The notes under the pieces are model-generated. The model was not told the DNA's origin, did no database searches, and was given only the letters and a program-made list of their open reading frames with translations. DNA of 64,000 nt, taken from the NCBI GenBank assembly GCA_965215505.1, contig OZ244065.1, forward strand, positions 4,992,001 through 5,056,000. Reading direction: 5' to 3'. This DNA comes from Capsulimonadaceae bacterium (GTDB taxonomy: Bacteria; Armatimonadota; Armatimonadia; Armatimonadales; Capsulimonadaceae). Made by a program: the position numbers and the translations under genes. Below, in pieces: positions 1 to 64,000 of this stretch (position 1 is its first letter; each line of letters begins with the position of its first letter).

Positions 1-525
1 ATCAGCGCCGACGCCCTCGCCCATGACCTGCTCGCACCGGGTACGCCGGCCACCCGCTCTGTCCTGGCCGCCTTCCCCGCCTGTGCCGACCCTGCTGACC
101 CTGAAGGGCTGACCGTTGATCGCCGCGCCCTGGGCCAAACCGTCTTCGCCGACCCCGCCGCCCGCGCCCGGCTTGAGTCGTTGACCCATCCCGCCATCAT
201 CGCCGCCCTGCGCGAGCAGATCGCCCTCTGGCGTTTATCGGGCGAGGCAAAAGCCGCCGCCGCTGAGATTCCCTTGCTGTTCGAGGCCCGCCTGGAGTCC
301 CTCGTGGACCGCATCGTCGTCGTCACCTGCTCCCGCTCAGACCAGCTCTCTCGGATGCTGGCACGGGGAAGGTCCAATGCGGAAGAAGTCCATCGCCAGC
401 TCGCCGCCCAGTGGCCTCTCGCCCGGAAAGAGGCACGTGCCGATTACCTCATCACGGCCGATGACTTTGATGATGGCATGAAAAATACGCGCCGCCAAGT
501 TGAGGCGCTTTGGGACACCCTATGA
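1..525 (+). CDS. coaE: Dephospho-CoA kinase (5' end outside window)
   Basis: Open frame from base 1: [11 protein letters not shown]...[10 protein letters not shown]...LESLTHPAI...EIPLLFE...DRIVVV, all CoaE motifs. Confidence 0.9.
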
Positions 526-1079
526 CCGACACACAAGCCCATCAAGGCTTCACGCTCTGGCTGACCGGCCTGTCCGGGTCCGGCAAGTCCACGCTGACCG
601 GCCACCTCGCCCGGCTCTTCCGAGAGCGCGGCTACCGGGTGGAGCTGCTCGACGGCGACGAGGTGCGGACGCACCTGTCCAAAGGGCTGACCTTCTCCAA
701 GGAAGACCGGGACATCAATGTCCGCCGCATCGGCTATGTCGCCCGCCTCCTGGCCCGCAACGGCGTCATCGCCCTGACGGCAGCCATCTCCCCCTACAAA
801 GACGTTCGCGCCGAGGTCCGCGCCGAACACAAGGCCGACGGCGTCCCCTTCATCGAGGTATACGCCGAGGCCACTCTGGACGCCCTGGCCGAGCGGGACG
901 TGAAGGGGCTTTACAAAAAAGCTCTGGCGGGGGAAATCCCCCACTTCACCGGCGTCTCCGACCCCTACGAGCCGCCGACGCACCCCGAAGTCTCCGTCCG
1001 CACGGACCGGGACACGGTGGAGCAGTCACTAAAGCAGATATTGGAAGAGCTAACGCGGCGGGGACTGATTGGGGAATAG
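522..1079 (+). CDS. cysC: Adenylyl-sulfate kinase
   Basis: [13 protein letters not shown]-loop, [29 protein letters not shown] overlap with coaE stop. Confidence 0.95.
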
Positions 1080-1084
1080 GCAAA

Positions 1085-1116
1085 GAAAAAGAGGACCATT
1101 TCTGGTCCTCTTTTTC
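1085..1116. terminator. Bidirectional intrinsic terminator
   Basis: gaaaaagaggacca-tttc-tggtcctctttttc hairpin between convergent cysC and tRNA. Confidence 0.8.
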
Positions 1117-1121
1117 CGTCA

Positions 1122-1193
1122 TAGCCCGTAGGGGAGTCGAACCCCTCTTACCGGCGTGAAAAGCCGATGTCCTAACCGATGAACGAACGGGCC
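1122..1193 (-). tRNA. tRNA-Glu(TTC), CCA not encoded
   Basis: Reverse complement GGCCCGT...GGTTAGGAC-TCGGC-TT-TTC-AC-GCCGG...GGTTCGACTCCCC-ACGGGCTA forms a cloverleaf. Confidence 0.95.
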
Positions 1194-1837
1194 GTAAGTG
1201 CAAGGGTCATCCAGCGCCCTAGCTTCTGTCGTATTTCAGTGTGAGAAGCACCTATTTGGCAAGTGCCATGAGCCTGCAAATTGCCTTTTTTGCCGTCACT
1301 CGCGCGGCTGACAGCCCTGCTCGTTTGATGAAACTGTGTTTCCGGCAGTCCAGTGACTCCGCGCCAGTAGCTTTCTACACTCTCCACCGAAATTCCAGGG
1401 TGCAGATGTATGGCGCATCGCAGAGAAGAATATGGAACACCAATCATCAGGAAGAACTCTAAAGCCTTCTGAATGACGCGCGGGTCGCAGTTGGCAATGC
1501 ACATATCATTCTGCTTCGTCTTGCTACCTTCACCAATGTAAAGTGCAAGTCCGAACATGAACTGTGCATCCTGCGAGAGAGTTATGTACTCCTCTTCCGC
1601 TTGGCGGTGATAGCCCGCCCAGCGCGTGTCGCGCCGAACACGCATCTTGTGGATGAACTTCTCGCGACCCGCCCGGAACTTGCAGGCGAGGGCGGCGATT
1701 TGCTCCTCCGTCAGCGGAATATCGCGCAGCCATAGGCTTAACGTGCTTTTGGAGACGCCGACTTCCTTAAGGATGTCGTTGTAGCTCCAGCCCAACCCGC
1801 GCAGCTCCCGCGCCCTCTGCTTTTCCTCGAACCTCAT
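1172..1837 (-). CDS. HTH + LAGLIDADG-like (LYxxEG) hypothetical protein whose stop lies within tRNA-Glu
   Basis: N-terminal HTH (GWSYNDILKEVGVSKSTLSLWLRDI), then FGLALYIGEGSK...NCDPRVI...YW motifs. Confidence 0.7.
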   Translation of the reverse strand: MRFEEKQRARELRGLGWSYNDILKEVGVSKSTLSLWLRDIPLTEEQIAALACKFRAGREKFIHKMRVRRDTRWAGYHRQAEEEYITLSQDAQFMFGLALYIGEGSKTKQNDMCIANCDPRVIQKALEFFLMIGVPYSSLRCAIHLHPGISVESVESYWRGVTGLPETQFHQTSRAVSRASDGKKGNLQAHGTCQIGASHTEIRQKLGRWMTLALTARSFIG

Positions 1838-1964
1838 GTCCCCAGCGGCCTCCCTGGCACGAAAACGCGGCAGGAGAATGATACCCAAACCGCCCGGCCT
1901 TTGTCAACTCCTGGGGAGAAAACAAAGCCGGGCGGCAGGGTAGGGGGCCTCCGAAGTCTGCTGT

Positions 1965-2534
1965 TTAAGGTAGGGTAGCGGCGAGACGCATCTGCGCGGG
2001 CAGGACGCGGCGGGCGCCCGCATAGTGGGCGACGTAGTAGCCGTCGCCGAGGCTGTCCATGCGGACGCCCTTATGGGCGTTGGCCGCGTGGATGAACTTG
2101 CCCCCGCCGGCGTAGATGCCGACATGGGAAATGCCGCGCTTGTAGGTGTTCTTGAAGAAGACCAGGTCGCCCGGCTGGAGCTGGTCGTTCGAGATCGGCG
2201 TCCCGTGGATGTACTGCTCGGTCGCCGTGCGCGGCAGGGCCACGCCGTCGGTCGCGCCGAGGATGTAGCGGACGAAGCCGGAGCAGTCGAAGCCCGAGCG
2301 GGACGTGCCGCCCATCACATAGCGCGTTCCGCGGAAGGCATAGGCGGCCTGGACGGCGTTGCCGCTGGCGATGGCCCTGTTCTGGTCCTGCCGGTGGGCG
2401 AGCGTCGCCGTGTGGGTGGCGGCGGAGTGGTGGGAGCGGTGGGCGAGGCCCGCCTGGGCGGGGAGCAGGAGCGAAGCGGCACAGGCCAGCAGCGCCGCTG
2501 GCTTGCGGTCAAAAGTCAGTCGAGACAAAAGCAA
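1965..2534 (-). CDS. NlpC/P60 (C40) cell-wall peptidase, secreted
   Basis: Signal peptide; YVMGGTSRSGFDCSGFV, LQPGDLVFF, SHVGIY, FIHA. Confidence 0.92.
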   Translation of the reverse strand: MLLSRLTFDRKPAALLACAASLLLPAQAGLAHRSHHSAATHTATLAHRQDQNRAIASGNAVQAAYAFRGTRYVMGGTSRSGFDCSGFVRYILGATDGVALPRTATEQYIHGTPISNDQLQPGDLVFFKNTYKRGISHVGIYAGGGKFIHAANAHKGVRMDSLGDGYYVAHYAGARRVLPAQMRLAATLP

Positions 2535-2647
2535 AAGTTCCTTTCGGGTTCATCTTTGGATCGCCGGCCGTAAATCTTAGGTGGCCGACGTGGGAAAGAC
2601 TATCCGCGAAGGCGGCACAGTCCGTGAGAGGGTCGGAAAAGGTGCGG

Positions 2648-2667
2648 CGAACACATTATAGTGTTCG
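2648..2667 (-). promoter_or_regulatory. Palindromic operator enclosing the -10 (TATAAT) of the NlpC/P60 promoter
   Basis: CGAACAC-attata-GTGTTCG; the spacer reads TATAAT on the minus strand. Confidence 0.5.
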
Positions 2668-2870
2668 TGCAATTTTTCACAACCAGGACATTCTAACACA
2701 AACAAGACGTTTTTGCAAGCCGAACCCGGTAAATTTGCGGATTCGCCCGAAACCGGGGCCTGGCCTCGTCCGCCTCGGCCATATGCGTCCGGGGGCTTGG
2801 CCTTGCTATATGGGCACGTTTGCGATATAATAGCCGTATTCAGTTACGGCAGGAAAAGAACACGCGCCTT

Positions 2871-3566
2871 ATGTCTGAAGATGTCGGCTTCCTGCTCCGG
2901 GGCGGCCCCGTGATGTGGCCCCTGTTTCTCTGCGGCGTGGTCAGCGTCGCCGTCATGATCGAGCGTTTCCTCGCCATCGGCGCCGCCGTCCGGGACAACG
3001 AAGCTTTAATGAGCCGCATCTCCACACTGCTCAAGGCCGGGCAGGCCGCCGACGCCCTGGCCTTCTGCGAGCAGTCGCCGGGGCGGATCGCCAAAGTGGT
3101 CGCGGGCGGCCTGCGCTCCGCCCACCTGGACCGCGACCGGATCGAGCGTTCGATGGAGGAGTCGGCCCTGAGAGAGCTGCCCACCCTCTATGACCGCCTG
3201 GGCGTGCTGGACACCATCGTCACCCTCGCCCCCCTCCTGGGGCTACTGGGGACAGTCACCGGCATGATCCACGCCTTCCACGTCGTCGGCTCGGCGGCGG
3301 GCCTGGGCGGCAACCCGAACGCCATCACCAGCGGCGTCTCCGAGGCCCTGGTCGCCACCAGCGTCGGCCTGACCATCGCCATCGTGACCCTGCCCGCCTA
3401 CAACTTCCTGACCGAGCGTGTCAAGGAGAACGTCGGCGAGATGGAGCTGCGCGCCGCCCAGTTCCTGAACGTGGTCGCGGCGATGGACTACGACGAGGCC
3501 CAGAAGACTCAGGCCGAGGCAACGGCTCAGAAGGACGGAGAAACCCATGAAGCTGTCGCGCGGTGA
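2871..3566 (+). CDS. exbB: MotA/TolQ/ExbB proton channel protein
   Basis: GGPVMWPL, LDTIVTLAPLLGLLGTVTGMI, GVSEALVATSVGLTIAI. Confidence 0.92.
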   Translation: MSEDVGFLLRGGPVMWPLFLCGVVSVAVMIERFLAIGAAVRDNEALMSRISTLLKAGQAADALAFCEQSPGRIAKVVAGGLRSAHLDRDRIERSMEESALRELPTLYDRLGVLDTIVTLAPLLGLLGTVTGMIHAFHVVGSAAGLGGNPNAITSGVSEALVATSVGLTIAIVTLPAYNFLTERVKENVGEMELRAAQFLNVVAAMDYDEAQKTQAEATAQKDGETHEAVAR

Positions 3567-3963
3567 GATGAAGCGGGCACGGATCGAGATCATCCCGATG
3601 ATCGACACGATCTTCTTCCTGCTAGTCTTCTTCATGATCACCAGCCTCTCCATGGTGCCCATGTCCGCCCACCGGGTGGACCTGCCCTCCAGCGAAACCG
3701 CCGCGCTGAAGCCGCAGGAGAAGGTCGTCGTCACCATCTCCAAAGAGGGCGACTTCTATGTGGACCGGGAGCGCGTGGCCGAGGGCCAGATCAAGCCGCT
3801 CGTCGCCGCCCGCGTCAGCGAGAACCCGGCCGTCGCCGTCATCATCAACTGCGACAAGGACCAGAAGCTGGACAAGTTCCAGCGCGCCTTCGACCTGATC
3901 AAGCAAGCCAACGCCGGCACCGTGATGATCGCCACCGCGCCCGAAGCGCCTTCGCAGCCTTAG
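3547..3963 (+). CDS. exbD: ExbD/TolR biopolymer transport protein
   Basis: [20 protein letters not shown] transmembrane helix with the conserved Asp. Confidence 0.92.
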   Translation: MKLSRGEMKRARIEIIPMIDTIFFLLVFFMITSLSMVPMSAHRVDLPSSETAALKPQEKVVVTISKEGDFYVDRERVAEGQIKPLVAARVSENPAVAVIINCDKDQKLDKFQRAFDLIKQANAGTVMIATAPEAPSQP

Positions 3964-3988
3964 AGTATCAGAGGATGCCGAGACCACG

Positions 3989-4492
3989 ATGAAGTTCCCG
4001 CCCCGCCAGATCAAGCGCGCTCGGATCGAGATCATCCCGATGATTGATACGATCTTCTTCCTGCTGGTCTTCTTCATGATCACCAGCCTCTCCATGGTCC
4101 GCATGAAGGCCATGACCGTCGTCCTGCCCCGCAACACGCCCCCCGCCGCCGCGAACGCCCCCGCGGGCAACGCCGCCGACCGGCAGCACCTCGTCATCCT
4201 GACCGTCAGCGACGCGGGCGGCTACTACCTGGGGACGCGCCGGATCGCGCCCGAGGCTTTGGGGGCCGCCCTGCAATCGCGGGCCACCTCGGACCCCCAC
4301 GCTGTGGTCGTCCTGAACGTCGCCAAGTCGCAAACCGCCCAGACGCTCATCAAGATCATGGACGCCGTCAACCGTGTCCGCACCCCCGACGGGCAGCCCG
4401 TCTCGGCCCTGATGGCGACGGAACCCGTGGACCAGACGGGACACGCCCTCACTGTGCCGCCCCTGCCGAGTGGAAACCAAGCAAGCCCATGA
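3989..4492 (+). CDS. exbD: Second ExbD/TolR paralog
   Basis: Same N-terminal [20 protein letters not shown] motif. Confidence 0.9.
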
Positions 4493-7400
4493 ACAAAAAG
4501 AAGCGGATCGCCGTCGCCTACCTGGCCTCGTTCCTGCTCAACGGGGTCTTCTGGCTGGTCTACGCCCGCGAGCTGCGTCAGGCGGGGGCCACCCCGCCCA
4601 AGCCCGCCCCCGCCGCCAGCAGCTTCAAGCCCCTCGTCCTGGGCCAGTTCAAGCCCCTCCCGCGCCGCGAACTCCCGCCGCCCGCCACGCGCGCGGCGAA
4701 TGCGCCCAGCGGGATGAAGGCCGGCGAAACCGGCGCGAATGGCAGGCCCGGTACGGCGGACGCCTCCCGCTCCGCTTCCCTAGACAGCCGCCCGGACCAG
4801 GCCGCGTCCGCTTCGGGGGCCGCCGCCCAGGCCGCCGGGCTGTCCGCGGGCGCAAACGCTTCCCGCCCTGGCCTCACGGCGTCGGGTGCCGCCGGTCAGG
4901 CCCCGGCCGCTTCGGCAGGCCTCGCCCCGGCGGGGCTGAAGGCGGCCGTCCAGGGCGGGAAGCAGGCCGTGGGAGGCAGCCGCGCCTCGCTGACGGCGCA
5001 CGGTCAGGCAGGCAAGACCGGGGCAGCAGTCCGGGTGGCGTCCGCGCAGACCCCGTCCGGCACCTCCTCCAGCCATGACGACTTGGCCGCCTCCGAGAAC
5101 GGCGGCGACAGCGCCGCGTCCGCCGCCGCCGTCCGCGCGCAGGCCCTGGCCGCCGCCCGCCTGGCCCTGCTCCAGTCCGCCGCACTCAAGGCGGCCATTC
5201 CGACCGACAAAGACGGCAGCGATAAAGACGGCAAAGACGCGAAGAACCCCGAGCCGGAGAAGGCGAAGGCCGACAAGCAGAAGCCCCCGCCCCCCGGCCA
5301 GAAGGTCGCCCTCAAAGTCATCAAGATGTGGACCCCCCGGCCCGGCCAGAAGTTCAACCTGGCGACGAGTCTGAACATTACCCTCCCGCCGACCCTGACG
5401 CTGGTTCCCGGCCCCCCGCTGACCCCGGAGCAGATGGAAGAGATCCAGAAGCTCCTGCGCCAGCAGAAGCTCAAGCATGTGACGCTTGACCGCAAGCAGC
5501 TCAAAAAGCTGATCGCCGCCCAGCGCATCGCTGAGGACACCAAAAAGCCGGACCAGAAGCAGCCCGGCGACGAGGGCCGCAAGCGCGAAGCCAAGCGCGA
5601 GCAGAAGCCGCGTGTCGCCAAGCCGCGCACCGCCTCCGCGCGCCGCCCCGCCCCCGCCAAGATCGCCATGGCGCGGCCCCGGTCGCCGTTCACCTACAAG
5701 CAGTGGAACAGCGACATGCTCCGCCGCTGGCAGCCGACCTCGCCTGCCGCCGAAGCCGCCCAGGGCGGTGCTGCGGGTGATCCTTCCCAGCGAGTCGCAA
5801 GCAACGGACAGCCCGGCCAAGACCCGGCCTCCCCCCTGGCGCTCCACCCGCCGGACGGTCAGGCGGACGGAGTCCCTGGCACGAATGCCGAGCCTCAGCC
5901 CGGCGCTGCGGGGACGCCCGGCGCTGCACCCGTTGGACCGCCAGGGGCAGACGGAACTCCGAACGCCGCTAACAATCCCCCCGCGTTGGGAACACCTGCC
6001 AACCCCACGACAGGCCAAGCAGGAGCGCAAGGCCAAGCAGGAGCGCAACCTGGTGCTAACGCAGGGCAGCCCGGCGCACCGGCAGGGCAGCCCGGTCAGG
6101 CAGGAGCGCAGGCGGGTCAGCAAGGTTTAGCCGGTCAACAGGGCGTACAGGGCCAGCCTGGAGGGCCAACGACGGGGGCCGCAGGCAATCCATCAAACCA
6201 GGGGAACACCCAGAACGGCCAGCCTGGTGCGCCGCCCGCGTCACCTGCCAATCCCGGTGGTGCCGCTGGGTCAGCGGGCCAGCCCGTGACTCAGGGCACC
6301 CCGCCCACAGCGAGTCAGGGCGGCCAGCCTGGTGCGGCTGGTGGGCCAGCAGGCCAGCCCGGCGGACAAAACACACCGCCGACGGGACAGCCAGGGCAGC
6401 CAAACAACCCGGCCGGTCAGGCCGGTCAACCTGGCCAGCCAGGGGCGCAAGGCCAGCCAGGGGCGCAAGGCCAGCCAGGGGCGCAAGGCCAGCCAGGGGC
6501 GCAAGGCCAGCCAGGGGCGCAAGGCCAGCCAGGGGCGCAAGGCCAGCCAGGGGCGCAAGGCCAGCCAGGGGCGCAAGGCCAGCCAGGGGCGCAAGGCCAG
6601 CCAGGGGCGCAAGGCCAGCCAGGGGCGCAAGGCCAGCCAGGAGGAGCGGCAGGACAGCCGGGCGCGGCGGCGGGTTCTCCAAACCCGCCCGCGCCCGGCA
6701 ATCCGGGTCAGCCCGGCAATCCGGGTCAGCCCGGCAATCCGGGTCAGCCCGGCAATCCGGGTCAGCCCGGCAATCCGGGTCAGCCCGGCAATCCGGGTCA
6801 GCCCGGCAATCCGGGTCAGCCCGGCAATCCGGGTCAGCCCGGCAATCCGGGTCAGCCCGGCAATCCGGGTCAGCCCGGCAATCCGGGTCAGCCCGGCAAT
6901 CCGGGTCAGCCCGGCAATCCGGGTCAGCCCGGCAATCCGGGTCAGCCCGGCAATCCGGGTCAGCCCGGCAATCCGGGTGGCAACCCTCCTGCCGGTCAAC
7001 AAGGCGGGCAAGGACAGCCTGGTCAGCCGGGGCAACCGGGCGGTCAGCCGGGTGCTAACGCTGCTCCGCAAGGTGTGCCGGGCGGACCAGCAGGACAGCA
7101 GGGGCAACCTGGGGCGCAGGGTAATCAACAGGGCGCGAATGAAGGCCAGCCCGGAGGCCAGCCCGGAGGCCAGCCCGGAGGCCAGCCCGGAGGCCAGCCC
7201 GGAGGCCAGCCCGGAGGCCAGCCCGGAGGCCAGCCCGGAGGCCAGCCCGGAGGCCAGCCCGGAGGCCAGCCCGGAGGCCAGCCCGGAGGCCAGCCCGGAG
7301 GCCAGCCCGGAGGCCAGCCCGGAGGCCAGCCCGGAGGCCAGCCCGGAGGCCAGCCCGGAGGCCAGCCCGGAGGCCAGCCCGGAGGCCAGCCCGGAGGCCA

Positions 7401-9273
7401 GCCCGGAGGCCAGCCCGGAGGCCAGCCCGGAGGCCAGCCCGGAGGCCAGCCCGGAGGCCAGCCCGGAGGCCAGCCCGGAGGCCAGCCCGGAGGCCAGCCC
7501 GGAGGCCAGCCCGGAGGCCAGCCCGGAGGCCAGCCCGGAGGCCAGCCCGGAGGCCAGCCCGGAGGCCAGCCCGGAGGCCAGCCCGGAGGCCAGCCCGGAG
7601 GCCAGCCCGGAGGCCAGCCCGGAGGCCAGCCCGGAGGCCAGCCCGGAGGCCAGCCCGGAGGCCAGCCCGGAGGCCAGCCCGGAGGCCAGCCCGGAGGCCA
7701 GCCCGGAACTAACACTCCCAGACAATCCGCTCCAGGACAGCCGGGTCAAGGACAGCCGGGTCAAGGACAGCCGGGTCAAGGACAGCCGGGTCAAGGACAG
7801 CCGGGTCAAGGACAGCCGGGTCAAGGACAGCCGGGTCAGGGACAACCTGGGCAGGGACAACCTGGGCAGGGACAACCTGGGCAGGGACAACCTGGGTCGC
7901 AGGCTGGTCAGCCTGGCCAGCAAGGGGCACAGGCCGGACAGCCGAGTGATGCCGGGGCACAGGCCGGACAGCCGAGTGATGCCGGGGCGCAGGCAGCGGA
8001 TGGGAACCTGGATGCGCCTGCCGCAGCGGCAACACCGGGAACTTCGGGCGCGACGGGCGGCGTCTTGAGCGGAGAGCAGAATGATGGCATGTCGGACACC
8101 GCCGACCCGACGCAGATCACGGCGCAGAACACCGAGTCCACGGGCTTTGACACGCCCGAAACCCGTGCCTATCCTGACCTTCCCTCCGACCCGGTGGGCG
8201 GCGACAAGAAGGGCATTCCGGGCGCTCTGATCCTGCCGCCCTCGCCGCCGATGGGGACCGAGACGGGGAAGGACCCGACGCCGCACCCCGTCAAGACCAA
8301 CATCATCACCCGCGCCACCGGCAAGACGGCGACGCGCGTCAGCCCGGTCACGCAGCCGACGCCCACGAGCCGCGCGCAGGCCGCGCGCAAGGCCACGCCC
8401 GCCCCCATCGGCATGGCGAAGAAGACTGACGCCAAGCCGATCGCGCCCGCCCTGACCGTCGGCTCGACCAGCGCGCGCGGCACCGTCCCGGTCGTCGTCC
8501 TGGCCCGACCGCACCTCGCTCTGGGGACGGTGGCAGACACGATTGACCCGCCGCTGCCGCCCGCCAAAGGCACGCCGCGTTCGCACACCCTCGCGCTCAA
8601 GCAGGAGCCGGTCCGCGCCCTGGCCGCCGCCCGGACTCCCCCGCCCGCCGCACCCGCGCCGCCGACGGAGAGCGTCAAGAAGACCCCGCCCATCGTCCGG
8701 CAGGTCAAGAACAGCGAGGGCATCAAGGAGGGGACCGAACAGCCCTTGCCGCCGACCCCCCTGCCGGACAGCGACATGGAGATCGGCGACGGCTCCGGCC
8801 TGAAGGGCGACTACTACCAGGGCCGTCGTTTCGACCAGTTCCAGTTCACGCGGGCCGACCCGAACATCAACTTCGTCTTCACCGACCTGCCGGACCGGTC
8901 GCCCAGCCCCAAGATCCCCTCGGGCAGCGACTACACCGTCCGCTGGACCGGCAAGATCGCGGCGAAGTATTCCGAGACGTACACCCTCTACACCACCGTA
9001 GACGACGGCGTCCGCGTCTGGATCAACCACAAGCTGATCATCGACGACTGGACACTGCACGGGGCGACCGAGTTCTCCAACCGCTTCACCTTCAAGGCCG
9101 GGGAACAGTACCCTATCAAAGTGGAGTATCTGGAAAGCGCGGGCGGGGCCGCCCTCGTCCGGCTCTACTGGTCCAGCCCGAGCCAGCAGAAGCAGTACGT
9201 CCCCGAGGATGCCTTCTTCTACCCGCTGCCGAGCGACGAGGACGACCTGAAGAAAGACAAGGCCCCGCTGTAA
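4489..9273 (+). CDS. Giant membrane-anchored Gly/Gln/Pro-repeat protein with C-terminal PA14 domain (TonB/TolA position)
   Basis: Basic N-terminus + TM helix (ASFLLNG); GQPG tandem repeats; C-terminal GLKGDYY...YTVRWTGKI...DDGVRVWI...LYWSSP PA14 signature. Confidence 0.85.
6433..6630 (+). repeat. 18-bp tandem repeat x11 (GQPGAQ)
   Basis: ggccagccaggggcgcaa repeated perfectly. Confidence 0.95.
6694..6978 (+). repeat. 18-bp tandem repeat x15 plus a partial copy (PGNPGQ)
   Basis: cccggcaatccgggtcag repeated perfectly. Confidence 0.95.
7144..7707 (+). repeat. 12-bp tandem repeat x47 (GQPG)
   Basis: ggccagcccgga repeated perfectly. Confidence 0.95.
7735..7899 (+). repeat. 15-bp tandem repeat ~x11 in two sequence variants (GQPGQ)
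   Basis: ggacagccgggtcaa units followed by ggacaacctgggcag units. Confidence 0.9.
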
Positions 9274-9297
9274 AACGCGGCGGATGACGCAAGCACC

Positions 9298-10887
9298 ATG
9301 ACGTTACGATCTTCGTTCGCCTGGGCGCGGCCCGCCGCTGCGCTTGGCCTGCTCCTCTGCACCGGCCTCCCCCCCGCTTCGGCCCAGATCGTGGGGGGCC
9401 AGGCGGACGAAGAGGGCACCGCGCCGGTGCAGGTGGCGAAAGTCCCCGCGTCGGCCCGGCTCCAGCCCGTCATCCTGCCCGCTGACCCGAAGCCGGCCAT
9501 CCACGGCCCGCAGATCGTGGGTGCGACGCCTGGCCACCCGTTCCTGTTCCGCATCCCCGCGACGGGTGAGGAGCCGCTGACCTTCGCCTGCGCCGATTTG
9601 CCCCCCGGCCTCACTTTGGACCCGAAGACGGGCATCCTCTCCGGCACCGCCCCGGCGGCGGGCGATCACATCCTGCACCTCACGGCTTCCAACACACAGG
9701 GGAAGGCCACGCGCGCCCTCACCCTCAAAGGCGGCGACCACCCGCTCGCCCTGACCCCGCCGATGGGCTGGGACGCCGTCAACCTCTATGCCAACACCGT
9801 GGACGACGCCAAGACGCGGGCGGCGGCGGACGCCCTAGTCAAGTCCGGCCTGGCCGCGCACGGCTGGTCCACCATCCACATCAATGACACCTGGCAGGGT
9901 GTCCGGGACAAGAAGACCGGCGAGATCCTGCCTAACCGCCGCCGCTTCCCGGACATGAAGGCGCTGGCGGACTATGTCCACGGTCAGGGCCTCAAGTTCG
10001 GCCTGGAATCCTCCGCGACCGAACACACCTGCGCCGGGTTCCCCGGCAGCCTCGGCCACGCCTCCCAGGACGCCGCCACCTATGCCGGCTGGGGCGTGGA
10101 CTATTTGCAATACGACTGGTGCCCCGTGCCGACGCTCGACGAGAAGCCGCCGCCCGACGACCAGACCGCCGCCTTCAAGCAGATGCGGACCGCCCTGGAC
10201 AAGACGGGCCGGGACATCGTCTTCGGCGTGGACAACTTCGGCGCGGGCGATCCCGGCGACTGGGCACCAGGCGCGGGCGCGAACACCTGGGTCACCAGCC
10301 GCGAGGTGTTCGACGACTGGCCGATCATGCTGCGCGCCCTGTTCGCGCAGCCCTGGACCGCCGACCGGGCCGGGCCGGGCCACTGGGGCAATCCCGGCCT
10401 GCTGATGGCGGGCAAATTCGGCGTCGCCGCCGTGCATCCCACCCGCCTGACCTTCCCCCAGCAGATGGCGCAGATCTCGCAGTGTGCCCTGCTCGGAGCG
10501 CCCCTGTGGCTCTCCTGCGACCTGACCTCGCTCGACCCAAACGCCTTCCACCCGTCCGTCACGGCCATGCTGACCGACGACGAGGTGCTGGACGTGGACC
10601 AGGACCCCGCCGGGCACCCCGCCGCCCAGATCACCGGCAACCGGTTGGTGCAGATATGGTCCAAGCCGCTCGCCGACGGCACGTTCGCCGTCGGCCTGTT
10701 CAACCTCACCGACACGCCCCACCAGCTCTGGGTCAGCCTCCCGAAAGTAGGACTCACCGGCGCGCAGCCGGTCCGTGACCTGTGGCTGCATCAGGACTTG
10801 GGCGACTTCACCGGCACGTTCGCCACCGACCTCCCCGCCTACGGGGTGGCACTGATCAAGGTCGGCAAGCCGGCCGCGCCGAAATAG
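9298..10887 (+). CDS. Secreted GH27 (alpha-galactosidase-like) protein with putative Ig (He_PIG) domain; active site degenerate
   Basis: LPPGLTLDPKTGILSG Ig motif; LALTPPMGW, RFPDMKALADYVHGQGLKFG, WGVDYLQYDWC, VRDLW. Confidence 0.85.
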   Translation: MTLRSSFAWARPAAALGLLLCTGLPPASAQIVGGQADEEGTAPVQVAKVPASARLQPVILPADPKPAIHGPQIVGATPGHPFLFRIPATGEEPLTFACADLPPGLTLDPKTGILSGTAPAAGDHILHLTASNTQGKATRALTLKGGDHPLALTPPMGWDAVNLYANTVDDAKTRAAADALVKSGLAAHGWSTIHINDTWQGVRDKKTGEILPNRRRFPDMKALADYVHGQGLKFGLESSATEHTCAGFPGSLGHASQDAATYAGWGVDYLQYDWCPVPTLDEKPPPDDQTAAFKQMRTALDKTGRDIVFGVDNFGAGDPGDWAPGAGANTWVTSREVFDDWPIMLRALFAQPWTADRAGPGHWGNPGLLMAGKFGVAAVHPTRLTFPQQMAQISQCALLGAPLWLSCDLTSLDPNAFHPSVTAMLTDDEVLDVDQDPAGHPAAQITGNRLVQIWSKPLADGTFAVGLFNLTDTPHQLWVSLPKVGLTGAQPVRDLWLHQDLGDFTGTFATDLPAYGVALIKVGKPAAPK

Positions 10888-10892
10888 ACACT

Positions 10893-12395
10893 ATGGACCG
10901 TACACATTACCTCCCGCTGCTGGCACTCTCGCTCTGGGGCGTACAGGTCCCCGCTGTCGCCCAGCGTGTCCCGCCGACCCCATCACCCGCCGACCCTGCC
11001 GCGCCCGCCACGCCGACTAGGCCGGTCAAGCCGCCGGACCCCAAAGTCGCCGCCCTCATGGACGCCTTGCGCGCCAAGGATTTGGCCCAGGTCAAGCGCA
11101 TGCTGGCGGCGGGGGACAGCGCGAACAGCGCCCTTGACGACGGCACCTCCGCCCTGATGACGGCTTCGGGGACGGGCGACCCCGCCCTCGTCAGCCTGCT
11201 GCTGTCGCGCGGCGCGGACGTCAACGCCCGCGCCTATGACGGCGACAGTGCCCTTCTGGAAGCCGCCCACAAGGGCAGCGTCCCCGCCCTGACGCTGCTG
11301 CTGGCGCACGGTGCGGATGTGAAAGCGGCCGACAAGCTCGGCGTCACGCCGCTCATGGAGGCCGCCCATTCCGGCAACCCCGCCGCCGCCGCGCTGCTGC
11401 TGGCGCGCGGCGCGGACGCAAACACGCTGGACACCAAAGACGGCTACTCGGCCCTGATGATCGCCGCCTACTCCGGCTATTCCCGGACGGTGCAGGTCCT
11501 GCTCGACCACGGCGCGGACCCGAAAGCCTCGGACCTGAACGCGCGGACGCCGCTGATGAACGCCGCCTACTCCGGCGACGTGCCCAGCCTCACGCTGCTT
11601 CTGGCGAAGGGGGCAGACCTGAACGGCCGCGACCGGGACGGCTTCACGCCGATCGCGCTGGCCGCCGGCGCGGCCCGGCTCGCCGCCACCCAGGCATTGC
11701 TGGCAAAAGGGGCGGACGTGAACGCCCGCACCGTCACCGGCTTCACGCCGCTGATGCAGGCCGCCGCAGCGGGCAGCATCCCCGTCATGCAGCTCCTGCT
11801 CGACAAGGGCGCAGATAAGGACGCCGTGACGACCGGCGGGGCGACGGCGGCCATCGTGGCGGCCTATGGCGGGCGCGGGTCGGCCGTCAAGCTGCTGCTA
11901 GACCAGGGGGCCGACGTCAACGCCTCAGACAGCGCCGGCCACACCGCCCTCATGGGCGCGGCCTTCGCCGGCGATGCCCCGCTCGCCAAGCTGCTGCTGG
12001 GCCGGGGGGCCGAGGTCGCCACCAGGACCGAAACCGGCTTCACCCCGCTGATGCAGGCCGCCTACGTCGGCAGCGCCGCCATCGCCGGCATGCTGCTGGA
12101 CAAAGGGGCGGACCTGGAAGCCAAGAACAACCTGGGCTACACCGCCTTGATGCAGGCCGCCGCCTCCGGCAGCCTGCCCACCGCCCGCCTCCTGCTGGAG
12201 CGCGGCGCGGACGTCGGCGTTGAAGACAACAAAGGGAATAATGCCCTCTGGTGGGCCTTGCGCCACCGCCACGACGACGTCGCCGCCCTGCTCCGCAAGG
12301 CCGGGTCGCCCGAGCCGGCCACCCTGCCGGATGCACCGCCCCCCGCCCCCGCGCCGCCGGTCAGTCCCTTCAATCCCTATTCGCGCTCTGTGTGA
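10893..12395 (+). CDS. Secreted ankyrin-repeat protein
   Basis: Signal peptide plus about 13 GxTPLMxAA...LLxxGADVN repeats. Confidence 0.92.
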   Translation: MDRTHYLPLLALSLWGVQVPAVAQRVPPTPSPADPAAPATPTRPVKPPDPKVAALMDALRAKDLAQVKRMLAAGDSANSALDDGTSALMTASGTGDPALVSLLLSRGADVNARAYDGDSALLEAAHKGSVPALTLLLAHGADVKAADKLGVTPLMEAAHSGNPAAAALLLARGADANTLDTKDGYSALMIAAYSGYSRTVQVLLDHGADPKASDLNARTPLMNAAYSGDVPSLTLLLAKGADLNGRDRDGFTPIALAAGAARLAATQALLAKGADVNARTVTGFTPLMQAAAAGSIPVMQLLLDKGADKDAVTTGGATAAIVAAYGGRGSAVKLLLDQGADVNASDSAGHTALMGAAFAGDAPLAKLLLGRGAEVATRTETGFTPLMQAAYVGSAAIAGMLLDKGADLEAKNNLGYTALMQAAASGSLPTARLLLERGADVGVEDNKGNNALWWALRHRHDDVAALLRKAGSPEPATLPDAPPPAPAPPVSPFNPYSRSV

Positions 12396-12483
12396 CGCTT
12401 CCCGCCGAAGAAACAAAAAAGACTCGCCGCGCCCGGAACTTTTGGAGCGCGCGTTTCGCTGTGACCTGTGGAGGATACAAACC

Positions 12484-12780
12484 ATGATCATTCGCACCCG
12501 CAAGGCTATGCTCGCCCTGCTCCCGGCCACCCTGGCCCTGTTCGCGCCCGTCGCCCCGTCGTTCGCCCAGATGGCGCACAAGCCCAACTTCATCCAGCGG
12601 CACCCGACCATGACCGGCATCGCCGCAGGCGTCGCCACCCACCACGCCCTCAAGGTCGCCGCGCGCAACCGCAAGATGCATGGCCAGAAGCTGGACTTCG
12701 CCCAGCGGCACCCCACCATGTCGGCCATCGGGGCCGGTGCGCTCACCCGCCACGAGATCAAGGCGCATACGGCCCACTAG
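12484..12780 (+). CDS. Small secreted His-rich protein with two internal repeats
   Basis: GGAGG RBS; signal peptide; FIQRHPTMTGIAAG / FAQRHPTMSAIGAG; followed by a terminator. Confidence 0.7.
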   Translation: MIIRTRKAMLALLPATLALFAPVAPSFAQMAHKPNFIQRHPTMTGIAAGVATHHALKVAARNRKMHGQKLDFAQRHPTMSAIGAGALTRHEIKAHTAH

Positions 12781-12804
12781 GCCGCCGCCTTTCAAGCCGA
12801 AGCC

Positions 12805-12838
12805 GCCCGCCGCTCTCTGACAGCGGCGGGCTTTTTTT
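12805..12838 (+). terminator. Intrinsic terminator
   Basis: gcccgccgct-loop-agcggcgggc followed by T7. Confidence 0.85.
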
Positions 12839-12957
12839 GTCACTCTCCCGCCGCCCCCTGCCTTCGCAGGCCGCTTTTTTCGGGCCGCTTATGGTATAGT
12901 AAGCGTAACTGCTTGCGGCCTGCGAAGTGACCGGGCGCGCGGAAAGACACCTCCACC

Positions 12958-13890
12958 ATGCCGATTGTCGTCGGAGTGGCCTTCAAGCCGCTCGGGAAGA
13001 TCACCCTCTGCGATCCGGGGCCGCTGGAACTGGCCCTCGATGATGCCGTGATCGTCGGCGGCGAGGCCGGGCCGGGCGCGGCAGGACTGGAATTCGGATT
13101 CGTGAAGACCCCCGCCCGCGCCGTCCCTGACGAAGACGCCCCGCCCCCCCTGCGCCCCGTCTTGCGCGCCGCGCAGCCCGAAGACTGGGCGCGGCGCGAG
13201 CGCGGCGAGCGGCGGCAGGCCGAGGCCTACAAGGTCTGTCTGGAGAAGATCGGCCGGCTCGGCCTCCCCATGAAGCTGGTGGAAGCCGAGTGGGCCTTCG
13301 ACGGGGCGCAGGCCACCTTCCACTTCACCGCCGAGGGCCGCGTAGACTTCCGCGCCCTCGTCCGCGAGGTGGCCGCCGCCCTGCACGTCCGCGTCCAGAT
13401 GCACCAGGTCGGCGCGCGCGACCACGCCCGCGTCTTCCCCGGCGTCGGCCCCTGCGGGCGGCCCACCTGCTGCTCGACCTTCCTGCGGGAGTTCCAGCCC
13501 GTCTCGATGAAGATGGTCAAGAGCCAGAACCTGGCCCTGAACCCCTCCAAGTTCTCCGGCCTGTGCGGCAAGCTGATGTGCTGCCTGCGCTACGAGCAGG
13601 ACGGCGACGAGCCGGGGCGGCCCGCCATGCCCCAGCCCGGCATGGTCGTCATGACTCCCATGGGCCGGGCCAAGGTGGAGGAAGTCAACGCCGTCCAGCA
13701 GATGGTGACCGTCCAACTCGAGTCTCAGCGGTTTGTGGAGGTGCGGGCGAAGGACGTCGGCGAGGTCCCCGGCTGCGTGGACCACGCCGAGGGCGGCTGC
13801 ACCGACTGTGCCGCAAGCGGCGCGCTCTCCGCCTGTGAGGTGCCGACCCGCGACAAGCCGGTCGGCGGCACGTCCCTCCCGGTGTTTTGA
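12958..13890 (+). CDS. ricT: PSP1-domain protein, RicT/YaaT family
   Basis: MKLVEAE, FTAEGRVDFRALVRE, GPCGRPTCC, LNPSKFSGLCGKLMCCLRYE. Confidence 0.88.
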   Translation: MPIVVGVAFKPLGKITLCDPGPLELALDDAVIVGGEAGPGAAGLEFGFVKTPARAVPDEDAPPPLRPVLRAAQPEDWARRERGERRQAEAYKVCLEKIGRLGLPMKLVEAEWAFDGAQATFHFTAEGRVDFRALVREVAAALHVRVQMHQVGARDHARVFPGVGPCGRPTCCSTFLREFQPVSMKMVKSQNLALNPSKFSGLCGKLMCCLRYEQDGDEPGRPAMPQPGMVVMTPMGRAKVEEVNAVQQMVTVQLESQRFVEVRAKDVGEVPGCVDHAEGGCTDCAASGALSACEVPTRDKPVGGTSLPVF

Positions 13891-13976
13891 CCTGATTATC
13901 CGCGCCCGCGCATCAACCCCGGCCCGTTTGGGTACGCTGTCTTTACCTTGACCCGTAACGCAAAGGACACTGCGGA

Positions 13977-14816
13977 ATGACCCCCATGCCTCCTCTCAGC
14001 GCCGGATCGCCCTCCACCGAGCGGCGGCGGCTCCTGGCCCGCGCCCGCCGCCTCGCCCAGCGCGCCGAGACGCTGGCGGAGAAGGGGCGCTTCGCCGAGG
14101 CTATCGTCTGCCAGAGCGAGGTCACCAGCCTCCGCCCCGAGGATGCCGTCGCCTTCTTCCGGCTGGGCCTCCTCTGCCGCGAGGCCCGGCGCACCGACCA
14201 GGCCGTCCAGGCCCTGCGCCGGGCGACCGACCTCAGCCCCGCCGACCGCGACCCGCGCGAGGCGCTGGCCGAAACCCTGGTCGAAGCCGGCCGCTACGAG
14301 GAGGCCGTGTCGGAGGCGCGCGCCCTCATCAAAGTCGCACCCCGCAGCCTGTTCGCCCGCGATGTCCTCAGCGTCTCCTACCTCCAGCTCGGGCAGTTCG
14401 ACCGGGCCTTGCAGGTGACCGGCGAGATGCTCTGGCTGGACCCCATGAACCCGAACCACCACTTCCGGCGCGGCCTCCTGTTCCAGCAGCAGGGCAGCCT
14501 GCGGGCCGCCGTCGGTGCCTATTCCCGTGTGCTGGACATGGCCCACCCCGAGAGCGACACCTACGAGGATGCCGGAGAAGCGATCCAGGAACTGGACGAC
14601 ACCCAGACCCGTCACATTCTCCTGCTGGCCTCCGAGGACCGCCTGTTCCTCCTCAAACTGCGCCGCGACCTCGCCGAAGCCGTCCACGAGCGCGGCTTCT
14701 TCCTCAGCGAAGACGGCATGGCCCGCCTGGGCCACCTCCTGCCGCACGAGTTCCCCGACTGGATCGGCGACCGGCCCACGCCCACTTCCTGGGGCAGCAT
14801 GGGCCTCTACAACTAG
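13977..14816 (+). CDS. Tetratricopeptide-repeat protein
   Basis: Several TPR-like helical pairs (AFFRLGLLC...AVQALRRA...P). Confidence 0.8.
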   Translation: MTPMPPLSAGSPSTERRRLLARARRLAQRAETLAEKGRFAEAIVCQSEVTSLRPEDAVAFFRLGLLCREARRTDQAVQALRRATDLSPADRDPREALAETLVEAGRYEEAVSEARALIKVAPRSLFARDVLSVSYLQLGQFDRALQVTGEMLWLDPMNPNHHFRRGLLFQQQGSLRAAVGAYSRVLDMAHPESDTYEDAGEAIQELDDTQTRHILLLASEDRLFLLKLRRDLAEAVHERGFFLSEDGMARLGHLLPHEFPDWIGDRPTPTSWGSMGLYN

Positions 14817-14820
14817 CTTT

Positions 14821-15675
14821 ATGAACACCGACTGGTTGGCGCTACGCGGCGGGCGGACCCTCGTGATGGGCGTCCTGAACGTCACCCCCGACTCCTTCTC
14901 CGATGGCGGGCTGTACCAGGGCGTCGAGGCCGCCGTCGCCCACGCCCACTCCCTCGTTCGGGACGGCGCGCACCTGCTGGACATCGGCGGCGAGAGTACC
15001 CGCCCCGCCACCTTCGGCGACAAGTCCCCCCTGCCGCCCGCCGAAGAGATGCGCCGCATCCTCCCCGTCATCGCCCGCCTCGCCGCCGAGATGCCCTCCG
15101 TCCCCCTGTCCGTGGACACCTACAAGGCCGAAGTCGCCCAGGCCGCGCTCGACGCCGGGGCCTCCCTCGTCAACGACATCAGCGGACTGACCTATGACCC
15201 CGCCATGGCCGCCCTTGTCGCCGCCCGCAACGTCCCGCTCCTCCTGATGCACTTGCCCGGACGCCCCCGCGACCTGCCCCTGAACCCTGTCTACCAAGAC
15301 GTCGTAGCCGACGTGCTGGCCTTCTTCAAGCGTCAGGTCGCCTACGCCGAAGGGCAGGGCGTCCGCCGCGACCAGCTCTGGCTCGACCCCGGCCTCGGCT
15401 TCGGCAAGACCGCCGCCCACAACCTCGAACTCCTGCGCCGCCTGCCCGAGCTGACAGTCCTCGGCTTGCCCCTCGTCGTCGGGGCCTCCCGCAAAAAGTT
15501 CCTCGGCCGCATCCTCGGCACCGATGACCCCGACGACCGCAAGGAAGGCACGGCCGCCACCGTCGCCCTCAGCATCGCTTATGGGGCCGCCATGGTCCGC
15601 GTCCACGACGTCCGCGAGATGGCCCGCGTCGCCAAAGTCAGCGACGCCATCGTGCGCGGCTGGGACGAGGGCTGA
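14821..15675 (+). CDS. folP: Dihydropteroate synthase
   Basis: MGVLNVTPDSFSDGG, DIGGESTRP, SVDTYK, DPGLGFGK, GASRKKF, VRVHDV. Confidence 0.96.
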   Translation: MNTDWLALRGGRTLVMGVLNVTPDSFSDGGLYQGVEAAVAHAHSLVRDGAHLLDIGGESTRPATFGDKSPLPPAEEMRRILPVIARLAAEMPSVPLSVDTYKAEVAQAALDAGASLVNDISGLTYDPAMAALVAARNVPLLLMHLPGRPRDLPLNPVYQDVVADVLAFFKRQVAYAEGQGVRRDQLWLDPGLGFGKTAAHNLELLRRLPELTVLGLPLVVGASRKKFLGRILGTDDPDDRKEGTAATVALSIAYGAAMVRVHDVREMARVAKVSDAIVRGWDEG

Positions 15676-17248
15676 ATGGCCCTCCCGCTCAACATTGACG
15701 ACGTTCTGCTCGGCCGCTCCGTCGAATGGGAGCGCCTGGAGTTCAAGCAGAACTGGAACCCGGAGGACGTGCTGCACACGCTCTGTGCGTTCGCCAACGA
15801 CTTCCATAACCTCGGCGGGGGCTATCTCTTTATTGGCATCGCTGATCAGGACGGGCCGCCCGTCCTGCCGCCGTCCGGCCTCAACCCCGCCGCCCTGGAC
15901 CGGCTGCAAAAGGATGTGCTGGAGATCGGCCACCGCCTCGTGCCCGCATACCACCCTCTGATGGACCCCTGCGTCATCCAGGGCCGGCACGTCCTGATAC
16001 TCCGCGCCCCCGGCGGTCAGAGCCGCCCCTATAAGGCGCCCGTCTCGCTCTCCAAAGACGGCAAGGTCTACGGCTACTACATCCGCAAGGGGTCGAGTAC
16101 GGTCCGGGCCAATGCCGATGAAGAGGTCGAGCTGTTTTCCCTGGCGGCGCAAATCCCCTACGACGACCGCATGAACCAGCGCGCCTCCGTTCTGGACTTG
16201 AGCCTGCCGTTGATTAAGGCATTCCTGCGTGACACCGGCGGTGCCCTCGCGGACCAGGCCGACACGATGCCGTTCGGCGACCTCTGCCGCCGGATGGCGA
16301 TCACGGACGGCCCGACTGAATACACGCTGCCGCGAAACGTCGGGCTGATGTTCTTCAACGAGTCGCCCGAACGCTTCTTCCCGCAGGCCCAGATCGACGT
16401 CGTCCTCTTCCCCGACGGGCCGGCGGGCGGCAGAATCATCGAGCGAGTCTTCAAAGGACTTTTGAGCCAGATGCTCCGGGATGCGCTGCTCTTCATCAGC
16501 AACTCCGTCCTGGAAGAAACCGTTGTCAAGCGCCCCGACCGGGCGGAAGCGGACCGGTTCTTTAACTATCCCTATGCGGCAATCGAGGAGATCCTGGTCA
16601 ACGCCGCCTACCACCGCAGCTACGAAATCCGCGAACCCGTCGAAGTGCGCGTCCTCCCCGAGTGCATCACCATCACCAGCCACCCTGGGCCGGACCGGTC
16701 CATCTCGCTCACAGACCTGGAGAACGGTCGGCTCGTCGCGCGCCGCTACCGGAACCGGCGTATCGGCGAGTTCCTGAAAGAACTACGCCTGACGGAAGGC
16801 CGGGGGACCGGCATCCTGACCGTCATCCGCGCGATGCGCGGAAACGGCTCGCCCGCCCCCGCGTTCAATACCGACGCCGACCGGACCTACTTCACGGCGA
16901 CTTTGCCGGTACACGCCCTGACGACCCCCCAAGTACCCCCCAGTAACCCCCCAAGTAGCGCAGAAAGCAGGGCGGGGAAAGATGCGCGTCATGCTGGACT
17001 ACTGCGTCAGCCCGCGTGACCGCGCCAGCATCCAGGTCAGGCTGAACCTAAGAAACCAGAAGGACGCGCGCCAGCGTTATCTCATGCCCGCCATGGCCGC
17101 CGGCTGGCTGACGATGACCGACCCCGCGCACCCCAACTCTCCCGCACAGAAGTACCGCACAACACCACTTGGGTTGGCACTCCTGAATGTGGAAGAAGGC
17201 CAGGAGGAGGCAGACGCCCTTGCCTCCCCGCCGCCCCGCGTGTTATAA
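15676..17248 (+). pseudogene. AlbA_2/Schlafen + RecG-C-like ATP-binding protein with C-terminal wHTH, frameshifted near 16940
   Basis: VEWERLEFK, LCAFAND..GGYLFIG, EILVNAAYHRSY, TEGRGTGI; the PNSPAQKYR wHTH tail is in another frame (16982-17248). Confidence 0.8.
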
Positions 17249-17255
17249 TTCTCCC

Positions 17256-17410
17256 ATAATCAATTCCCTGTCACCGTTGGCTCTAATGTCTCCTCCATGT
17301 CCGCCGCCTCGGTCGCGGCGGCGGCCGGCCAGGCCGGACTGGATTTGTAGGCGACCAAAGAACCCACCCGGCGAACAAGTTCGCCCCCTCCTGCACCGGC
17401 AGACGGGAAG
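17256..17410 (+). ncRNA. Candidate structured ncRNA (6S-like rod?)
   Basis: TTGCCT-18-TATAAT with TG extension (17220-17249) ahead of a non-coding stretch whose ends and middle pair imperfectly. Confidence 0.3.
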
Positions 17411-17823
17411 AGGCAAAGACCGAAGTTCTTCCCCCTCTCCCGCTTGCGGGGGAGGGGGTGGCGAGGAACGAGCCGGGGGTGGGGGCCTCTTTCCCTTCCC
17501 ATATGCTATAATTTCGGCATGGCTGCCCCAAACGCTTTGACCACTGAAACCACACAAGCCTCCGCGCCGCCGCAGGACGCGCCCGCCCCGCCCGCCTACT
17601 TCCTGTCACTGACGGTGGAAAACTTCCGCTGCTTCGGCCCGGCCCAGACGCTTGACCTCTCCCGTGGCGACAACCGGCCCGCCCCGTGGACGATCATTGT
17701 GGGAGAGAATGGCGTCGGTAAGACCACACTGCTCCAGTGTGTTGCCGCATTCCAGCCGGATACAAAGTATGGACTTCCCTTATCTACAGATATTTTCTCC
17801 TTGATGGGGGCTAGCGGTTCCCT

Positions 17824-19141
17824 GATAGTGTCAAGTTGTTTCTGTAAAAGCTGGGAGCATCCTTGCGCGGCTGTTATTCTGTGGTCGCCCGTTCTATGAA
17901 GGTCAGGTAGGCTTTGCCTGCCTGCCAGTCGTCGCTGATCTCCATCAGCACCGCGCTCGCGAGGCGCAGGCAGGACGCCTCGTTCGGGAAGATGCTCGCC
18001 ACCTGTGTGCGCCGCTTCACCTCGCGGTTGACCCGCTCCACGCCGTTGGTGGTCCGCAGCAGACGGCGGTGCGTCTCGGGGAAGGCGAACACGGCCAAGC
18101 CTTCGGGCAGGGTTTCCTCCATCCAGGCCGAAAGCTTGGGCGCAGTCGCCTCGTACTTCTGCACCGTCCGCTTCAGCAGTGCGTCGGCCTCGGCCCTGTC
18201 CTGAGCGCCAAAGATGGCGCGGATGTCTGCCGCCACGGGCACCTTCATGTCCTGTCTGGGGACGTGGGCTGAGGCGTTCTGCTGCAAGTGGAACTGGCAG
18301 CGCTGCCACGGCACGCCGCCCAGCACCGCCAGCCGTGCGGCTTTCAGCCCCTCGTGGGCGTCACTGATGACGAGGCGCACCCCGCACAGGCCACGCTGGA
18401 TCAGGCTTTGCAGGAACGCGCGCCAGTGGACCTCGTGTTCGGACAGAGCAACCGAGACGCCCAGCACGGAGCGTTTGCCCGTTTCATCCACGCCGATGGC
18501 GATCAGCACGGCGGCTTTCTGGACAAGCCCCGACTGGCGCACCCGTTCGTAACGGGCGTCCAGGTAGACGTAGGGCTGCGGCGCAAGCGGGCGACTGCGC
18601 CACGCCGCAAGAGTCGCGTCGAGTTCCTTCGCCGCCTGGCTGACCTGGCCCGAGGAGACCTCGAAGCCGCAGAGCCGTTCGGTGATGGCGGCCACCTTGC
18701 GGGTGGAGACGCCCTGCACATACATCTCGGCCAGAGCCAACTTCAGGGCGCGCTCGGAGCGCGTGCCTTTCTCCAGGCTCTGTGGGTAGAACCCGCCCTC
18801 CCGCACCTGGGGCACGGCGACGGTGATCTGGCCCAGGCGGGTAACAAGCGTCTTGTCCTTGTAGCCGTTGGCGTGGCCTGTGCGCGCCTCCGTGCGCTCA
18901 TTGGGGGCCGCGCCCAGATGCTTCTGGCGCTCAATTTGCATGGCGGCGTTGAGCAGGACGCGGAAGAGATCGGGCAGAGCGTCCAGCCCTTGCGTCGTGA
19001 GCTGCTCCAAAAGGGGCGCGGACAGAGTAGAATCGTCCTGGTAGGTCATGGGTGGTGTTCCTTGCTGTGTGGCAACTCCACGGATACTCCCTGACCTACT
19101 ACTTCAGGCCATCGCTTTTACAGAAAACATTTTACAATAAC
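17824..19141 (-). mobile_element. IS256-family insertion sequence, 1318 bp, 8-bp TSD GGTTCCCT
   Basis: Imperfect terminal IRs gatagtgtcaagttgtttctgtaaaagc / gcttttacagaaaacattttacaataac; TSD at 17816-17823 and 19142-19149. Confidence 0.95.
17874..19049 (-). CDS. IS256-family (Mutator) transposase
   Basis: EMYVQGVSTRKV, YLDARY, ISDAHEGL, WQRCQFH, RTTNGVERVNREVKRRT. Confidence 0.96.
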   Translation of the reverse strand: MTYQDDSTLSAPLLEQLTTQGLDALPDLFRVLLNAAMQIERQKHLGAAPNERTEARTGHANGYKDKTLVTRLGQITVAVPQVREGGFYPQSLEKGTRSERALKLALAEMYVQGVSTRKVAAITERLCGFEVSSGQVSQAAKELDATLAAWRSRPLAPQPYVYLDARYERVRQSGLVQKAAVLIAIGVDETGKRSVLGVSVALSEHEVHWRAFLQSLIQRGLCGVRLVISDAHEGLKAARLAVLGGVPWQRCQFHLQQNASAHVPRQDMKVPVAADIRAIFGAQDRAEADALLKRTVQKYEATAPKLSAWMEETLPEGLAVFAFPETHRRLLRTTNGVERVNREVKRRTQVASIFPNEASCLRLASAVLMEISDDWQAGKAYLTFIERATTE

Positions 19142-20206
19142 GGTTCCCTTGCAAGAAGACAAAGAACAACGGAATGCTCATTTGAGATGGCTTGTCGAGT
19201 TGGTGATGAATTAAAGGCTTCCCGGCCGAAGGGAACGACAGGTACGCTAGGTTTTGTAGGACGGCGTGACGGTGGCGCTTATGGCGGTTTGGCATTAGAC
19301 AGGCAGAGTTTGATCTGCTACGGCTACGGCGCGAGCCGCCGCATGGGCAAAGCGTCACTCTCGGAACAGCGCACCGATGACACGACTGCCAGCCTCTTTT
19401 CGGATGACGTTGACCTAATCAACGCCGAAGAATGGTTACTGCAAGCCGACTACGCCGCCAGCAGAGCGCCCAAAGATAGCACACGCGCCCAGGAGCGCCG
19501 GGACCAAGTTGTCGGCATCCTGAAAGAACTTCTGCCGGATGTCTTAGAGGTGCGGTTTAGCGCCTCTGAGGAGGAAATCGGCCCACCCATCGTCGAGTTC
19601 CACACCCCCTATGGCTGGGTACGCCTGAAAGACCTGAGCCTCGGCTACCGGACGCTCCTCACCTGGATGGTGGACCTCGCTAGCCGCCTCTTTGACCGCT
19701 ACCCCAAGAGCAAGAACCCGCTGGCGGAACCTGCCGTCGTGCTGGTGGACGAGATTGATCTGCACCTGCACCCGCGCTGGCAGCGGACACTGATGAGTTT
19801 CCTCAGCGAGCGATTCCCCAACACGCAGTTCATCGCCACCGCCCACAGCCCCCTCGTCGTCCAGGCCGCTGCGGACGCCAACATCGTCCTGCTGCGCCGC
19901 GAGGGCGACCATGTGGTGATTGACAACGACGTGGAGCGCATCCAGAACTGGCGCGTGGATCAGATACTCACCTCCGAGCTGTTCGGCCTGGAAAGCGCCC
20001 GCCCGCCGCAGGTCAGCCCCGCGCTGGAAGAGCGCAAAAAGATACTCGCCAAGCCGCGTCTGACCAAGGTGGACGAGAAGCGGCTGGCGGAGCTAGAGGC
20101 GCAGATCGGGGACCTGCCGACCGGCGAGACGCCGGAAGACTTGCAGGCGATGGACATCATCCGGCGCGCGGCGGCCTTGCTGGAAGCGCAGTAGGGGCGA
20201 CCGGCG

Positions 20207-20965
20207 TTGATTAAGATCACCAAACCGGCGGCCCCCGATCTGCTGCGAGGGCGCGGGCAGACAAAGCGAGCGAAACACTGCGCCGACTATGACCGCGTCC
20301 CTGCCGACCATGACGCAGGGGTGAAGACATTCAACTTCGACGCCGCACTCTACGGCGACCCAACGGTCAAGCAGGCGCTTGTCGCCGCCCAGCACGGCAA
20401 GTGCTGTTTCTGCGAGCGCGAGATCGGCGGGGAAGGGGACGTGGAACACTTCCGCCCCAAAGCGAGTTTCTGCCAGGGAGAGGGCCAGCCACTTGAGCGG
20501 CCCGGCTACTACTGGCTCGCCTACGAGTGGGATAACCTGCTGCTGGCCTGCCCCATCTGCAACCAGCGGTTCAAGCGGAGCCTGTTCCCACTCTTCGACC
20601 CGGCCAGGCGCGCGAGAAACCATCACGGTGACGTAACTCAGGAGAAGCCGGTGTTCATTCACCCCGCCGAAGAGGACCCCGTCTGCTTCATCGGCTTCCG
20701 TCAGGAGGTTGCCTACGCAAAGCGTGGCAGCAGGCGTGCGAAGGAGACGATCAAAGCCTTTGGGCTGAACCGGGAGAACCTGACCGAAGAGCGGCGCGAC
20801 CATCTCAGCCGCCTGGTTTATCTGCGGAAGGTTCTGGACCAGGAGGCGAAGTTGGCCGGAACTGCGGAAGGGCGGCGGCTCTTGAAAGAGGCCGATGCCT
20901 ACCTTCGAGAAGCCACCCAAGCCTCTGCCAAGTTCGCCGGTATGGCAAGAGCGGTGGCAGCCTGA
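20207..20965 (+). CDS. HNH endonuclease (PtuB-like partner of the ATPase)
   Basis: QHGKCCFCE, DVEHFRPK, YYWLAYEWDNLLLACPICNQRFK. Confidence 0.85.
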   Translation: MIKITKPAAPDLLRGRGQTKRAKHCADYDRVPADHDAGVKTFNFDAALYGDPTVKQALVAAQHGKCCFCEREIGGEGDVEHFRPKASFCQGEGQPLERPGYYWLAYEWDNLLLACPICNQRFKRSLFPLFDPARRARNHHGDVTQEKPVFIHPAEEDPVCFIGFRQEVAYAKRGSRRAKETIKAFGLNRENLTEERRDHLSRLVYLRKVLDQEAKLAGTAEGRRLLKEADAYLREATQASAKFAGMARAVAA

Positions 20966-21297
20966 ATCCATGAGTGGAGCGGGTATAATAGTAGACAGAA
21001 TGACTGTACGAGGGAGAGGCGAAAAGGCGGCAAAACAGCAGCAACGAAATTTGCAAAAACGAACTGCCTGCCGCGTAAGGTCCATGCCATGAATAGCACG
21101 GTCGCCTGAACGATTGGGGCACCTGTTCGGGAAGGGCAGCAAGGCAGCGAGAAATGCAGCAGCAAATTTGTCAAAACGAACTAGTCACCGCCTTCCTCGG
21201 CCTGCGCCCATGAAACTTCCCGCGCACGGCAGCGTATCTCTCTGAGACGCTGATGCCCTTTGGGGGGCATGATCTCGCAACCGAGGAGGAACCTCTG

Positions 21298-22254
21298 ATG
21301 ACCCTGCGCCCGCCCTGTCGCTCCGCCTGCGTTCCCGTACTGACCATGCTGCTGTCTTGCGCCGTCGCCGGCCTGCCCGCTGTCGCCGCCCCCGCCAGGA
21401 AGGCGAAAGCCACCGTCAAGACCAAAGCCGCCGCCCCGCCTCCCTCCGCGCATCCGGCCCCGCCTTCGGACAAGAAAGGGGCGACGCCACTGATGCTGGC
21501 CGCCGCCGGTGGCAAGACCGAGATCGTCTCGAAGCTGCTCGCCGGGGGCGCAGACGTCAACGGCCCGTCCAAGACCGGCAACACGCCCCTCACTTACGCC
21601 GTCTTCGCCGGACAGGAGGCCGTCTGCAAGCAGCTCCTCGCCCACGGGGCCGACCCGAACCGGGTGAACGCTGACGGCTACGGACCCCTGGCCGTGGCCG
21701 TATTCAAGGACCGTCCCATACTCGCCGCCCTCCTCCTGGACCACGGCGCGGCCGTGGACCTCGCCGGCAAGAAGGGCGGGACGCCGCTGGTCATGGCCGC
21801 CATGCTGGGCCACGCCCCCATGGTAAGTCTGCTGCTGGCGCGCGGCGCGAAGCCCGAGGCCGTCACCCCCGGCGGCTATACGCCGCTGATGGTGGCTGCC
21901 CTCAGCGGCAGCGTCCCCGTCGCCCAGGCCCTCCTGGACGGGGGCGCAGACCTGGACGCCGAGAGCGACCAGGGCCAGACCGCCCTGCTGCTGGCCGCCG
22001 CGAAGGGCCGGACCGAGGCCGTCAAGTTCCTGCTGGAGCGCGGCGCGGACCTGGGCGGCTCGGACATCAACGGCACCACCCCCCTCATGGCCGCCGCCGT
22101 CAGCGGCAGCCTCCCCACCGTCCAGCTCCTTCTCGACCACGACGCCGACCCCAATGCCCGCAACAACGACGACTTGACGGCGGCGGCCATCGCCACCTAC
22201 CTCAAAAAGCCAGCCGTCGCCGACCTGCTGCGGAAGGCGGGTGGGGGAGAATAG
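21298..22254 (+). CDS. Secreted ankyrin-repeat protein
   Basis: GAGGAG RBS; signal peptide; about 8 ankyrin repeats. Confidence 0.9.
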   Translation: MTLRPPCRSACVPVLTMLLSCAVAGLPAVAAPARKAKATVKTKAAAPPPSAHPAPPSDKKGATPLMLAAAGGKTEIVSKLLAGGADVNGPSKTGNTPLTYAVFAGQEAVCKQLLAHGADPNRVNADGYGPLAVAVFKDRPILAALLLDHGAAVDLAGKKGGTPLVMAAMLGHAPMVSLLLARGAKPEAVTPGGYTPLMVAALSGSVPVAQALLDGGADLDAESDQGQTALLLAAAKGRTEAVKFLLERGADLGGSDINGTTPLMAAAVSGSLPTVQLLLDHDADPNARNNDDLTAAAIATYLKKPAVADLLRKAGGGE

Positions 22255-22274
22255 GCGCAGGGGTAGAGTGAAGC

Positions 22275-23006
22275 ATGGACAGAAAGCTTTGGATCGGCAC
22301 ATCGGGTTGGAGCTATGACCACTGGCACGGCGTCCTGTACCCCCACGGCCTGCCGGCTGGGGACCGTTTGGGTTACTACTTGCAGCGGTATCCGACTGTG
22401 GAGGTCAACAGCACTTTCTACCGCTGGCCGCCGGATGCCAGTTTCGAGCGCTGGCGGCAGCGTCTCCCTGAAGGCTTTCAGATGACCGTCAAGGCCCCGC
22501 GCGGCTTGACCCACGGCAAGCGCCTGTATCAGCCGGAAGCCTGGCTGGCACGGGTCGAGTCTGGCCTGCGCGCCCTCGGCGACAAGCGCGGTGTCCTGCT
22601 CGTGCAGCTCCCGCCCGACTTCGAGTGCGACCATGCCCGCCTGGAGTATTTCCTGCGTCACCTGCCGCCGGGGCGGAAAACGGCCCTGGAGCTGCGCCAC
22701 CCCTCCTGGAACCGCGAGGACGTCTTCGCCCTGTTGGAAGAGACGGGCACCGCCTACTGCGTCATGAGCGGCGCGCACCTGCCCTGCATCCTCCGCGTGA
22801 CCGCCCCGTTCGTCTATGTCCGCCTGCACGGTCCGGACACCGGTCACCTGTACGCTGGCTCCTACTCTGACGATGACCTGCGCTGGTGGGCGGACCGCAT
22901 CCGGGAATGGCTGGGCATGGGGAAAAAAGTCTTCGCCTACTTCAACAACGACGGCGAAGGCAATGCCGTCCGCAACGCCGACACCCTGACCGCGCTCCTG
23001 CGCTGA
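22275..23006 (+). CDS. DUF72 (YecE) family protein
   Basis: IGTSGWSYDHW, VEVNSTFY, VKAPRGLTH, ELRHPSW, YVRLHG, YFNND. Confidence 0.92.
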   Translation: MDRKLWIGTSGWSYDHWHGVLYPHGLPAGDRLGYYLQRYPTVEVNSTFYRWPPDASFERWRQRLPEGFQMTVKAPRGLTHGKRLYQPEAWLARVESGLRALGDKRGVLLVQLPPDFECDHARLEYFLRHLPPGRKTALELRHPSWNREDVFALLEETGTAYCVMSGAHLPCILRVTAPFVYVRLHGPDTGHLYAGSYSDDDLRWWADRIREWLGMGKKVFAYFNNDGEGNAVRNADTLTALLR

Positions 23007-23018
23007 GAGCCGCGCCCG

Positions 23019-23558
23019 ATGTCCTACATCCTGAATGCACCCATCGTGATCGCGCCCTACGACCCGGCGTGGCCGGCCTGGTACGAGGCCGAGCGTCGGC
23101 GATTGGATGGTGTGCTGGCCTCCGCCGTCCGGGTGGAACACATCGGCAGCACGTCCGTTCCCGGCCTCGCCGCCAAAGCCATCCTGGACATCTCCGCCTC
23201 CGCCGCCGCCCTGGAAGACACGGACGCCCTCATAGGTCCCCTGCGCGATCTGGGGTATGAGGACGCGAAGATCGATCCGGTCTTCCAGCGCCGGATGTTC
23301 TCCTGCGGCCCGTGGCAGGAGGCCGGCTCCGTCCACCTGCACTTCACCATCCACGGCTCCGACACCTGGGCCGAGCCGATCCTGATGCGCGACTACCTCC
23401 GCGCCCACCCCGAAGCCGCCGCATGGTACGCCGCAGTAAAACAGGCCAGCGCCGCCGCCCACGGCAGCGACCTGAACGGCTATCACGAGGGCAAAAGCGA
23501 GTGCGTCTTGACACTGATAGGGCGGGCGCGGGTCTGGCAGGGCAGCGTCTCCGGTTGA
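23019..23558 (+). CDS. GrpB family (nucleotidyltransferase-fold) protein
   Basis: PYDPAWP, VEHIGSTSVPGLAAKAILDI, RDYLRAHP. Confidence 0.88.
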   Translation: MSYILNAPIVIAPYDPAWPAWYEAERRRLDGVLASAVRVEHIGSTSVPGLAAKAILDISASAAALEDTDALIGPLRDLGYEDAKIDPVFQRRMFSCGPWQEAGSVHLHFTIHGSDTWAEPILMRDYLRAHPEAAAWYAAVKQASAAAHGSDLNGYHEGKSECVLTLIGRARVWQGSVSG

Positions 23559-23665
23559 CTTTGGGCCGCCCGGCGTGTCATACTAAGGGCGACTTTCCAG
23601 GAGAACCAGACATTGCGGTCGGCCTCCGGGCTGGCTGAGGATTGAAACAAGGAGACCTACCCATC

Positions 23666-24685
23666 ATGGCAGTGCGAGTTGGCATCAACGGCTTCGGCCG
23701 CATCGGGCGCATCACCTACCGCGCCATCCAAGAGCGCTTTCCCAACGGCGAGATCGAGGTCGTCGCGCTCAACGACCTGACGGACGCCAAGACCAACGCC
23801 CACCTGCTCAAGTACGACAGCAACTACGGCCCCTACAAGGGCGGCGACGTCCAGGCCGAAGGCGACAACATCGTCGTGGACGGCAAGAAGCTCACTGTCT
23901 TTGCTGAGAAGAACCCCGCCGACATCCGCTGGGACGCCGAGGGCGTGGACGTGGTCATCGAAAGCACCGGCTTCTTCACCGACGCCACCAAGGCCGTCGC
24001 CCACCGCGAACACGGCGTCAAGAAGGTCGTCATCTCCGCCCCCGCCAAGAACGAGGACCTGACCATCGTCCTGGGCGTCAACCAGGACGTCTACGACCCG
24101 GCCAAGCACAACGTCATCTCCAACGCCTCCTGCACGACCAATGGCCTGGCCCCCGTCGCCAAGGTCCTCAACGACACCTTCGGCGTCGAGAAGGGCCTGC
24201 TGACGACCATCCACGCCTACACCAACTCCCAGCGCACCGTGGACACCGCCGCCAAGGATCTGCGCGACGCACGCGCCGCCGCCCAGAACATCGTCCCCAG
24301 CAGTACCGGCGCGGCCAAGGCCGTCGGCCTGGTCATCCCCGAGCTTGCCGGTAAGTTCACCGGCATGGCCTTCCGCGTCCCGACCCCCACCGTCTCGGTC
24401 GTGGACTTCACCGCCCTCCTGGGCCGCGACGCCTCCATCGCGGAGATCAACGCCGCCATGCTGGCCGCCGCCTCCGACGGCCCCATGAGGGGCATCCTCC
24501 AGTACTCCGACGAGCCTCTGGTCTCCACCGACCTGAAGGGCAACCCGCACTCGTCCATCTTCAGCGCCCTGGACACCATCGGCATCGGGTCCTTCGTCAA
24601 GGTCGTCGCCTGGTACGACAACGAGTGGGGCTACTCCTGCCGCGTCGCCGACCTGATCAAGTTCCTCGGCGACAAGGGACTCTAG
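23666..24685 (+). CDS. gap: Glyceraldehyde-3-phosphate dehydrogenase, type I
   Basis: GINGFGRIGR, SNASCTTN, GMAFRVPT, WYDNEWGYS. Confidence 0.97.
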   Translation: MAVRVGINGFGRIGRITYRAIQERFPNGEIEVVALNDLTDAKTNAHLLKYDSNYGPYKGGDVQAEGDNIVVDGKKLTVFAEKNPADIRWDAEGVDVVIESTGFFTDATKAVAHREHGVKKVVISAPAKNEDLTIVLGVNQDVYDPAKHNVISNASCTTNGLAPVAKVLNDTFGVEKGLLTTIHAYTNSQRTVDTAAKDLRDARAAAQNIVPSSTGAAKAVGLVIPELAGKFTGMAFRVPTPTVSVVDFTALLGRDASIAEINAAMLAAASDGPMRGILQYSDEPLVSTDLKGNPHSSIFSALDTIGIGSFVKVVAWYDNEWGYSCRVADLIKFLGDKGL

Positions 24686-24703
24686 GCCGCCCGATAGAAC
24701 GAA

Positions 24704-24734
24704 AGAGGGGGCGCGGCGTCTGCCGCGCCCCTTT
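24704..24734 (+). terminator. Terminator-like hairpin after gap
   Basis: ggggcgcggc-gtct-gccgcgcccc followed by ttt. Confidence 0.65.
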
Positions 24735-24820
24735 AGGTTTCTGACTTTGCGGGTATAACCGTAGGGTGGCAGGCAGGCGGGCGCGAACGGCCCAAATCGC
24801 TGCCATGAGGGACCAACGTC

Positions 24821-26896
24821 ATGCGCCTCTTCGGTCAGTCCAGCGGCAACCCCTACATGTCCTCCGACCGGGGGCTTGCCAACCCGCGCTTGGACCTCCT
24901 TGCGGGTGTGCGGTATCAGATCATCCCCAGCGCGCGCGGCCTGCCGATGGCGCAGCTCGACCTGCGTTTCCGGCGCGAGCTGCCAACCGTCGCCAACCCG
25001 GACATGACGCTGGCCGTGCTGCTGGACCGCAGCGGCTCCATGCGGGACGCATTCCGGGAGGGCCACGTCCTCAACGTCGCCGCCGCCATCCTCGGCCACG
25101 TCACCCAGGCGGGGGTCGGGTACGACCTAGCCTTTTACGATGACCGCGTCTCCTACGCCGGCCACATCGGGAGCCTTCCCGCCCTCCGCACGGCGATCAC
25201 GCAGAACGGCCCGCGCGGCGGCACCTATGTTACGGATGCCCTGCGTGGGGCGACCCAAAAGTACCGCACCCGGAGCGGGCTGTACGTCATCGTCATCACC
25301 GACGGCGAGTTCACCGACAAGGTCGAGGTGCGGCGGCTCGTACTCCAAGAGCTGCTGCCGCAGGTCACGCCGGAAAACCCTTATGCCTTCCGCCTCCACT
25401 TCGTCGGCGCGGGTGAGGGCGTGGACCACGCCTTTCTGCGACAGATCGAGGCGGACGCCGCCGGACAGGGCATCCCCCTGGTCACGCAGCACCATCACGC
25501 CCACCTCAGCCACAGCCACGCCAGCATCCTGGATGAATTGGACCGCGCCTTTCTGGGCGTGGGGACCGGGGCGACCTTCGGCACACCGGAGCTGCTGGAC
25601 GGCCCGGCCCAGACGTCGCCGCCGGACCCTCTCATCCTGCACACCGCCGATCCCACGACGCGCCGGGCCTGGGACGGCGCGGTCGGGGCACCCGGCTTCC
25701 TGCCGCGCCGCGTCCTGCTCGGCTGTGAGTACGCCCCGCTCCACCCCGAGAGCCTGCCGGTCGCCCTCAAGTTTCAGGGCGCGGGTGGCATCTCCCAATG
25801 GCTCGATTTTTCCGTCCCGCTGCCACGCCAGGAGTCGGCCCCTCCCACACTCGGCCCGTCACGCAAGCCCGGCTTTCACCTCCCCTGGGGGAACCGTTCG
25901 CCCGAGGAAGAAGCCGCGCGGGTCGAGGCGGACCGGCAGCGGGCCGCGCTGGCGCAGCAGGTCCTCGAAACCCATCAGGCGGAGGTGCAGAGGCAGGGGC
26001 GCGACCTGCAACTGCTGGGCCAGGGCGGCATCCCGACCCAAGCCACCGAGCGGCTGAAGGAGATCGGTAGCGGGGGCGCTGAGGGCATCCTGTTCACCAG
26101 CGACCTCTCCCCGGACGAGGCCGCATTGCTGCGCCGCGAAGGATGCCGGCCGCGCGGGCTGGTGACGGGCAGCGCCATGTACCACGTCGGCCAGGCCTAT
26201 GCGTCGTCGCAAGGCGACTGCGAGGTGGAGGTTCTGTCCAGGGCCTATGACGCGGCGACCGGCCTTGCCGTCTCGCGGATGGCGCAGGAGGCGCGGCTGA
26301 TCGGCGCGCACGGCGTCGTCGGCGTCCGCCTGTCCGTGGTGCGGCACGAATGGGCGGACAAGACGGTCGAGGTCCAGGTGATCGGGACGGCCGTTCAAGG
26401 GCCGGGGGCCGCGCCCGCCGACCCCTGGATGAGCGACCTGTCGGGGCAGGAGTGGTGGGCCTTGCACCGGGCCGGCTATGAACCCGCCGCCCTGGTGTGG
26501 GGGCACTGCACCTGGTTCATCCTCACGACCCAGCAGGACGAATGGATCGAGGGGTCGTTTTCTAACCAGGAGTTGACGCACTGGAGTGCCGCCCTGGGCC
26601 GGGCGCGGACAATCGCGATGGGCCACCTGACCGCCGAGGCCCGGAAGCGGCGCGCGACCGGCATCACCGGCGTCCGGATCGCGCGCCGCATGGATGAGGT
26701 CCGCCTGTCCGGGCCGGGCGAGGACCCGGCCTACGAGCGGGAGCATCACAACCTGGTCATCAGCATCATCGGGACGGCCATCCGCCTGCGGCCCGATGCG
26801 CCGCCCGGCGTGACGCCGACCGTGCAGATCCTGTCGCTGCGCGACGGCAAGATCACCGCCGTCGGCCTGGGCGCGACCGATGTGAAGATCGAGTAA
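24821..26896 (+). CDS. vWA domain fused to two YbjQ-like (heavy-metal-binding) domains
   Basis: MIDAS LLDRSGSM...GGT...VITDGE; C-terminal FTSDLS...GAHGVVGVRL...IGTAV unit present twice. Confidence 0.8.
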   Translation: MRLFGQSSGNPYMSSDRGLANPRLDLLAGVRYQIIPSARGLPMAQLDLRFRRELPTVANPDMTLAVLLDRSGSMRDAFREGHVLNVAAAILGHVTQAGVGYDLAFYDDRVSYAGHIGSLPALRTAITQNGPRGGTYVTDALRGATQKYRTRSGLYVIVITDGEFTDKVEVRRLVLQELLPQVTPENPYAFRLHFVGAGEGVDHAFLRQIEADAAGQGIPLVTQHHHAHLSHSHASILDELDRAFLGVGTGATFGTPELLDGPAQTSPPDPLILHTADPTTRRAWDGAVGAPGFLPRRVLLGCEYAPLHPESLPVALKFQGAGGISQWLDFSVPLPRQESAPPTLGPSRKPGFHLPWGNRSPEEEAARVEADRQRAALAQQVLETHQAEVQRQGRDLQLLGQGGIPTQATERLKEIGSGGAEGILFTSDLSPDEAALLRREGCRPRGLVTGSAMYHVGQAYASSQGDCEVEVLSRAYDAATGLAVSRMAQEARLIGAHGVVGVRLSVVRHEWADKTVEVQVIGTAVQGPGAAPADPWMSDLSGQEWWALHRAGYEPAALVWGHCTWFILTTQQDEWIEGSFSNQELTHWSAALGRARTIAMGHLTAEARKRRATGITGVRIARRMDEVRLSGPGEDPAYEREHHNLVISIIGTAIRLRPDAPPGVTPTVQILSLRDGKITAVGLGATDVKIE

Positions 26897-26918
26897 GCCG
26901 ACGAAAACCGAGGAACCC

Positions 26919-27749
26919 ATGGATCAAACAACAAACGACCCGCCCATCGCCACCCTGCCGCAGCACGCGACGGAGCGGCTGGCCGAGATGCGCGGGCGCG
27001 GCGAGCAGAACCGCCTGTTCACGAGCGACCTGTCCACGAGCGAGCTTCTCCTGGTCAAAGAAGCCGGTTTTGATCCGGTCGGCCTGGTCGTCGGCAGCTC
27101 GATCTACCACGTCGGCTACCAGCAGTCCGCCTGGTCGCAGAACCAGGAGATGACCGTCTTGACCCAGGCGATGTACCACGCGCGCGAGCTGGCGATGGAC
27201 CGCATGGAGGAAGAGGCCCATCAGCTCGGCGCGGACGGCATCGTCGGCGTCCGCCTGGAGGTCAACCACAAGGAGTGGGGCAGCCACATCGCCGAGTTCG
27301 TCGCCATCGGCACGGCCATCGTCCACCGCAACGACCCGCACCGCTACAAGAACAAGCACGGCCGCCCGTTCACCTCGGACCTGTCCGGCCAGGACTTCTA
27401 CATCCTCCTTCGCTCAGGCTACCGGCCCCTGGGCATGGTCATGGGCAACTGCGTGTACCACATCGCCTCCCAGTCGTTCGGCAACTTCATGCGGACGTTC
27501 AGCCAGAACACCGAGCTGACCCAGTACACCCAGGCCCTCTATGACAGCCGCGAGCTGGCGATGGAGCGGATGCAGAAGGAGGCCGAGGACCTGGGGGCTA
27601 AGGGCGTCGTCGGCGCGAACATCCACGAGCGGACACACGCCTGGGGTGCCCACGTCATCGAGTTCTTCGCCATCGGCACCGCCGTCGAGGAGATCAGCGC
27701 CGACCATGTGATCGAGCCGCCCCTCGTCGTGCTGCCGCTGAATAGCTAG
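26919..27749 (+). CDS. Tandem YbjQ-like (UPF0145) domain protein
   Basis: Two FTSDLS...ARELAM.RM..EA..LGA.G.VG...EF.AIGTA units. Confidence 0.85.
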   Translation: MDQTTNDPPIATLPQHATERLAEMRGRGEQNRLFTSDLSTSELLLVKEAGFDPVGLVVGSSIYHVGYQQSAWSQNQEMTVLTQAMYHARELAMDRMEEEAHQLGADGIVGVRLEVNHKEWGSHIAEFVAIGTAIVHRNDPHRYKNKHGRPFTSDLSGQDFYILLRSGYRPLGMVMGNCVYHIASQSFGNFMRTFSQNTELTQYTQALYDSRELAMERMQKEAEDLGAKGVVGANIHERTHAWGAHVIEFFAIGTAVEEISADHVIEPPLVVLPLNS

Positions 27750-27765
27750 AACACCAACGGGGCAG

Positions 27766-27801
27766 AAGGGGGCGCGGCAGATGCCGCGCCCTTTTTGTTT
27801 T
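27766..27801 (+). terminator. Intrinsic terminator
   Basis: gggcgcggca-ga-tgccgcgccc followed by tttttgtttt. Confidence 0.75.
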
Positions 27802-27874
27802 CGGCTCCGCCGATAGATTTGAGCCGCGCACGCGAACTAATCCCTGTACAGACGGAGGAGAAAGGACGGGCACC

Positions 27875-28495
27875 ATGACCCAGGGAGGACAAGCCTTGAT
27901 GAACTGGCTGGCGCTCAGGCGGACGGACGGGGCGCGCACCGGAGGCGAGGCTGACAGAGGGGAGCAGGAACACGCCCGGACGGCAGGTGCCCTGCACCAG
28001 CGGTATCTGGCCGACGTATTTTCCTATGTCGCCCGCCGCGTCCCCGACCGGCAGGAGGCTGAAGACGTGACGGCGGAGGTCTTCGCGGCGGCCTTCGTCG
28101 CCCTGCCGCGCCGGAACGGACTGAACGGCCCGTACCCCTGGCTGCTCGGCATCGCCCGCTGCAAGATCGCCAACTCGCTCCGTCGCCGTAGTCGCCGCGA
28201 GGGCCGGACATCGGCGCTGACCGAGGAGACGCCCGCTGCATCCTCCGACCAGCCCGAAGCCACTCTCGCGCGGCAGGAGCGGGCATTGCTGATCCGTGAG
28301 ATGCTGGCCGTCCTCCCCGAAGACCAGCGCGAGGCTTTGCTGCTGCATTATGTGGAGGACTTGCCGCAGGCCCATGTCGCCGCCGTCCTGGGCCGCTCCC
28401 CCGCCGCCGTCAACAGCCTCTTGCAGCGGGCGCGGGCCGCCGTCTACCGGCAGGGACACGACTATTTCTTGGGCGAAAGCGGGGCGGACAAATGA
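27875..28495 (+). CDS. ECF sigma factor
   Basis: AEDVTAEVFAAAF, WLLGIAR, LPEDQREALLLHYVEDL...VAAVLGRSPAAVNSLLQRAR. Confidence 0.9.
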   Translation: MTQGGQALMNWLALRRTDGARTGGEADRGEQEHARTAGALHQRYLADVFSYVARRVPDRQEAEDVTAEVFAAAFVALPRRNGLNGPYPWLLGIARCKIANSLRRRSRREGRTSALTEETPAASSDQPEATLARQERALLIREMLAVLPEDQREALLLHYVEDLPQAHVAAVLGRSPAAVNSLLQRARAAVYRQGHDYFLGESGADK

Positions 28496-30195
28496 CGACC
28501 GAACAGGAAACCAATCTGCGAGAGAGGCTACAGGCCGCTTACCCGGCAGCCGAGCCATCCGATGCCCTCCGGCGGCGCGTCGCCGTGCTGGCAGAAAAAA
28601 CGGCAGCCCTGGCACCTGCCCGGCGGTCACGACGCTTGCGGACTGGCCTGCGCCTAGCAGGCGTCGCGGCGACCGTCATTGCCATCTTCGCCTTCCTGCT
28701 GCCCCCAAAGCTGACCGCCGTGCAGGCCTATCAGCGGATGGCCGACTCGGTGCGCGACGTTCGCAGCGCCCACTATACCGTGTGGAACGTCCTTCCTAAC
28801 GGAGCGCAGGTGAAGAAGAACGAGGTCTGGTATCAGGCGGGGAGCTGGCGCAGGGAAAGCATCTACCCACAGTGTCAGCAGGTGCAGGTCAGCCGAGATG
28901 GGACGAACTGGACTTACAACACGCAAACAAACACCGTCACCCAAGACGATGCGACATCTATCCAATGGTTTGACAGGATTTCGGGTTTCTCCGTCGGGGC
29001 GCTTTTGCATCAGGCGGCTCTTCTCGACGAAGACACTCACGTCACCCTGCTGGGGGCGACGACCGTTGCCGGTCGTCCCGCGCACATCATCCTGCTTTAC
29101 TCCCAATGGCGCGGTGACAGGGGGAAACCGCAGAGCACTCTTTGGCGCTCACGCGTCGTCGTGGATGATGCCACCGACCTACCGATCCGGTCGGAAGGGC
29201 AGTCCCGCAAGCCTAACGAAACTCAGTGGGTGACAAACAGTGTCGAGGTGGAGCAGTACAACCAGCCGATTACCGCCGCCGTATTCACGCCCGATTTCCC
29301 GGAAACGGCGCGGCGGATAGATGCGGTCACAGAACGTGAACAGTGGCGCGAACGATTAAGCAGTGGCGTCGCCGCGCAGCAGGTGACTCCGATAGGAGTT
29401 TACCGTCATGCTCGCCCGGTCAAGGTCTTCATCCGTGACTTCCAAGTCAACCCGAAAGGTGACGTGTTCCTGCTGTTCACGGCGGGTTCCGAAGTGGCGC
29501 GGGACTCGAATGTTGGGTCGGTCGAGCTGACGGACGAGTTTGGGACGAAGTACATAGACCCGTCCCATCAGAATAGCGGCGTCGAAGGCCAGGATTTCAT
29601 CCCGACCTGCATGGATCAAACCAACAGTGGCCAGAAGGTCAACGGCTATGTGTTCGGCGGTGAACAACTGGAAGGGATACGGTGGGTGCCCCTGCAAATG
29701 CAGGCCCCATGGAAACCACGTTGGTTCCGGCTGACCCTGCATCTCAGCCATGTGAATGGGAACCTTGTGGATGGAAATGGGCGCGGTGGCACGGCGGTCT
29801 TCGATCTGCCCGTCCGGGAAGCGAAAGTCGAGGTCGTGCCGGAGTACATGCCCTACATGGCCCGGCCACTTTCCGACTATTCCCCCGTGCAGAGCGAAGA
29901 AGAAGCCCAAGTGCGGGCCTCCTTCTATCACGAGGAACACGATCTGCCGCAGGCCCTCGCGGCGTATCGTGAACTGATCGCTGTACGGTCTGAGAAGGCG
30001 AGGAAAGAAAAATCGATTCCCACCAACGGCGAGCAGTGGCTGGCAGTCTATTACATTCTGACGAAGATGGGACGCATGGACGAGGCGAAAGCCGCCCTGC
30101 TCTATGCCAAGAGGGACAACGACATCTACGCCTTTAGTCCGTCTACACACGACCAAATAGAAGCCGCCATGAAGGAGCAGGGGATGACGCCCTGA
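28492..30195 (+). CDS. Putative membrane anti-sigma factor with LolA-like extracytoplasmic domain and C-terminal TPR-like helix
   Basis: ATGA-coupled to the sigma gene; short N-terminus, one TM helix, DDATDLPIR...YNQPI..AVFTPDFP pattern. Confidence 0.65.
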   Translation: MTTEQETNLRERLQAAYPAAEPSDALRRRVAVLAEKTAALAPARRSRRLRTGLRLAGVAATVIAIFAFLLPPKLTAVQAYQRMADSVRDVRSAHYTVWNVLPNGAQVKKNEVWYQAGSWRRESIYPQCQQVQVSRDGTNWTYNTQTNTVTQDDATSIQWFDRISGFSVGALLHQAALLDEDTHVTLLGATTVAGRPAHIILLYSQWRGDRGKPQSTLWRSRVVVDDATDLPIRSEGQSRKPNETQWVTNSVEVEQYNQPITAAVFTPDFPETARRIDAVTEREQWRERLSSGVAAQQVTPIGVYRHARPVKVFIRDFQVNPKGDVFLLFTAGSEVARDSNVGSVELTDEFGTKYIDPSHQNSGVEGQDFIPTCMDQTNSGQKVNGYVFGGEQLEGIRWVPLQMQAPWKPRWFRLTLHLSHVNGNLVDGNGRGGTAVFDLPVREAKVEVVPEYMPYMARPLSDYSPVQSEEEAQVRASFYHEEHDLPQALAAYRELIAVRSEKARKEKSIPTNGEQWLAVYYILTKMGRMDEAKAALLYAKRDNDIYAFSPSTHDQIEAAMKEQGMTP

Positions 30196-30200
30196 CGGAG

Positions 30201-30230
30201 AAAGCCCCGCCGCATTCGCGGCGGGGCTTT
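30201..30230. terminator. Bidirectional terminator
   Basis: aaagccccgccgc-attc-gcggcggggcttt between convergent genes. Confidence 0.85.
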
Positions 30231-30244
30231 TCTTCAACGCGGGT

Positions 30245-31036
30245 TCAGTCCTCCATCCCGCCCACATACCCGCAGACGCCCGTCCGGGGCGAGTTGACGA
30301 CGGGCAACAGGTGTTCGGTGTCGTAGCCCTTCTTCTCGATGCAGGCGTCGCAGATCGTCTTTGTCTCGTAGGACCCGCCATACGCGCCGATCCAGTCGGC
30401 GCCCTTACCGCACTCGTCGCAGGGAATGACGGGCGGGACGTTGCGGGCGAGGAGGCGGATGTTCCTCCGCCGGGTCGGCTCCTCGTGTTCCGACAGTACG
30501 CGCAGCTTCAGATCGGTCGTGCTGCCAAAATCGTACTCGTGGAAGAAGGTCAGGCCGGGCGCGACCGTGGCGGCCAGCGTGACGTCCATGCGATGCTCGC
30601 GGGGCATGCCGAAGGCGTCATCCAGGCCGTCGAAGAAGTCGTCGTCGCCGAAGCCGCCCGGCGGCTCCCAGCGATAGCGTGTCCCACGGTCGGGCCTGCC
30701 ATATGGGTCGAAGCCCGGCTCCTCGGAGGGGATCGTGAAGGCGCTTAGGTGGCCGCAGCACTCCAGCCAGAAGCGGCGCAGGAAGTCATCTAGGTCCTCC
30801 AGTGTGGCGTCCGCCCGGATGTCCAGGTGGAGCCAGTAGTCCGGCCCCTCCCGGTCCTCGACGACGAGCCGGAAGAAGCGCGTCGGCTGGAGCGGGCCGC
30901 TGCCGTGCTTCTCCTTCGCCGCCAGCGCCTCCCAGCACTTGTCCACATGGCGGGCGATGGTGTTCTTGCTGAACTCCTGGCCGCAGAGGGCGCACTCGCC
31001 GCGCGACATCCGGCGCTTCGGTTCGGGCTTCGTCAT
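30245..31036 (-). CDS. pRiA4b ORF-3-like protein with Zn-binding motifs
   Basis: TLEDLDDFLRRFWLECCGHLSAF, HEYDFGSTT, CxxC pairs, PVVNSPRTGVCGY. Confidence 0.8.
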   Translation of the reverse strand: MTKPEPKRRMSRGECALCGQEFSKNTIARHVDKCWEALAAKEKHGSGPLQPTRFFRLVVEDREGPDYWLHLDIRADATLEDLDDFLRRFWLECCGHLSAFTIPSEEPGFDPYGRPDRGTRYRWEPPGGFGDDDFFDGLDDAFGMPREHRMDVTLAATVAPGLTFFHEYDFGSTTDLKLRVLSEHEEPTRRRNIRLLARNVPPVIPCDECGKGADWIGAYGGSYETKTICDACIEKKGYDTEHLLPVVNSPRTGVCGYVGGMED

Positions 31037-31047
31037 GGGCATTCTCC

Positions 31048-32373
31048 TCAGACGGTCGCAGTCTCGCGCTCCCGCACCGGTTTCGCCTTGTAGCGCGGGG
31101 CGACCGGCAGGCGGGAGCGGTTGTCTTTGATCCAGGCGTAGGCGCGGCGGCCTAGCTGCGGCACGGGAGGGATGTAGAGAATCGGCGCGAGCAGGACGGT
31201 GACGGGCATCTGCCAGGCGATCTGGCGGAAGGCGTCGAAGCCAGCGAACTGCCGCCCGTCGGGGCGGACGGCGTAGGCGGCCTCCTCGGCGTCCTCAAAG
31301 CGGACGCCGGTCGCGGCCAGGGCGGCGCGGTCGTGCGAGTCCACGAACGTGATCTGCCGGAAGACATCCAGGAACCGGACGACCAGAAGCGAGGAACGGC
31401 AGAAATCGCACTCGCCGTCATAGACCAGCCGCAGGGGCGTCAGGGTCAGGGGCCGCTTGGCCCAAGCCAGGAAGTTCTTGATGTCGTCACCGGTCAGAAA
31501 GTTAAGGTAGGACGTGATCATCAGGGCCGAGAACAGGGGGATGTTGAAGGTGTACTCGATCCCCAGGTGCAGGGCGACGCCTGCCGCCAGAACATACAGC
31601 CGCAGGCGCGGCACCCAGACGAACGTCGCCAGCGCGAACTCCACGACCACCGTCCCCCAGGTGAACAGGTTGATGACGTAGAGGTTGTCCCGGCCCAAGA
31701 TCGGGAAGCGCACCGACTCGCTCAGGTGCATCGGGTAGTAAACCGCCGTCCCGTCCATCCAGGGCGGCCCGGTCGCCTTGCTGAGTGAGGCGCAGAGGTA
31801 CAGCACGGCGATCTGGATCTGCATCAGCCGCTGCGCCCAGGGGACGATCAGGGGCGGCGCGTCGTCCTCCCGGCCCTTGAGGACGCGCCACAGCCGGTCC
31901 AGGGAGCAGGAGGCACCGGCGGGCGAGAGCAGCAGATAGACCGCCAGCACGATCATGACCGTGTCGCCGCTGTTGTGGATCGGGGCGTCCCGGTTGTGGA
32001 GCAGGGTCAGGCCCAGATAGACCAGCACGGCGCTCGTCCGCGTCCACAGCCCCAGGGTCAGGCACAGCGCGGCCAGAAGGTAGACCACGAACAGCAGTGT
32101 CAGGAAATGGTCGGCACCCGGCAGGGCAAGCAGGTTGATCTGATACCCCGCCCCAAGCCCCTGGCCGGTCGCCGGGCCGTTGGTCGCGTTGTATTCCAGG
32201 GCCTGCGCGACCGGCAGGACCCCCCCCTGCGAGAACCACAGGAAACGCTCGGGGAAGAACAGAAGGCCGTAGGCCAGGGTCCAGAAGCCGAAGACCAGCC
32301 GGAACAGGCCCAGCGGGACCGAAGACACCGGGCCGAACCAGAACCCATTCCAGCCGCGCCTGATGTCCTTCAC
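31048..32373 (-). CDS. HTTM (VKGC/SdpB-like) membrane protein fused to a DCC1-like thiol-disulfide domain
   Basis: LGLFRLVFG, LGLWTR, SLDRLW, YLCASLSK..GPPWMDGTAV, LHLGI; C-terminal VYDGECDFC; GTGA overlap with the upstream gene. Confidence 0.85.
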   Translation of the reverse strand: MKDIRRGWNGFWFGPVSSVPLGLFRLVFGFWTLAYGLLFFPERFLWFSQGGVLPVAQALEYNATNGPATGQGLGAGYQINLLALPGADHFLTLLFVVYLLAALCLTLGLWTRTSAVLVYLGLTLLHNRDAPIHNSGDTVMIVLAVYLLLSPAGASCSLDRLWRVLKGREDDAPPLIVPWAQRLMQIQIAVLYLCASLSKATGPPWMDGTAVYYPMHLSESVRFPILGRDNLYVINLFTWGTVVVEFALATFVWVPRLRLYVLAAGVALHLGIEYTFNIPLFSALMITSYLNFLTGDDIKNFLAWAKRPLTLTPLRLVYDGECDFCRSSLLVVRFLDVFRQITFVDSHDRAALAATGVRFEDAEEAAYAVRPDGRQFAGFDAFRQIAWQMPVTVLLAPILYIPPVPQLGRRAYAWIKDNRSRLPVAPRYKAKPVRERETATV

Positions 32374-33035
32374 TTCAAGTCCTCCGGGTGGATGGCGAGG
32401 ACGAACGGCCCGCTGCCGGCCTGGAGCGGCGCGGCCTGGACAGGGGGCATCGGGACGCCGGGCGGCGGGATCACGCGGGAGTGCCGGATCAGCATGACGC
32501 TGACGGGCCGGTTGTGTGGGTCGTGGTCGTTGGCGCGGGCTGCGTAGCGCGCAAGCCCCACCCAGACCGCCACGCTGTTGGCGTGGGTAGCGACCTCGAC
32601 GAGCTTGCGCCAGCGCTCCTCCTCGTAGCGCCGGACGTAGCCCATGTGGGACATGCGCGGGAAGAACCAGCCGCGCTTCTCGCCGTCGGCGTAGGTGATC
32701 TGGGCCTCGAGAGTGACGTCCAGCTTGTCCGGGTAGGGCGAGAACATGCTCCAAGACTGCGCGAACGAGGTCAGGGTCATGTAGGTCCGCACCAGGCCGA
32801 CGCCGACGGGCGACTGTTCGATGGCGCTGTTGCTGGGTGAAAGCCAGACCGCCAGGGCGAACAGGTGCCAGACGATGAACACGTTGACCAAACGGCGCGT
32901 CCACCAGCGCCGTTCCAGCCGGCTCACCCGCCGCAGACGGACGGCGGCCCGCTGGCCCTCGGTCCGGCCCTGGCCGGAGGACTTCGCCTCCTCGCGCGCT
33001 TCTTCTACCGCCTCATCGGATGTGACTACGAACAT
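32370..33035 (-). CDS. HTTM-partner protein (DUF5819/SdpA-like)
   Basis: One TM helix, then [10 protein letters not shown] and ERWRK motifs. Confidence 0.6.
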
Positions 33036-34416
33036 ACGCCTCCAGGTCCGCGACGGCGACCCGCTCCTGCTTCATCGTGTCCCGGTCCCGCACCGTGACG
33101 GTGTCTTTGAGGCTCGCGTCGTCCTCGCGGCCCAGGGTGTCAAAGTCTACGGTCACGCACAGCGGCGTCCCCACCTCGTCCTGGCGGCGGTACAGCTTGC
33201 CGATGCCCGCCGAGTCGTCATAGACGGCGCGGATGTCGCCGGTCGCCTGAAGCCCCCGCTTGATCGCCTTGGCCGTGGCGACAATGGAAGGCTCGTTCTT
33301 CTTCAGGGGCAGCACGGCCACCTTGATCGGGGCCAGCGCGGGCTTCAGGCGCAGGACGACGCGCGTCTCGCCGTTCTCTAACACTTCCTCATCATAGGCG
33401 GCGCACAAGGCGGCCAAAACCCCACGGTCTACGCCCGCCGACGGCTCGATCACATACGGGACGATGTGCCGGGTGTTTGCCTGGTCGAAATAGGTCAGCC
33501 GCTCGGTCGAGTGTTCGTTCGTCATCACCGAGGCCGACAGGCCGAGCTTCTCCTGCTCCTTGGAGTGCGAGCCGAGGTCGTAGTCGGTGCGGTTGGCGAT
33601 GCCTTCCAGCTCCTCCCAGCCGATGGGGAAGTGGTACATCAGATCCACGGTGCGCTTGGAGTAGTGCGCCAGCTCCCCGGCGGGCACCTCATATAGCCGC
33701 AAGTCCTCGGCCCGGAGTCCGACCTCGTTGACCCACCAGTCCATGTGGTCCTGTATCCAGTTCTCGTGGATCGCCTCGTCCTCGCCGGGCATCACAAAAT
33801 ACTCGATCTCCATCTGCTCGAACTCGCGCACCCGGAACAGGAAGTTGCGCGGCGTGATCTCATTGCGGAACGACTTACCGATCTGTGCCAGCCCGAACGG
33901 CAGCTTCCGGTTGGTGGACGACAGCACGTTCTTGAAGTTGACGAACATCCCCTGGGCCGTCTCAGGGCGCAAATAGGCGAACGAGTCCGCCTCGGCGACC
34001 GGCCCGACGGCGGTCTTGAACATCATGTTGAAGGCGCGCGGCTCGGTCAGCTCGCCCTCGCACTCGCCGGGGTGGAGGCTCGCGTGTTTCAGGCAGGCCG
34101 CCTCGCCCAGTTTGTCCGCCCGGAACCGGCCCTTGCAGGTCTTGCAGTCTACAAGGGGGTCCACGAACGTCTCTTCGTGGCCCGAATAGCGCCAGACGTT
34201 CTTGTTCATCAGAATCGCCGTGTCCACGCCCTCGATGTCATCGCGCTCGTAGACGTGGTGGCGCCACCAGAGCCGCTTCAGGTTGTTCTTGAGTTCCACG
34301 CCCAGCGGGCCGTAGTCGAAGGTCCCCTGCAAACCGCCGTAGATCTCGCTGCCGGGGAAGATGAAGCCGCGCCGCTTGCAGAGCGAGACGACCTGGTCCA
34401 GTGTTTCCGCTGCCAT
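33013..34416 (-). CDS. glyQS: Glycine--tRNA ligase (alpha2 type)
   Basis: [54 protein letters not shown]. Confidence 0.96.
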
Positions 34417-34494
34417 AGTTGCTTGTCCAATCCTTGCGCGTCATGCGCTGCTTTATTGTATCACAAACCGGCCCCATTGCCAATTCTTCTCTAA

Positions 34495-34527
34495 TACTTT
34501 GCAATACAAAGTAGTTTGTGGTATAAC
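34495..34527 (+). promoter_or_regulatory. sigma70 promoter with an overlapping palindromic operator
   Basis: TTGCAA-17-TATAAC; TACTTTG-caata-CAAAGTA covers the -35. Confidence 0.65.
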
Positions 34528-34548
34528 ATCATCAGGAGGAACGACGTG

Positions 34549-36063
34549 ATGACTGTGACGACAAGGATTGGCTTGGGGCTGCTGCCGACCGCGCTAGCGA
34601 TCGGGCTGCTGGGGGACGGGCTGCTGCGGGCGACGCCCTGGGGGGTGAACGTGTTCCTGTGGGTGCTGGCGGGGATGATCGGCCTGTTCCTGCTCGCCCG
34701 CCGCTCCGGTGTCGCCGCGCTGGGGGAGGGGATGTGGCTTGCGCCCCCCGCCCTGCTGCTGGCGGCGTGTCTGGCTTGGCGGGACTCGGCCACATTGCGA
34801 GCGCTGGACATCGGCGGCCTGCTGGCCTGCCTCGCCCTGGGCGCGGCCCGGACGCGGGCGGGGCGGGTGCGCCTGGCCGGCGTCCTAAATTACCTACTGG
34901 ACATCTTCCACATGAGCATCCAGGCCGCCTTCGGGGTCTTCCCACTGGTCTTCCGGGATGTGGAGTGGGCGACCATCCCTCGGACGGGCTGGCTGCCCCG
35001 CATCCTGGCCGTCGTGCGCGGGCTGGTCCTTGTTCTGCCCCTCTTGCTGCTCTTCGGCGGGCTGCTGATGGCCGCTGACGCCGTGTACTCGCGCCTGGTG
35101 AACACGGCCCTGCACTTTGACCTGAGTGCGCTGCTCGGCCACCTCTTCTTTACTTTGTTCCTGGCCTGGCTTGCGGCAGGCTTTGGGCGCGCACTGCTGC
35201 TGGCGACCGCGCCGGTCATCCCGCACGAGAAGCGGTTCGGTTTGCCCTCGCTGGGTCTGGTCGAGACGACGACTATCTTCACCCTGCTGAACCTGCTGTT
35301 CCTGTCCTTCGTCCTGGTCCAAGTCCGCTACTTCTTCGGCGGGGCGGCGACCGTCCAGGCGACGGCGGGCCTGACCTACGCCGAGTACGCCCGGTCGGGA
35401 TTCTTCGAGTTGGTCTGGGTCGCCGCCCTGGTCCTGCCGCTCCTGCTCGGATTGCACTGGCTCCAGCGGCCCGGTGATGCCCGCGCGCAGCGCCTGTTCT
35501 CCTGGCAGGCCGGCATCCAGGTCGCCCTGCTGTTCGTCATCATGGCCTCAGCACTGGCCCGGATGCGTCTGTATGAGGGCGAGTACGGCCTGACCGAGCT
35601 GCGCCTGTACACGACCGCCTCTATGGGCTGGCTCGCCCTCGTCTTCCTCTGGTTTTCCGCAACCGTCCTGCGCGGGCACCGTGAGCGGTTCGCCTTCGGG
35701 GCTGCCTCCTGCGCCTTCGGCCTCATCATCATCCTGCACGCCGCCAATCCCGATGACGTGATCGTCCGCGCGAACCTCGCCCACGCCGTCAAGGGCCGAG
35801 CCTTTGATGCCGAGTATGCCGCCTCCCTGAGCGCCGATGCCGTACCCGCCCTCACCGCTTCCCTGCCGACGCTCCCCCTCACCGTCCAGGGAACATTGGC
35901 CGCCCGCCTCCTGCCGCAATGGTCACACAACACCGGCGATTGGCGCTCCTGGAGCCTGGGCCGCACGCTGGCCTTCCGCGCGGTACAATCACACCGGGCG
36001 GACCTGCTGGCCGACCAGAAGTTCGCACCGAATGTGCCTGTAGAAAGGGCCGCCAATGACTGA
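34549..36063 (+). CDS. DUF4153/DUF4173 polytopic membrane protein
   Basis: TYAEYARSGFFEL, SALARMRLYEGEYGLTELRLY, LSADAVP. Confidence 0.85.
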   Translation: MTVTTRIGLGLLPTALAIGLLGDGLLRATPWGVNVFLWVLAGMIGLFLLARRSGVAALGEGMWLAPPALLLAACLAWRDSATLRALDIGGLLACLALGAARTRAGRVRLAGVLNYLLDIFHMSIQAAFGVFPLVFRDVEWATIPRTGWLPRILAVVRGLVLVLPLLLLFGGLLMAADAVYSRLVNTALHFDLSALLGHLFFTLFLAWLAAGFGRALLLATAPVIPHEKRFGLPSLGLVETTTIFTLLNLLFLSFVLVQVRYFFGGAATVQATAGLTYAEYARSGFFELVWVAALVLPLLLGLHWLQRPGDARAQRLFSWQAGIQVALLFVIMASALARMRLYEGEYGLTELRLYTTASMGWLALVFLWFSATVLRGHRERFAFGAASCAFGLIIILHAANPDDVIVRANLAHAVKGRAFDAEYAASLSADAVPALTASLPTLPLTVQGTLAARLLPQWSHNTGDWRSWSLGRTLAFRAVQSHRADLLADQKFAPNVPVERAAND

Positions 36064-36649
36064 CAAAACTCTCCCCGTCCGCCTCTTCTGGTGGACACTC
36101 TACGCCGCCGCCTTCGGCTACGTCGAGGCCCTGGTCGTCGTCTACATCCGCCGCTTGACCGGCATGACGCCCGGCTTGGACTACCATCAGCTCTGGACGG
36201 CCAAGCACCTGGCCTGGAATGGCCCGGCCATCATCGCCGAGATGGGGCGGCTGGGCGTCTACCAGACCGAGTACGGGCGGGAGATCGCCACCCTGCTTTT
36301 GCTGCTCGGCCCCGCCATGGCGGCGGGGCGGACCGGGCGTGAACGGCTGGCCCTGTTCCTATACACGTTCGCCGTTTGGGACGAGACGTACTACCTCTGG
36401 CTGAAACTGTGGACCGGCTTCCCGCAATCTTTGGGCAGCGCGGACATCTACTTCCTGGTCCCCATCGCCTGGTACGGCCCGGTCTGGTTCCCCGTCCTGG
36501 TCGTCATGCCCGTGCTGATCGCGCTCGCCCTGTGGCTGCTCACCCATCCTGCCCCTTCTCCTTCTGGCGCAGCTTCAGCAATGCCTGAATACCCGGCGTC
36601 AGCAGGAACAGCGCTCCCAGGGAGGCGAACGAGTCCGCCACCGGGTTAG
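36056..36649 (+). CDS. Hypothetical membrane protein
   Basis: FGYVEALVVVYIR, REIATL, FAVWDETYYLWLK, FLVPIAWYGPV. Confidence 0.75.
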   Translation: MTDKTLPVRLFWWTLYAAAFGYVEALVVVYIRRLTGMTPGLDYHQLWTAKHLAWNGPAIIAEMGRLGVYQTEYGREIATLLLLLGPAMAAGRTGRERLALFLYTFAVWDETYYLWLKLWTGFPQSLGSADIYFLVPIAWYGPVWFPVLVVMPVLIALALWLLTHPAPSPSGAASAMPEYPASAGTALPGRRTSPPPG

Positions 36650-36830
36650 GCGGCGACTTGGGGCGCAGCAGGATGGAGACCACGATCAGGCCCAATGCCC
36701 CCATCAGGATGGAGCCTTGGACCGCCGCCTTCTTGTCTTTGTCCTTGAGGGACGACACCACGACGATGATCTGGGCGATCATGCCGACGGCTAATGGGTA
36801 ACTGCCTAGCAGATGCAAAAAATGGAGCAA
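36540..36830 (-). CDS. Small hypothetical membrane protein (start uncertain)
   Basis: Three hydrophobic segments in an open frame. Confidence 0.4.
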   Translation of the reverse strand: MLHFLHLLGSYPLAVGMIAQIIVVVSSLKDKDKKAAVQGSILMGALGLIVVSILLRPKSPPNPVADSFASLGALFLLTPGIQALLKLRQKEKGQDG

Positions 36831-37044
36831 AGTGTGTTCTCGCCTTCCACGTCCCGGCCCACTACTATACCCGCAGCGCGCCCACTGCCGAACTGGACAG
36901 CAGCAAGTTTCGCCGTGCGCGGCGTCCCCTATGCCCTGCCGATGCCCGTCGCCTTCGGCCTGATTGGCTTCTTCCTGTAGATTGCGGGAAAACATCGCGA
37001 CCTTCTTCGGGGCCAGGCAGTACCCGGACCGGCACGGACTCTGA

Positions 37045-37140
37045 CCCCGTTGCCTTCGCGAAGATGAGTTCCTGGTCCCTGCTGGTCATCTTCAGCTTCC
37101 TGACCGTCGCCCAGCTAAAGCGGGTGAAGACCCTGGCGGA
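37045..37140 (+). pseudogene. Remnant of a DUF817-family C-terminus
   Basis: VAFAKMSSWSLLVIFSFLTVAQLKRVK resembles the DUF817 last helix; no matching 5' portion. Confidence 0.4.
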
Positions 37141-37958
37141 GACGCGGGCGCATCCTCCTGACGCTCGATCGTCATCGTCTGGATCACCCGCACGGTCGGG
37201 ATAACGTGCCCGAAGTCCGCTGCCCCGCGCGCGCCCCGCTCCGTCATCACCAGGGACAGCGTGACCGTCATCGTGCTGGTCTGTCGGCGCAGATTGCCCG
37301 CGCCCGCGTCAAAAATGATTTTATCCGCCCGCGCGCTCCGCGTCGTCTGGAGCAGAGTCCCGTCATGGTCCGGCGACCGGCTCTCCGCCACGACGGGCGG
37401 GAAGTCCTGCGTGATGACCGCCCATCCCCGATCCCCGTACCGCACTGCCGTCAGCGCGAGGTCCGTCTTGACCCCCTCCGCCCCCTGAAGCGCCGTACCC
37501 CGCCACGTCCCTCCCGGCCCCGCCGGTGCAAAAGGCAGCCGGAAGAACGCCCGCAGCAGTTCCCCCGTGGCAGGGTCCTCCGCTGGCGTCAGCACCTGCC
37601 CGAGCGGCGTCACCCGCACCGTCCGCGTCACCGGCGGCTGCGGAGCCGACTCGTCCTCAAACCCCGGCTCCGGCGCGACCGTGACGCGAACCGTCGCCGT
37701 CCCGTCCGACCCCACCGACAGGACCTCCTCGGTCAGCCGCTCCACGACCGGTGGCTTGTAGGCTGCGTCCGGGTCCGTCGTCTCCACCGCCCCGGCGGGG
37801 TCATCAAAGTACGGGTCCCGCTGGACCAGATACCGCAGCGTCCGCCCCGGCGTGAAGTGGTAGCGCAACTTGACCGGCGCGTCCGGGGGCTGCGCGCGGG
37901 CGATGGGGAAAGACACGAGGCAAAGCACGGCAAGGGCGAACACGGGGCGGAAGTTCAT
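37092..37958 (-). CDS. Secreted hypothetical protein
   Basis: Signal peptide, then VKLRYHFTPGRTLRY; CATAAT lies 6 nt upstream of the ATG. Confidence 0.7.
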   Translation of the reverse strand: MNFRPVFALAVLCLVSFPIARAQPPDAPVKLRYHFTPGRTLRYLVQRDPYFDDPAGAVETTDPDAAYKPPVVERLTEEVLSVGSDGTATVRVTVAPEPGFEDESAPQPPVTRTVRVTPLGQVLTPAEDPATGELLRAFFRLPFAPAGPGGTWRGTALQGAEGVKTDLALTAVRYGDRGWAVITQDFPPVVAESRSPDHDGTLLQTTRSARADKIIFDAGAGNLRRQTSTMTVTLSLVMTERGARGAADFGHVIPTVRVIQTMTIERQEDAPASPPGSSPALAGRRSGS

Positions 37959-38067
37959 AAGGAGATTATGGCACAATATGGGGGGCGGCTAGAGCGCGGC
38001 CAGAAGTGCGGGGATGTCGGCGGGGGAACACTCTTGGGGTTCAGCGTCCCCAGCCGCATTCACCAGG

Positions 38068-38970
38068 TTATGGCTGATTTGGCAGCTTCATATAGCAACC
38101 CGGCCAATCTTTGCCTGCGTATTTCTTGAACGGGATGCTCTGGCCAGGAAGGTTCAAATCCTGCCTAGCCCGCATGAGCCACAACAAGACAGCCGAAGCG
38201 GCTTCCACCAACAGAATACCTTGTTGGAGGTACGAAAATGCCGGTTTCTGGTCGCTGCCTCGGGTCTTATTTTCTACATAACTCGTCTCATTCCAGAAGG
38301 AGATGAGTAGCGATTCTGCGGCTGCAAGTGCGTCCAAGGTGAATGTTTGACCACTCTGCTCGGGGGAGACGAAAACCCACCACAGAACAGGATTATTGCT
38401 CTTCAGACGATTATTCATGTGCTGGAAAAGGCGAACGTCAAACTCGTCCGTTTTCCCAAGGTAAAGCTGCTCGGCGGTTCGGAGAAAATAAAGCCCGCGA
38501 TGTGTCCCGAATGGTTTACTTGATGGGAATTGTGTACCAACAAAGACATGAAGAATGGGCAATGCGGGATCTCGAAGTGTGACAGTGAACTCGTGGTGGG
38601 TTGTTGGTGCGTTTGCCTGTGGTGGGGGAGCCAATATCGGTTTGTCTGAGAGTTGTCGCACTGATTTATGTGGCGGCAGATACAAAAGCCGCCATTCCTT
38701 AGACCATTGCGGTTGTAAAGGGCTTGGCGGCGTACCGCCCGGTGACAGCACAGGCGGCGACCGTCTGCGGAGAACTTTGATGAAATCATCTGCCGCACCG
38801 CCTTTGTTGTTCAGCGGCGCTAGGCCCAGTTCGTTGCGTGCCGCCTGCACCTGCTCCTTGGTAACATTATTAACCGTCAGTCTCTCTTTGGCGACGTGAA
38901 TCTCCCATGCCATCGTCCGAAGGAAAACGGCTTCTAAAGGGCTTTTGTAGGAGAGGGGCAACGCTGGCAT
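38068..38970 (-). CDS. GIY-YIG nuclease-domain protein
   Basis: GLYFL...LYLGKTDEFDVRLFQH...AESLLI...N; lower GC than flanks. Confidence 0.65.
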   Translation of the reverse strand: MPALPLSYKSPLEAVFLRTMAWEIHVAKERLTVNNVTKEQVQAARNELGLAPLNNKGGAADDFIKVLRRRSPPVLSPGGTPPSPLQPQWSKEWRLLYLPPHKSVRQLSDKPILAPPPQANAPTTHHEFTVTLRDPALPILHVFVGTQFPSSKPFGTHRGLYFLRTAEQLYLGKTDEFDVRLFQHMNNRLKSNNPVLWWVFVSPEQSGQTFTLDALAAAESLLISFWNETSYVENKTRGSDQKPAFSYLQQGILLVEAASAVLLWLMRARQDLNLPGQSIPFKKYAGKDWPGCYMKLPNQP

Positions 38971-39043
38971 TATGCTGCTTTCTTGAAATATACTGTGCCC
39001 ACTCAGTACCTTCGCCAACTATGGCATATTCGGGGCGGAAGCT

Positions 39044-39282
39044 TTATGCGCTCGGAACCAGCAGGACGTCAAGGTGGTCGTTCTGCTTTAGCTCGCCCTC
39101 GATATCCGTCAACACGCCGAAGTAGCTGTAAGTGATGGGTTGTGCGTCGTGGGGCGGACGGGCACATACCACCAGTCGCCGTCGGCACGGACGAGACGTT
39201 CTACGACCTCGATGGTCATTTCGGCGGACTGATGCGGTCCCAGATACTGGTTCACACGCTGAATGATGTCTTGCTTACTCAT
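39044..39282 (-). pseudogene. Small HEPN-partner gene, frameshifted
   Basis: MSKQDIIQRV...DGDWWYVPVRP, continuing in another frame as YSYFGVLTDIEGELK...VLLVPSA*; 239 nt, one base short of an intact frame. Confidence 0.55.
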
Positions 39283-39655
39283 CGTCAACCTCCAGTGTCA
39301 GTAGGACGGTGTTTACATCGCGCAGTGCGTTAATCGCAATGGTGCGGTCGAGATAGGTCGCGGGCACATAATCCGCGATGACACGCGCCTTCCGAAGTCG
39401 GCTGACGGCTTTCATCAGGATGAAGCGTGTCTCGCGCGACAACCCATCGAGATTACGAAGGATATAGGCCGGTAGATCGGCATGAGCCGGGTTGTCCCGA
39501 CCCTCCTTGTAAATAACCTTGCCTTCAAGCGCGTTGGAGAGAGCCGCATAAGCGGCATAGCAGGAACGGTTGATGCTGCTCCGCAGGCCCCCATCCGTGA
39601 GCAGGTTCTTTGCCGACCTGCGACACTCCAGACTTAGCTCCCGCCATGTTGCCAT
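39275..39655 (-). CDS. HEPN domain protein
   Basis: RSSINRSCYAAY, H, LRKARVIADY. Confidence 0.8.
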   Translation of the reverse strand: MATWRELSLECRRSAKNLLTDGGLRSSINRSCYAAYAALSNALEGKVIYKEGRDNPAHADLPAYILRNLDGLSRETRFILMKAVSRLRKARVIADYVPATYLDRTIAINALRDVNTVLLTLEVDDE

Positions 39656-39694
39656 TGTACGCTCCTCCTGATTGTACCTGCGCCCGCCCCCGAG

Positions 39695-42577
<2,883 letters not shown>

Positions 42578-42630
42578 TCACCCTGCCCCCTACGCAAACA
42601 AAAAACGGGCCGCAATGCGCCCCGTTCGGA

Positions 42631-42642
42631 AAACATCTGTTC
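42631..42642 (-). promoter_or_regulatory. Putative LexA (GAAC-N4-GTTC type) SOS box upstream of uvrA
   Basis: AAACATCTGTTC, one mismatch from consensus, just downstream of a TACACT -10 (42648-42653). Confidence 0.55.
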
Positions 42643-42684
42643 CCCCTAGTGTACCCCAGGCAGGATTACTTGGTCAAGGCCACG

Positions 42685-43263
42685 CTAGTCCGCAAACACC
42701 TCCGCAACGGGGACAATCAGCCCCGGAAAGACGGCCGACGCCACGGCCTGCCCCACCTCATAGTTCGCCACCGTCCGCGTCCCATCCGGCGTCAAGGCCA
42801 GCACCTCCACCGTCCTGTCGTCGGGCCGCACCACCCAGCACTCGTCCACACCGATGGCGATATAGTCCGCCAGCTTGCCTTCCAGAACGTGCTGGGTTTC
42901 CCTTCCCCAAACGATTTCGACCACTAGCTCTGGGCCAATCTCTAAAGGCCCGATTTCGGGCGGGCCACCGCCCTCCGCCAAGCGAGCGCCGCTGATGAAC
43001 AGCAGATCGGGCTGACGGATTTGCAAGGGGCTCCGCCGAATGAGCAGATCAAATGCCGAGGGGACGACGTAACCACCGGTAGCCCGCTCATAATCAATCA
43101 GGCCCGAACTGAGGCTGATGATGATGCGCTGCCGGTCCCAACTTAGTTCCGGCTGAAAGACCCGAACACCCTTGACAATGTCGTAGCGCCCCTCCACTTC
43201 CGGCTCCACCATGTACGCCTCATAGGTGAGCGTCGCGGCGGGCGCTTCGGTCATCGTCGTCAT
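42685..43263 (-). CDS. Uma2 family PD-(D/E)XK endonuclease
   Basis: RQPDLLFI, PELVVEI, KLADYIAIGVDECWVVRP. Confidence 0.85.
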   Translation of the reverse strand: MTTMTEAPAATLTYEAYMVEPEVEGRYDIVKGVRVFQPELSWDRQRIIISLSSGLIDYERATGGYVVPSAFDLLIRRSPLQIRQPDLLFISGARLAEGGGPPEIGPLEIGPELVVEIVWGRETQHVLEGKLADYIAIGVDECWVVRPDDRTVEVLALTPDGTRTVANYEVGQAVASAVFPGLIVPVAEVFAD

Positions 43264-43295
43264 CGGGTTTCCTCCTCAACGATCCAAGCGTGACA

Positions 43296-43727
43296 CTATC
43301 CCTTTTGGTCTGCAAAAGACCTATTCGACCACATCTTCAGCTTATAACCTTCACAAACAATCTCGAAAGTATCGTCATAAGTTCCAAAATGGTAGTGTTT
43401 GTGGTCCCGTGTGACTTTGCCGCCTAGTTCTGCAACCCACTGTGAGTTGATGATCTCGTCAAAGCTGCTACAGTCTCCCGTGACCTCCTTCATGGGATCA
43501 AGATGATGGAGGGAGTCAATCTCAATCATCTTCAAGGCGAGAACGCCCGAGAAGGTCAGTTTGTAAAAGATGTGATCATTTGTTGGTACGGATGCCAGAT
43601 GGCCATTAAAACTGCCTTCTAGAATGAGATCGCCTCCGTCGTAAAACAGGCAGTTCAGAGAGATCGCATCGCGCCCCACTAAAACTCCAATTTTCGTCTC
43701 AATGGCTCTGAAGTGTTGTTCTCCCAT
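43296..43727 (-). CDS. Hypothetical protein (immunity-like, low GC)
   Basis: Open frame GRDAI...TYDDTFEIVCEGY with AT-richer codons. Confidence 0.55.
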   Translation of the reverse strand: MGEQHFRAIETKIGVLVGRDAISLNCLFYDGGDLILEGSFNGHLASVPTNDHIFYKLTFSGVLALKMIEIDSLHHLDPMKEVTGDCSSFDEIINSQWVAELGGKVTRDHKHYHFGTYDDTFEIVCEGYKLKMWSNRSFADQKG

Positions 43728-43799
43728 GGGCATAGCCCCCTAGTTCCGCATGGGCGGGCGCTTCTCCTGCCGCTTTGCTTACTGAGGTACAATGACTCC

Positions 43800-44398
43800 A
43801 TGGACAGCACGGAAGCGCAGGCGCAGCAGGAAGTCGCACAAGTCGTTGGTATCGTGGAAGAGTTGACCGGCCTCCCTTCGCGGTGGAGCGGGCGGGTAGA
43901 GCTAATGCCAGAGCCAGAATACAGAGGGGCGAAGTCATTTTCCTGTTCTATTTCCCTGGCTACGGCGATAGTGGACCAAGACAGGCGCTGGATGACCTTG
44001 ATCCATGAGGCGCTGCACTGCGCTCGGTGGGATTCGTGCGGAACGATTTCGAGCAAGCGCCGGGATGGGAAGAAGGGGTCGTCGAGCAGATGCAGCGCCT
44101 CTTCCGACCGCAAATACTGGCGCGGCTCTCTGTCTCCGTCCCGCCGCAGGTGATCGCTGATGCGGATGCGTCGCACTCTTACAACCGCTACATCGTCGCT
44201 CTGGAAGAGATTCGGGAAGTGCTACAGGCCGAGAAGATGCAATTTTACCTGCACTTGTTGCAGACGCCAATCAAGGGCAGAATTAGTGCCGTGCTTGCGG
44301 AGATGCGCGCCCTGAGCGGAGACGAGAGGAGCGAGTTCGTGCGCGTATTCGCCAAGTCAAATGCCACGCTAAAGGAGAAGCTGCAATGGATCGAGTAG
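43800..44398 (+). pseudogene. HExxH metallopeptidase-like gene, frameshifted near 44022
   Basis: LIHEALH in one frame; WEEGVVE in the next frame (ORF 44027-44398). Confidence 0.6.
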
Positions 44399-44850
44399 AA
44401 GACCCCGCTCGCGAACGACTCAACAGGCGGGTGTTGTCCGCGCGTGGACTGCCCGATGTCCTCGCTGCGAAAGAAGCCCTGAGACAATGGATGCGGGACC
44501 ATCCGGACGATCAAGGGATGCGAGAGGGGTTTGAACAGCTCTTTCTCATGCAGGAGATCGCGGAATGGAAGCTGGCAAACCCCGAGGAGTGGCAAGCCCA
44601 GCAGGAGGCCGAGCGGCGCGCGGTCGCCGCCCTTGAGCCGGAGCGGGGCCAGTTGCTTCGGGACGCGCGCCAGGCGCGGACATTGGCCCAACTCGACCGG
44701 GCGGAGCGGGAGTTGTTTCAGTGGGTCGCTGAACACCCCGAGGACTTAAACCGGGACCTGGGCATCATCGAGGCGATGGAGTCAGTCTTGACACGGCCGG
44801 AGGCAGTGGCAGCGCAGCCGGAGCCGGTACTTGCAGGGCGGGCCGCCTAG
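44386..44850 (+). CDS. Hypothetical helical protein with two repeats (W.xxHP.D)
   Basis: Overlaps the upstream gene; LRQWMRDHPDD / LFQWVAEHPED. Confidence 0.6.
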   Translation: MDRVEDPARERLNRRVLSARGLPDVLAAKEALRQWMRDHPDDQGMREGFEQLFLMQEIAEWKLANPEEWQAQQEAERRAVAALEPERGQLLRDARQARTLAQLDRAERELFQWVAEHPEDLNRDLGIIEAMESVLTRPEAVAAQPEPVLAGRAA

Positions 44851-44877
44851 CATAAACGCAGGCGGCCCGGCGGGGCG

Positions 44878-45879
44878 TCAGGCCAGGCCGAAGTTGTGGG
44901 CGTATAACTCCCGCACTTTTTCCACCTCGTCCGCCGTCAGCGGAGGAGTGTCAGACGCGGCGCAGAGTTCTTCCAATTGTTTCTCATCGTAGATGTTCGG
45001 CAGGGCGGTCGCCAGCAGCGGCTCGGACCAGAGCCACTGCAAGGCGGCCTGGCCCAAGGTCCGGCCCGTGCCTTTGATCAGGAAGTCGAGCTTTTCGATC
45101 TTCACCAGACCATCTTCTAGCCACGCCTTGCGCTTCTCGTTGGTGGACACGCGGAAGTTGCGGTGGTCGCCGGGCGCGAACTCGGTCTGGGCGGTGTAGG
45201 AGCCTTCCAGCAGGCCCGAGGCGTGCGGGACGCGGCACATGACGCCGCCGCCGGTCTCGCGGGCGGCCTCGAAGACGTCCGGCCCGAGCATCTGTTCCAG
45301 CAGGTTGTAGATGATCTGTACCGAAGTCATCTTGCGGGTGCGGAAGGCGACCGCGCCCTCCTCGGCCTGCCGGATGTCTATGGCTGGGCCGAGGGCCGCC
45401 CCGTAGTGCCGGATCTTTCCCTCCGCCTTTAGCTCTTCCAGCGTCGCAAACAGTTCATCCTGTTGCAGCGCCTCGACGCGCGGGTTGTGGAGCTGGTAGA
45501 GGTCAATGCGGTCCGTCCCCAGACGCTTCAGGCTCTCCTCGCAGGCGCGCTTGATGTAGGCGGGCGACCAGTCGTGGGGGCGTTCTTTCTGCCCGGCCTG
45601 CTCGCCTGGGGCGGTGTACCAGTCATAGCCGAACTTGGTGGCGAGGGTCATCTCGTCCCGGTGCGCGCCCAAGGCTTCGGCCAAGATGGTCTCGCCCAGG
45701 CCGTCGCCGTACACGTCGGCGGTGTCGTAGAAGGTCACGCCCAGCTCGAACGCCCGCCGGAGCAGGCGCAGGCGGATGTCTCCGTCGGTGACGCCCCACA
45801 TGCGTGTGCTGACGGTCCAGACGCCGAAGCCGACGACGGAGGCGCGTAAGTCTGTCGTCCCGAAATTGCGGTACTGCAT
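44878..45879 (-). CDS. Aldo/keto reductase
   Basis: FYDTADVYGDG, LATKFG, SLKRLGTDRIDLYQLH. Confidence 0.93.
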   Translation of the reverse strand: MQYRNFGTTDLRASVVGFGVWTVSTRMWGVTDGDIRLRLLRRAFELGVTFYDTADVYGDGLGETILAEALGAHRDEMTLATKFGYDWYTAPGEQAGQKERPHDWSPAYIKRACEESLKRLGTDRIDLYQLHNPRVEALQQDELFATLEELKAEGKIRHYGAALGPAIDIRQAEEGAVAFRTRKMTSVQIIYNLLEQMLGPDVFEAARETGGGVMCRVPHASGLLEGSYTAQTEFAPGDHRNFRVSTNEKRKAWLEDGLVKIEKLDFLIKGTGRTLGQAALQWLWSEPLLATALPNIYDEKQLEELCAASDTPPLTADEVEKVRELYAHNFGLA

Positions 45880-45891
45880 TGTCTCTGCTCT

Positions 45892-46470
45892 CTACTCTAA
45901 GTTAAACAGGTCCTCGACGCGGCAGGAGAAGCCGGGCAGGATGTCTCCAGCCGTCAGCGTGTCGTCCGCGTCCAGCGTCCGCGTCTCAGTCGGGGACATG
46001 AAGACGACCACCCGCTGCTGGTCTGGGAAGAGATGCCACACCTGCTCCGCCCCGCCGTCAAAATACTCGCGCACCTTGCGGGCCACCTCCGCCCGTTCCT
46101 CCGAGGGCGAGATGATCTCGACGCACAGGTCCGGGGCTAGATCACCGAAAGTATTAGGCACTTTGCCGCCGGGCAGCCGCGACTTGCGCGTGAACGAGAA
46201 GTCGGGAATGCGGATGTTGCCGCCCGTCATGCGGAACCCCGACTGGCCCGTCGTGCCCGTGCCGTGCCCCTTCATATAGGGGCCGAGCAACCAAATTAGG
46301 TTCAGGCAGATCGCGTCGTGCGTGAATATCGTCGGCACTTCCTTGAGCCTCCCGTCCACAAGTTCGTATCTGGCAAGCGTCGGGTTGCCTGGCCCGTCTT
46401 TCGGCAGGCGCAGCAATTCTTCTTCCGTCACCCGCGCTCCGGGCTTGATCTCCGCTTCGGCAATCGCCAT
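45892..46470 (-). CDS. Uma2 family endonuclease
   Basis: YELVDG, RIPDFSF, APDLCVEIISPS, KVREYFDGG. Confidence 0.9.
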   Translation of the reverse strand: MAIAEAEIKPGARVTEEELLRLPKDGPGNPTLARYELVDGRLKEVPTIFTHDAICLNLIWLLGPYMKGHGTGTTGQSGFRMTGGNIRIPDFSFTRKSRLPGGKVPNTFGDLAPDLCVEIISPSEERAEVARKVREYFDGGAEQVWHLFPDQQRVVVFMSPTETRTLDADDTLTAGDILPGFSCRVEDLFNLE

Positions 46471-46541
46471 CGGGGGTCCCTCCTGACTCTGTATGCTTAG
46501 TATACCCGGTCAGAACGGGGCGGCGGGGTATACTAGGGGAA

Positions 46542-47033
46542 ATGATCCTCCTCCTCAGCGGCTCCATCAATGCGGGCAAGACGACCGTCTCCAAGCGGCT
46601 TGTCCGATTGCTGCCGCGCACGGCGCACGTCGAGGTGGACTACCTGCGCGAGTTCATTCGGTGGATGCCGCTGGATGAGGCGATCCCGCTGAACCTGCGA
46701 AATGCCGTCGCCGTCACGCTCAATTTTGTCGCCTATGGGCTGAACGGCGTCCTCAGCTACCCACTGTCACCGGCTAATCACGAGTACCTGATGCGCGAGC
46801 TGACGTCGCTCGGCGTACCTATCCACTGTTTCACGCTGAACCCGGATCTCGCCGCTGCCTTGACCGACCGGGGGACGCGCGCCCTGACCGAGTGGGAGAT
46901 GGAGCGCATCCCGTACCACTATGAGACGGGCATCAACAGCCCGCCGTTCGGCATCGTCATTGACAACACGCGCCAGATGCCCGAGGAGACAGCGCGGGAG
47001 ATAGTCATGTCTGTGCTGCCGGGACAGGAGTAA
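46542..47033 (+). CDS. P-loop kinase (AAA_33/TmrB-like)
   Basis: MILLLSGSINAGKTT, IDNT. Confidence 0.8.
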   Translation: MILLLSGSINAGKTTVSKRLVRLLPRTAHVEVDYLREFIRWMPLDEAIPLNLRNAVAVTLNFVAYGLNGVLSYPLSPANHEYLMRELTSLGVPIHCFTLNPDLAAALTDRGTRALTEWEMERIPYHYETGINSPPFGIVIDNTRQMPEETAREIVMSVLPGQE

Positions 47034-47038
47034 GCCGG

Positions 47039-48025
47039 ATGAAAGAGATTGGCCGCACTCTGATACCGGCGAGGCATGTACAGTCGCTTTGCTGGCAAGG
47101 TGATGAACTGGTGGATTGGGTAACAGGCGGTATCTGCTACCGGATGGACGGCACTGTTTCCTCCCGTCTTGTCAGCTATGCCTATCGGTTTGACCGGGCT
47201 ACCACGTCGAACAATGGACAGTTCTCCGTCATCTATGAGGCGCTGGGCACGAAAGGCTTGGTCCTCGAAGGCGTCAAGATGATTCGCGAGATCAACCGGA
47301 GCTTCTACTGTGCCAATGCCTACGAGTACCCTGTCGCTTTGCTGCGCCTGCCTGATGGGCGCGATGTCCTGGCGCACTGCCCCGAAGAGTACAACAAGCT
47401 GGAAATCGAGGACGTGAAAACCGGCGAGCGGCTCACCCCGCGTACCGGTGAAGCGGCGGATTTCTTCCATTCCCGCCTTCAGGTGAGCTTGGACGGTAGG
47501 CATCTGCTCAGTGCCGGGTGGATGTGGCATCCGATTGACGACCTCAGAGTGTATGATGTCGCCGAAGCAATCAGCCACCCGGCCCACCTCGATGCCGAAA
47601 CGAATTGGGAGTTTACTGTCAGCTCGGAGATCACCAATGCGGCCTTCACAGCCGGCTCCATCCTGATGACGACGGGCCGACTCTTCTCTAGGGCAGACAG
47701 CCAAACGGATACTTTGATAGGTGACAATCAGTTAGGGAACTACGGCATCAATGAAAGGCGCTTCCGAACGATAGCTCCTTTGGAAGAACCCCTGGGGACT
47801 CTGATGCCTGTCGGCGATTTCGTTGTCGGCTTCTATGAGAATCCCAAGCTGGTGGAAGTCGCCACCGGAAAAATCATCATGCGCTGGCCGGAGCTAGAGA
47901 CAGGAAACCAGAACGGCAGCATCCTCTCCGACTTCGATAAGATACCGCCTCTTGCCCTTGACCCGTCGAACAGACGGTTTGCCGTGGCCGATGCGGAGAA
48001 GATCACCGTCATCCAGTTGGGATAA
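47039..48025 (+). CDS. Hypothetical beta-propeller-like protein
   Basis: Long ORF with lower GC; FFHSRLQVSLDGRHLLSAGWMWHP. Confidence 0.7.
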   Translation: MKEIGRTLIPARHVQSLCWQGDELVDWVTGGICYRMDGTVSSRLVSYAYRFDRATTSNNGQFSVIYEALGTKGLVLEGVKMIREINRSFYCANAYEYPVALLRLPDGRDVLAHCPEEYNKLEIEDVKTGERLTPRTGEAADFFHSRLQVSLDGRHLLSAGWMWHPIDDLRVYDVAEAISHPAHLDAETNWEFTVSSEITNAAFTAGSILMTTGRLFSRADSQTDTLIGDNQLGNYGINERRFRTIAPLEEPLGTLMPVGDFVVGFYENPKLVEVATGKIIMRWPELETGNQNGSILSDFDKIPPLALDPSNRRFAVADAEKITVIQLG

Positions 48026-48029
48026 AGCA

Positions 48030-48614
48030 ATGCTAACAGATCATCTCACCACCGCCCTGAAAGAGTGGGCGGTCGTCCAAAGGTCGCTGCTGGAAGGGCA
48101 CCAGATCATTCTGCTCCGCAAGGGCGGGCTGATCGAGGAGAGCGGGGACTTTGACCTGCGGGCCGGGCAGTTCCTGCTGTACCCCACTTACGCGCACGAG
48201 ACCGAGCGGGCGGGGGACTTGCAGCCGTGCTTCGGGCAGTGGCTCGGGGAGGAGGAGGCGCGCAAGACGTCCCCCGCCGAGATTCGGATCGAGGCCGCCG
48301 CCGAGGTCAGCGACGTGGTGCGCGTGGACGACCGCGCGAAGTTGCTGAACCTCGCGCCGCAGCACATCTGGAGTCCTCAGTTCATTCATGGGCGCTACGA
48401 CTGGGAGCCGTACAAGCCCGTCTTCGTGCTGCTGTTGCGGGCCTACCGGCTGGCCGCGCCGACCGTCCGCCCCGTCCTGCGCCAGTACGGCGGCTGCCGG
48501 TCGTGGGTGGAGATGGCTGAGCCGGTCCCGACGGTGGAGGCCGTTCCCGCCGTCTCGGACGAGCGTTACGAGCGCCGCCGGGAACTGACCCTGCGGCTTT
48601 TAGCATCAGAATAG
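48030..48614 (+). CDS. DUF1802 family protein
   Basis: ALKEW...GHQIILLRKGG..E, FLLYPTYAHE, YGGCRSW. Confidence 0.88.
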   Translation: MLTDHLTTALKEWAVVQRSLLEGHQIILLRKGGLIEESGDFDLRAGQFLLYPTYAHETERAGDLQPCFGQWLGEEEARKTSPAEIRIEAAAEVSDVVRVDDRAKLLNLAPQHIWSPQFIHGRYDWEPYKPVFVLLLRAYRLAAPTVRPVLRQYGGCRSWVEMAEPVPTVEAVPAVSDERYERRRELTLRLLASE

Positions 48615-48638
48615 GACATCAGAATAGGAGAATAGACG

Positions 48639-49424
48639 ATGGCAGTCTGCGAATTCCACCTGGATCAGAGCAACGTGCTGGAAAAGATGATCTCGTTCAC
48701 GGCGATCGTGCCTGAAGGCAAGTCCGGGCCGTTCCCCGTCTTCTATTTGCTGCACGGCCTGTCCGACGACCACACCGCCTGGACCCGGCGGTCGAGCATC
48801 GAGCGGTACGTCGCGGGCCTGCCGCTGATCGTCGTCATGCCCAACGGCGAGCGCGGCTTTTACACCGACGCCAAAGACCGGCCCAAGGCTGCCTTCGAGA
48901 CCAACATCGTCAAAGACATCGTCGGCTTCGTGGACCGGACCTTCCAGACCATCCCCACCCGCGAGGGCCGCGTGGTCGCCGGGCTGTCCATGGGCGGCTA
49001 CGGGGCGGTCAAGCTGGCCCTGAAGTACCCGGACATGTTCTGCGCCGCCGTCAGCCATTCGGGCGCGGTCGGCTTCGCCCGGCGGGACTTCGACGCGGGC
49101 GGCGACTGGGGCCGCGAGTGGACGCCCGTCTTCGGCCACTCCCCGGCGGGCGGCCAGGATGACCCGTTCGCCCTGGCCGAGACGATGGACCGCGCCCGCC
49201 TCCCCGCCCTGCGGATAGACTGCGGCGTGGACGATTTTCTCATTGAAGAGAATCGCGCTTTTGACGCTCACCTGACTGGCCTGGGCATCCCGCACGAGTA
49301 CGAGGAACATCCCGGCGAACACAACTGGCAATACTGGGACTCGCACGTCCAGGATACCGTCGCCTTCTTCAAGCGCGTCCTGAAGCTGGGGGAAGAAGAC
49401 CCGGCGGCAGGGGAGCAGGAGTGA
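48639..49424 (+). CDS. Alpha/beta hydrolase (esterase family)
   Basis: YLLHGLSDD, GLSMGGYGA, DCGVDD, GEHNWQYW. Confidence 0.9.
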   Translation: MAVCEFHLDQSNVLEKMISFTAIVPEGKSGPFPVFYLLHGLSDDHTAWTRRSSIERYVAGLPLIVVMPNGERGFYTDAKDRPKAAFETNIVKDIVGFVDRTFQTIPTREGRVVAGLSMGGYGAVKLALKYPDMFCAAVSHSGAVGFARRDFDAGGDWGREWTPVFGHSPAGGQDDPFALAETMDRARLPALRIDCGVDDFLIEENRAFDAHLTGLGIPHEYEEHPGEHNWQYWDSHVQDTVAFFKRVLKLGEEDPAAGEQE

Positions 49425-49428
49425 TGGA

Positions 49429-50358
49429 ATGAGCAGGACACTGTCCGGTGTCGCAACGGCCTTCCTATGGCTGGCCCCTCTGAGCGGGTGGGCCGGACCG
49501 CCTTACCTAACTGACGACCCGGACCCGGTGCCGCTGCACCACTGGGAGGTCTATGCGTTCGCCACACGCGACCGAACTCACAGCGCCGACAGCGTGATCG
49601 GCCCCGCGCTGGAGGTCAACAACGGCGTTGCGCCGAACACGCAAATTCACTTCGTCATCCCCCAGGCTTATGCGTCGGAGGGCGGCACGAGCGCGCGGGG
49701 CCTGGGGGACACCGAGGCGGGCGTCAAGTACCGCTTGCTCACGGAGACGAAAACCCGCCCGGAGATCGGCGTCTTTCCCCTGGTGGAGCTGCCGACGGGC
49801 GACCAGTCGCGCGGCCTGGGCAACGGGCGCACCTGGGTCAAGGTGCCGGTCTGGCTCCAGAAATCCTTTGGGCCGTGGACGACGTATGGCGGCGGGGGGT
49901 ATGCCTACAATTCCGCCCCAGGGCAGCAAAATTATGGGTACGGCGGTCTGCTGGTCCAGCGCACCCTCAGCCCGCGCCTGACATTGGGCGGCGAGGTGTT
50001 CCTCCAGGGGGCGTCGGCGGACGGCCCGCAGTCGGTCAACGTGGGGTCGGCGGGTGCCTCGTCCTCGGACATCCAAGTGGCGGGGGCGCGCTCGTCCGCC
50101 CTCTACAACGTCGGCGGCTCCTACAACTTCACCCCGGACTTCAGCTTGCTGTTTACGGTAGGCCACTCTTTTCAGGGAGATGGCAACTCCGTCCTCTACC
50201 TGGGCCTGTACCGCACCCTAGCCGGGCGCACCCTAGCCGGGCTTGACAGCGCGGATGAACGCGCCCATGATTCGCCCGTCCAGGGCGGCCCTCTCATCTG
50301 CGGGCAGGGTGAGGATGGCGTCGGCGGCGCAGGCGGAGCTTTCCAGGTCGGAGAATAG
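49429..50358 (+). CDS. Outer-membrane beta-barrel transporter-like protein (3' end probably altered)
   Basis: Signal peptide, GPPYLTDDPDP, GLGDTEAGVKYR, LPTGD..RGLG; runs about 125 nt into arsM. Confidence 0.7.
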   Translation: MSRTLSGVATAFLWLAPLSGWAGPPYLTDDPDPVPLHHWEVYAFATRDRTHSADSVIGPALEVNNGVAPNTQIHFVIPQAYASEGGTSARGLGDTEAGVKYRLLTETKTRPEIGVFPLVELPTGDQSRGLGNGRTWVKVPVWLQKSFGPWTTYGGGGYAYNSAPGQQNYGYGGLLVQRTLSPRLTLGGEVFLQGASADGPQSVNVGSAGASSSDIQVAGARSSALYNVGGSYNFTPDFSLLFTVGHSFQGDGNSVLYLGLYRTLAGRTLAGLDSADERAHDSPVQGGPLICGQGEDGVGGAGGAFQVGE

Positions 50359-51099
50359 GTAGCGGCGGGTCGGCTCGATGACCGCCTCGACGAAGCCCGC
50401 CTCGGACAGCCGCCGCAGGTAGTCGCCTGTTTCCAAAGCCCCGGCGACGCAGCCGACGTAGGATTCCATGTCGGCGCGGACGGCGTCGGGCAGGTCGCCC
50501 TCCACCACCACGTCGGAGACGGCGAACCGGCCGCCGGGCCGCAGCACGCGGAACGCCTCGCGCAGCACGGCGTCCTTGTCGGCGGACAGGTTGATGACGC
50601 AGTTGGAGATCACCACGTCTACGGAGGCGTTGGGCAGGGGAATGGCCTCGATGTGGCCCTTGAGGAACGTGACATTAGTCGCGGCTGCCTCGGCCTTGTT
50701 TTTCTCGGCCAGGGCCAGCATCTCGTCGGTCATGTCCAGGCCGAAGGCCCAGCCGCCGGGCGAGACGCGCCTCGCCGACAGCAGGACGTCTATCCCGCCG
50801 CCGCTGCCCAGGTCCAGCACGACCTCGCCGGGAGCCAGTGTCGCCAGGGCGGTGGGATTGCCGCACCCCAAAGAGGCCAGCAGGGCGGCCTCGGGGATCT
50901 GGTCGGCCTCGGCCCGGTCATACAGGCCGCCGGTGATCGCGTCGCCCCCGCAGCAGGAGTCCGCTGCGCCCCCTCCTCCCGCGTTGCCGCCGCAGCAGGC
51001 CGCGCCCGCCCCGCTCAGGACCGTCAAGGCAGCCTCCCCATACTTCCGACGCACGACCTCGCGCACGTCGTCACGCTCCATCAGGTTCATCTCGGTCAT
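50233..51099 (-). CDS. arsM: Arsenite S-adenosylmethyltransferase
   Basis: ASLGCGNPTA, VLDLGSGGGID, SNCVINLS, GCVAGA; N-terminal CC pairs. Confidence 0.93.
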   Translation of the reverse strand: MTEMNLMERDDVREVVRRKYGEAALTVLSGAGAACCGGNAGGGGAADSCCGGDAITGGLYDRAEADQIPEAALLASLGCGNPTALATLAPGEVVLDLGSGGGIDVLLSARRVSPGGWAFGLDMTDEMLALAEKNKAEAAATNVTFLKGHIEAIPLPNASVDVVISNCVINLSADKDAVLREAFRVLRPGGRFAVSDVVVEGDLPDAVRADMESYVGCVAGALETGDYLRRLSEAGFVEAVIEPTRRYLFSDLESSACAADAILTLPADERAALDGRIMGAFIRAVKPG

Positions 51100-51119
51100 C
51101 GTTTCGTCTCCCTCTAATC

Positions 51120-51482
51120 CTAACAGCAGCCGTCTTGATCCGCATTGCCGAAGAAGGCGGCGAGCGCATTCACGGCGTCCCGGTTGACGCGGCACACCAT
51201 GTTCTTGCCGCGCCGCTCGACTTCCACCAGGCCGGCCAGTCTCAGCTCCTTGATGTGGAAGGAGACGGCCGAGGTGATCCGGTCCGCCCCCGTCACCTGG
51301 CAGCACACCTCCCCCACCGTCGGCCCGTCCACGGGCCGCACGTCCCCCGCCTCGTCCACGGCCACGGGGCCGCAGCAGGCGCGGAGGAAGGTGAAGATGG
51401 CGAGCCGCGTGGGGTCGCCCAGAGCTTTGAACATGGCGGCCAGGGCGGCATCGGTGATGGGTTTCTGTTGAATAGCAAGCAT
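51120..51482 (-). CDS. arsR: ArsR/SmtB transcriptional repressor
   Basis: FKALGDPTRLAI, CC pairs, SFHIKELRLAGLV; upstream TTGACA-17-CATAAT promoter. Confidence 0.88.
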   Translation of the reverse strand: MLAIQQKPITDAALAAMFKALGDPTRLAIFTFLRACCGPVAVDEAGDVRPVDGPTVGEVCCQVTGADRITSAVSFHIKELRLAGLVEVERRGKNMVCRVNRDAVNALAAFFGNADQDGCC

Positions 51483-51579
51483 GGTTCGGTTCAACACTTC
51501 AATTATCGTTGAATGATTATGACACACGGAACGGGGTCTGTCAAGCCTCGGCGTGGAAAAAAGAGGGGAGGGCCGCGCG

Positions 51580-52989
51580 CTAAGGCGCGGCCTGACTCCA
51601 CTGGACGACCCAGGGGTGCTTCAGGGCCAGGCGCTGGGCCTGTTCGGGGGCGACCATGTGCAGGAAGGCGAGGTATCCGCCGGCGTAGGCGCGGGCGTCT
51701 TTGCCCATCTGCCGGGAGACTTCGGCGACGCCTAATGTCTCGCAGCGGTGCAGGACGGCGCGGAAGCGGCGCAGGTCGGGGCGCGAGACGTGGGGCGTCT
51801 CGTTGACGACGATGCCGGTCACGACCTGGCGGTGCTGGGGGCGCAATACGGAGGTTTTCTCCTCGTTCACCGTCAACCCCACATCCGCGATGATCCGGCG
51901 GGCCAGGGCGAGCAGGATGCCGACCGGGGCCGACGATTCGGCGTGCGAGAAGACCAGGTCGTCGGCGTAGCGGGAGTACCGGAAGCCAAGCGCCTCGGCG
52001 GCCCCGGCAAGGCGTGAGTCCATGCGGTGGCACAGGAGGTTCGTCAGGGCGGGCGACGTGCAGGCCCCTTGCGGCAGACTGCGCTCGCCAATCGCGACGA
52101 AATGCGGCTTGCCGTCGAGCAGGACGGCGGCGCGCGGGGCCTCGGTGGCGAGCAATGAGAAGAGAGTCGCGACGCCGCCGCTGTAGCCCATCTCGCGGAA
52201 CAGGCGGCGGACGCGCGGCAGGGTGATGGAGGGGAAGAAGTCTTTGAGGTCAATGCGGGCGACGACGGCCCGGCCCGTGTGCCGGGCGGCGTTGTCCACG
52301 ACGGACAGGCCGGGGCGGAAGGCGGCGGCGGCCTCATGCACCGGCAGCGGGGCGAGGATGTTTTCCAGCAGCCAGCTTTGGGCGGCGCGCAGGCGGCGCT
52401 TGGGGGAGGAGATGACGCGCGTCCCGCCCCGCTTCTTCGGGATGGCGAACCGGGAATAGTGGTCCAGGCTCGCCGCCCCCCGGTGGTAAGTCAGCCAGGC
52501 CAGCTCGCGCTCCTCGATGCCGATGGCCTGAGCGACATCGGTCGCGGAGGTGAGGAGCGGCAGGCCCAGGGCGGCAAGCTCCTCCGGCTCGCCCGCGTCG
52601 TAGACCAGGCTCTTGGAGACGCCTCCGCCCAGGAAGGGCAGGGTCTTATGCCGCCACTCGGCGTCGTCGGCCTTTCTCTGCGCCTCTTCCTTGAGGCGGG
52701 CCTCGCGGCGGGCGGTGCGTTCGGCCCGGACGCGCTCGATGCGCTTGCGGCGGACCTCCAGGAGCAGTCGGGGGATGTCGCCCGCTTCGGCGATCTGCGC
52801 CTCGACGGCGGCGAGGTCGGTCTGCGCCGACGCCATCTCGTCATAGAGCGCGCGGAGCTGCTTCTCGGCAGTCGCGGCCTGGGCGGCGACTTCGGGGTTC
52901 GGGGGCCAGAAGCCGAGCCGCGTCATCTCCTCGCGGATGAAAGCCTGCTTGCCGACCTGCTGGTAGCGTTTCTTCTGCTCCGCGTTCAC
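51580..52989 (-). CDS. Retron-type reverse transcriptase (Mx162-like, long N-terminal extension)
   Basis: IPKKRGGTRVISSP, region X NAARH, DLKDFFPSI, LPQGACTSP, YSRYADDLVFS, region Y QVVTGIVVN; GTG start overlaps the upstream TGA. Confidence 0.92.
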   Translation of the reverse strand: MNAEQKKRYQQVGKQAFIREEMTRLGFWPPNPEVAAQAATAEKQLRALYDEMASAQTDLAAVEAQIAEAGDIPRLLLEVRRKRIERVRAERTARREARLKEEAQRKADDAEWRHKTLPFLGGGVSKSLVYDAGEPEELAALGLPLLTSATDVAQAIGIEERELAWLTYHRGAASLDHYSRFAIPKKRGGTRVISSPKRRLRAAQSWLLENILAPLPVHEAAAAFRPGLSVVDNAARHTGRAVVARIDLKDFFPSITLPRVRRLFREMGYSGGVATLFSLLATEAPRAAVLLDGKPHFVAIGERSLPQGACTSPALTNLLCHRMDSRLAGAAEALGFRYSRYADDLVFSHAESSAPVGILLALARRIIADVGLTVNEEKTSVLRPQHRQVVTGIVVNETPHVSRPDLRRFRAVLHRCETLGVAEVSRQMGKDARAYAGGYLAFLHMVAPEQAQRLALKHPWVVQWSQAAP

Positions 52990-54980
52990 TTGGCTTTGTC
53001 CTCCAGCATGGCCTGGAACTGGGTTTCGGTCAGGACCGAGACGCCCAGCTCGCGCGCCTTAGTCAGCTTGGAGCCGGCCTTGTCGCCCGCTACCAGGTGC
53101 GTGGTCGTCCGGGTGACGCTGCCCGAGGCTTTGCCGCCGCCCTGCATGACCAGGCTCTCGGCCTGCTCCCGCGTGAACAATGTCAAAGCGCCGGTGAAGA
53201 CGAAGGTCTGGCCCTTGAAGCGGTCCGGGCGGAGGGCCGCCCCACCGCCCCCGGCGGCGGCCTGGGTCGCGCCCGCCCCGACCTGCTGCTGCGAGGCCAG
53301 CACGGTGGCGGCCAGGATGTGGGCGCACGGCCCTTTGCGGAGCTTCTCGCGCCGGTGCCAGGCGCAGTCGCAGGTGACGAACAGGGCGCGGCCGTCGGCG
53401 TCCAGGTCCAGCACGACGTGGAACTTGCGTTCCCGCTTCTCCTCGCCGCCGCGCACCTGGGCGCGGTAGCGGGTGGCCGCCTCGCTCGCCGGGGGCAGGC
53501 CGAAGATCTCTTCCTCCTCCTCGCCCGGCTTCAGCCACTTGACCCCGCCGGTGGCAACGAGCCGCCGGGCCAGGAACAGGCGCGGGTCGGATTCTTCTTC
53601 GCTCTCCGCCGGGAACGGCAAAAGCTGCCGCCAGCGGTAGACTCCGTCGGCCAGGTCGTACATCGCCCGTCCCTCGCGGCACAGGCGCTGCAAGGCGGAT
53701 GTCGCCGCCTCGCGCGACAGGTCGGTGTACGACGCCAGCTCCTGCGGCGACAGCCGCAGGCGCGTCTCCAACGCCTGGGCGGCCTGGGCGATGTCCCCCT
53801 CGGAAACCTGACCCGTCGAGGCCAGCAGGTCGAAGCGGGCCGCCCGCGACCAGTCGTTCTTGGTCCAGCCGGACAGCCCTAGATCAAACCGATGCCCCTT
53901 CTGGAAGACCGTCCAGTAGGAGGGCATCCCCGTCCCCAGCAGCCGCGCCTGGACCTTGTCGGCAGTCGGCATCAGAGATTCGAGCGTGAGCAGCCGCCGC
54001 CGCCCCCAGATCCGCACGTCGCCCGTAAAGTCGCCTTCATAGACGTGGTTCGTTTCGGCGATTTCGATGTTCCACGGCTCGACGATGACTTTGGGCTTTT
54101 GGCCCGGCGCGAGAACGAAGCGCAATGAGCGCGGCCCCTGATCCTCGTGGCGGCGGCGCAGGACGGCCAGCATCTCGGCGACCGTGGCGGTGCTCAGGGT
54201 CAGGTCAATGCCGGCAAATGCCGCCGCCGACTGCACCTGCAAGAAGCCGCGCACCCAGGTCGGCGGCAGGTCTATCTTCTTTTCCATGTGCTCGCCCGCG
54301 CCGGTCGCCACCGTCACGCCCCCGCCGCCCACCTGCAAGTAGGCGGGGCGGTAGTCGCGGACGCGGGCGATCTCGTTGGCGAGCGCCTTGCTGTAGTCCA
54401 CGTTCGTCGTGCCGTAGACCGTCTCGCCCATCGTGTCCAGCTTAGACATCGGCACGGTGACGCGCCCGTAGCTGGACTCGTCAATGGAGAAGACTTCAAA
54501 GACGACGCAGTCGGGGTGGACGCTGACGACCGGGTCTAGCACCATCCAGGCATCCTTGTCGTTGTCCCAGAGCCACTTGAAGTAGACGGCGCGGGACTGA
54601 AAAAAGTCCGCGCTCGCAAGCTCTTTCTCCAGGGGCAGCGCTTCGGTGCGGAGCGCCTTGATGCGGGCCTTCAGGCCGTCGCGGCGGTCGTTCAATCCAG
54701 GCATCTGGCGCAGCCGCAGGCCCACCTCGGCCCCCAACTCTTCCAGATACCGCTGCTGCACCCACTCCTGGTAGGCGGTGTGGTCTTTCGGTTTGGCCCG
54801 GTGGTCGCCGGACACGACGGCGTACAAAGCCAGCATGACGCGGGCATAGGCGAGGCTGTCTTTGACCAGGGCGCTGAGGGCAACCGGTGGGCGGGACAGC
54901 TCTGCGGCCACGTCAAGCCGCATCCCGTCGGGGCTGAGGACGCCGCCGCTGGGGCGGGCATAGGACTGTGTGACTTCCAT
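52986..54980 (-). CDS. SWIM zinc-finger protein with C-terminal BRCT domain (retron-associated)
   Basis: LDPVVSVHPD..FEVFSIDESSY, WVRGFLQVQSA, SWIM CDC...GPCAH, LigA-type BRCT FVFTGAL...SVTRTTTHLVAG...SKLTKARELGV. Confidence 0.88.
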   Translation of the reverse strand: MEVTQSYARPSGGVLSPDGMRLDVAAELSRPPVALSALVKDSLAYARVMLALYAVVSGDHRAKPKDHTAYQEWVQQRYLEELGAEVGLRLRQMPGLNDRRDGLKARIKALRTEALPLEKELASADFFQSRAVYFKWLWDNDKDAWMVLDPVVSVHPDCVVFEVFSIDESSYGRVTVPMSKLDTMGETVYGTTNVDYSKALANEIARVRDYRPAYLQVGGGGVTVATGAGEHMEKKIDLPPTWVRGFLQVQSAAAFAGIDLTLSTATVAEMLAVLRRRHEDQGPRSLRFVLAPGQKPKVIVEPWNIEIAETNHVYEGDFTGDVRIWGRRRLLTLESLMPTADKVQARLLGTGMPSYWTVFQKGHRFDLGLSGWTKNDWSRAARFDLLASTGQVSEGDIAQAAQALETRLRLSPQELASYTDLSREAATSALQRLCREGRAMYDLADGVYRWRQLLPFPAESEEESDPRLFLARRLVATGGVKWLKPGEEEEEIFGLPPASEAATRYRAQVRGGEEKRERKFHVVLDLDADGRALFVTCDCAWHRREKLRKGPCAHILAATVLASQQQVGAGATQAAAGGGGAALRPDRFKGQTFVFTGALTLFTREQAESLVMQGGGKASGSVTRTTTHLVAGDKAGSKLTKARELGVSVLTETQFQAMLEDKAK

Positions 54981-55074
54981 AGGTGATGCTCCCGAAAAAG
55001 AACCATGCCATGAATGGCACGGCTATTCGGCCTTCGGCCAAGAAGTACCGCTTCGCGGCACTGGAAAGGGGTTT

Positions 55075-58000
55075 TCACCCGCCGGCCACGCCGGTGACGG
55101 TGAATCCTTCGATCTCCTGCCCGGACAGCGCGAGCCGGGCGAGCTGGCCCAAGGCCCATTCCGCGTCGCGGGGTGTCCGGCTGCGGGCCAGGGCCAGCAG
55201 GGTGGGGACGTCCACGGTCGGCTCGGCCGTCAGGCGGGCCTTCACCTGCTCCTTGGCGCGGCGGGCGGTGTGCCGCGCCCGCAGCACCTCGCCGTCGAAC
55301 TGGGCGGTGCCGACGGGGCGGCTGGACGAGTGGGACAAAAGCTCGGCGGCGAATGCCTGCATGTCTGGGTGGAAGTTTTCGAATAGCGCCCGCAGCAGCT
55401 CCTCCTGGGGCAGCGTCTCCCACCGGGCCGTCACAAACGTGCGGCCTTGGGCGCGGACGGGGGCCAGCGGGCTGTCGCACAGGGCGAGGGCGTAGCCGCG
55501 CTCGCCCGTGTCGCCAGATGGCAGGGACGTGAAGAACGCGCCGCCGACCTCCACCGAGGCGGGCAGGCTGGACTCCAGGAGCCGGAGGGCGAAAGGCAGG
55601 TCCAGGCCCAGGGCGCGTACCCGGCCCAAGGCCCAGGTGCGGACGGCGGGCAGGACGTGGGTGGCGGCCTGAAGCAGCAGGGGCGAGTTCGCCGTGAAGA
55701 GCGCCTCGCGCGCCCGCGCCCACCGGCCCAGGATGGCGTCAAAGGCCGGTTCACGGACGGACAGCAGGCCCAAATCATCTACGCCTATCAGCGTGTCCGC
55801 GATCTCTAAGTCTTGGAGCAGGCGTCGTTCCAGGCGGCCCTCGGCGTCCACAGCCAGGGCGGACGGGGCGGCGTTCCAGAAAGCGGCGAGGCCGATGCCC
55901 GCGCGCAAATGGTCCCGGAGGAACGGGCGGAAGTCCGGCCAGCGGTCGTCGGGGACGGCGGCGATGAGGCTCAGGGCGACCGAGACGGGCAGACTGGGCA
56001 GGATCGCCGCGAAGGTCTCGGGCGACAGCAGGGCGGCGAGGAACGGCCGGTCGCGCAGGAGGTCGGCGATGTCCTGCGGGGACAGGCCCGCCCGCGCCAG
56101 CCCGGCCAGGGCGGCGGCTGAGGACATGGCCGTCCGCAAGGGCGGCGTCTCCTGCGGGCTGTCCAGCAGGCCCGTCCAGAGCGTGCGGAAGACAGCTCCG
56201 CCCGTGGCGCTCGCTGCCAGCAGTTGCCAGCCCGATGCCCGGACGAACTCGTCCCCGAAGTTCAGGACCAGAGCCTGGGCCTCGGCATGCGTGAACGCCT
56301 GCGACCCCAGGCCCTCCGCCAGTGCCGTCACGACACGCTCCTGCTGGGCTGCGGACACGGACTGGAGGGTCTGGAGCCAGCCCAGTGCCTCGGACGGCGT
56401 CACGCGCCTGGCTTGGGCCAGAACGAGGGCGGTCAGTCCGGGCCGGTCGGCGTTCAGCAGCGGGGCCGCCATCGCGCGGACAAGCGCGTCCGGGAAGAGG
56501 GCGGGGAAGCGCCGGGCGATCATCTCGCAGGCCGCCGCGTGACGTCGGGGAAGCCGCCCGCCGACGAGGCTCAGGCTCGCCAGGTCGAGCGCCTGGCTTG
56601 CGAAGGCCCGGTTCCAGTCCTCGCGCCGGTCATGCCGGTCCAGGGTGGCCTCGATGACGCGCCGCAGCCGCCCGCCGGATTTGACGTAGGCGGTCGCGGC
56701 GGTCCGGGGGTCTATGTCCCAGCCGTTCTCCAGATGGGCGGCGAGGGGACGGAGGGCAAAGTGGACCAGCAGGGGTGACGGGCTGGCGATGAACCCCGCC
56801 AGCGCCTCCTCCGAAGGGGCCGGCAGGGGACCGCCCAAGGCGAACAAGATTTTCAGCATCGCCTCGTGGACGGGCCACGGCAGGGCTGGGTCGAGCAGCA
56901 GGGCGGCGGCGGCCTCGGGGTGGCGGCCCCACGCCTCGGGTGCCCGCTCCTCGCGCGTCCGCAGGCGGAGGCGAGCGGGTCGGGTGGGGGTGAGCGGGCC
57001 GCGCCCGTGCCGCCCCTGGGCGTAGCGGTCCGAGCCGCCGTACAGGATGTCGGCCAGCACCCACTGCCGGGCCGCGTCAAAGGCGGCATCATTGTCCGGG
57101 CGGGCGGCGGCTAGGGTGGCGGCGGCAAGCGGGACATAAGCGTCGGGGTTCGTTTTCGCAAAAACGCGCAGTGCGCGGCGGATGCGTCGCTTCATGTAGC
57201 CCAAAGTCGCCCCGCTCGGCGGCATCCCGATGCGGGCGGGCTTGGCCGGGTTGACCAGGCTATACAAGTCCATCCCGTCGTAGGAAGTACCCACATACGC
57301 CCTGTCCTCCGACACAACGATCCCGGTGGCAAACTGAGTGCTGAACTGCCCCGCCAGGATGGGTGTATCCGGGCGGCTGATGTCCACGACCTGCGGGGGG
57401 CCGTACTGGACCGTCAGGTAGGCGAAATCGCCGTGGAGGGTGATGGATTGCGGCGCGTAATAGCGCATCGCTAGGAACCCGCGCTTCCAGGGCCGGGCGG
57501 GGTCGGACACGTCCACGACGTGCAGGCCGGGGGCACCGCTCGGGCCGTCCCGGTCTACGCCCACGAAGGCGAGTGATCCGCGCAAGGCGACGGCGGTCGG
57601 GTTAGTGAAGGGCAGGGTGCCAAGCAGACGGGGCCTCCGCGGGTCAGAGACGTGGACGAGGGACAGGCCGCCCGCGTTGGGGATCTGGCCCCACCGGAAC
57701 CGGGTCTCGCCCGACGTGACGACGGCCAAGGTGCCGTCGCAGGCGACATGCTGGGCGTCTTTGATCTCCAGTTCGCCCGCGATCCGGGGCTGGTCGGGGT
57801 CCGTCAGGTCCAGAACGCGCAGGCCGCTTAGTGTGCTTTTCTGGCCCTGAGCCGTCGTGTAACTCTGGCCTTGAACGGCGGCGTAAACATACGGGAAAGC
57901 GCCGACGGCCCGCGCCTGCCCGCCGATGGCGAGTGTTCCTCGCCAGCGGGGGCCGCCGGGACTGGTGGGATCAAAGATGCTGAGGAGGCGATCATCCCGC

Positions 58001-58449
58001 CCGCCGCCCAGGGGGCAGACGAAGGGGCCGCAGGCAGTCAGCGAGGCCGCGCCGGGCATCTCCACGCTGCCCAGAACAGTCGGGTGGAGAGGGTCGGCGG
58101 GGTCAAACTCGTAGCCGGCTAGCTTCTGCGTGCGGCTGGAGTCGTTGAGCAGGCAGTAGACCCGCCGCCCCGCCACGGCGAGGCTCCCGACGCCGCGCAC
58201 GCCCGGCTCCAGGGCGACGGGCAGAGCGGGAGCGGAAGAAGACAGCGGCACGGCGTCCATCCGGGCGGCCAGCGCGCCGAACAGGGCGGGGTCAGCAAGG
58301 GGGTTCGTTTCGACACTTTTATACAGCCGCTTGAGCCGCCCCCAGGTCCCATAGGCCAGCGGCGTGTCGCGGGCGAACGCGGCGAGCGCCTGACGGTCGG
58401 CCTCGGAGGCGGGCGGGTAGGGGAAAGCATCGGGATCAGGCGGGGGCAT
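55075..58449 (-). CDS. Large ARM/HEAT-like helical protein with inserted LVIVD-repeat beta-propeller (retron-associated)
   Basis: Five or more GL.V.D.SDP..P...G repeats between RLKRLYKSVE...FGALAARMD and TLGYMKRR; Leu/Ala-rich helical C-terminal two-thirds. Confidence 0.8.
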   Translation of the reverse strand: MPPPDPDAFPYPPASEADRQALAAFARDTPLAYGTWGRLKRLYKSVETNPLADPALFGALAARMDAVPLSSSAPALPVALEPGVRGVGSLAVAGRRVYCLLNDSSRTQKLAGYEFDPADPLHPTVLGSVEMPGAASLTACGPFVCPLGGGRDDRLLSIFDPTSPGGPRWRGTLAIGGQARAVGAFPYVYAAVQGQSYTTAQGQKSTLSGLRVLDLTDPDQPRIAGELEIKDAQHVACDGTLAVVTSGETRFRWGQIPNAGGLSLVHVSDPRRPRLLGTLPFTNPTAVALRGSLAFVGVDRDGPSGAPGLHVVDVSDPARPWKRGFLAMRYYAPQSITLHGDFAYLTVQYGPPQVVDISRPDTPILAGQFSTQFATGIVVSEDRAYVGTSYDGMDLYSLVNPAKPARIGMPPSGATLGYMKRRIRRALRVFAKTNPDAYVPLAAATLAAARPDNDAAFDAARQWVLADILYGGSDRYAQGRHGRGPLTPTRPARLRLRTREERAPEAWGRHPEAAAALLLDPALPWPVHEAMLKILFALGGPLPAPSEEALAGFIASPSPLLVHFALRPLAAHLENGWDIDPRTAATAYVKSGGRLRRVIEATLDRHDRREDWNRAFASQALDLASLSLVGGRLPRRHAAACEMIARRFPALFPDALVRAMAAPLLNADRPGLTALVLAQARRVTPSEALGWLQTLQSVSAAQQERVVTALAEGLGSQAFTHAEAQALVLNFGDEFVRASGWQLLAASATGGAVFRTLWTGLLDSPQETPPLRTAMSSAAALAGLARAGLSPQDIADLLRDRPFLAALLSPETFAAILPSLPVSVALSLIAAVPDDRWPDFRPFLRDHLRAGIGLAAFWNAAPSALAVDAEGRLERRLLQDLEIADTLIGVDDLGLLSVREPAFDAILGRWARAREALFTANSPLLLQAATHVLPAVRTWALGRVRALGLDLPFALRLLESSLPASVEVGGAFFTSLPSGDTGERGYALALCDSPLAPVRAQGRTFVTARWETLPQEELLRALFENFHPDMQAFAAELLSHSSSRPVGTAQFDGEVLRARHTARRAKEQVKARLTAEPTVDVPTLLALARSRTPRDAEWALGQLARLALSGQEIEGFTVTGVAGG

Positions 58450-58504
58450 GGGTCTCGCTCCAAGCCCTGCGGCGGGCCGTTAGGAAAGCGTCTTCGGAAA
58501 AGGC

Positions 58505-58752
58505 GTTGTCAGCCGGGGGTCGAATATCGCTACTAAACAAGAAGGGACCGGGCGCGGCCACTGTAGGCGCGACACCGGGGGTAGCCCCCATCTCGTTGGT
58601 GGGCCACGCCGACTCAGCGGCGGCGAGATGGGGGCTACCCCCGGTGTCGCGCTGAGTAGAGACGTGCGCCGGTGATGTGAAGGCCGCTTCACGGCAGCCA
58701 CGGCGAAACGCCGCAGACGGATTGCTAACGCCATCACCCCCAGACTGACAAC
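58505..58752 (-). ncRNA. Retron msr-msd non-coding RNA
   Basis: a1/a2 arms at 58736-58752 and 58505-58520; short msr hairpins; perfect 29-bp msd stem 58567-58595/58624-58652. Confidence 0.8.
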
Positions 58753-58759
58753 TGAGGAT

Positions 58760-58788
58760 AGTATATCACGTCAGGGCGGTGTTGGCAA
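58760..58788 (-). promoter_or_regulatory. sigma70 promoter of the retron operon
   Basis: TTGCCA-17 nt-TATACT; predicted TSS at about 58753, the start of the 5' arm. Confidence 0.75.
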
Positions 58789-58840
58789 CTGGTGGGTGTG
58801 GTTGTGAAAGGGCGGTTTTTGGGAATTCTCATGTGGTGAG

Positions 58841-58874
58841 AAAAAGCGGGCCGGGGAACCCCGGCCCGCTTTTT
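58841..58874. terminator. Intrinsic (bidirectional) terminator
   Basis: aaaaagcgggccgggg-aa-ccccggcccgcttttt. Confidence 0.85.
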
Positions 58875-58890
58875 GGCTGCGCTCTCTAAG

Positions 58891-59190
58891 TCAGCGCTCT
58901 TCCGCTGGGGTCGGCGCGTTGACCGGGGTTCCCAGGTCGTCGTGGGAGCGGTCCGTCTTGGTGCCGCTCATCTGGACCGAGGTTCCATCCTGCCGCTGGT
59001 CATTGCGGAGGGCATCCCCGGTCGTGTCCTGGGACTGGGCGCGCGGCGTGTTGGTGGGTTTTGCGGCCGCCTCGTTCCGGTCGCCGCTGCCGTGCGTCAG
59101 CCGCTGCTCCCCCTCGCCGTCCGCCTGTGCCTGCCGGATCTTGTCGTCATCGGGCGTGTTCCGGTCCTGATCGCCTATCGCTTCTGCCAT
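58891..59190 (-). CDS. Small hydrophilic, probably disordered protein
   Basis: AGGAGAGGA RBS, 99 aa, followed by a terminator. Confidence 0.65.
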   Translation of the reverse strand: MAEAIGDQDRNTPDDDKIRQAQADGEGEQRLTHGSGDRNEAAAKPTNTPRAQSQDTTGDALRNDQRQDGTSVQMSGTKTDRSHDDLGTPVNAPTPAEER

Positions 59191-59360
59191 GGTGTGTTCC
59201 TCTCCTGAGTTCTCTGCCTCCGTCTTACCGCTGGGCGGCGGGCGCTAAACCGGGCAGGCTGCTTTGGTTGGTCTGGAAGAGGGGCGGGTAAGCCCCCCGC
59301 CCCCAATTCTGGGGGAGCCAGAAGGGGGCGGGAAAGGGAGGGCGAAGGGGAAGGGAGGGA

Positions 59361-59386
59361 AGGGCGAACACAAGGTTCGCCCCTAC
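59361..59386 (-). repeat. GTAG-type REP-like palindrome
   Basis: GTAGGGGCGAACCTTGTGTTCGCCCT on the minus strand. Confidence 0.6.
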
Positions 59387-59413
59387 ATGATACACTCCCG
59401 GAGGCGGGGGCAC

Positions 59414-61987
59414 CTAGAGCCGTGGGTCTATCGGCTCGCTCTCCAGGGCCAGCACGGCGAAGACGCACTCGTGGACGCGGCGCAGCGGCTCGCGGCGGAC
59501 GAACCGCTCCAAAGCCTCGATGCCCAGGGCGAATTCGCGGCCTGCGAGGGACCGCTTGCCGGACAGGCCGCGCGAGCGCAGGCGGGTCAGGTTATCGGGG
59601 GCGTCGTAGTCCGGGCCGTAGATGATGCGGAGGTACTCGCGGCCCCGGCACTTGACGGCGGGCTGGGACAGGCCGCGCGGCCCGCGCGTGATGAAGTCCC
59701 AGGGCTTGACCACCATGCCCTCGCCGCCTTTGCCAGTCAGCTCCTCCCACCACCGGATGCCCGCCGCGACGCTTTCCGGGTCGGTGACGTGGATCGTCTG
59801 GTGCGGCGTCGCCAGCAGCAGGCCGGTGGGGTCTGAGGCACAGAGCCGGGCCAAAGTCGCCATGTGCCAGCCGTGGTCCTTGTCGGCATGCACCGCGCCT
59901 TCCGAGGCCAGGAGGTGGAAGGGGGCCAGTTTCAAGTCGGCCAGGCTGTTCACGGGCCAGCAGTAGCGCCGGTAGGCGTCCACGAACAGGCCCGCCGTCG
60001 TTTCTCGCTTGGCGAACTTTTCCAGCAGTGGCTCCAAGCCGGGCGTGTGGGCCGACGCTCGGCGCAGGGCCGTGACCGCGTGGGGCAGGGCGGCCGTGGC
60101 CGCGTGGGGCAGGGCGGCCGTGGCCGCCGCGCCGACGGCGGCGTACTGGTCCCGGATGAGCGCCTGCGCCTTGGCCGACCAGGGCATCAGCTCGCAGTCC
60201 AGGCAGACCCAATCCGTGCCGAGTTCGTCCCACAGGCTGCTTTCAGTCAGGGCGTCCCGGATGAGGGCTAAGAACTGCGCTTCCAAATCTGCGTCGTCGA
60301 AGAACCGGCGGCCGGTGCGGGTCACGCAGACGCCGATACCTTCACCTTCAACGCCGAACCTTGCCCGCGCAACGCCCTCGTCCCGGCAGACAACGACCAC
60401 GGCGCGCGACCCCATGTGCTTCTCCTCGCAGATCACCGTCGGCAGGCCCTGGTTACGGTAGTAGGAAAACGCCTCGGCGGGGTGTTCCAGCAGGCCCGGC
60501 TCCGCCGTCGTCTCGGACGGGGACATGGTAGGCGGCAAATAGATCAGCCACTTGGGGTTTGCGGCGAACCGGCTCATCACTTCCAAAGCCGCGATCGCGT
60601 TCTCTTCCCGGACCGTGATGTTGCCGTGCAGGCGTGTCCCGATCAGCCGCTTGCCGGTGACGTCCTCTATGTCCAGGATGTCGTCGTGCTGCTGCTGTGC
60701 CGACAGGGCAGGGGCCGACTCCTCCGGCGGCAGGAAGGGGCGGGCCGGCTCCGTATAAGTCTGGCGGGCGGGGACCGAGATTAGCTCCCGCTCCGGCCAG
60801 CGCAGGGCGGTCAGTTTGCCGCCGAAGACGCAGCCGGTGTCAATGTTAATCGTGTGGTTCAGCCACTCCGGGGCGGGAATGGGCGTGTGTCCGTAGACGA
60901 CATCCGCCAAGCCCCGATACTCCGCCGCCCAGTTGTAGCGGATGGGCAGGCCGAACTCGTCTGTCTCTCCGGTCGTCTCGCCATACAGGGCGAACTCGCG
61001 GACCTTGCCCGACCCGCGCCCCATCATCTCCGCCTTCATGCCCGCGTGGGCAACCACGAGCCTGCCGTCGTCCAGCACATAATGGCTGACCAGGCTGTCC
61101 AAGAACGTCCTGACCTCATGGACAAACTCCGTCGGCTCGCCCTCTAGCTGCGCCAGTGTCTCGGCCAGGCCGTGCGTGATCTGGACATCCCGGCCGCGCA
61201 GCTTCCGCAGCAGCTTGACATCGTGGTTGCCCGGCACGCACAGGGCCGTGCCCGCCGACACCATGCCCATCACCAGCCGCAGCACGTCCGGCGTCTTCGG
61301 CCCCCGGTCGCCCAGGTCGCCCAAAAAGACCGCCTTGCGCCCATCCGGCGGCGTGACGGTGTGGCCGTCAACGGCGTAGCCGAGAGCGGTCAGCAGTGCG
61401 GTCAGCTCGTCAAAGCACCCATGCACGTCGCCGATGATGTCGAACGGGCCGTGTTCGCCCTTCTTGTTGTTGTACAGCGGCTCGCGCGTCACGGTCGCCT
61501 CGGCCACCTGTTCCGGGCTGGTCAGCGTGAAGACGTGCCGGAAGCCTTCGCGCTCCAATCCCCGCAAGGACTGGCGCAGGCTCTTGATGTGGTTGCGGAC
61601 GACGTGCGGCCCGAAGTCCCGGTCCGGGCGGTTGACGTTGCGGTCCTGACACACCCGCTCCGGCATGTCCAGCACGACCGCGACCGGCAGGCAGTGGTAC
61701 TCACGCGCCAGCGCGAGGAGCGGCTTGCGCGCCTCGGGCTGGACGTTCGTCGCATCCACGACGACCAGCCTCCCGGCGGCTAACCGCTTGGAGGCGATGA
61801 AGTGCAGCACGTCGAAGGCGTCTTTCGTCGCCGCCTGCTCGTTCTCATCGTCGGAGACAAGTCCCCGGCAGAAGTCCGAAGATAGCACTTCAGTCGGCAG
61901 GAAGTGCTGCCGGGCGAACGAGGACTTGCCGGAGCCGGACGCGCCGATAAGTACGACGAGGGAGAGTTCTGGGATGGTGATATTCAT
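59414..61987 (-). CDS. pnkp: Polynucleotide kinase-phosphatase-ligase (Pnkp)
   Basis: GASGSGKS kinase; IGDVHGC/GNHD/YGHTP/DTGCVFGG phosphatase; EEKHMGSR and EGMVVKP ligase; ESEPIDPRL end. Confidence 0.95.
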   Translation of the reverse strand: MNITIPELSLVVLIGASGSGKSSFARQHFLPTEVLSSDFCRGLVSDDENEQAATKDAFDVLHFIASKRLAAGRLVVVDATNVQPEARKPLLALAREYHCLPVAVVLDMPERVCQDRNVNRPDRDFGPHVVRNHIKSLRQSLRGLEREGFRHVFTLTSPEQVAEATVTREPLYNNKKGEHGPFDIIGDVHGCFDELTALLTALGYAVDGHTVTPPDGRKAVFLGDLGDRGPKTPDVLRLVMGMVSAGTALCVPGNHDVKLLRKLRGRDVQITHGLAETLAQLEGEPTEFVHEVRTFLDSLVSHYVLDDGRLVVAHAGMKAEMMGRGSGKVREFALYGETTGETDEFGLPIRYNWAAEYRGLADVVYGHTPIPAPEWLNHTINIDTGCVFGGKLTALRWPERELISVPARQTYTEPARPFLPPEESAPALSAQQQHDDILDIEDVTGKRLIGTRLHGNITVREENAIAALEVMSRFAANPKWLIYLPPTMSPSETTAEPGLLEHPAEAFSYYRNQGLPTVICEEKHMGSRAVVVVCRDEGVARARFGVEGEGIGVCVTRTGRRFFDDADLEAQFLALIRDALTESSLWDELGTDWVCLDCELMPWSAKAQALIRDQYAAVGAAATAALPHAATAALPHAVTALRRASAHTPGLEPLLEKFAKRETTAGLFVDAYRRYCWPVNSLADLKLAPFHLLASEGAVHADKDHGWHMATLARLCASDPTGLLLATPHQTIHVTDPESVAAGIRWWEELTGKGGEGMVVKPWDFITRGPRGLSQPAVKCRGREYLRIIYGPDYDAPDNLTRLRSRGLSGKRSLAGREFALGIEALERFVRREPLRRVHECVFAVLALESEPIDPRL

Positions 61988-62070
61988 GGATTGTAATGCT
62001 GTAATCGCCACGGGTTGAAACCCGAGGCACCGAAGTCCCCTACGTCCGGGGGATGTGATGGCGGCTTGAT

Positions 62071-62263
62071 TCCCCGGATTGAAATCCGGGTCTTCGGTAA
62101 AGCGATTGTCCGCCTGCGCGGACACAAGAGGCGGCCATGTAGGGGCGCGATTCATCGCGCCCTCTTTCCCGCTCGCGCCCTCGTTTCCTGTCGTATCTCC
62201 CGGTTTCTCTGTCCACGCAGGTGGACAACTGCACTTACGAAGACCCGGATTTCAATCCGGGGA
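62071..62263. repeat. Composite intergenic repeat: ~54-bp imperfect inverted arms around a GTAG REP
   Basis: Arms at 62071-62124 and 62210-62263 (ccccggattgaaatccggg core); gtaggggcgcgattcatcgcgccct at 62139-62163. Confidence 0.75.
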
Positions 62264-62277
62264 CAGGCCACATCGGT

Positions 62278-63027
62278 TCATAAGAGTTCCCGCACACCCT
62301 CCGCCGTCAGCGTCCGCTCGGAGATTAAATCATCCTGCTGGTGCCAGCGCGTGATTATCTCGCCATAGGTCCAGTTGGGATGCGGCCCGCACATCCGATG
62401 ACCGACGACGCGGCTGTGTGACAGCCCGGCAAAGAGGCGAGCATCTTCCTCTGTGAATGGCAGTCCCGTATACCACTGTGGGTCAAGTGATGCCGCCGAC
62501 ATCAGACCGATTGGCGAAAGATCACTCAACAGGAAGGGTTTGCCGGTAGGTACGCCCTCCTGGTAAGCCTCACACCACAGGCCGCCGTTTGTGCGTAGTC
62601 CCCAGACGCCGTAGCGAGCTAGGATGAAGAACTGACAGAGCCAGTCCAGGTGCGGCCCTGTCGGACCACTAAAGCAGTAGCGCCAGTCGCGTTTATGTAT
62701 GCCCGTCTCCTGTTGCTCACGATAGGCGCTCATTTCATCCCGCCAATGTTCGCCTAAAGTGCTGCCCGTCCCAAAACTGAATATCTGCTGGACTGGTCTA
62801 ATGAGCGGCCCGCATTCAGCGCGAACGACGTACTGCGTCGGCGATAGATCAATGGCAACTACTTGCGGGCGGCGAAATACTTTCGCCTGCCAAACAAGCC
62901 GGGGTACTTCTCTAACGGCAAGCTTGTGGCCCATCTCTTGGCTGCCGATGTACATGGCCGGGCGTGTTTCTGCGTGCTGCCGTTCCTCATGCCAATTCAT
63001 CACCGGGCGCGCATCGTCTCCGCTCAT
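62278..63027 (-). CDS. Hypothetical protein between hen1 and pnkp
   Basis: ATGA-coupled to the hen1 stop; lower GC; RPAMYIG motif near the N-terminus. Confidence 0.65.
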   Translation of the reverse strand: MSGDDARPVMNWHEERQHAETRPAMYIGSQEMGHKLAVREVPRLVWQAKVFRRPQVVAIDLSPTQYVVRAECGPLIRPVQQIFSFGTGSTLGEHWRDEMSAYREQQETGIHKRDWRYCFSGPTGPHLDWLCQFFILARYGVWGLRTNGGLWCEAYQEGVPTGKPFLLSDLSPIGLMSAASLDPQWYTGLPFTEEDARLFAGLSHSRVVGHRMCGPHPNWTYGEIITRWHQQDDLISERTLTAEGVRELL

Positions 63028-64000
63028 GCCCCCCGCCTCTCAAACACCGCCATCTGGCTCGGCGCTCCGACCTCAGCGTCTTCCGGGCCGATGGGCAATA
63101 TCCGAACCGCGTAGCCGAACCGTTCACAGACATTATCCGCCCACGACTGGAACTCGGCGCGGGTCCATTCGAAGCGGTGGTCCTTGTGGCGGAACTTGCC
63201 CGCCGGCAGCGTCTCGAACTTGGGGTTGTACTCGACGTTCGGGGTCGTGATGATGAGCGTCCGGGGCCGGGCGAACTCGAACAGGGCGCGGGCGAAGGCG
63301 GCCAGGCGGTTCGCGTCCAGGTGTTCGATGACCTCCACCACGGCGGCGGCATCGTAGCCGTTCAGGCGGGCATCGCGGTAGATGAGCGAGCCTTGAACCA
63401 GCGTGATGCGCTCGCGCTGCATTGGGGGCAGGTGGTCCAGGTGCATCTTGTCCTGGGCCATTTCCAAGGTCCGGTAGGACACGTCCATGCCCAAAATCTC
63501 GGTGAACTGCCGGTCGGCCAGCAGCAGGGCCAGCAGGCGGCCCTCGCCGCAGCCGAGGTCCAGGACCCGCTTCGCGCCGCTGCCTTTCAGGGCGGCAAGC
63601 ACCGCGCCGAGCCGCTGCTCGTGGAGGCTGATCTTCTTCTCGACCGCCTCCTCCTCGCGGTCGTGCAGCACCTGGGCGGCCCCGTCCTCCGGCTCCTCCT
63701 CCTGCGTGAGCTGGGCCAGGGCGTCCCGCACCAGTGAGCGGCGGCCCTTGAGGTAGCGGTGGACGATGGTTTCCTTCTCCGGGTGTGCGGCCAGCCACCC
63801 CTCCCCCTTGCGGATGAGCTTTTCCACTTCCTCGTCACCGATGGCGTAGTGCTTGCCCGAGTCGAGCGTGGGGATGAGGACGTAGAGGTGTGTCAGCAGG
63901 TCCGCCAGGCGAACGGTGCCGGTCAATGTGACCGAGAAGTATTGGCTCTCGCCCCACTCGGGGAAGTGGGAGTCCAGCGGATGGGCCTCCAGCGCGACGG
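63024..64000 (-). CDS. hen1: Hen1 3'-terminal RNA 2'-O-methyltransferase (5' end outside window)
   Basis: FPEWGES, HLYVLIP, VLDLGCGEG, EVIEHLD, TTPNVEYN, FRHKDHRFEWTRAEF. Confidence 0.95.
   Translation of the reverse strand, partial: VALEAHPLDSHFPEWGESQYFSVTLTGTVRLADLLTHLYVLIPTLDSGKHYAIGDEEVEKLIRKGEGWLAAHPEKETIVHRYLKGRRSLVRDALAQLTQEEEPEDGAAQVLHDREEEAVEKKISLHEQRLGAVLAALKGSGAKRVLDLGCGEGRLLALLLADRQFTEILGMDVSYRTLEMAQDKMHLDHLPPMQRERITLVQGSLIYRDARLNGYDAAAVVEVIEHLDANRLAAFARALFEFARPRTLIITTPNVEYNPKFETLPAGKFRHKDHRFEWTRAEFQSWADNVCERFGYAVRILPIGPEDAEVGAPSQMAVFERRGA

Follow-up and report, generated by a model that had tools for sequence, protein, structure and literature searches.

A conserved six-gene operon in an Armatimonadota genome probably codes for a Ton/Tol-class machine driven by the proton motive force, in which a 1594-aa protein would act as force transducer, a very long, rubber-like arm tipped with a lectin head. 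The domains, motifs, conserved gene linkage and paralogy to a real Ton system are plain in the data, and the sequences suggest that the large protein is coupled to the motor. The operon points to an unstudied mode of exerting force on cell-envelope carbohydrate.

Operon layout and the PA14-headed protein

The host is a soil-type bacterium, and the window, the whole stretch of DNA that was analysed, is 64,000 nucleotides long. The locus is a tight operon at window positions 2871-12395 of the forward strand, with open reading frames where the initial annotation had placed them. The order is exbB, exbD, exbD, the 1594-aa PA14 protein, a secreted GH27-like gene and a secreted ankyrin gene (Table 1). 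The first two genes overlap, the two exbD genes are 25 bp apart, the second exbD and the PA14 gene share an ATGA overlap, and the last two gaps measure 24 bp and 5 bp. There is one promoter-like site upstream and one strong terminator downstream, and the 98-aa ORF is possibly the last gene of the transcription unit. The exbB gene likely starts at ATG 2871, because an upstream TTG at 2820 is overlapped by the promoter-like site.

Table 1. Features of the operon, in window coordinates
Feature	Position	Strand	Evidence or detail
Promoter-like site TTGCTA-17-TATAAT, before exbB	2803..2831	+	Consensus match only
exbB/tolQ-like proton channel subunit, 231 aa from ATG 2871	2871..3566	+	Pfam MotA_ExbB E 4.1e-31
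exbD1/tolR-like, 138 aa, TM with conserved Asp (IPMIDTIFF)	3547..3963	+	Pfam ExbD E 1.3e-25
exbD2/tolR-like, 167 aa	3989..4492	+	Pfam ExbD E 7.7e-21
Giant PA14-headed TonB/TolA-like putative transducer, 1594 aa	4489..9273	+	ATG overlaps exbD2 TGA as ATGA
TM anchor, aa 8-27, with S14-x3-N18	4510..4569	+	Family conservation; helix in homologue model
D-box-like strand between prolines, aa 46-59	4624..4665	+	Family consensus LKPVxLGxYxPLPP
Family-specific middle module: KMWxPxPGQKF, two short helices, SPFxYKxW	5281..5706	+	
Gly/Gln/Pro low-complexity linker, aa 421-1225	5749..8163	+	
Linear motif GIPGALxLPPSPPxGTExGK	8212..8271	+	Family conservation
12-residue conserved linear motif	8449..8484	+	Invariant G1325, S1328, G1331
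Conserved motif running into PA14	8710..8778	+	Family conservation
PA14 domain, aa 1436-1574, invariant Asp1505-Asp1506	8794..9210	+	Pfam E 3.4e-22
Secreted GH27-like protein: signal peptide, He_PIG, Melibiase_2, Melibiase_C	9298..10887	+	Melibiase_2 Pfam E 4.8e-42
Secreted ankyrin-repeat protein, ~13 repeats, signal peptide	10893..12395	+	Pfam ankyrin repeats
Secreted 98-aa ORF	12484..12780	+	Close relatives only
Terminator-like hairpin, 10 pairs (9 G-C), T7 tail	12805..12831	+	

The initial annotation had proposed that the giant gene is ATGA-coupled to the second exbD and opens with a basic N-terminus and a transmembrane S-x3-N motif, and both points held: the protein begins MNKKKR, followed by a hydrophobic helix holding S14-F-L-L-N18, with N18 present in 18/18 family members and S14 in 17/18. 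Asn reportedly replaces TonB His20, as the title of a 2011 study by Swayne and Postle would have it. The reading of S-x3-N as a TonB-type motif was borne out in the same genome, where a genuine TonB adjoining a Plug/receptor gene carries S-V-F-I-N, and Ser16 and His20 of TonB are described as ExbB contacts in cryo-EM structures (10.1101/2024.10.08.617233). Small residues (VYA/R) follow the N-terminal helix, and signal-peptide cleavage is conceivable there from sequence. The strand at aa 46-59 resembles the TonB D-box, as outlined in PMC10907165, in pattern only.

Beyond the strand lies a middle module with invariant W281, Q287, Q315, L328, Q337, P400, F401 and W406, the profile of which, run against 1.84 billion proteins, found only 17 representatives. 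Its helices are present in the model of a 939-aa homologue, which shows the TM helix, the two short helices and a PA14 sandwich, with pLDDT <50 in 765/939 residues. The low-complexity linker originally put at about 1300 aa is indeed low in complexity, but is better described as an extreme 805-aa tract (G 33%, Q 21%, P 21%; 21 charged residues and 1 aromatic) within ~1400 residues predicted to be disordered, as judged from the homologue model. Perfect DNA tandem repeats occupy 6433-6641, 6693-6978 and 7143-7707, with a 95% repeat at 7734-7898, and linker length ranges from 149 to 836 aa across the family. Past the linker, the motif at 8212..8271 has invariant G1245, L1247, L1249, P1250, P1251, P1253, P1254, G1256 and G1260.

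The C-terminal PA14 assignment stands. By sequence, the head matches the RsgI3 PA14 dyad (6qe7, E 3.1e-66) in the PDB, and 6qe7 and 6qdi are also the best Foldseek matches, at ~42-45% identity in the Foldseek alignment. The Asp-Asp calcium motif is kept in 18/18 family members, and the calcium-loop residues ESAGG differ from both the pectin and the xylan type; RsgI3 PA14 is reported to bind pectin and RsgI4 PA14 xylan via a calcium loop (PMC6852018). The head would be expected to bind a sugar. As the initial annotation had also claimed, the protein has no TonB_C: neither TonB_C nor TolA was found by Pfam or in profile searches of the non-repetitive parts to E 5, which covered cryptic copies, and the first 430 residues have no Pfam match. 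Genome-wide searches returned 4 TonB_C and 3 Plug matches, none of them in the window, which agrees with the stated lack of a TonB-dependent receptor there.

The motor is paralogous to that of a real Ton system: window ExbB and ExbD1 are 57% and 54% identical to the motor of the TonB/receptor locus at 4.64 Mb, which is the locus of the S-V-F-I-N TonB and one of two ordinary TonB/receptor loci in the same genome. A PA14 protein "instead of TonB" thus describes the window operon but not the genome, where separate TonB loci exist. The two ExbD proteins form a heterologous pair (43% identity), and each is kept as a distinct orthologue in related loci. Also found in the genome was a second, short PA14-headed paralogue, with an S-x3-H helix and a Pro/Lys linker. 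It lies downstream of TPR-ExbB-ExbD, an order retained in a congener, and full-length copies occur in ~7/24 genomes of the genus (G000 included).

Conserved partners and a proposed machine

Conservation of the exbB-exbD-exbD-PA14 gene order was a check set in advance by the initial annotation. Among 14 related loci, 7 begin inside the transducer gene at a contig end, and in all 7 that have upstream sequence ExbB(-ExbB)-ExbD-ExbD lies directly 5' of it. As this arrangement is present at each related locus that allows it to be seen, it exceeds chance. An ankyrin gene follows in 13/14 loci and a GH27-like gene in 11/14; their order swaps between lineages while the linkage is retained, and in one genome the two are fused as a single 903-aa ORF. 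The hosts are Capsulimonas-like and Abditibacteriaceae Armatimonadota. The module is patchy: of 41 related genomes, 5 have the middle module and 6 the C-terminal part (E <1e-10). It is therefore dispensable. Absent from the conserved module are an outer-membrane partner, a pore and a receptor, as well as any Pal-like, TolB-like or sigma factor gene.

Both downstream genes named in the initial annotation are present, but a glycosidase role for the GH27-like partner is doubtful because the acid/base Asp is absent (10/10 loci), with Glu336 at that position in the window protein. The window copy is also missing several canonical sugar-site residues, which weakens a glycan reading for this partner. 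To judge from these residues it is not a canonical enzyme, and the likelier role of the degenerate protein is to bind a galactose-type glycan, not to hydrolyse one.

Structure prediction hints that the ankyrin protein may contact the C-terminal 370 aa of the transducer. The predicted contact scored 0.59, against 0.02 for the best of 3 controls and 0.02 when the C-terminal chain was replaced; runs shared 36% or more of their contacts, and partner pLDDT was at least 85. The mark used was reached by 116/157 solved complexes and 2/215 mismatched pairs, and at scores of 0.60 or below it was passed by just 18/157 solved complexes plus both of those mismatches, benchmark counts that hold roughly here, with our own alignments as input.

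In the machine we propose, an ExbB pentamer and an ExbD1/ExbD2 heterodimer would form the motor, the transducer would be anchored next to ExbB through its Ser-x3-Asn helix, and ExbD would hold it by the proline-flanked strand just past the membrane. The ankyrin-repeat and GH27-like proteins would be co-inherited periplasmic components, the former probably gripping the conserved linear motifs immediately before the head. The head might catch a carbohydrate ligand on the outer side of the periplasm or further out, after which the motor would pull or wind the arm, moving, unfolding or importing a glycan-bearing target. We infer pulling on a glycan from the PA14 head; the ankyrin contact is likewise conjectural, as are the direction in which the force acts and its purpose. 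The head would need to reach a glycan, yet the module supplies no outer-membrane partner, pore or receptor, and the periplasm offers few obvious glycans; linkers of 149-836 residues would also be odd force cables unless wound by the motor.

Alternative readings

The protein could instead be a TolA analogue, its PA14 head tethering the envelope through peptidoglycan or an outer-membrane glycolipid in a role in integrity or division. The motor proteins do score better on TolQ/TolR than on ExbB/ExbD models, with all scores far below cut-offs, and a search of the genome gave no match for TolA_C and none above cut-off for TolB. Some family members have long helical stretches rich in Ala, as in TolA domain II, and the TPR gene preceding the short paralogue is presumably placed like CpoB in tol-pal operons. 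We nevertheless consider this unlikely, as a housekeeping tether should be universal and both PA14 families are patchy (giant 5-6/41 genomes, short ~7/24), the module has no Pal- or TolB-like gene, and the nearest PA14 relatives are plant polysaccharide sensors.

A motor-independent matrix protein or adhesin is quite improbable. The helix would then be a signal anchor or a cleaved signal peptide of a secreted elastic or capsule-associated lectin, and the operon's ExbBD would serve TonB proteins encoded elsewhere. The possible signal-peptidase site V-Y-A/R fits such a protein, as do perfect, probably length-variable repeats typical of surface proteins and the many secreted PA14 proteins of relatives, which lie away from ExbBD (adjacent in 0/7 further PA14 loci in relatives and 0/65 in other taxa). 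However, signal peptides do not conserve in-helix residues such as this Ser and Asn, the transducer start codon overlaps exbD2, the dedicated ExbB-ExbD-ExbD linkage is kept in 7/7 loci across lineages, and both TonB genes of the genome come with motors of their own.

An RsgI-like sensor, signalling glycan binding by PA14 across the inner membrane, would account for the closest solved PA14 being the sensor domain of the anti-sigma factor RsgI3 and for the shared outline, in which a TM helix and a long linker lead to a C-terminal carbohydrate module (as described in PMC6852018), but is very improbable, with only ~7 residues before the helix and thus no cytoplasmic anti-sigma or signalling domain, no Pfam match near the N-terminus and no sigma factor gene in the module.

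Comparison with known systems

The favoured reading, a motor-driven transducer, has much in common with the Ton system. Like TonB, the protein has one TM anchor, at its N-terminus, with a Ser-x3-polar motif along one face of the helix, then a proline-flanked strand past the membrane, a long non-globular linker and a small C-terminal head; its gene comes directly after exbB-exbD(-exbD), and the ExbB is closely related to that of a genuine TonB/receptor locus. It departs from Ton in that its head is PA14 rather than TonB_C and that a Gly/Gln/Pro linker, as long as 836 aa, takes the place of a short Pro-rich rod; the module also lacks a TonB-dependent receptor and has co-conserved Ank and GH27-like partners. 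TolA/TolQ-TolR shares the motor family, the anchor logic and a long linker, which is partly helical in some family members; unlike Tol-Pal, the system here has no TolA_C, neither TolB nor Pal is in the module or scores above cut-off in the genome, and its distribution is accessory.

The PA14 sensors RsgI3 and RsgI4 of cellulolytic clostridia (6qe7, 6qdi) keep the same Asp-Asp calcium motif, but the head here is single rather than a dyad, has ESAGG rather than QHVRA or NNTGN in calcium loop 2, comes without a cytoplasmic anti-sigma domain and belongs to a diderm, where it is linked to a proton motor. GldLM/PorLM and AglRQS-Glt are 5:2-type proton motors driving long periplasm-spanning proteins that act on surface adhesins; the likeness is by description only, and the module has no type 9 or Glt genes.

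The initial annotation called the arrangement possibly undescribed, which no longer holds for non-TonB heads in general: vWA-headed, motor-driven force transducers were reported in 2025 from PVC and other bacteria (PMC12204202). As presented there, they share the TMH, disordered linker and non-TonB globular head, and an upstream TPR gene, the last found here only at the short paralogue. The PA14 head has no counterpart in the main text of that paper, in which "PA14" occurs 0 times. Relative to the vWA-headed proteins, the present system is set apart by its PA14 head, by Asn for the conserved His, and by a window operon that has Ank and GH27-like genes rather than a TPR gene and belongs to the Armatimonadota.

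The operon and its motor

Six close-packed genes, all on the plus strand, fill positions 2871-12395 of the window (see table) and encode a dedicated Ton-type motor (ExbB with two ExbD proteins that are 43% identical to each other), a giant transducer that joins a TonB-like anchor to a lectin-type PA14 head through an extreme disordered linker, and two secreted partners, a GH27-like protein and an ankyrin protein (Ank), in a linkage that is conserved among relatives. The stop codon of exbD2 and the ATG of the transducer overlap as ATGA, the gaps that follow are 24 bp (transducer to GH27-like gene) and 5 bp (GH27-like gene to Ank gene), and both partner proteins have signal-peptide-like N-termini. 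Between the Ank gene and the terminator-like hairpin we also noted a 98-aa ORF (12484-12780, plus strand) whose product has a signal peptide and two copies of the repeat QRHPTMxxIxAG; it is kept in the two closest relatives only and has one weak paralogue in the genome.

Features of the operon in the window, and other loci with ExbB-ExbD genes in the same genome (G000)
Feature	Position	Strand	Match
Promoter-like site	2803-2831		
exbB	2871-3566	+	Pfam MotA_ExbB, E 4.1e-31
exbD1	3547-3963, overlapping exbB	+	Pfam ExbD, E 1.3e-25
exbD2	3989-4492	+	Pfam ExbD, E 7.7e-21
Giant transducer, 1594 aa	4489-9273	+	Pfam PA14, aa 1436-1574, E 3.4e-22
GH27-like protein, 529 aa	9298-10887	+	Pfam He_PIG, Melibiase_2, Melibiase_C
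Ankyrin protein (Ank), 500 aa	10893-12395	+	Pfam ankyrin repeats
Strong terminator-like hairpin	12805-12831		
ExbB-ExbD-ExbD-TonB beside Plug/receptor	G000:C1:4636395-4641991 (4.64 Mb)	-	TonB_C, weak, 19 bits
ExbB-ExbD-TonB beside Plug protein	5.54 Mb		TonB_C, 38 bits
Short paralogue, 547 aa, behind 698-aa TPR gene-ExbB-ExbD	G000:C1:1315810-1320639	-	

The motor proteins score nearer to the TolQ/TolR than to the ExbB/ExbD models of NCBIfam, with all scores far under the cut-offs. The 6.18-Mb genome carries six ExbD genes across four loci, plus a flagellar MotA/MotB pair, and the locus at 4.64 Mb resembles the operon in its motor (57% identity for ExbB and 54% for ExbD1). The helix of the TonB encoded there reads S-V-F-I-N, which is also an S-x3-N motif, and these similarities indicate that the operon's motor is paralogous to a working Ton motor and that a Ser-x3-Asn anchor is native to this motor subtype. 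The short paralogue, a second PA14-headed TonB-like protein encoded outside the window, has an S-V-L-I-H helix (S-x3-H), a Pro/Lys-rich linker and a Gly-rich stretch before its PA14 domain; 33 homologues were found in the protein collection, about six congeners have full-length orthologues, and the TPR-ExbB-ExbD-paralogue order is kept in one congener.

The transducer itself begins with MNKKKR, followed by a hydrophobic helix containing S14-F-L-L-N18. In an alignment of 18 full-length family members (939-1594 aa, including the window's protein and P0008 from a congener), N18 is present in all 18 sequences and S14 in 17, with Ala in the other. Asn can reportedly stand in for His20 of E. coli TonB, a finding ascribed to Swayne and Postle in 2011. 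Cryo-EM of the E. coli complexes places TonB Ser16/His20 and TolA Ser18/His22 in contact with TM1 of ExbB/TolQ, according to the part of the study drawn on here (10.1101/2024.10.08.617233). After the helix, a proline-flanked alternating strand (aa 46-59, LKPVxLGxYxPLPP) is kept across the family and is like the TonB D-box, as presented in the portion of PMC10907165 used here, in pattern only. Residues 1-430 gave no Pfam match.

The initial annotation saw no recognisable TonB_C domain in the giant protein and no TonB-dependent receptor in the window, and both statements held: TonB_C (PF03544) was absent from the whole transducer at E ≤0.01 and from its non-repetitive parts up to E 5, every match of a genome-wide TonB_C search lay outside the window, and the window had no Plug match. 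Nor was any receptor among the genes conserved with the module. The non-repetitive parts of the transducer likewise showed no TolA domain up to E 5, the gene lacks tolB and pal neighbours, and in the genome TolA_C had no match and TolB none above the cut-off.

Elsewhere in the window we noted several other genes. At 51580-54980 (minus strand) a reverse transcriptase gene (RVT_1) precedes that of a 664-aa protein with a terminal BRCT domain, and the two may be a defence or retroelement pair; an RNA-repair pair consists of Pnkp (kinase-phosphatase-ligase) and a Hen1 methyltransferase (59414-63926, minus strand); and an AAA_21 (AbiEii-like) ATPase gene adjoins a Mutator-family transposase gene (17874-20194). 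A DCC1-like thiol-disulfide oxidoreductase is fused to an HTTM domain (31048-32904, minus strand).

A family with a conserved neighbourhood

A search of the protein collection with the C-terminal 415 residues of the transducer returned 209 proteins at E ≤0.001, and among the best 120 of these at least 15 span at least 88% of the query with PA14 as their sole Pfam domain. One further protein, P0083, which covers 46% of the query, was added as the sixteenth sequence. In the 18-sequence alignment the family shares three conserved linear motifs N-terminal to the PA14 head and a family-specific middle module between the anchor region and the linker, with invariant W281, Q287, Q315, L328 and Q337 and the motif SPFxYKxW. 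The middle-module profile found only 17 representatives among 1.84 billion proteins, and the six top full-length matches were already members of the alignment. In a search of the ESM Atlas, PA14 clusters were the only leads.

Scanning one genome per species yielded 14 family loci, all from MAGs labelled Armatimonadota, Capsulimonas, Capsulimonadales, Abditibacterium, Abditibacteriaceae or simply "bacterium". Half of them (7/14) start within the transducer gene at a contig end, evidently because the linker repeats disrupt assemblies; the draft assemblies of relatives end exactly at these repeats. ExbB and orthologues of ExbD1 and ExbD2 lie directly upstream of the transducer gene in all seven loci that retain upstream sequence, with ExbB doubled in two, so the exbB-exbD-exbD-transducer order proposed initially is kept wherever it can be read. 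Downstream, Ank is encoded in 13 of the 14 loci, the remaining contig ending too early, and the GH27-like protein in 11, two contigs being too short and one locus lacking it within 3.8 kb. The order of these two genes differs by lineage, GH27-Ank in some and Ank-GH27 in others, and in a Capsulimonadales MAG they are fused in a 903-aa ORF (L032:10748-13459). Beyond these, no gene family is common to the 14 loci except by close synteny. At the locus of a congener (L025, genome G015, 15363-18664) the GH27-like and ankyrin genes appear broken across several frames, which may reflect decayed genes or assembly indels.

Among 41 genomes (40 relatives and the window's own), the middle module was found in five and the C-terminal part, at E <1e-10, in six. 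Several near-complete congeners lack the module, which is thus accessory, and this distribution argues against a housekeeping role like that of Tol. In five congeners without the module the flanking APS kinase and PSP1 genes lie megabases apart, so that no clean insertion or deletion is legible.

We also asked where else PA14 genes adjoin motor genes. ExbB/ExbD was adjacent in none of 65 other PA14 loci from a contig scan outside Armatimonadota, a scan that was seeded with the window's PA14 subtype, so absence from other phyla does not follow. In one of the loci scanned, from a verrucomicrobial MAG (L093), an ExbB-ExbD pair lies 7 kb downstream of the PA14 gene. Seven further PA14 loci of relatives (frames of 820-1500 aa) likewise do not adjoin ExbBD (0/7).

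Linker, head and secreted partners

The linker is extreme in both length and composition. Residues 421-1225 (805 aa) consist of 33% Gly, 21% Gln, 21% Pro and 11% Ala, with 21 charged residues and one aromatic, and contain blocks of (GQPGAQ)x11, (GNPGQP)x15, (GGQP)x46 and (GQGQP)x10. At the DNA level there are four tandem repeats (window 6433-7898). Those encoding the first three blocks (18 bp x11.6, 18 bp x15.9 and 12 bp x47.1) are each 100% perfect, which argues for recent expansion and probable variation in length; the fourth (15 bp x10.9) is 95% perfect. Across the family the Gly-rich linker ranges from 149 to 836 aa. When a 939-aa homologue was modelled from the 18-sequence alignment, the mean pLDDT was 40.5, with 765 of 939 residues below 50; the model shows a TM helix (aa 3-32), a middle module with two short helices, and the PA14 sandwich. 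The model of the last 370 residues of the transducer (mean pLDDT 47) was confident for the PA14 sandwich only, with no modelled structure for the conserved linear motifs, and neither model gave a fold for the middle module. As a rough estimate, random-coil scaling for about 1200 disordered residues would put the two ends a few tens of nm apart, with a contour of several hundred nm, so the arm, loosely coiled, could cross the periplasm but might equally extend far past it.

The PA14 head (PF07691) scores 79.3 bits against a curated cut-off of 24. Among solved proteins, the anti-sigma factor RsgI3 comes nearest in sequence through its tandem PA14 (6qe7, E 3.1e-66; 6qdi, E 2.3e-47), and a Foldseek search with the predicted head again placed these two on top, with 42-45% identity to the 6qe7 chains. 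In the sections of PMC6852018 drawn on here, RsgI-type PA14 modules bind pectin or xylan by way of calcium; an Asp-cis-Asp pair and calcium loop 2 hold the ion, and the sequence of the loop determines specificity. The head keeps an Asp pair, D1505-D1506, that is invariant in the alignment, and a Glu aligns with RsgI3 Gln130, the polar ligand of calcium loop 2, making it likely from sequence that the head is a calcium-type lectin. Loop 2 itself reads ESAGG, matching neither described loop type. A sensor of the RsgI kind would carry a cytoplasmic N-terminal anti-sigma domain; only about 7 residues precede the transducer's TM helix, and the lack of any cytoplasmic domain argues against such a role.

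The GH27-like protein matches solved alpha-galactosidases (4nzj, E 2.4e-69; 1uas, E 3.3e-54) and departs from them in its active site. Position 130 of 1uas (YDxC) is Asp in eight of ten loci, including the window, and Glu in two; position 185 (RxxxDI) is Asp in none, being Glu336 in the window and Gln in four, Gly in four and Ala in one of the others. We take position 130 as the nucleophile of the rice enzyme and position 185 as its acid/base, and the window's copy presumably departs at further sugar-site positions as well (MGWDAVN, INDTW, LQYDWC). Orthologues in Abditibacteriaceae have extra NPCBM and other carbohydrate modules. A plain alpha-galactosidase thus seems less likely than a pseudo-enzyme that binds glycans or an enzyme with an uncommon mechanism.

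For Ank, complex prediction was run with the last 370 residues of the transducer and the middle module. All three runs scored 0.59, against 0.02 for the best of three controls, and they shared at least 36% of contacts with a partner pLDDT of at least 85. When the C-terminal chain was replaced the score fell to 0.02, which assigns the predicted contact to that chain. Of 157 solved complexes 116 reached the mark used for these scores, as did 2 of 215 mismatches; at scores ≤0.60 it was reached by only 18 of the 157 together with both passing mismatches, counts that are only approximate here since our own alignments were used. The models thus hint that Ank may contact the C-terminal 370 residues, and this predicted contact, together with co-inheritance and the Ank-GH27 fusion, leads us to read Ank as a likely adaptor. 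A second secreted ankyrin-repeat protein is encoded in the window at 21253-22254 (plus strand), with 45% identity to the operon's Ank over 177 aa.

Proposed working and relation to known systems

We propose that the transducer helix would ride on ExbB and that the strand after the membrane might be held by the ExbD pair, by analogy with the TonB D-box as treated in the part of PMC10907165 consulted. The head would bind a carbohydrate, and motor action would pull or wind the arm. The load may be a polysaccharide on its way in or out, a glycosylated component of the envelope, or the cell wall. One specific version seems to us improbable: a pmf-driven "fishing line", in which the PA14 hook, on a cable with a contour of several hundred nm, would catch polysaccharide at or outside the outer membrane, rotation of ExbB-ExbD1D2 would reel it in, and Ank and the catalytically disabled GH27-like lectin would take the catch in the periplasm. 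If true, this would amount to glycan capture or uptake that uses neither a TonB-dependent receptor nor SusC/D.

Known tasks of proton-driven 5:2 motors are the import of nutrients (Ton), the integrity of the envelope (Tol), gliding and the driving of flagella. What else they may drive is a question raised, in the portion used here, by a 2025 survey through transducers with vWA heads (PMC12204202). The operon adds a well-defined second head type, of lectin kind, along with conserved partners (a likely adaptor with ankyrin repeats and a glycosidase fold that is disabled) and an extreme linker resembling a spring, in a phylum with cultured members, of which the related records name Capsulimonas and Abditibacterium. 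Several questions thereby become directly testable: whether a Ton-type motor can act on carbohydrate instead of a TonB box, how force travels along a long disordered cable, and how bacteria that lack SusC/D-type systems might handle polysaccharides.

Like TonB, the transducer is encoded in linkage with exbB-exbD; unlike TonB, it has no TonB_C and no linked Plug-plus-barrel receptor. Its anchor motif is Ser-x3-Asn, as in the receptor-linked TonB of the genome, at the place of Ser-x3-His (SHLS) in TonB. Literature searches for the PA14 domain with ExbD, ExbB or TonB gave a single, unrelated match on GH3 enzymes, and those for Capsulimonas or Abditibacterium with TonB, gliding or capsule gave nothing relevant among the matches listed. 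In Akkermansia, the MUL genes are described in a review as coding for pili and for complexes in the periplasm. The nearest described kind, as set out in the sections of PMC12204202 drawn on here, is a group of force transducers driven by a motor and consisting of a TMH with an SHLS motif, a disordered linker and a vWA head. The operon shares with that cassette a TMH, a disordered linker and a globular head, and the tolQ-like gene with two heterologous tolR-like genes. It differs in that its head is PA14, a term that occurs 0 times in the main text of that paper, and in that the upstream TPR gene of the cassette has no counterpart upstream in the window and is found only at the short paralogue. 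The new features are Armatimonadota as the phylum, the giant Gly/Gln/Pro linker with its perfect repeats, a Ser-x3-Asn anchor common to a native TonB, and, instead of TPR proteins, two conserved partners, Ank and a disabled GH27.
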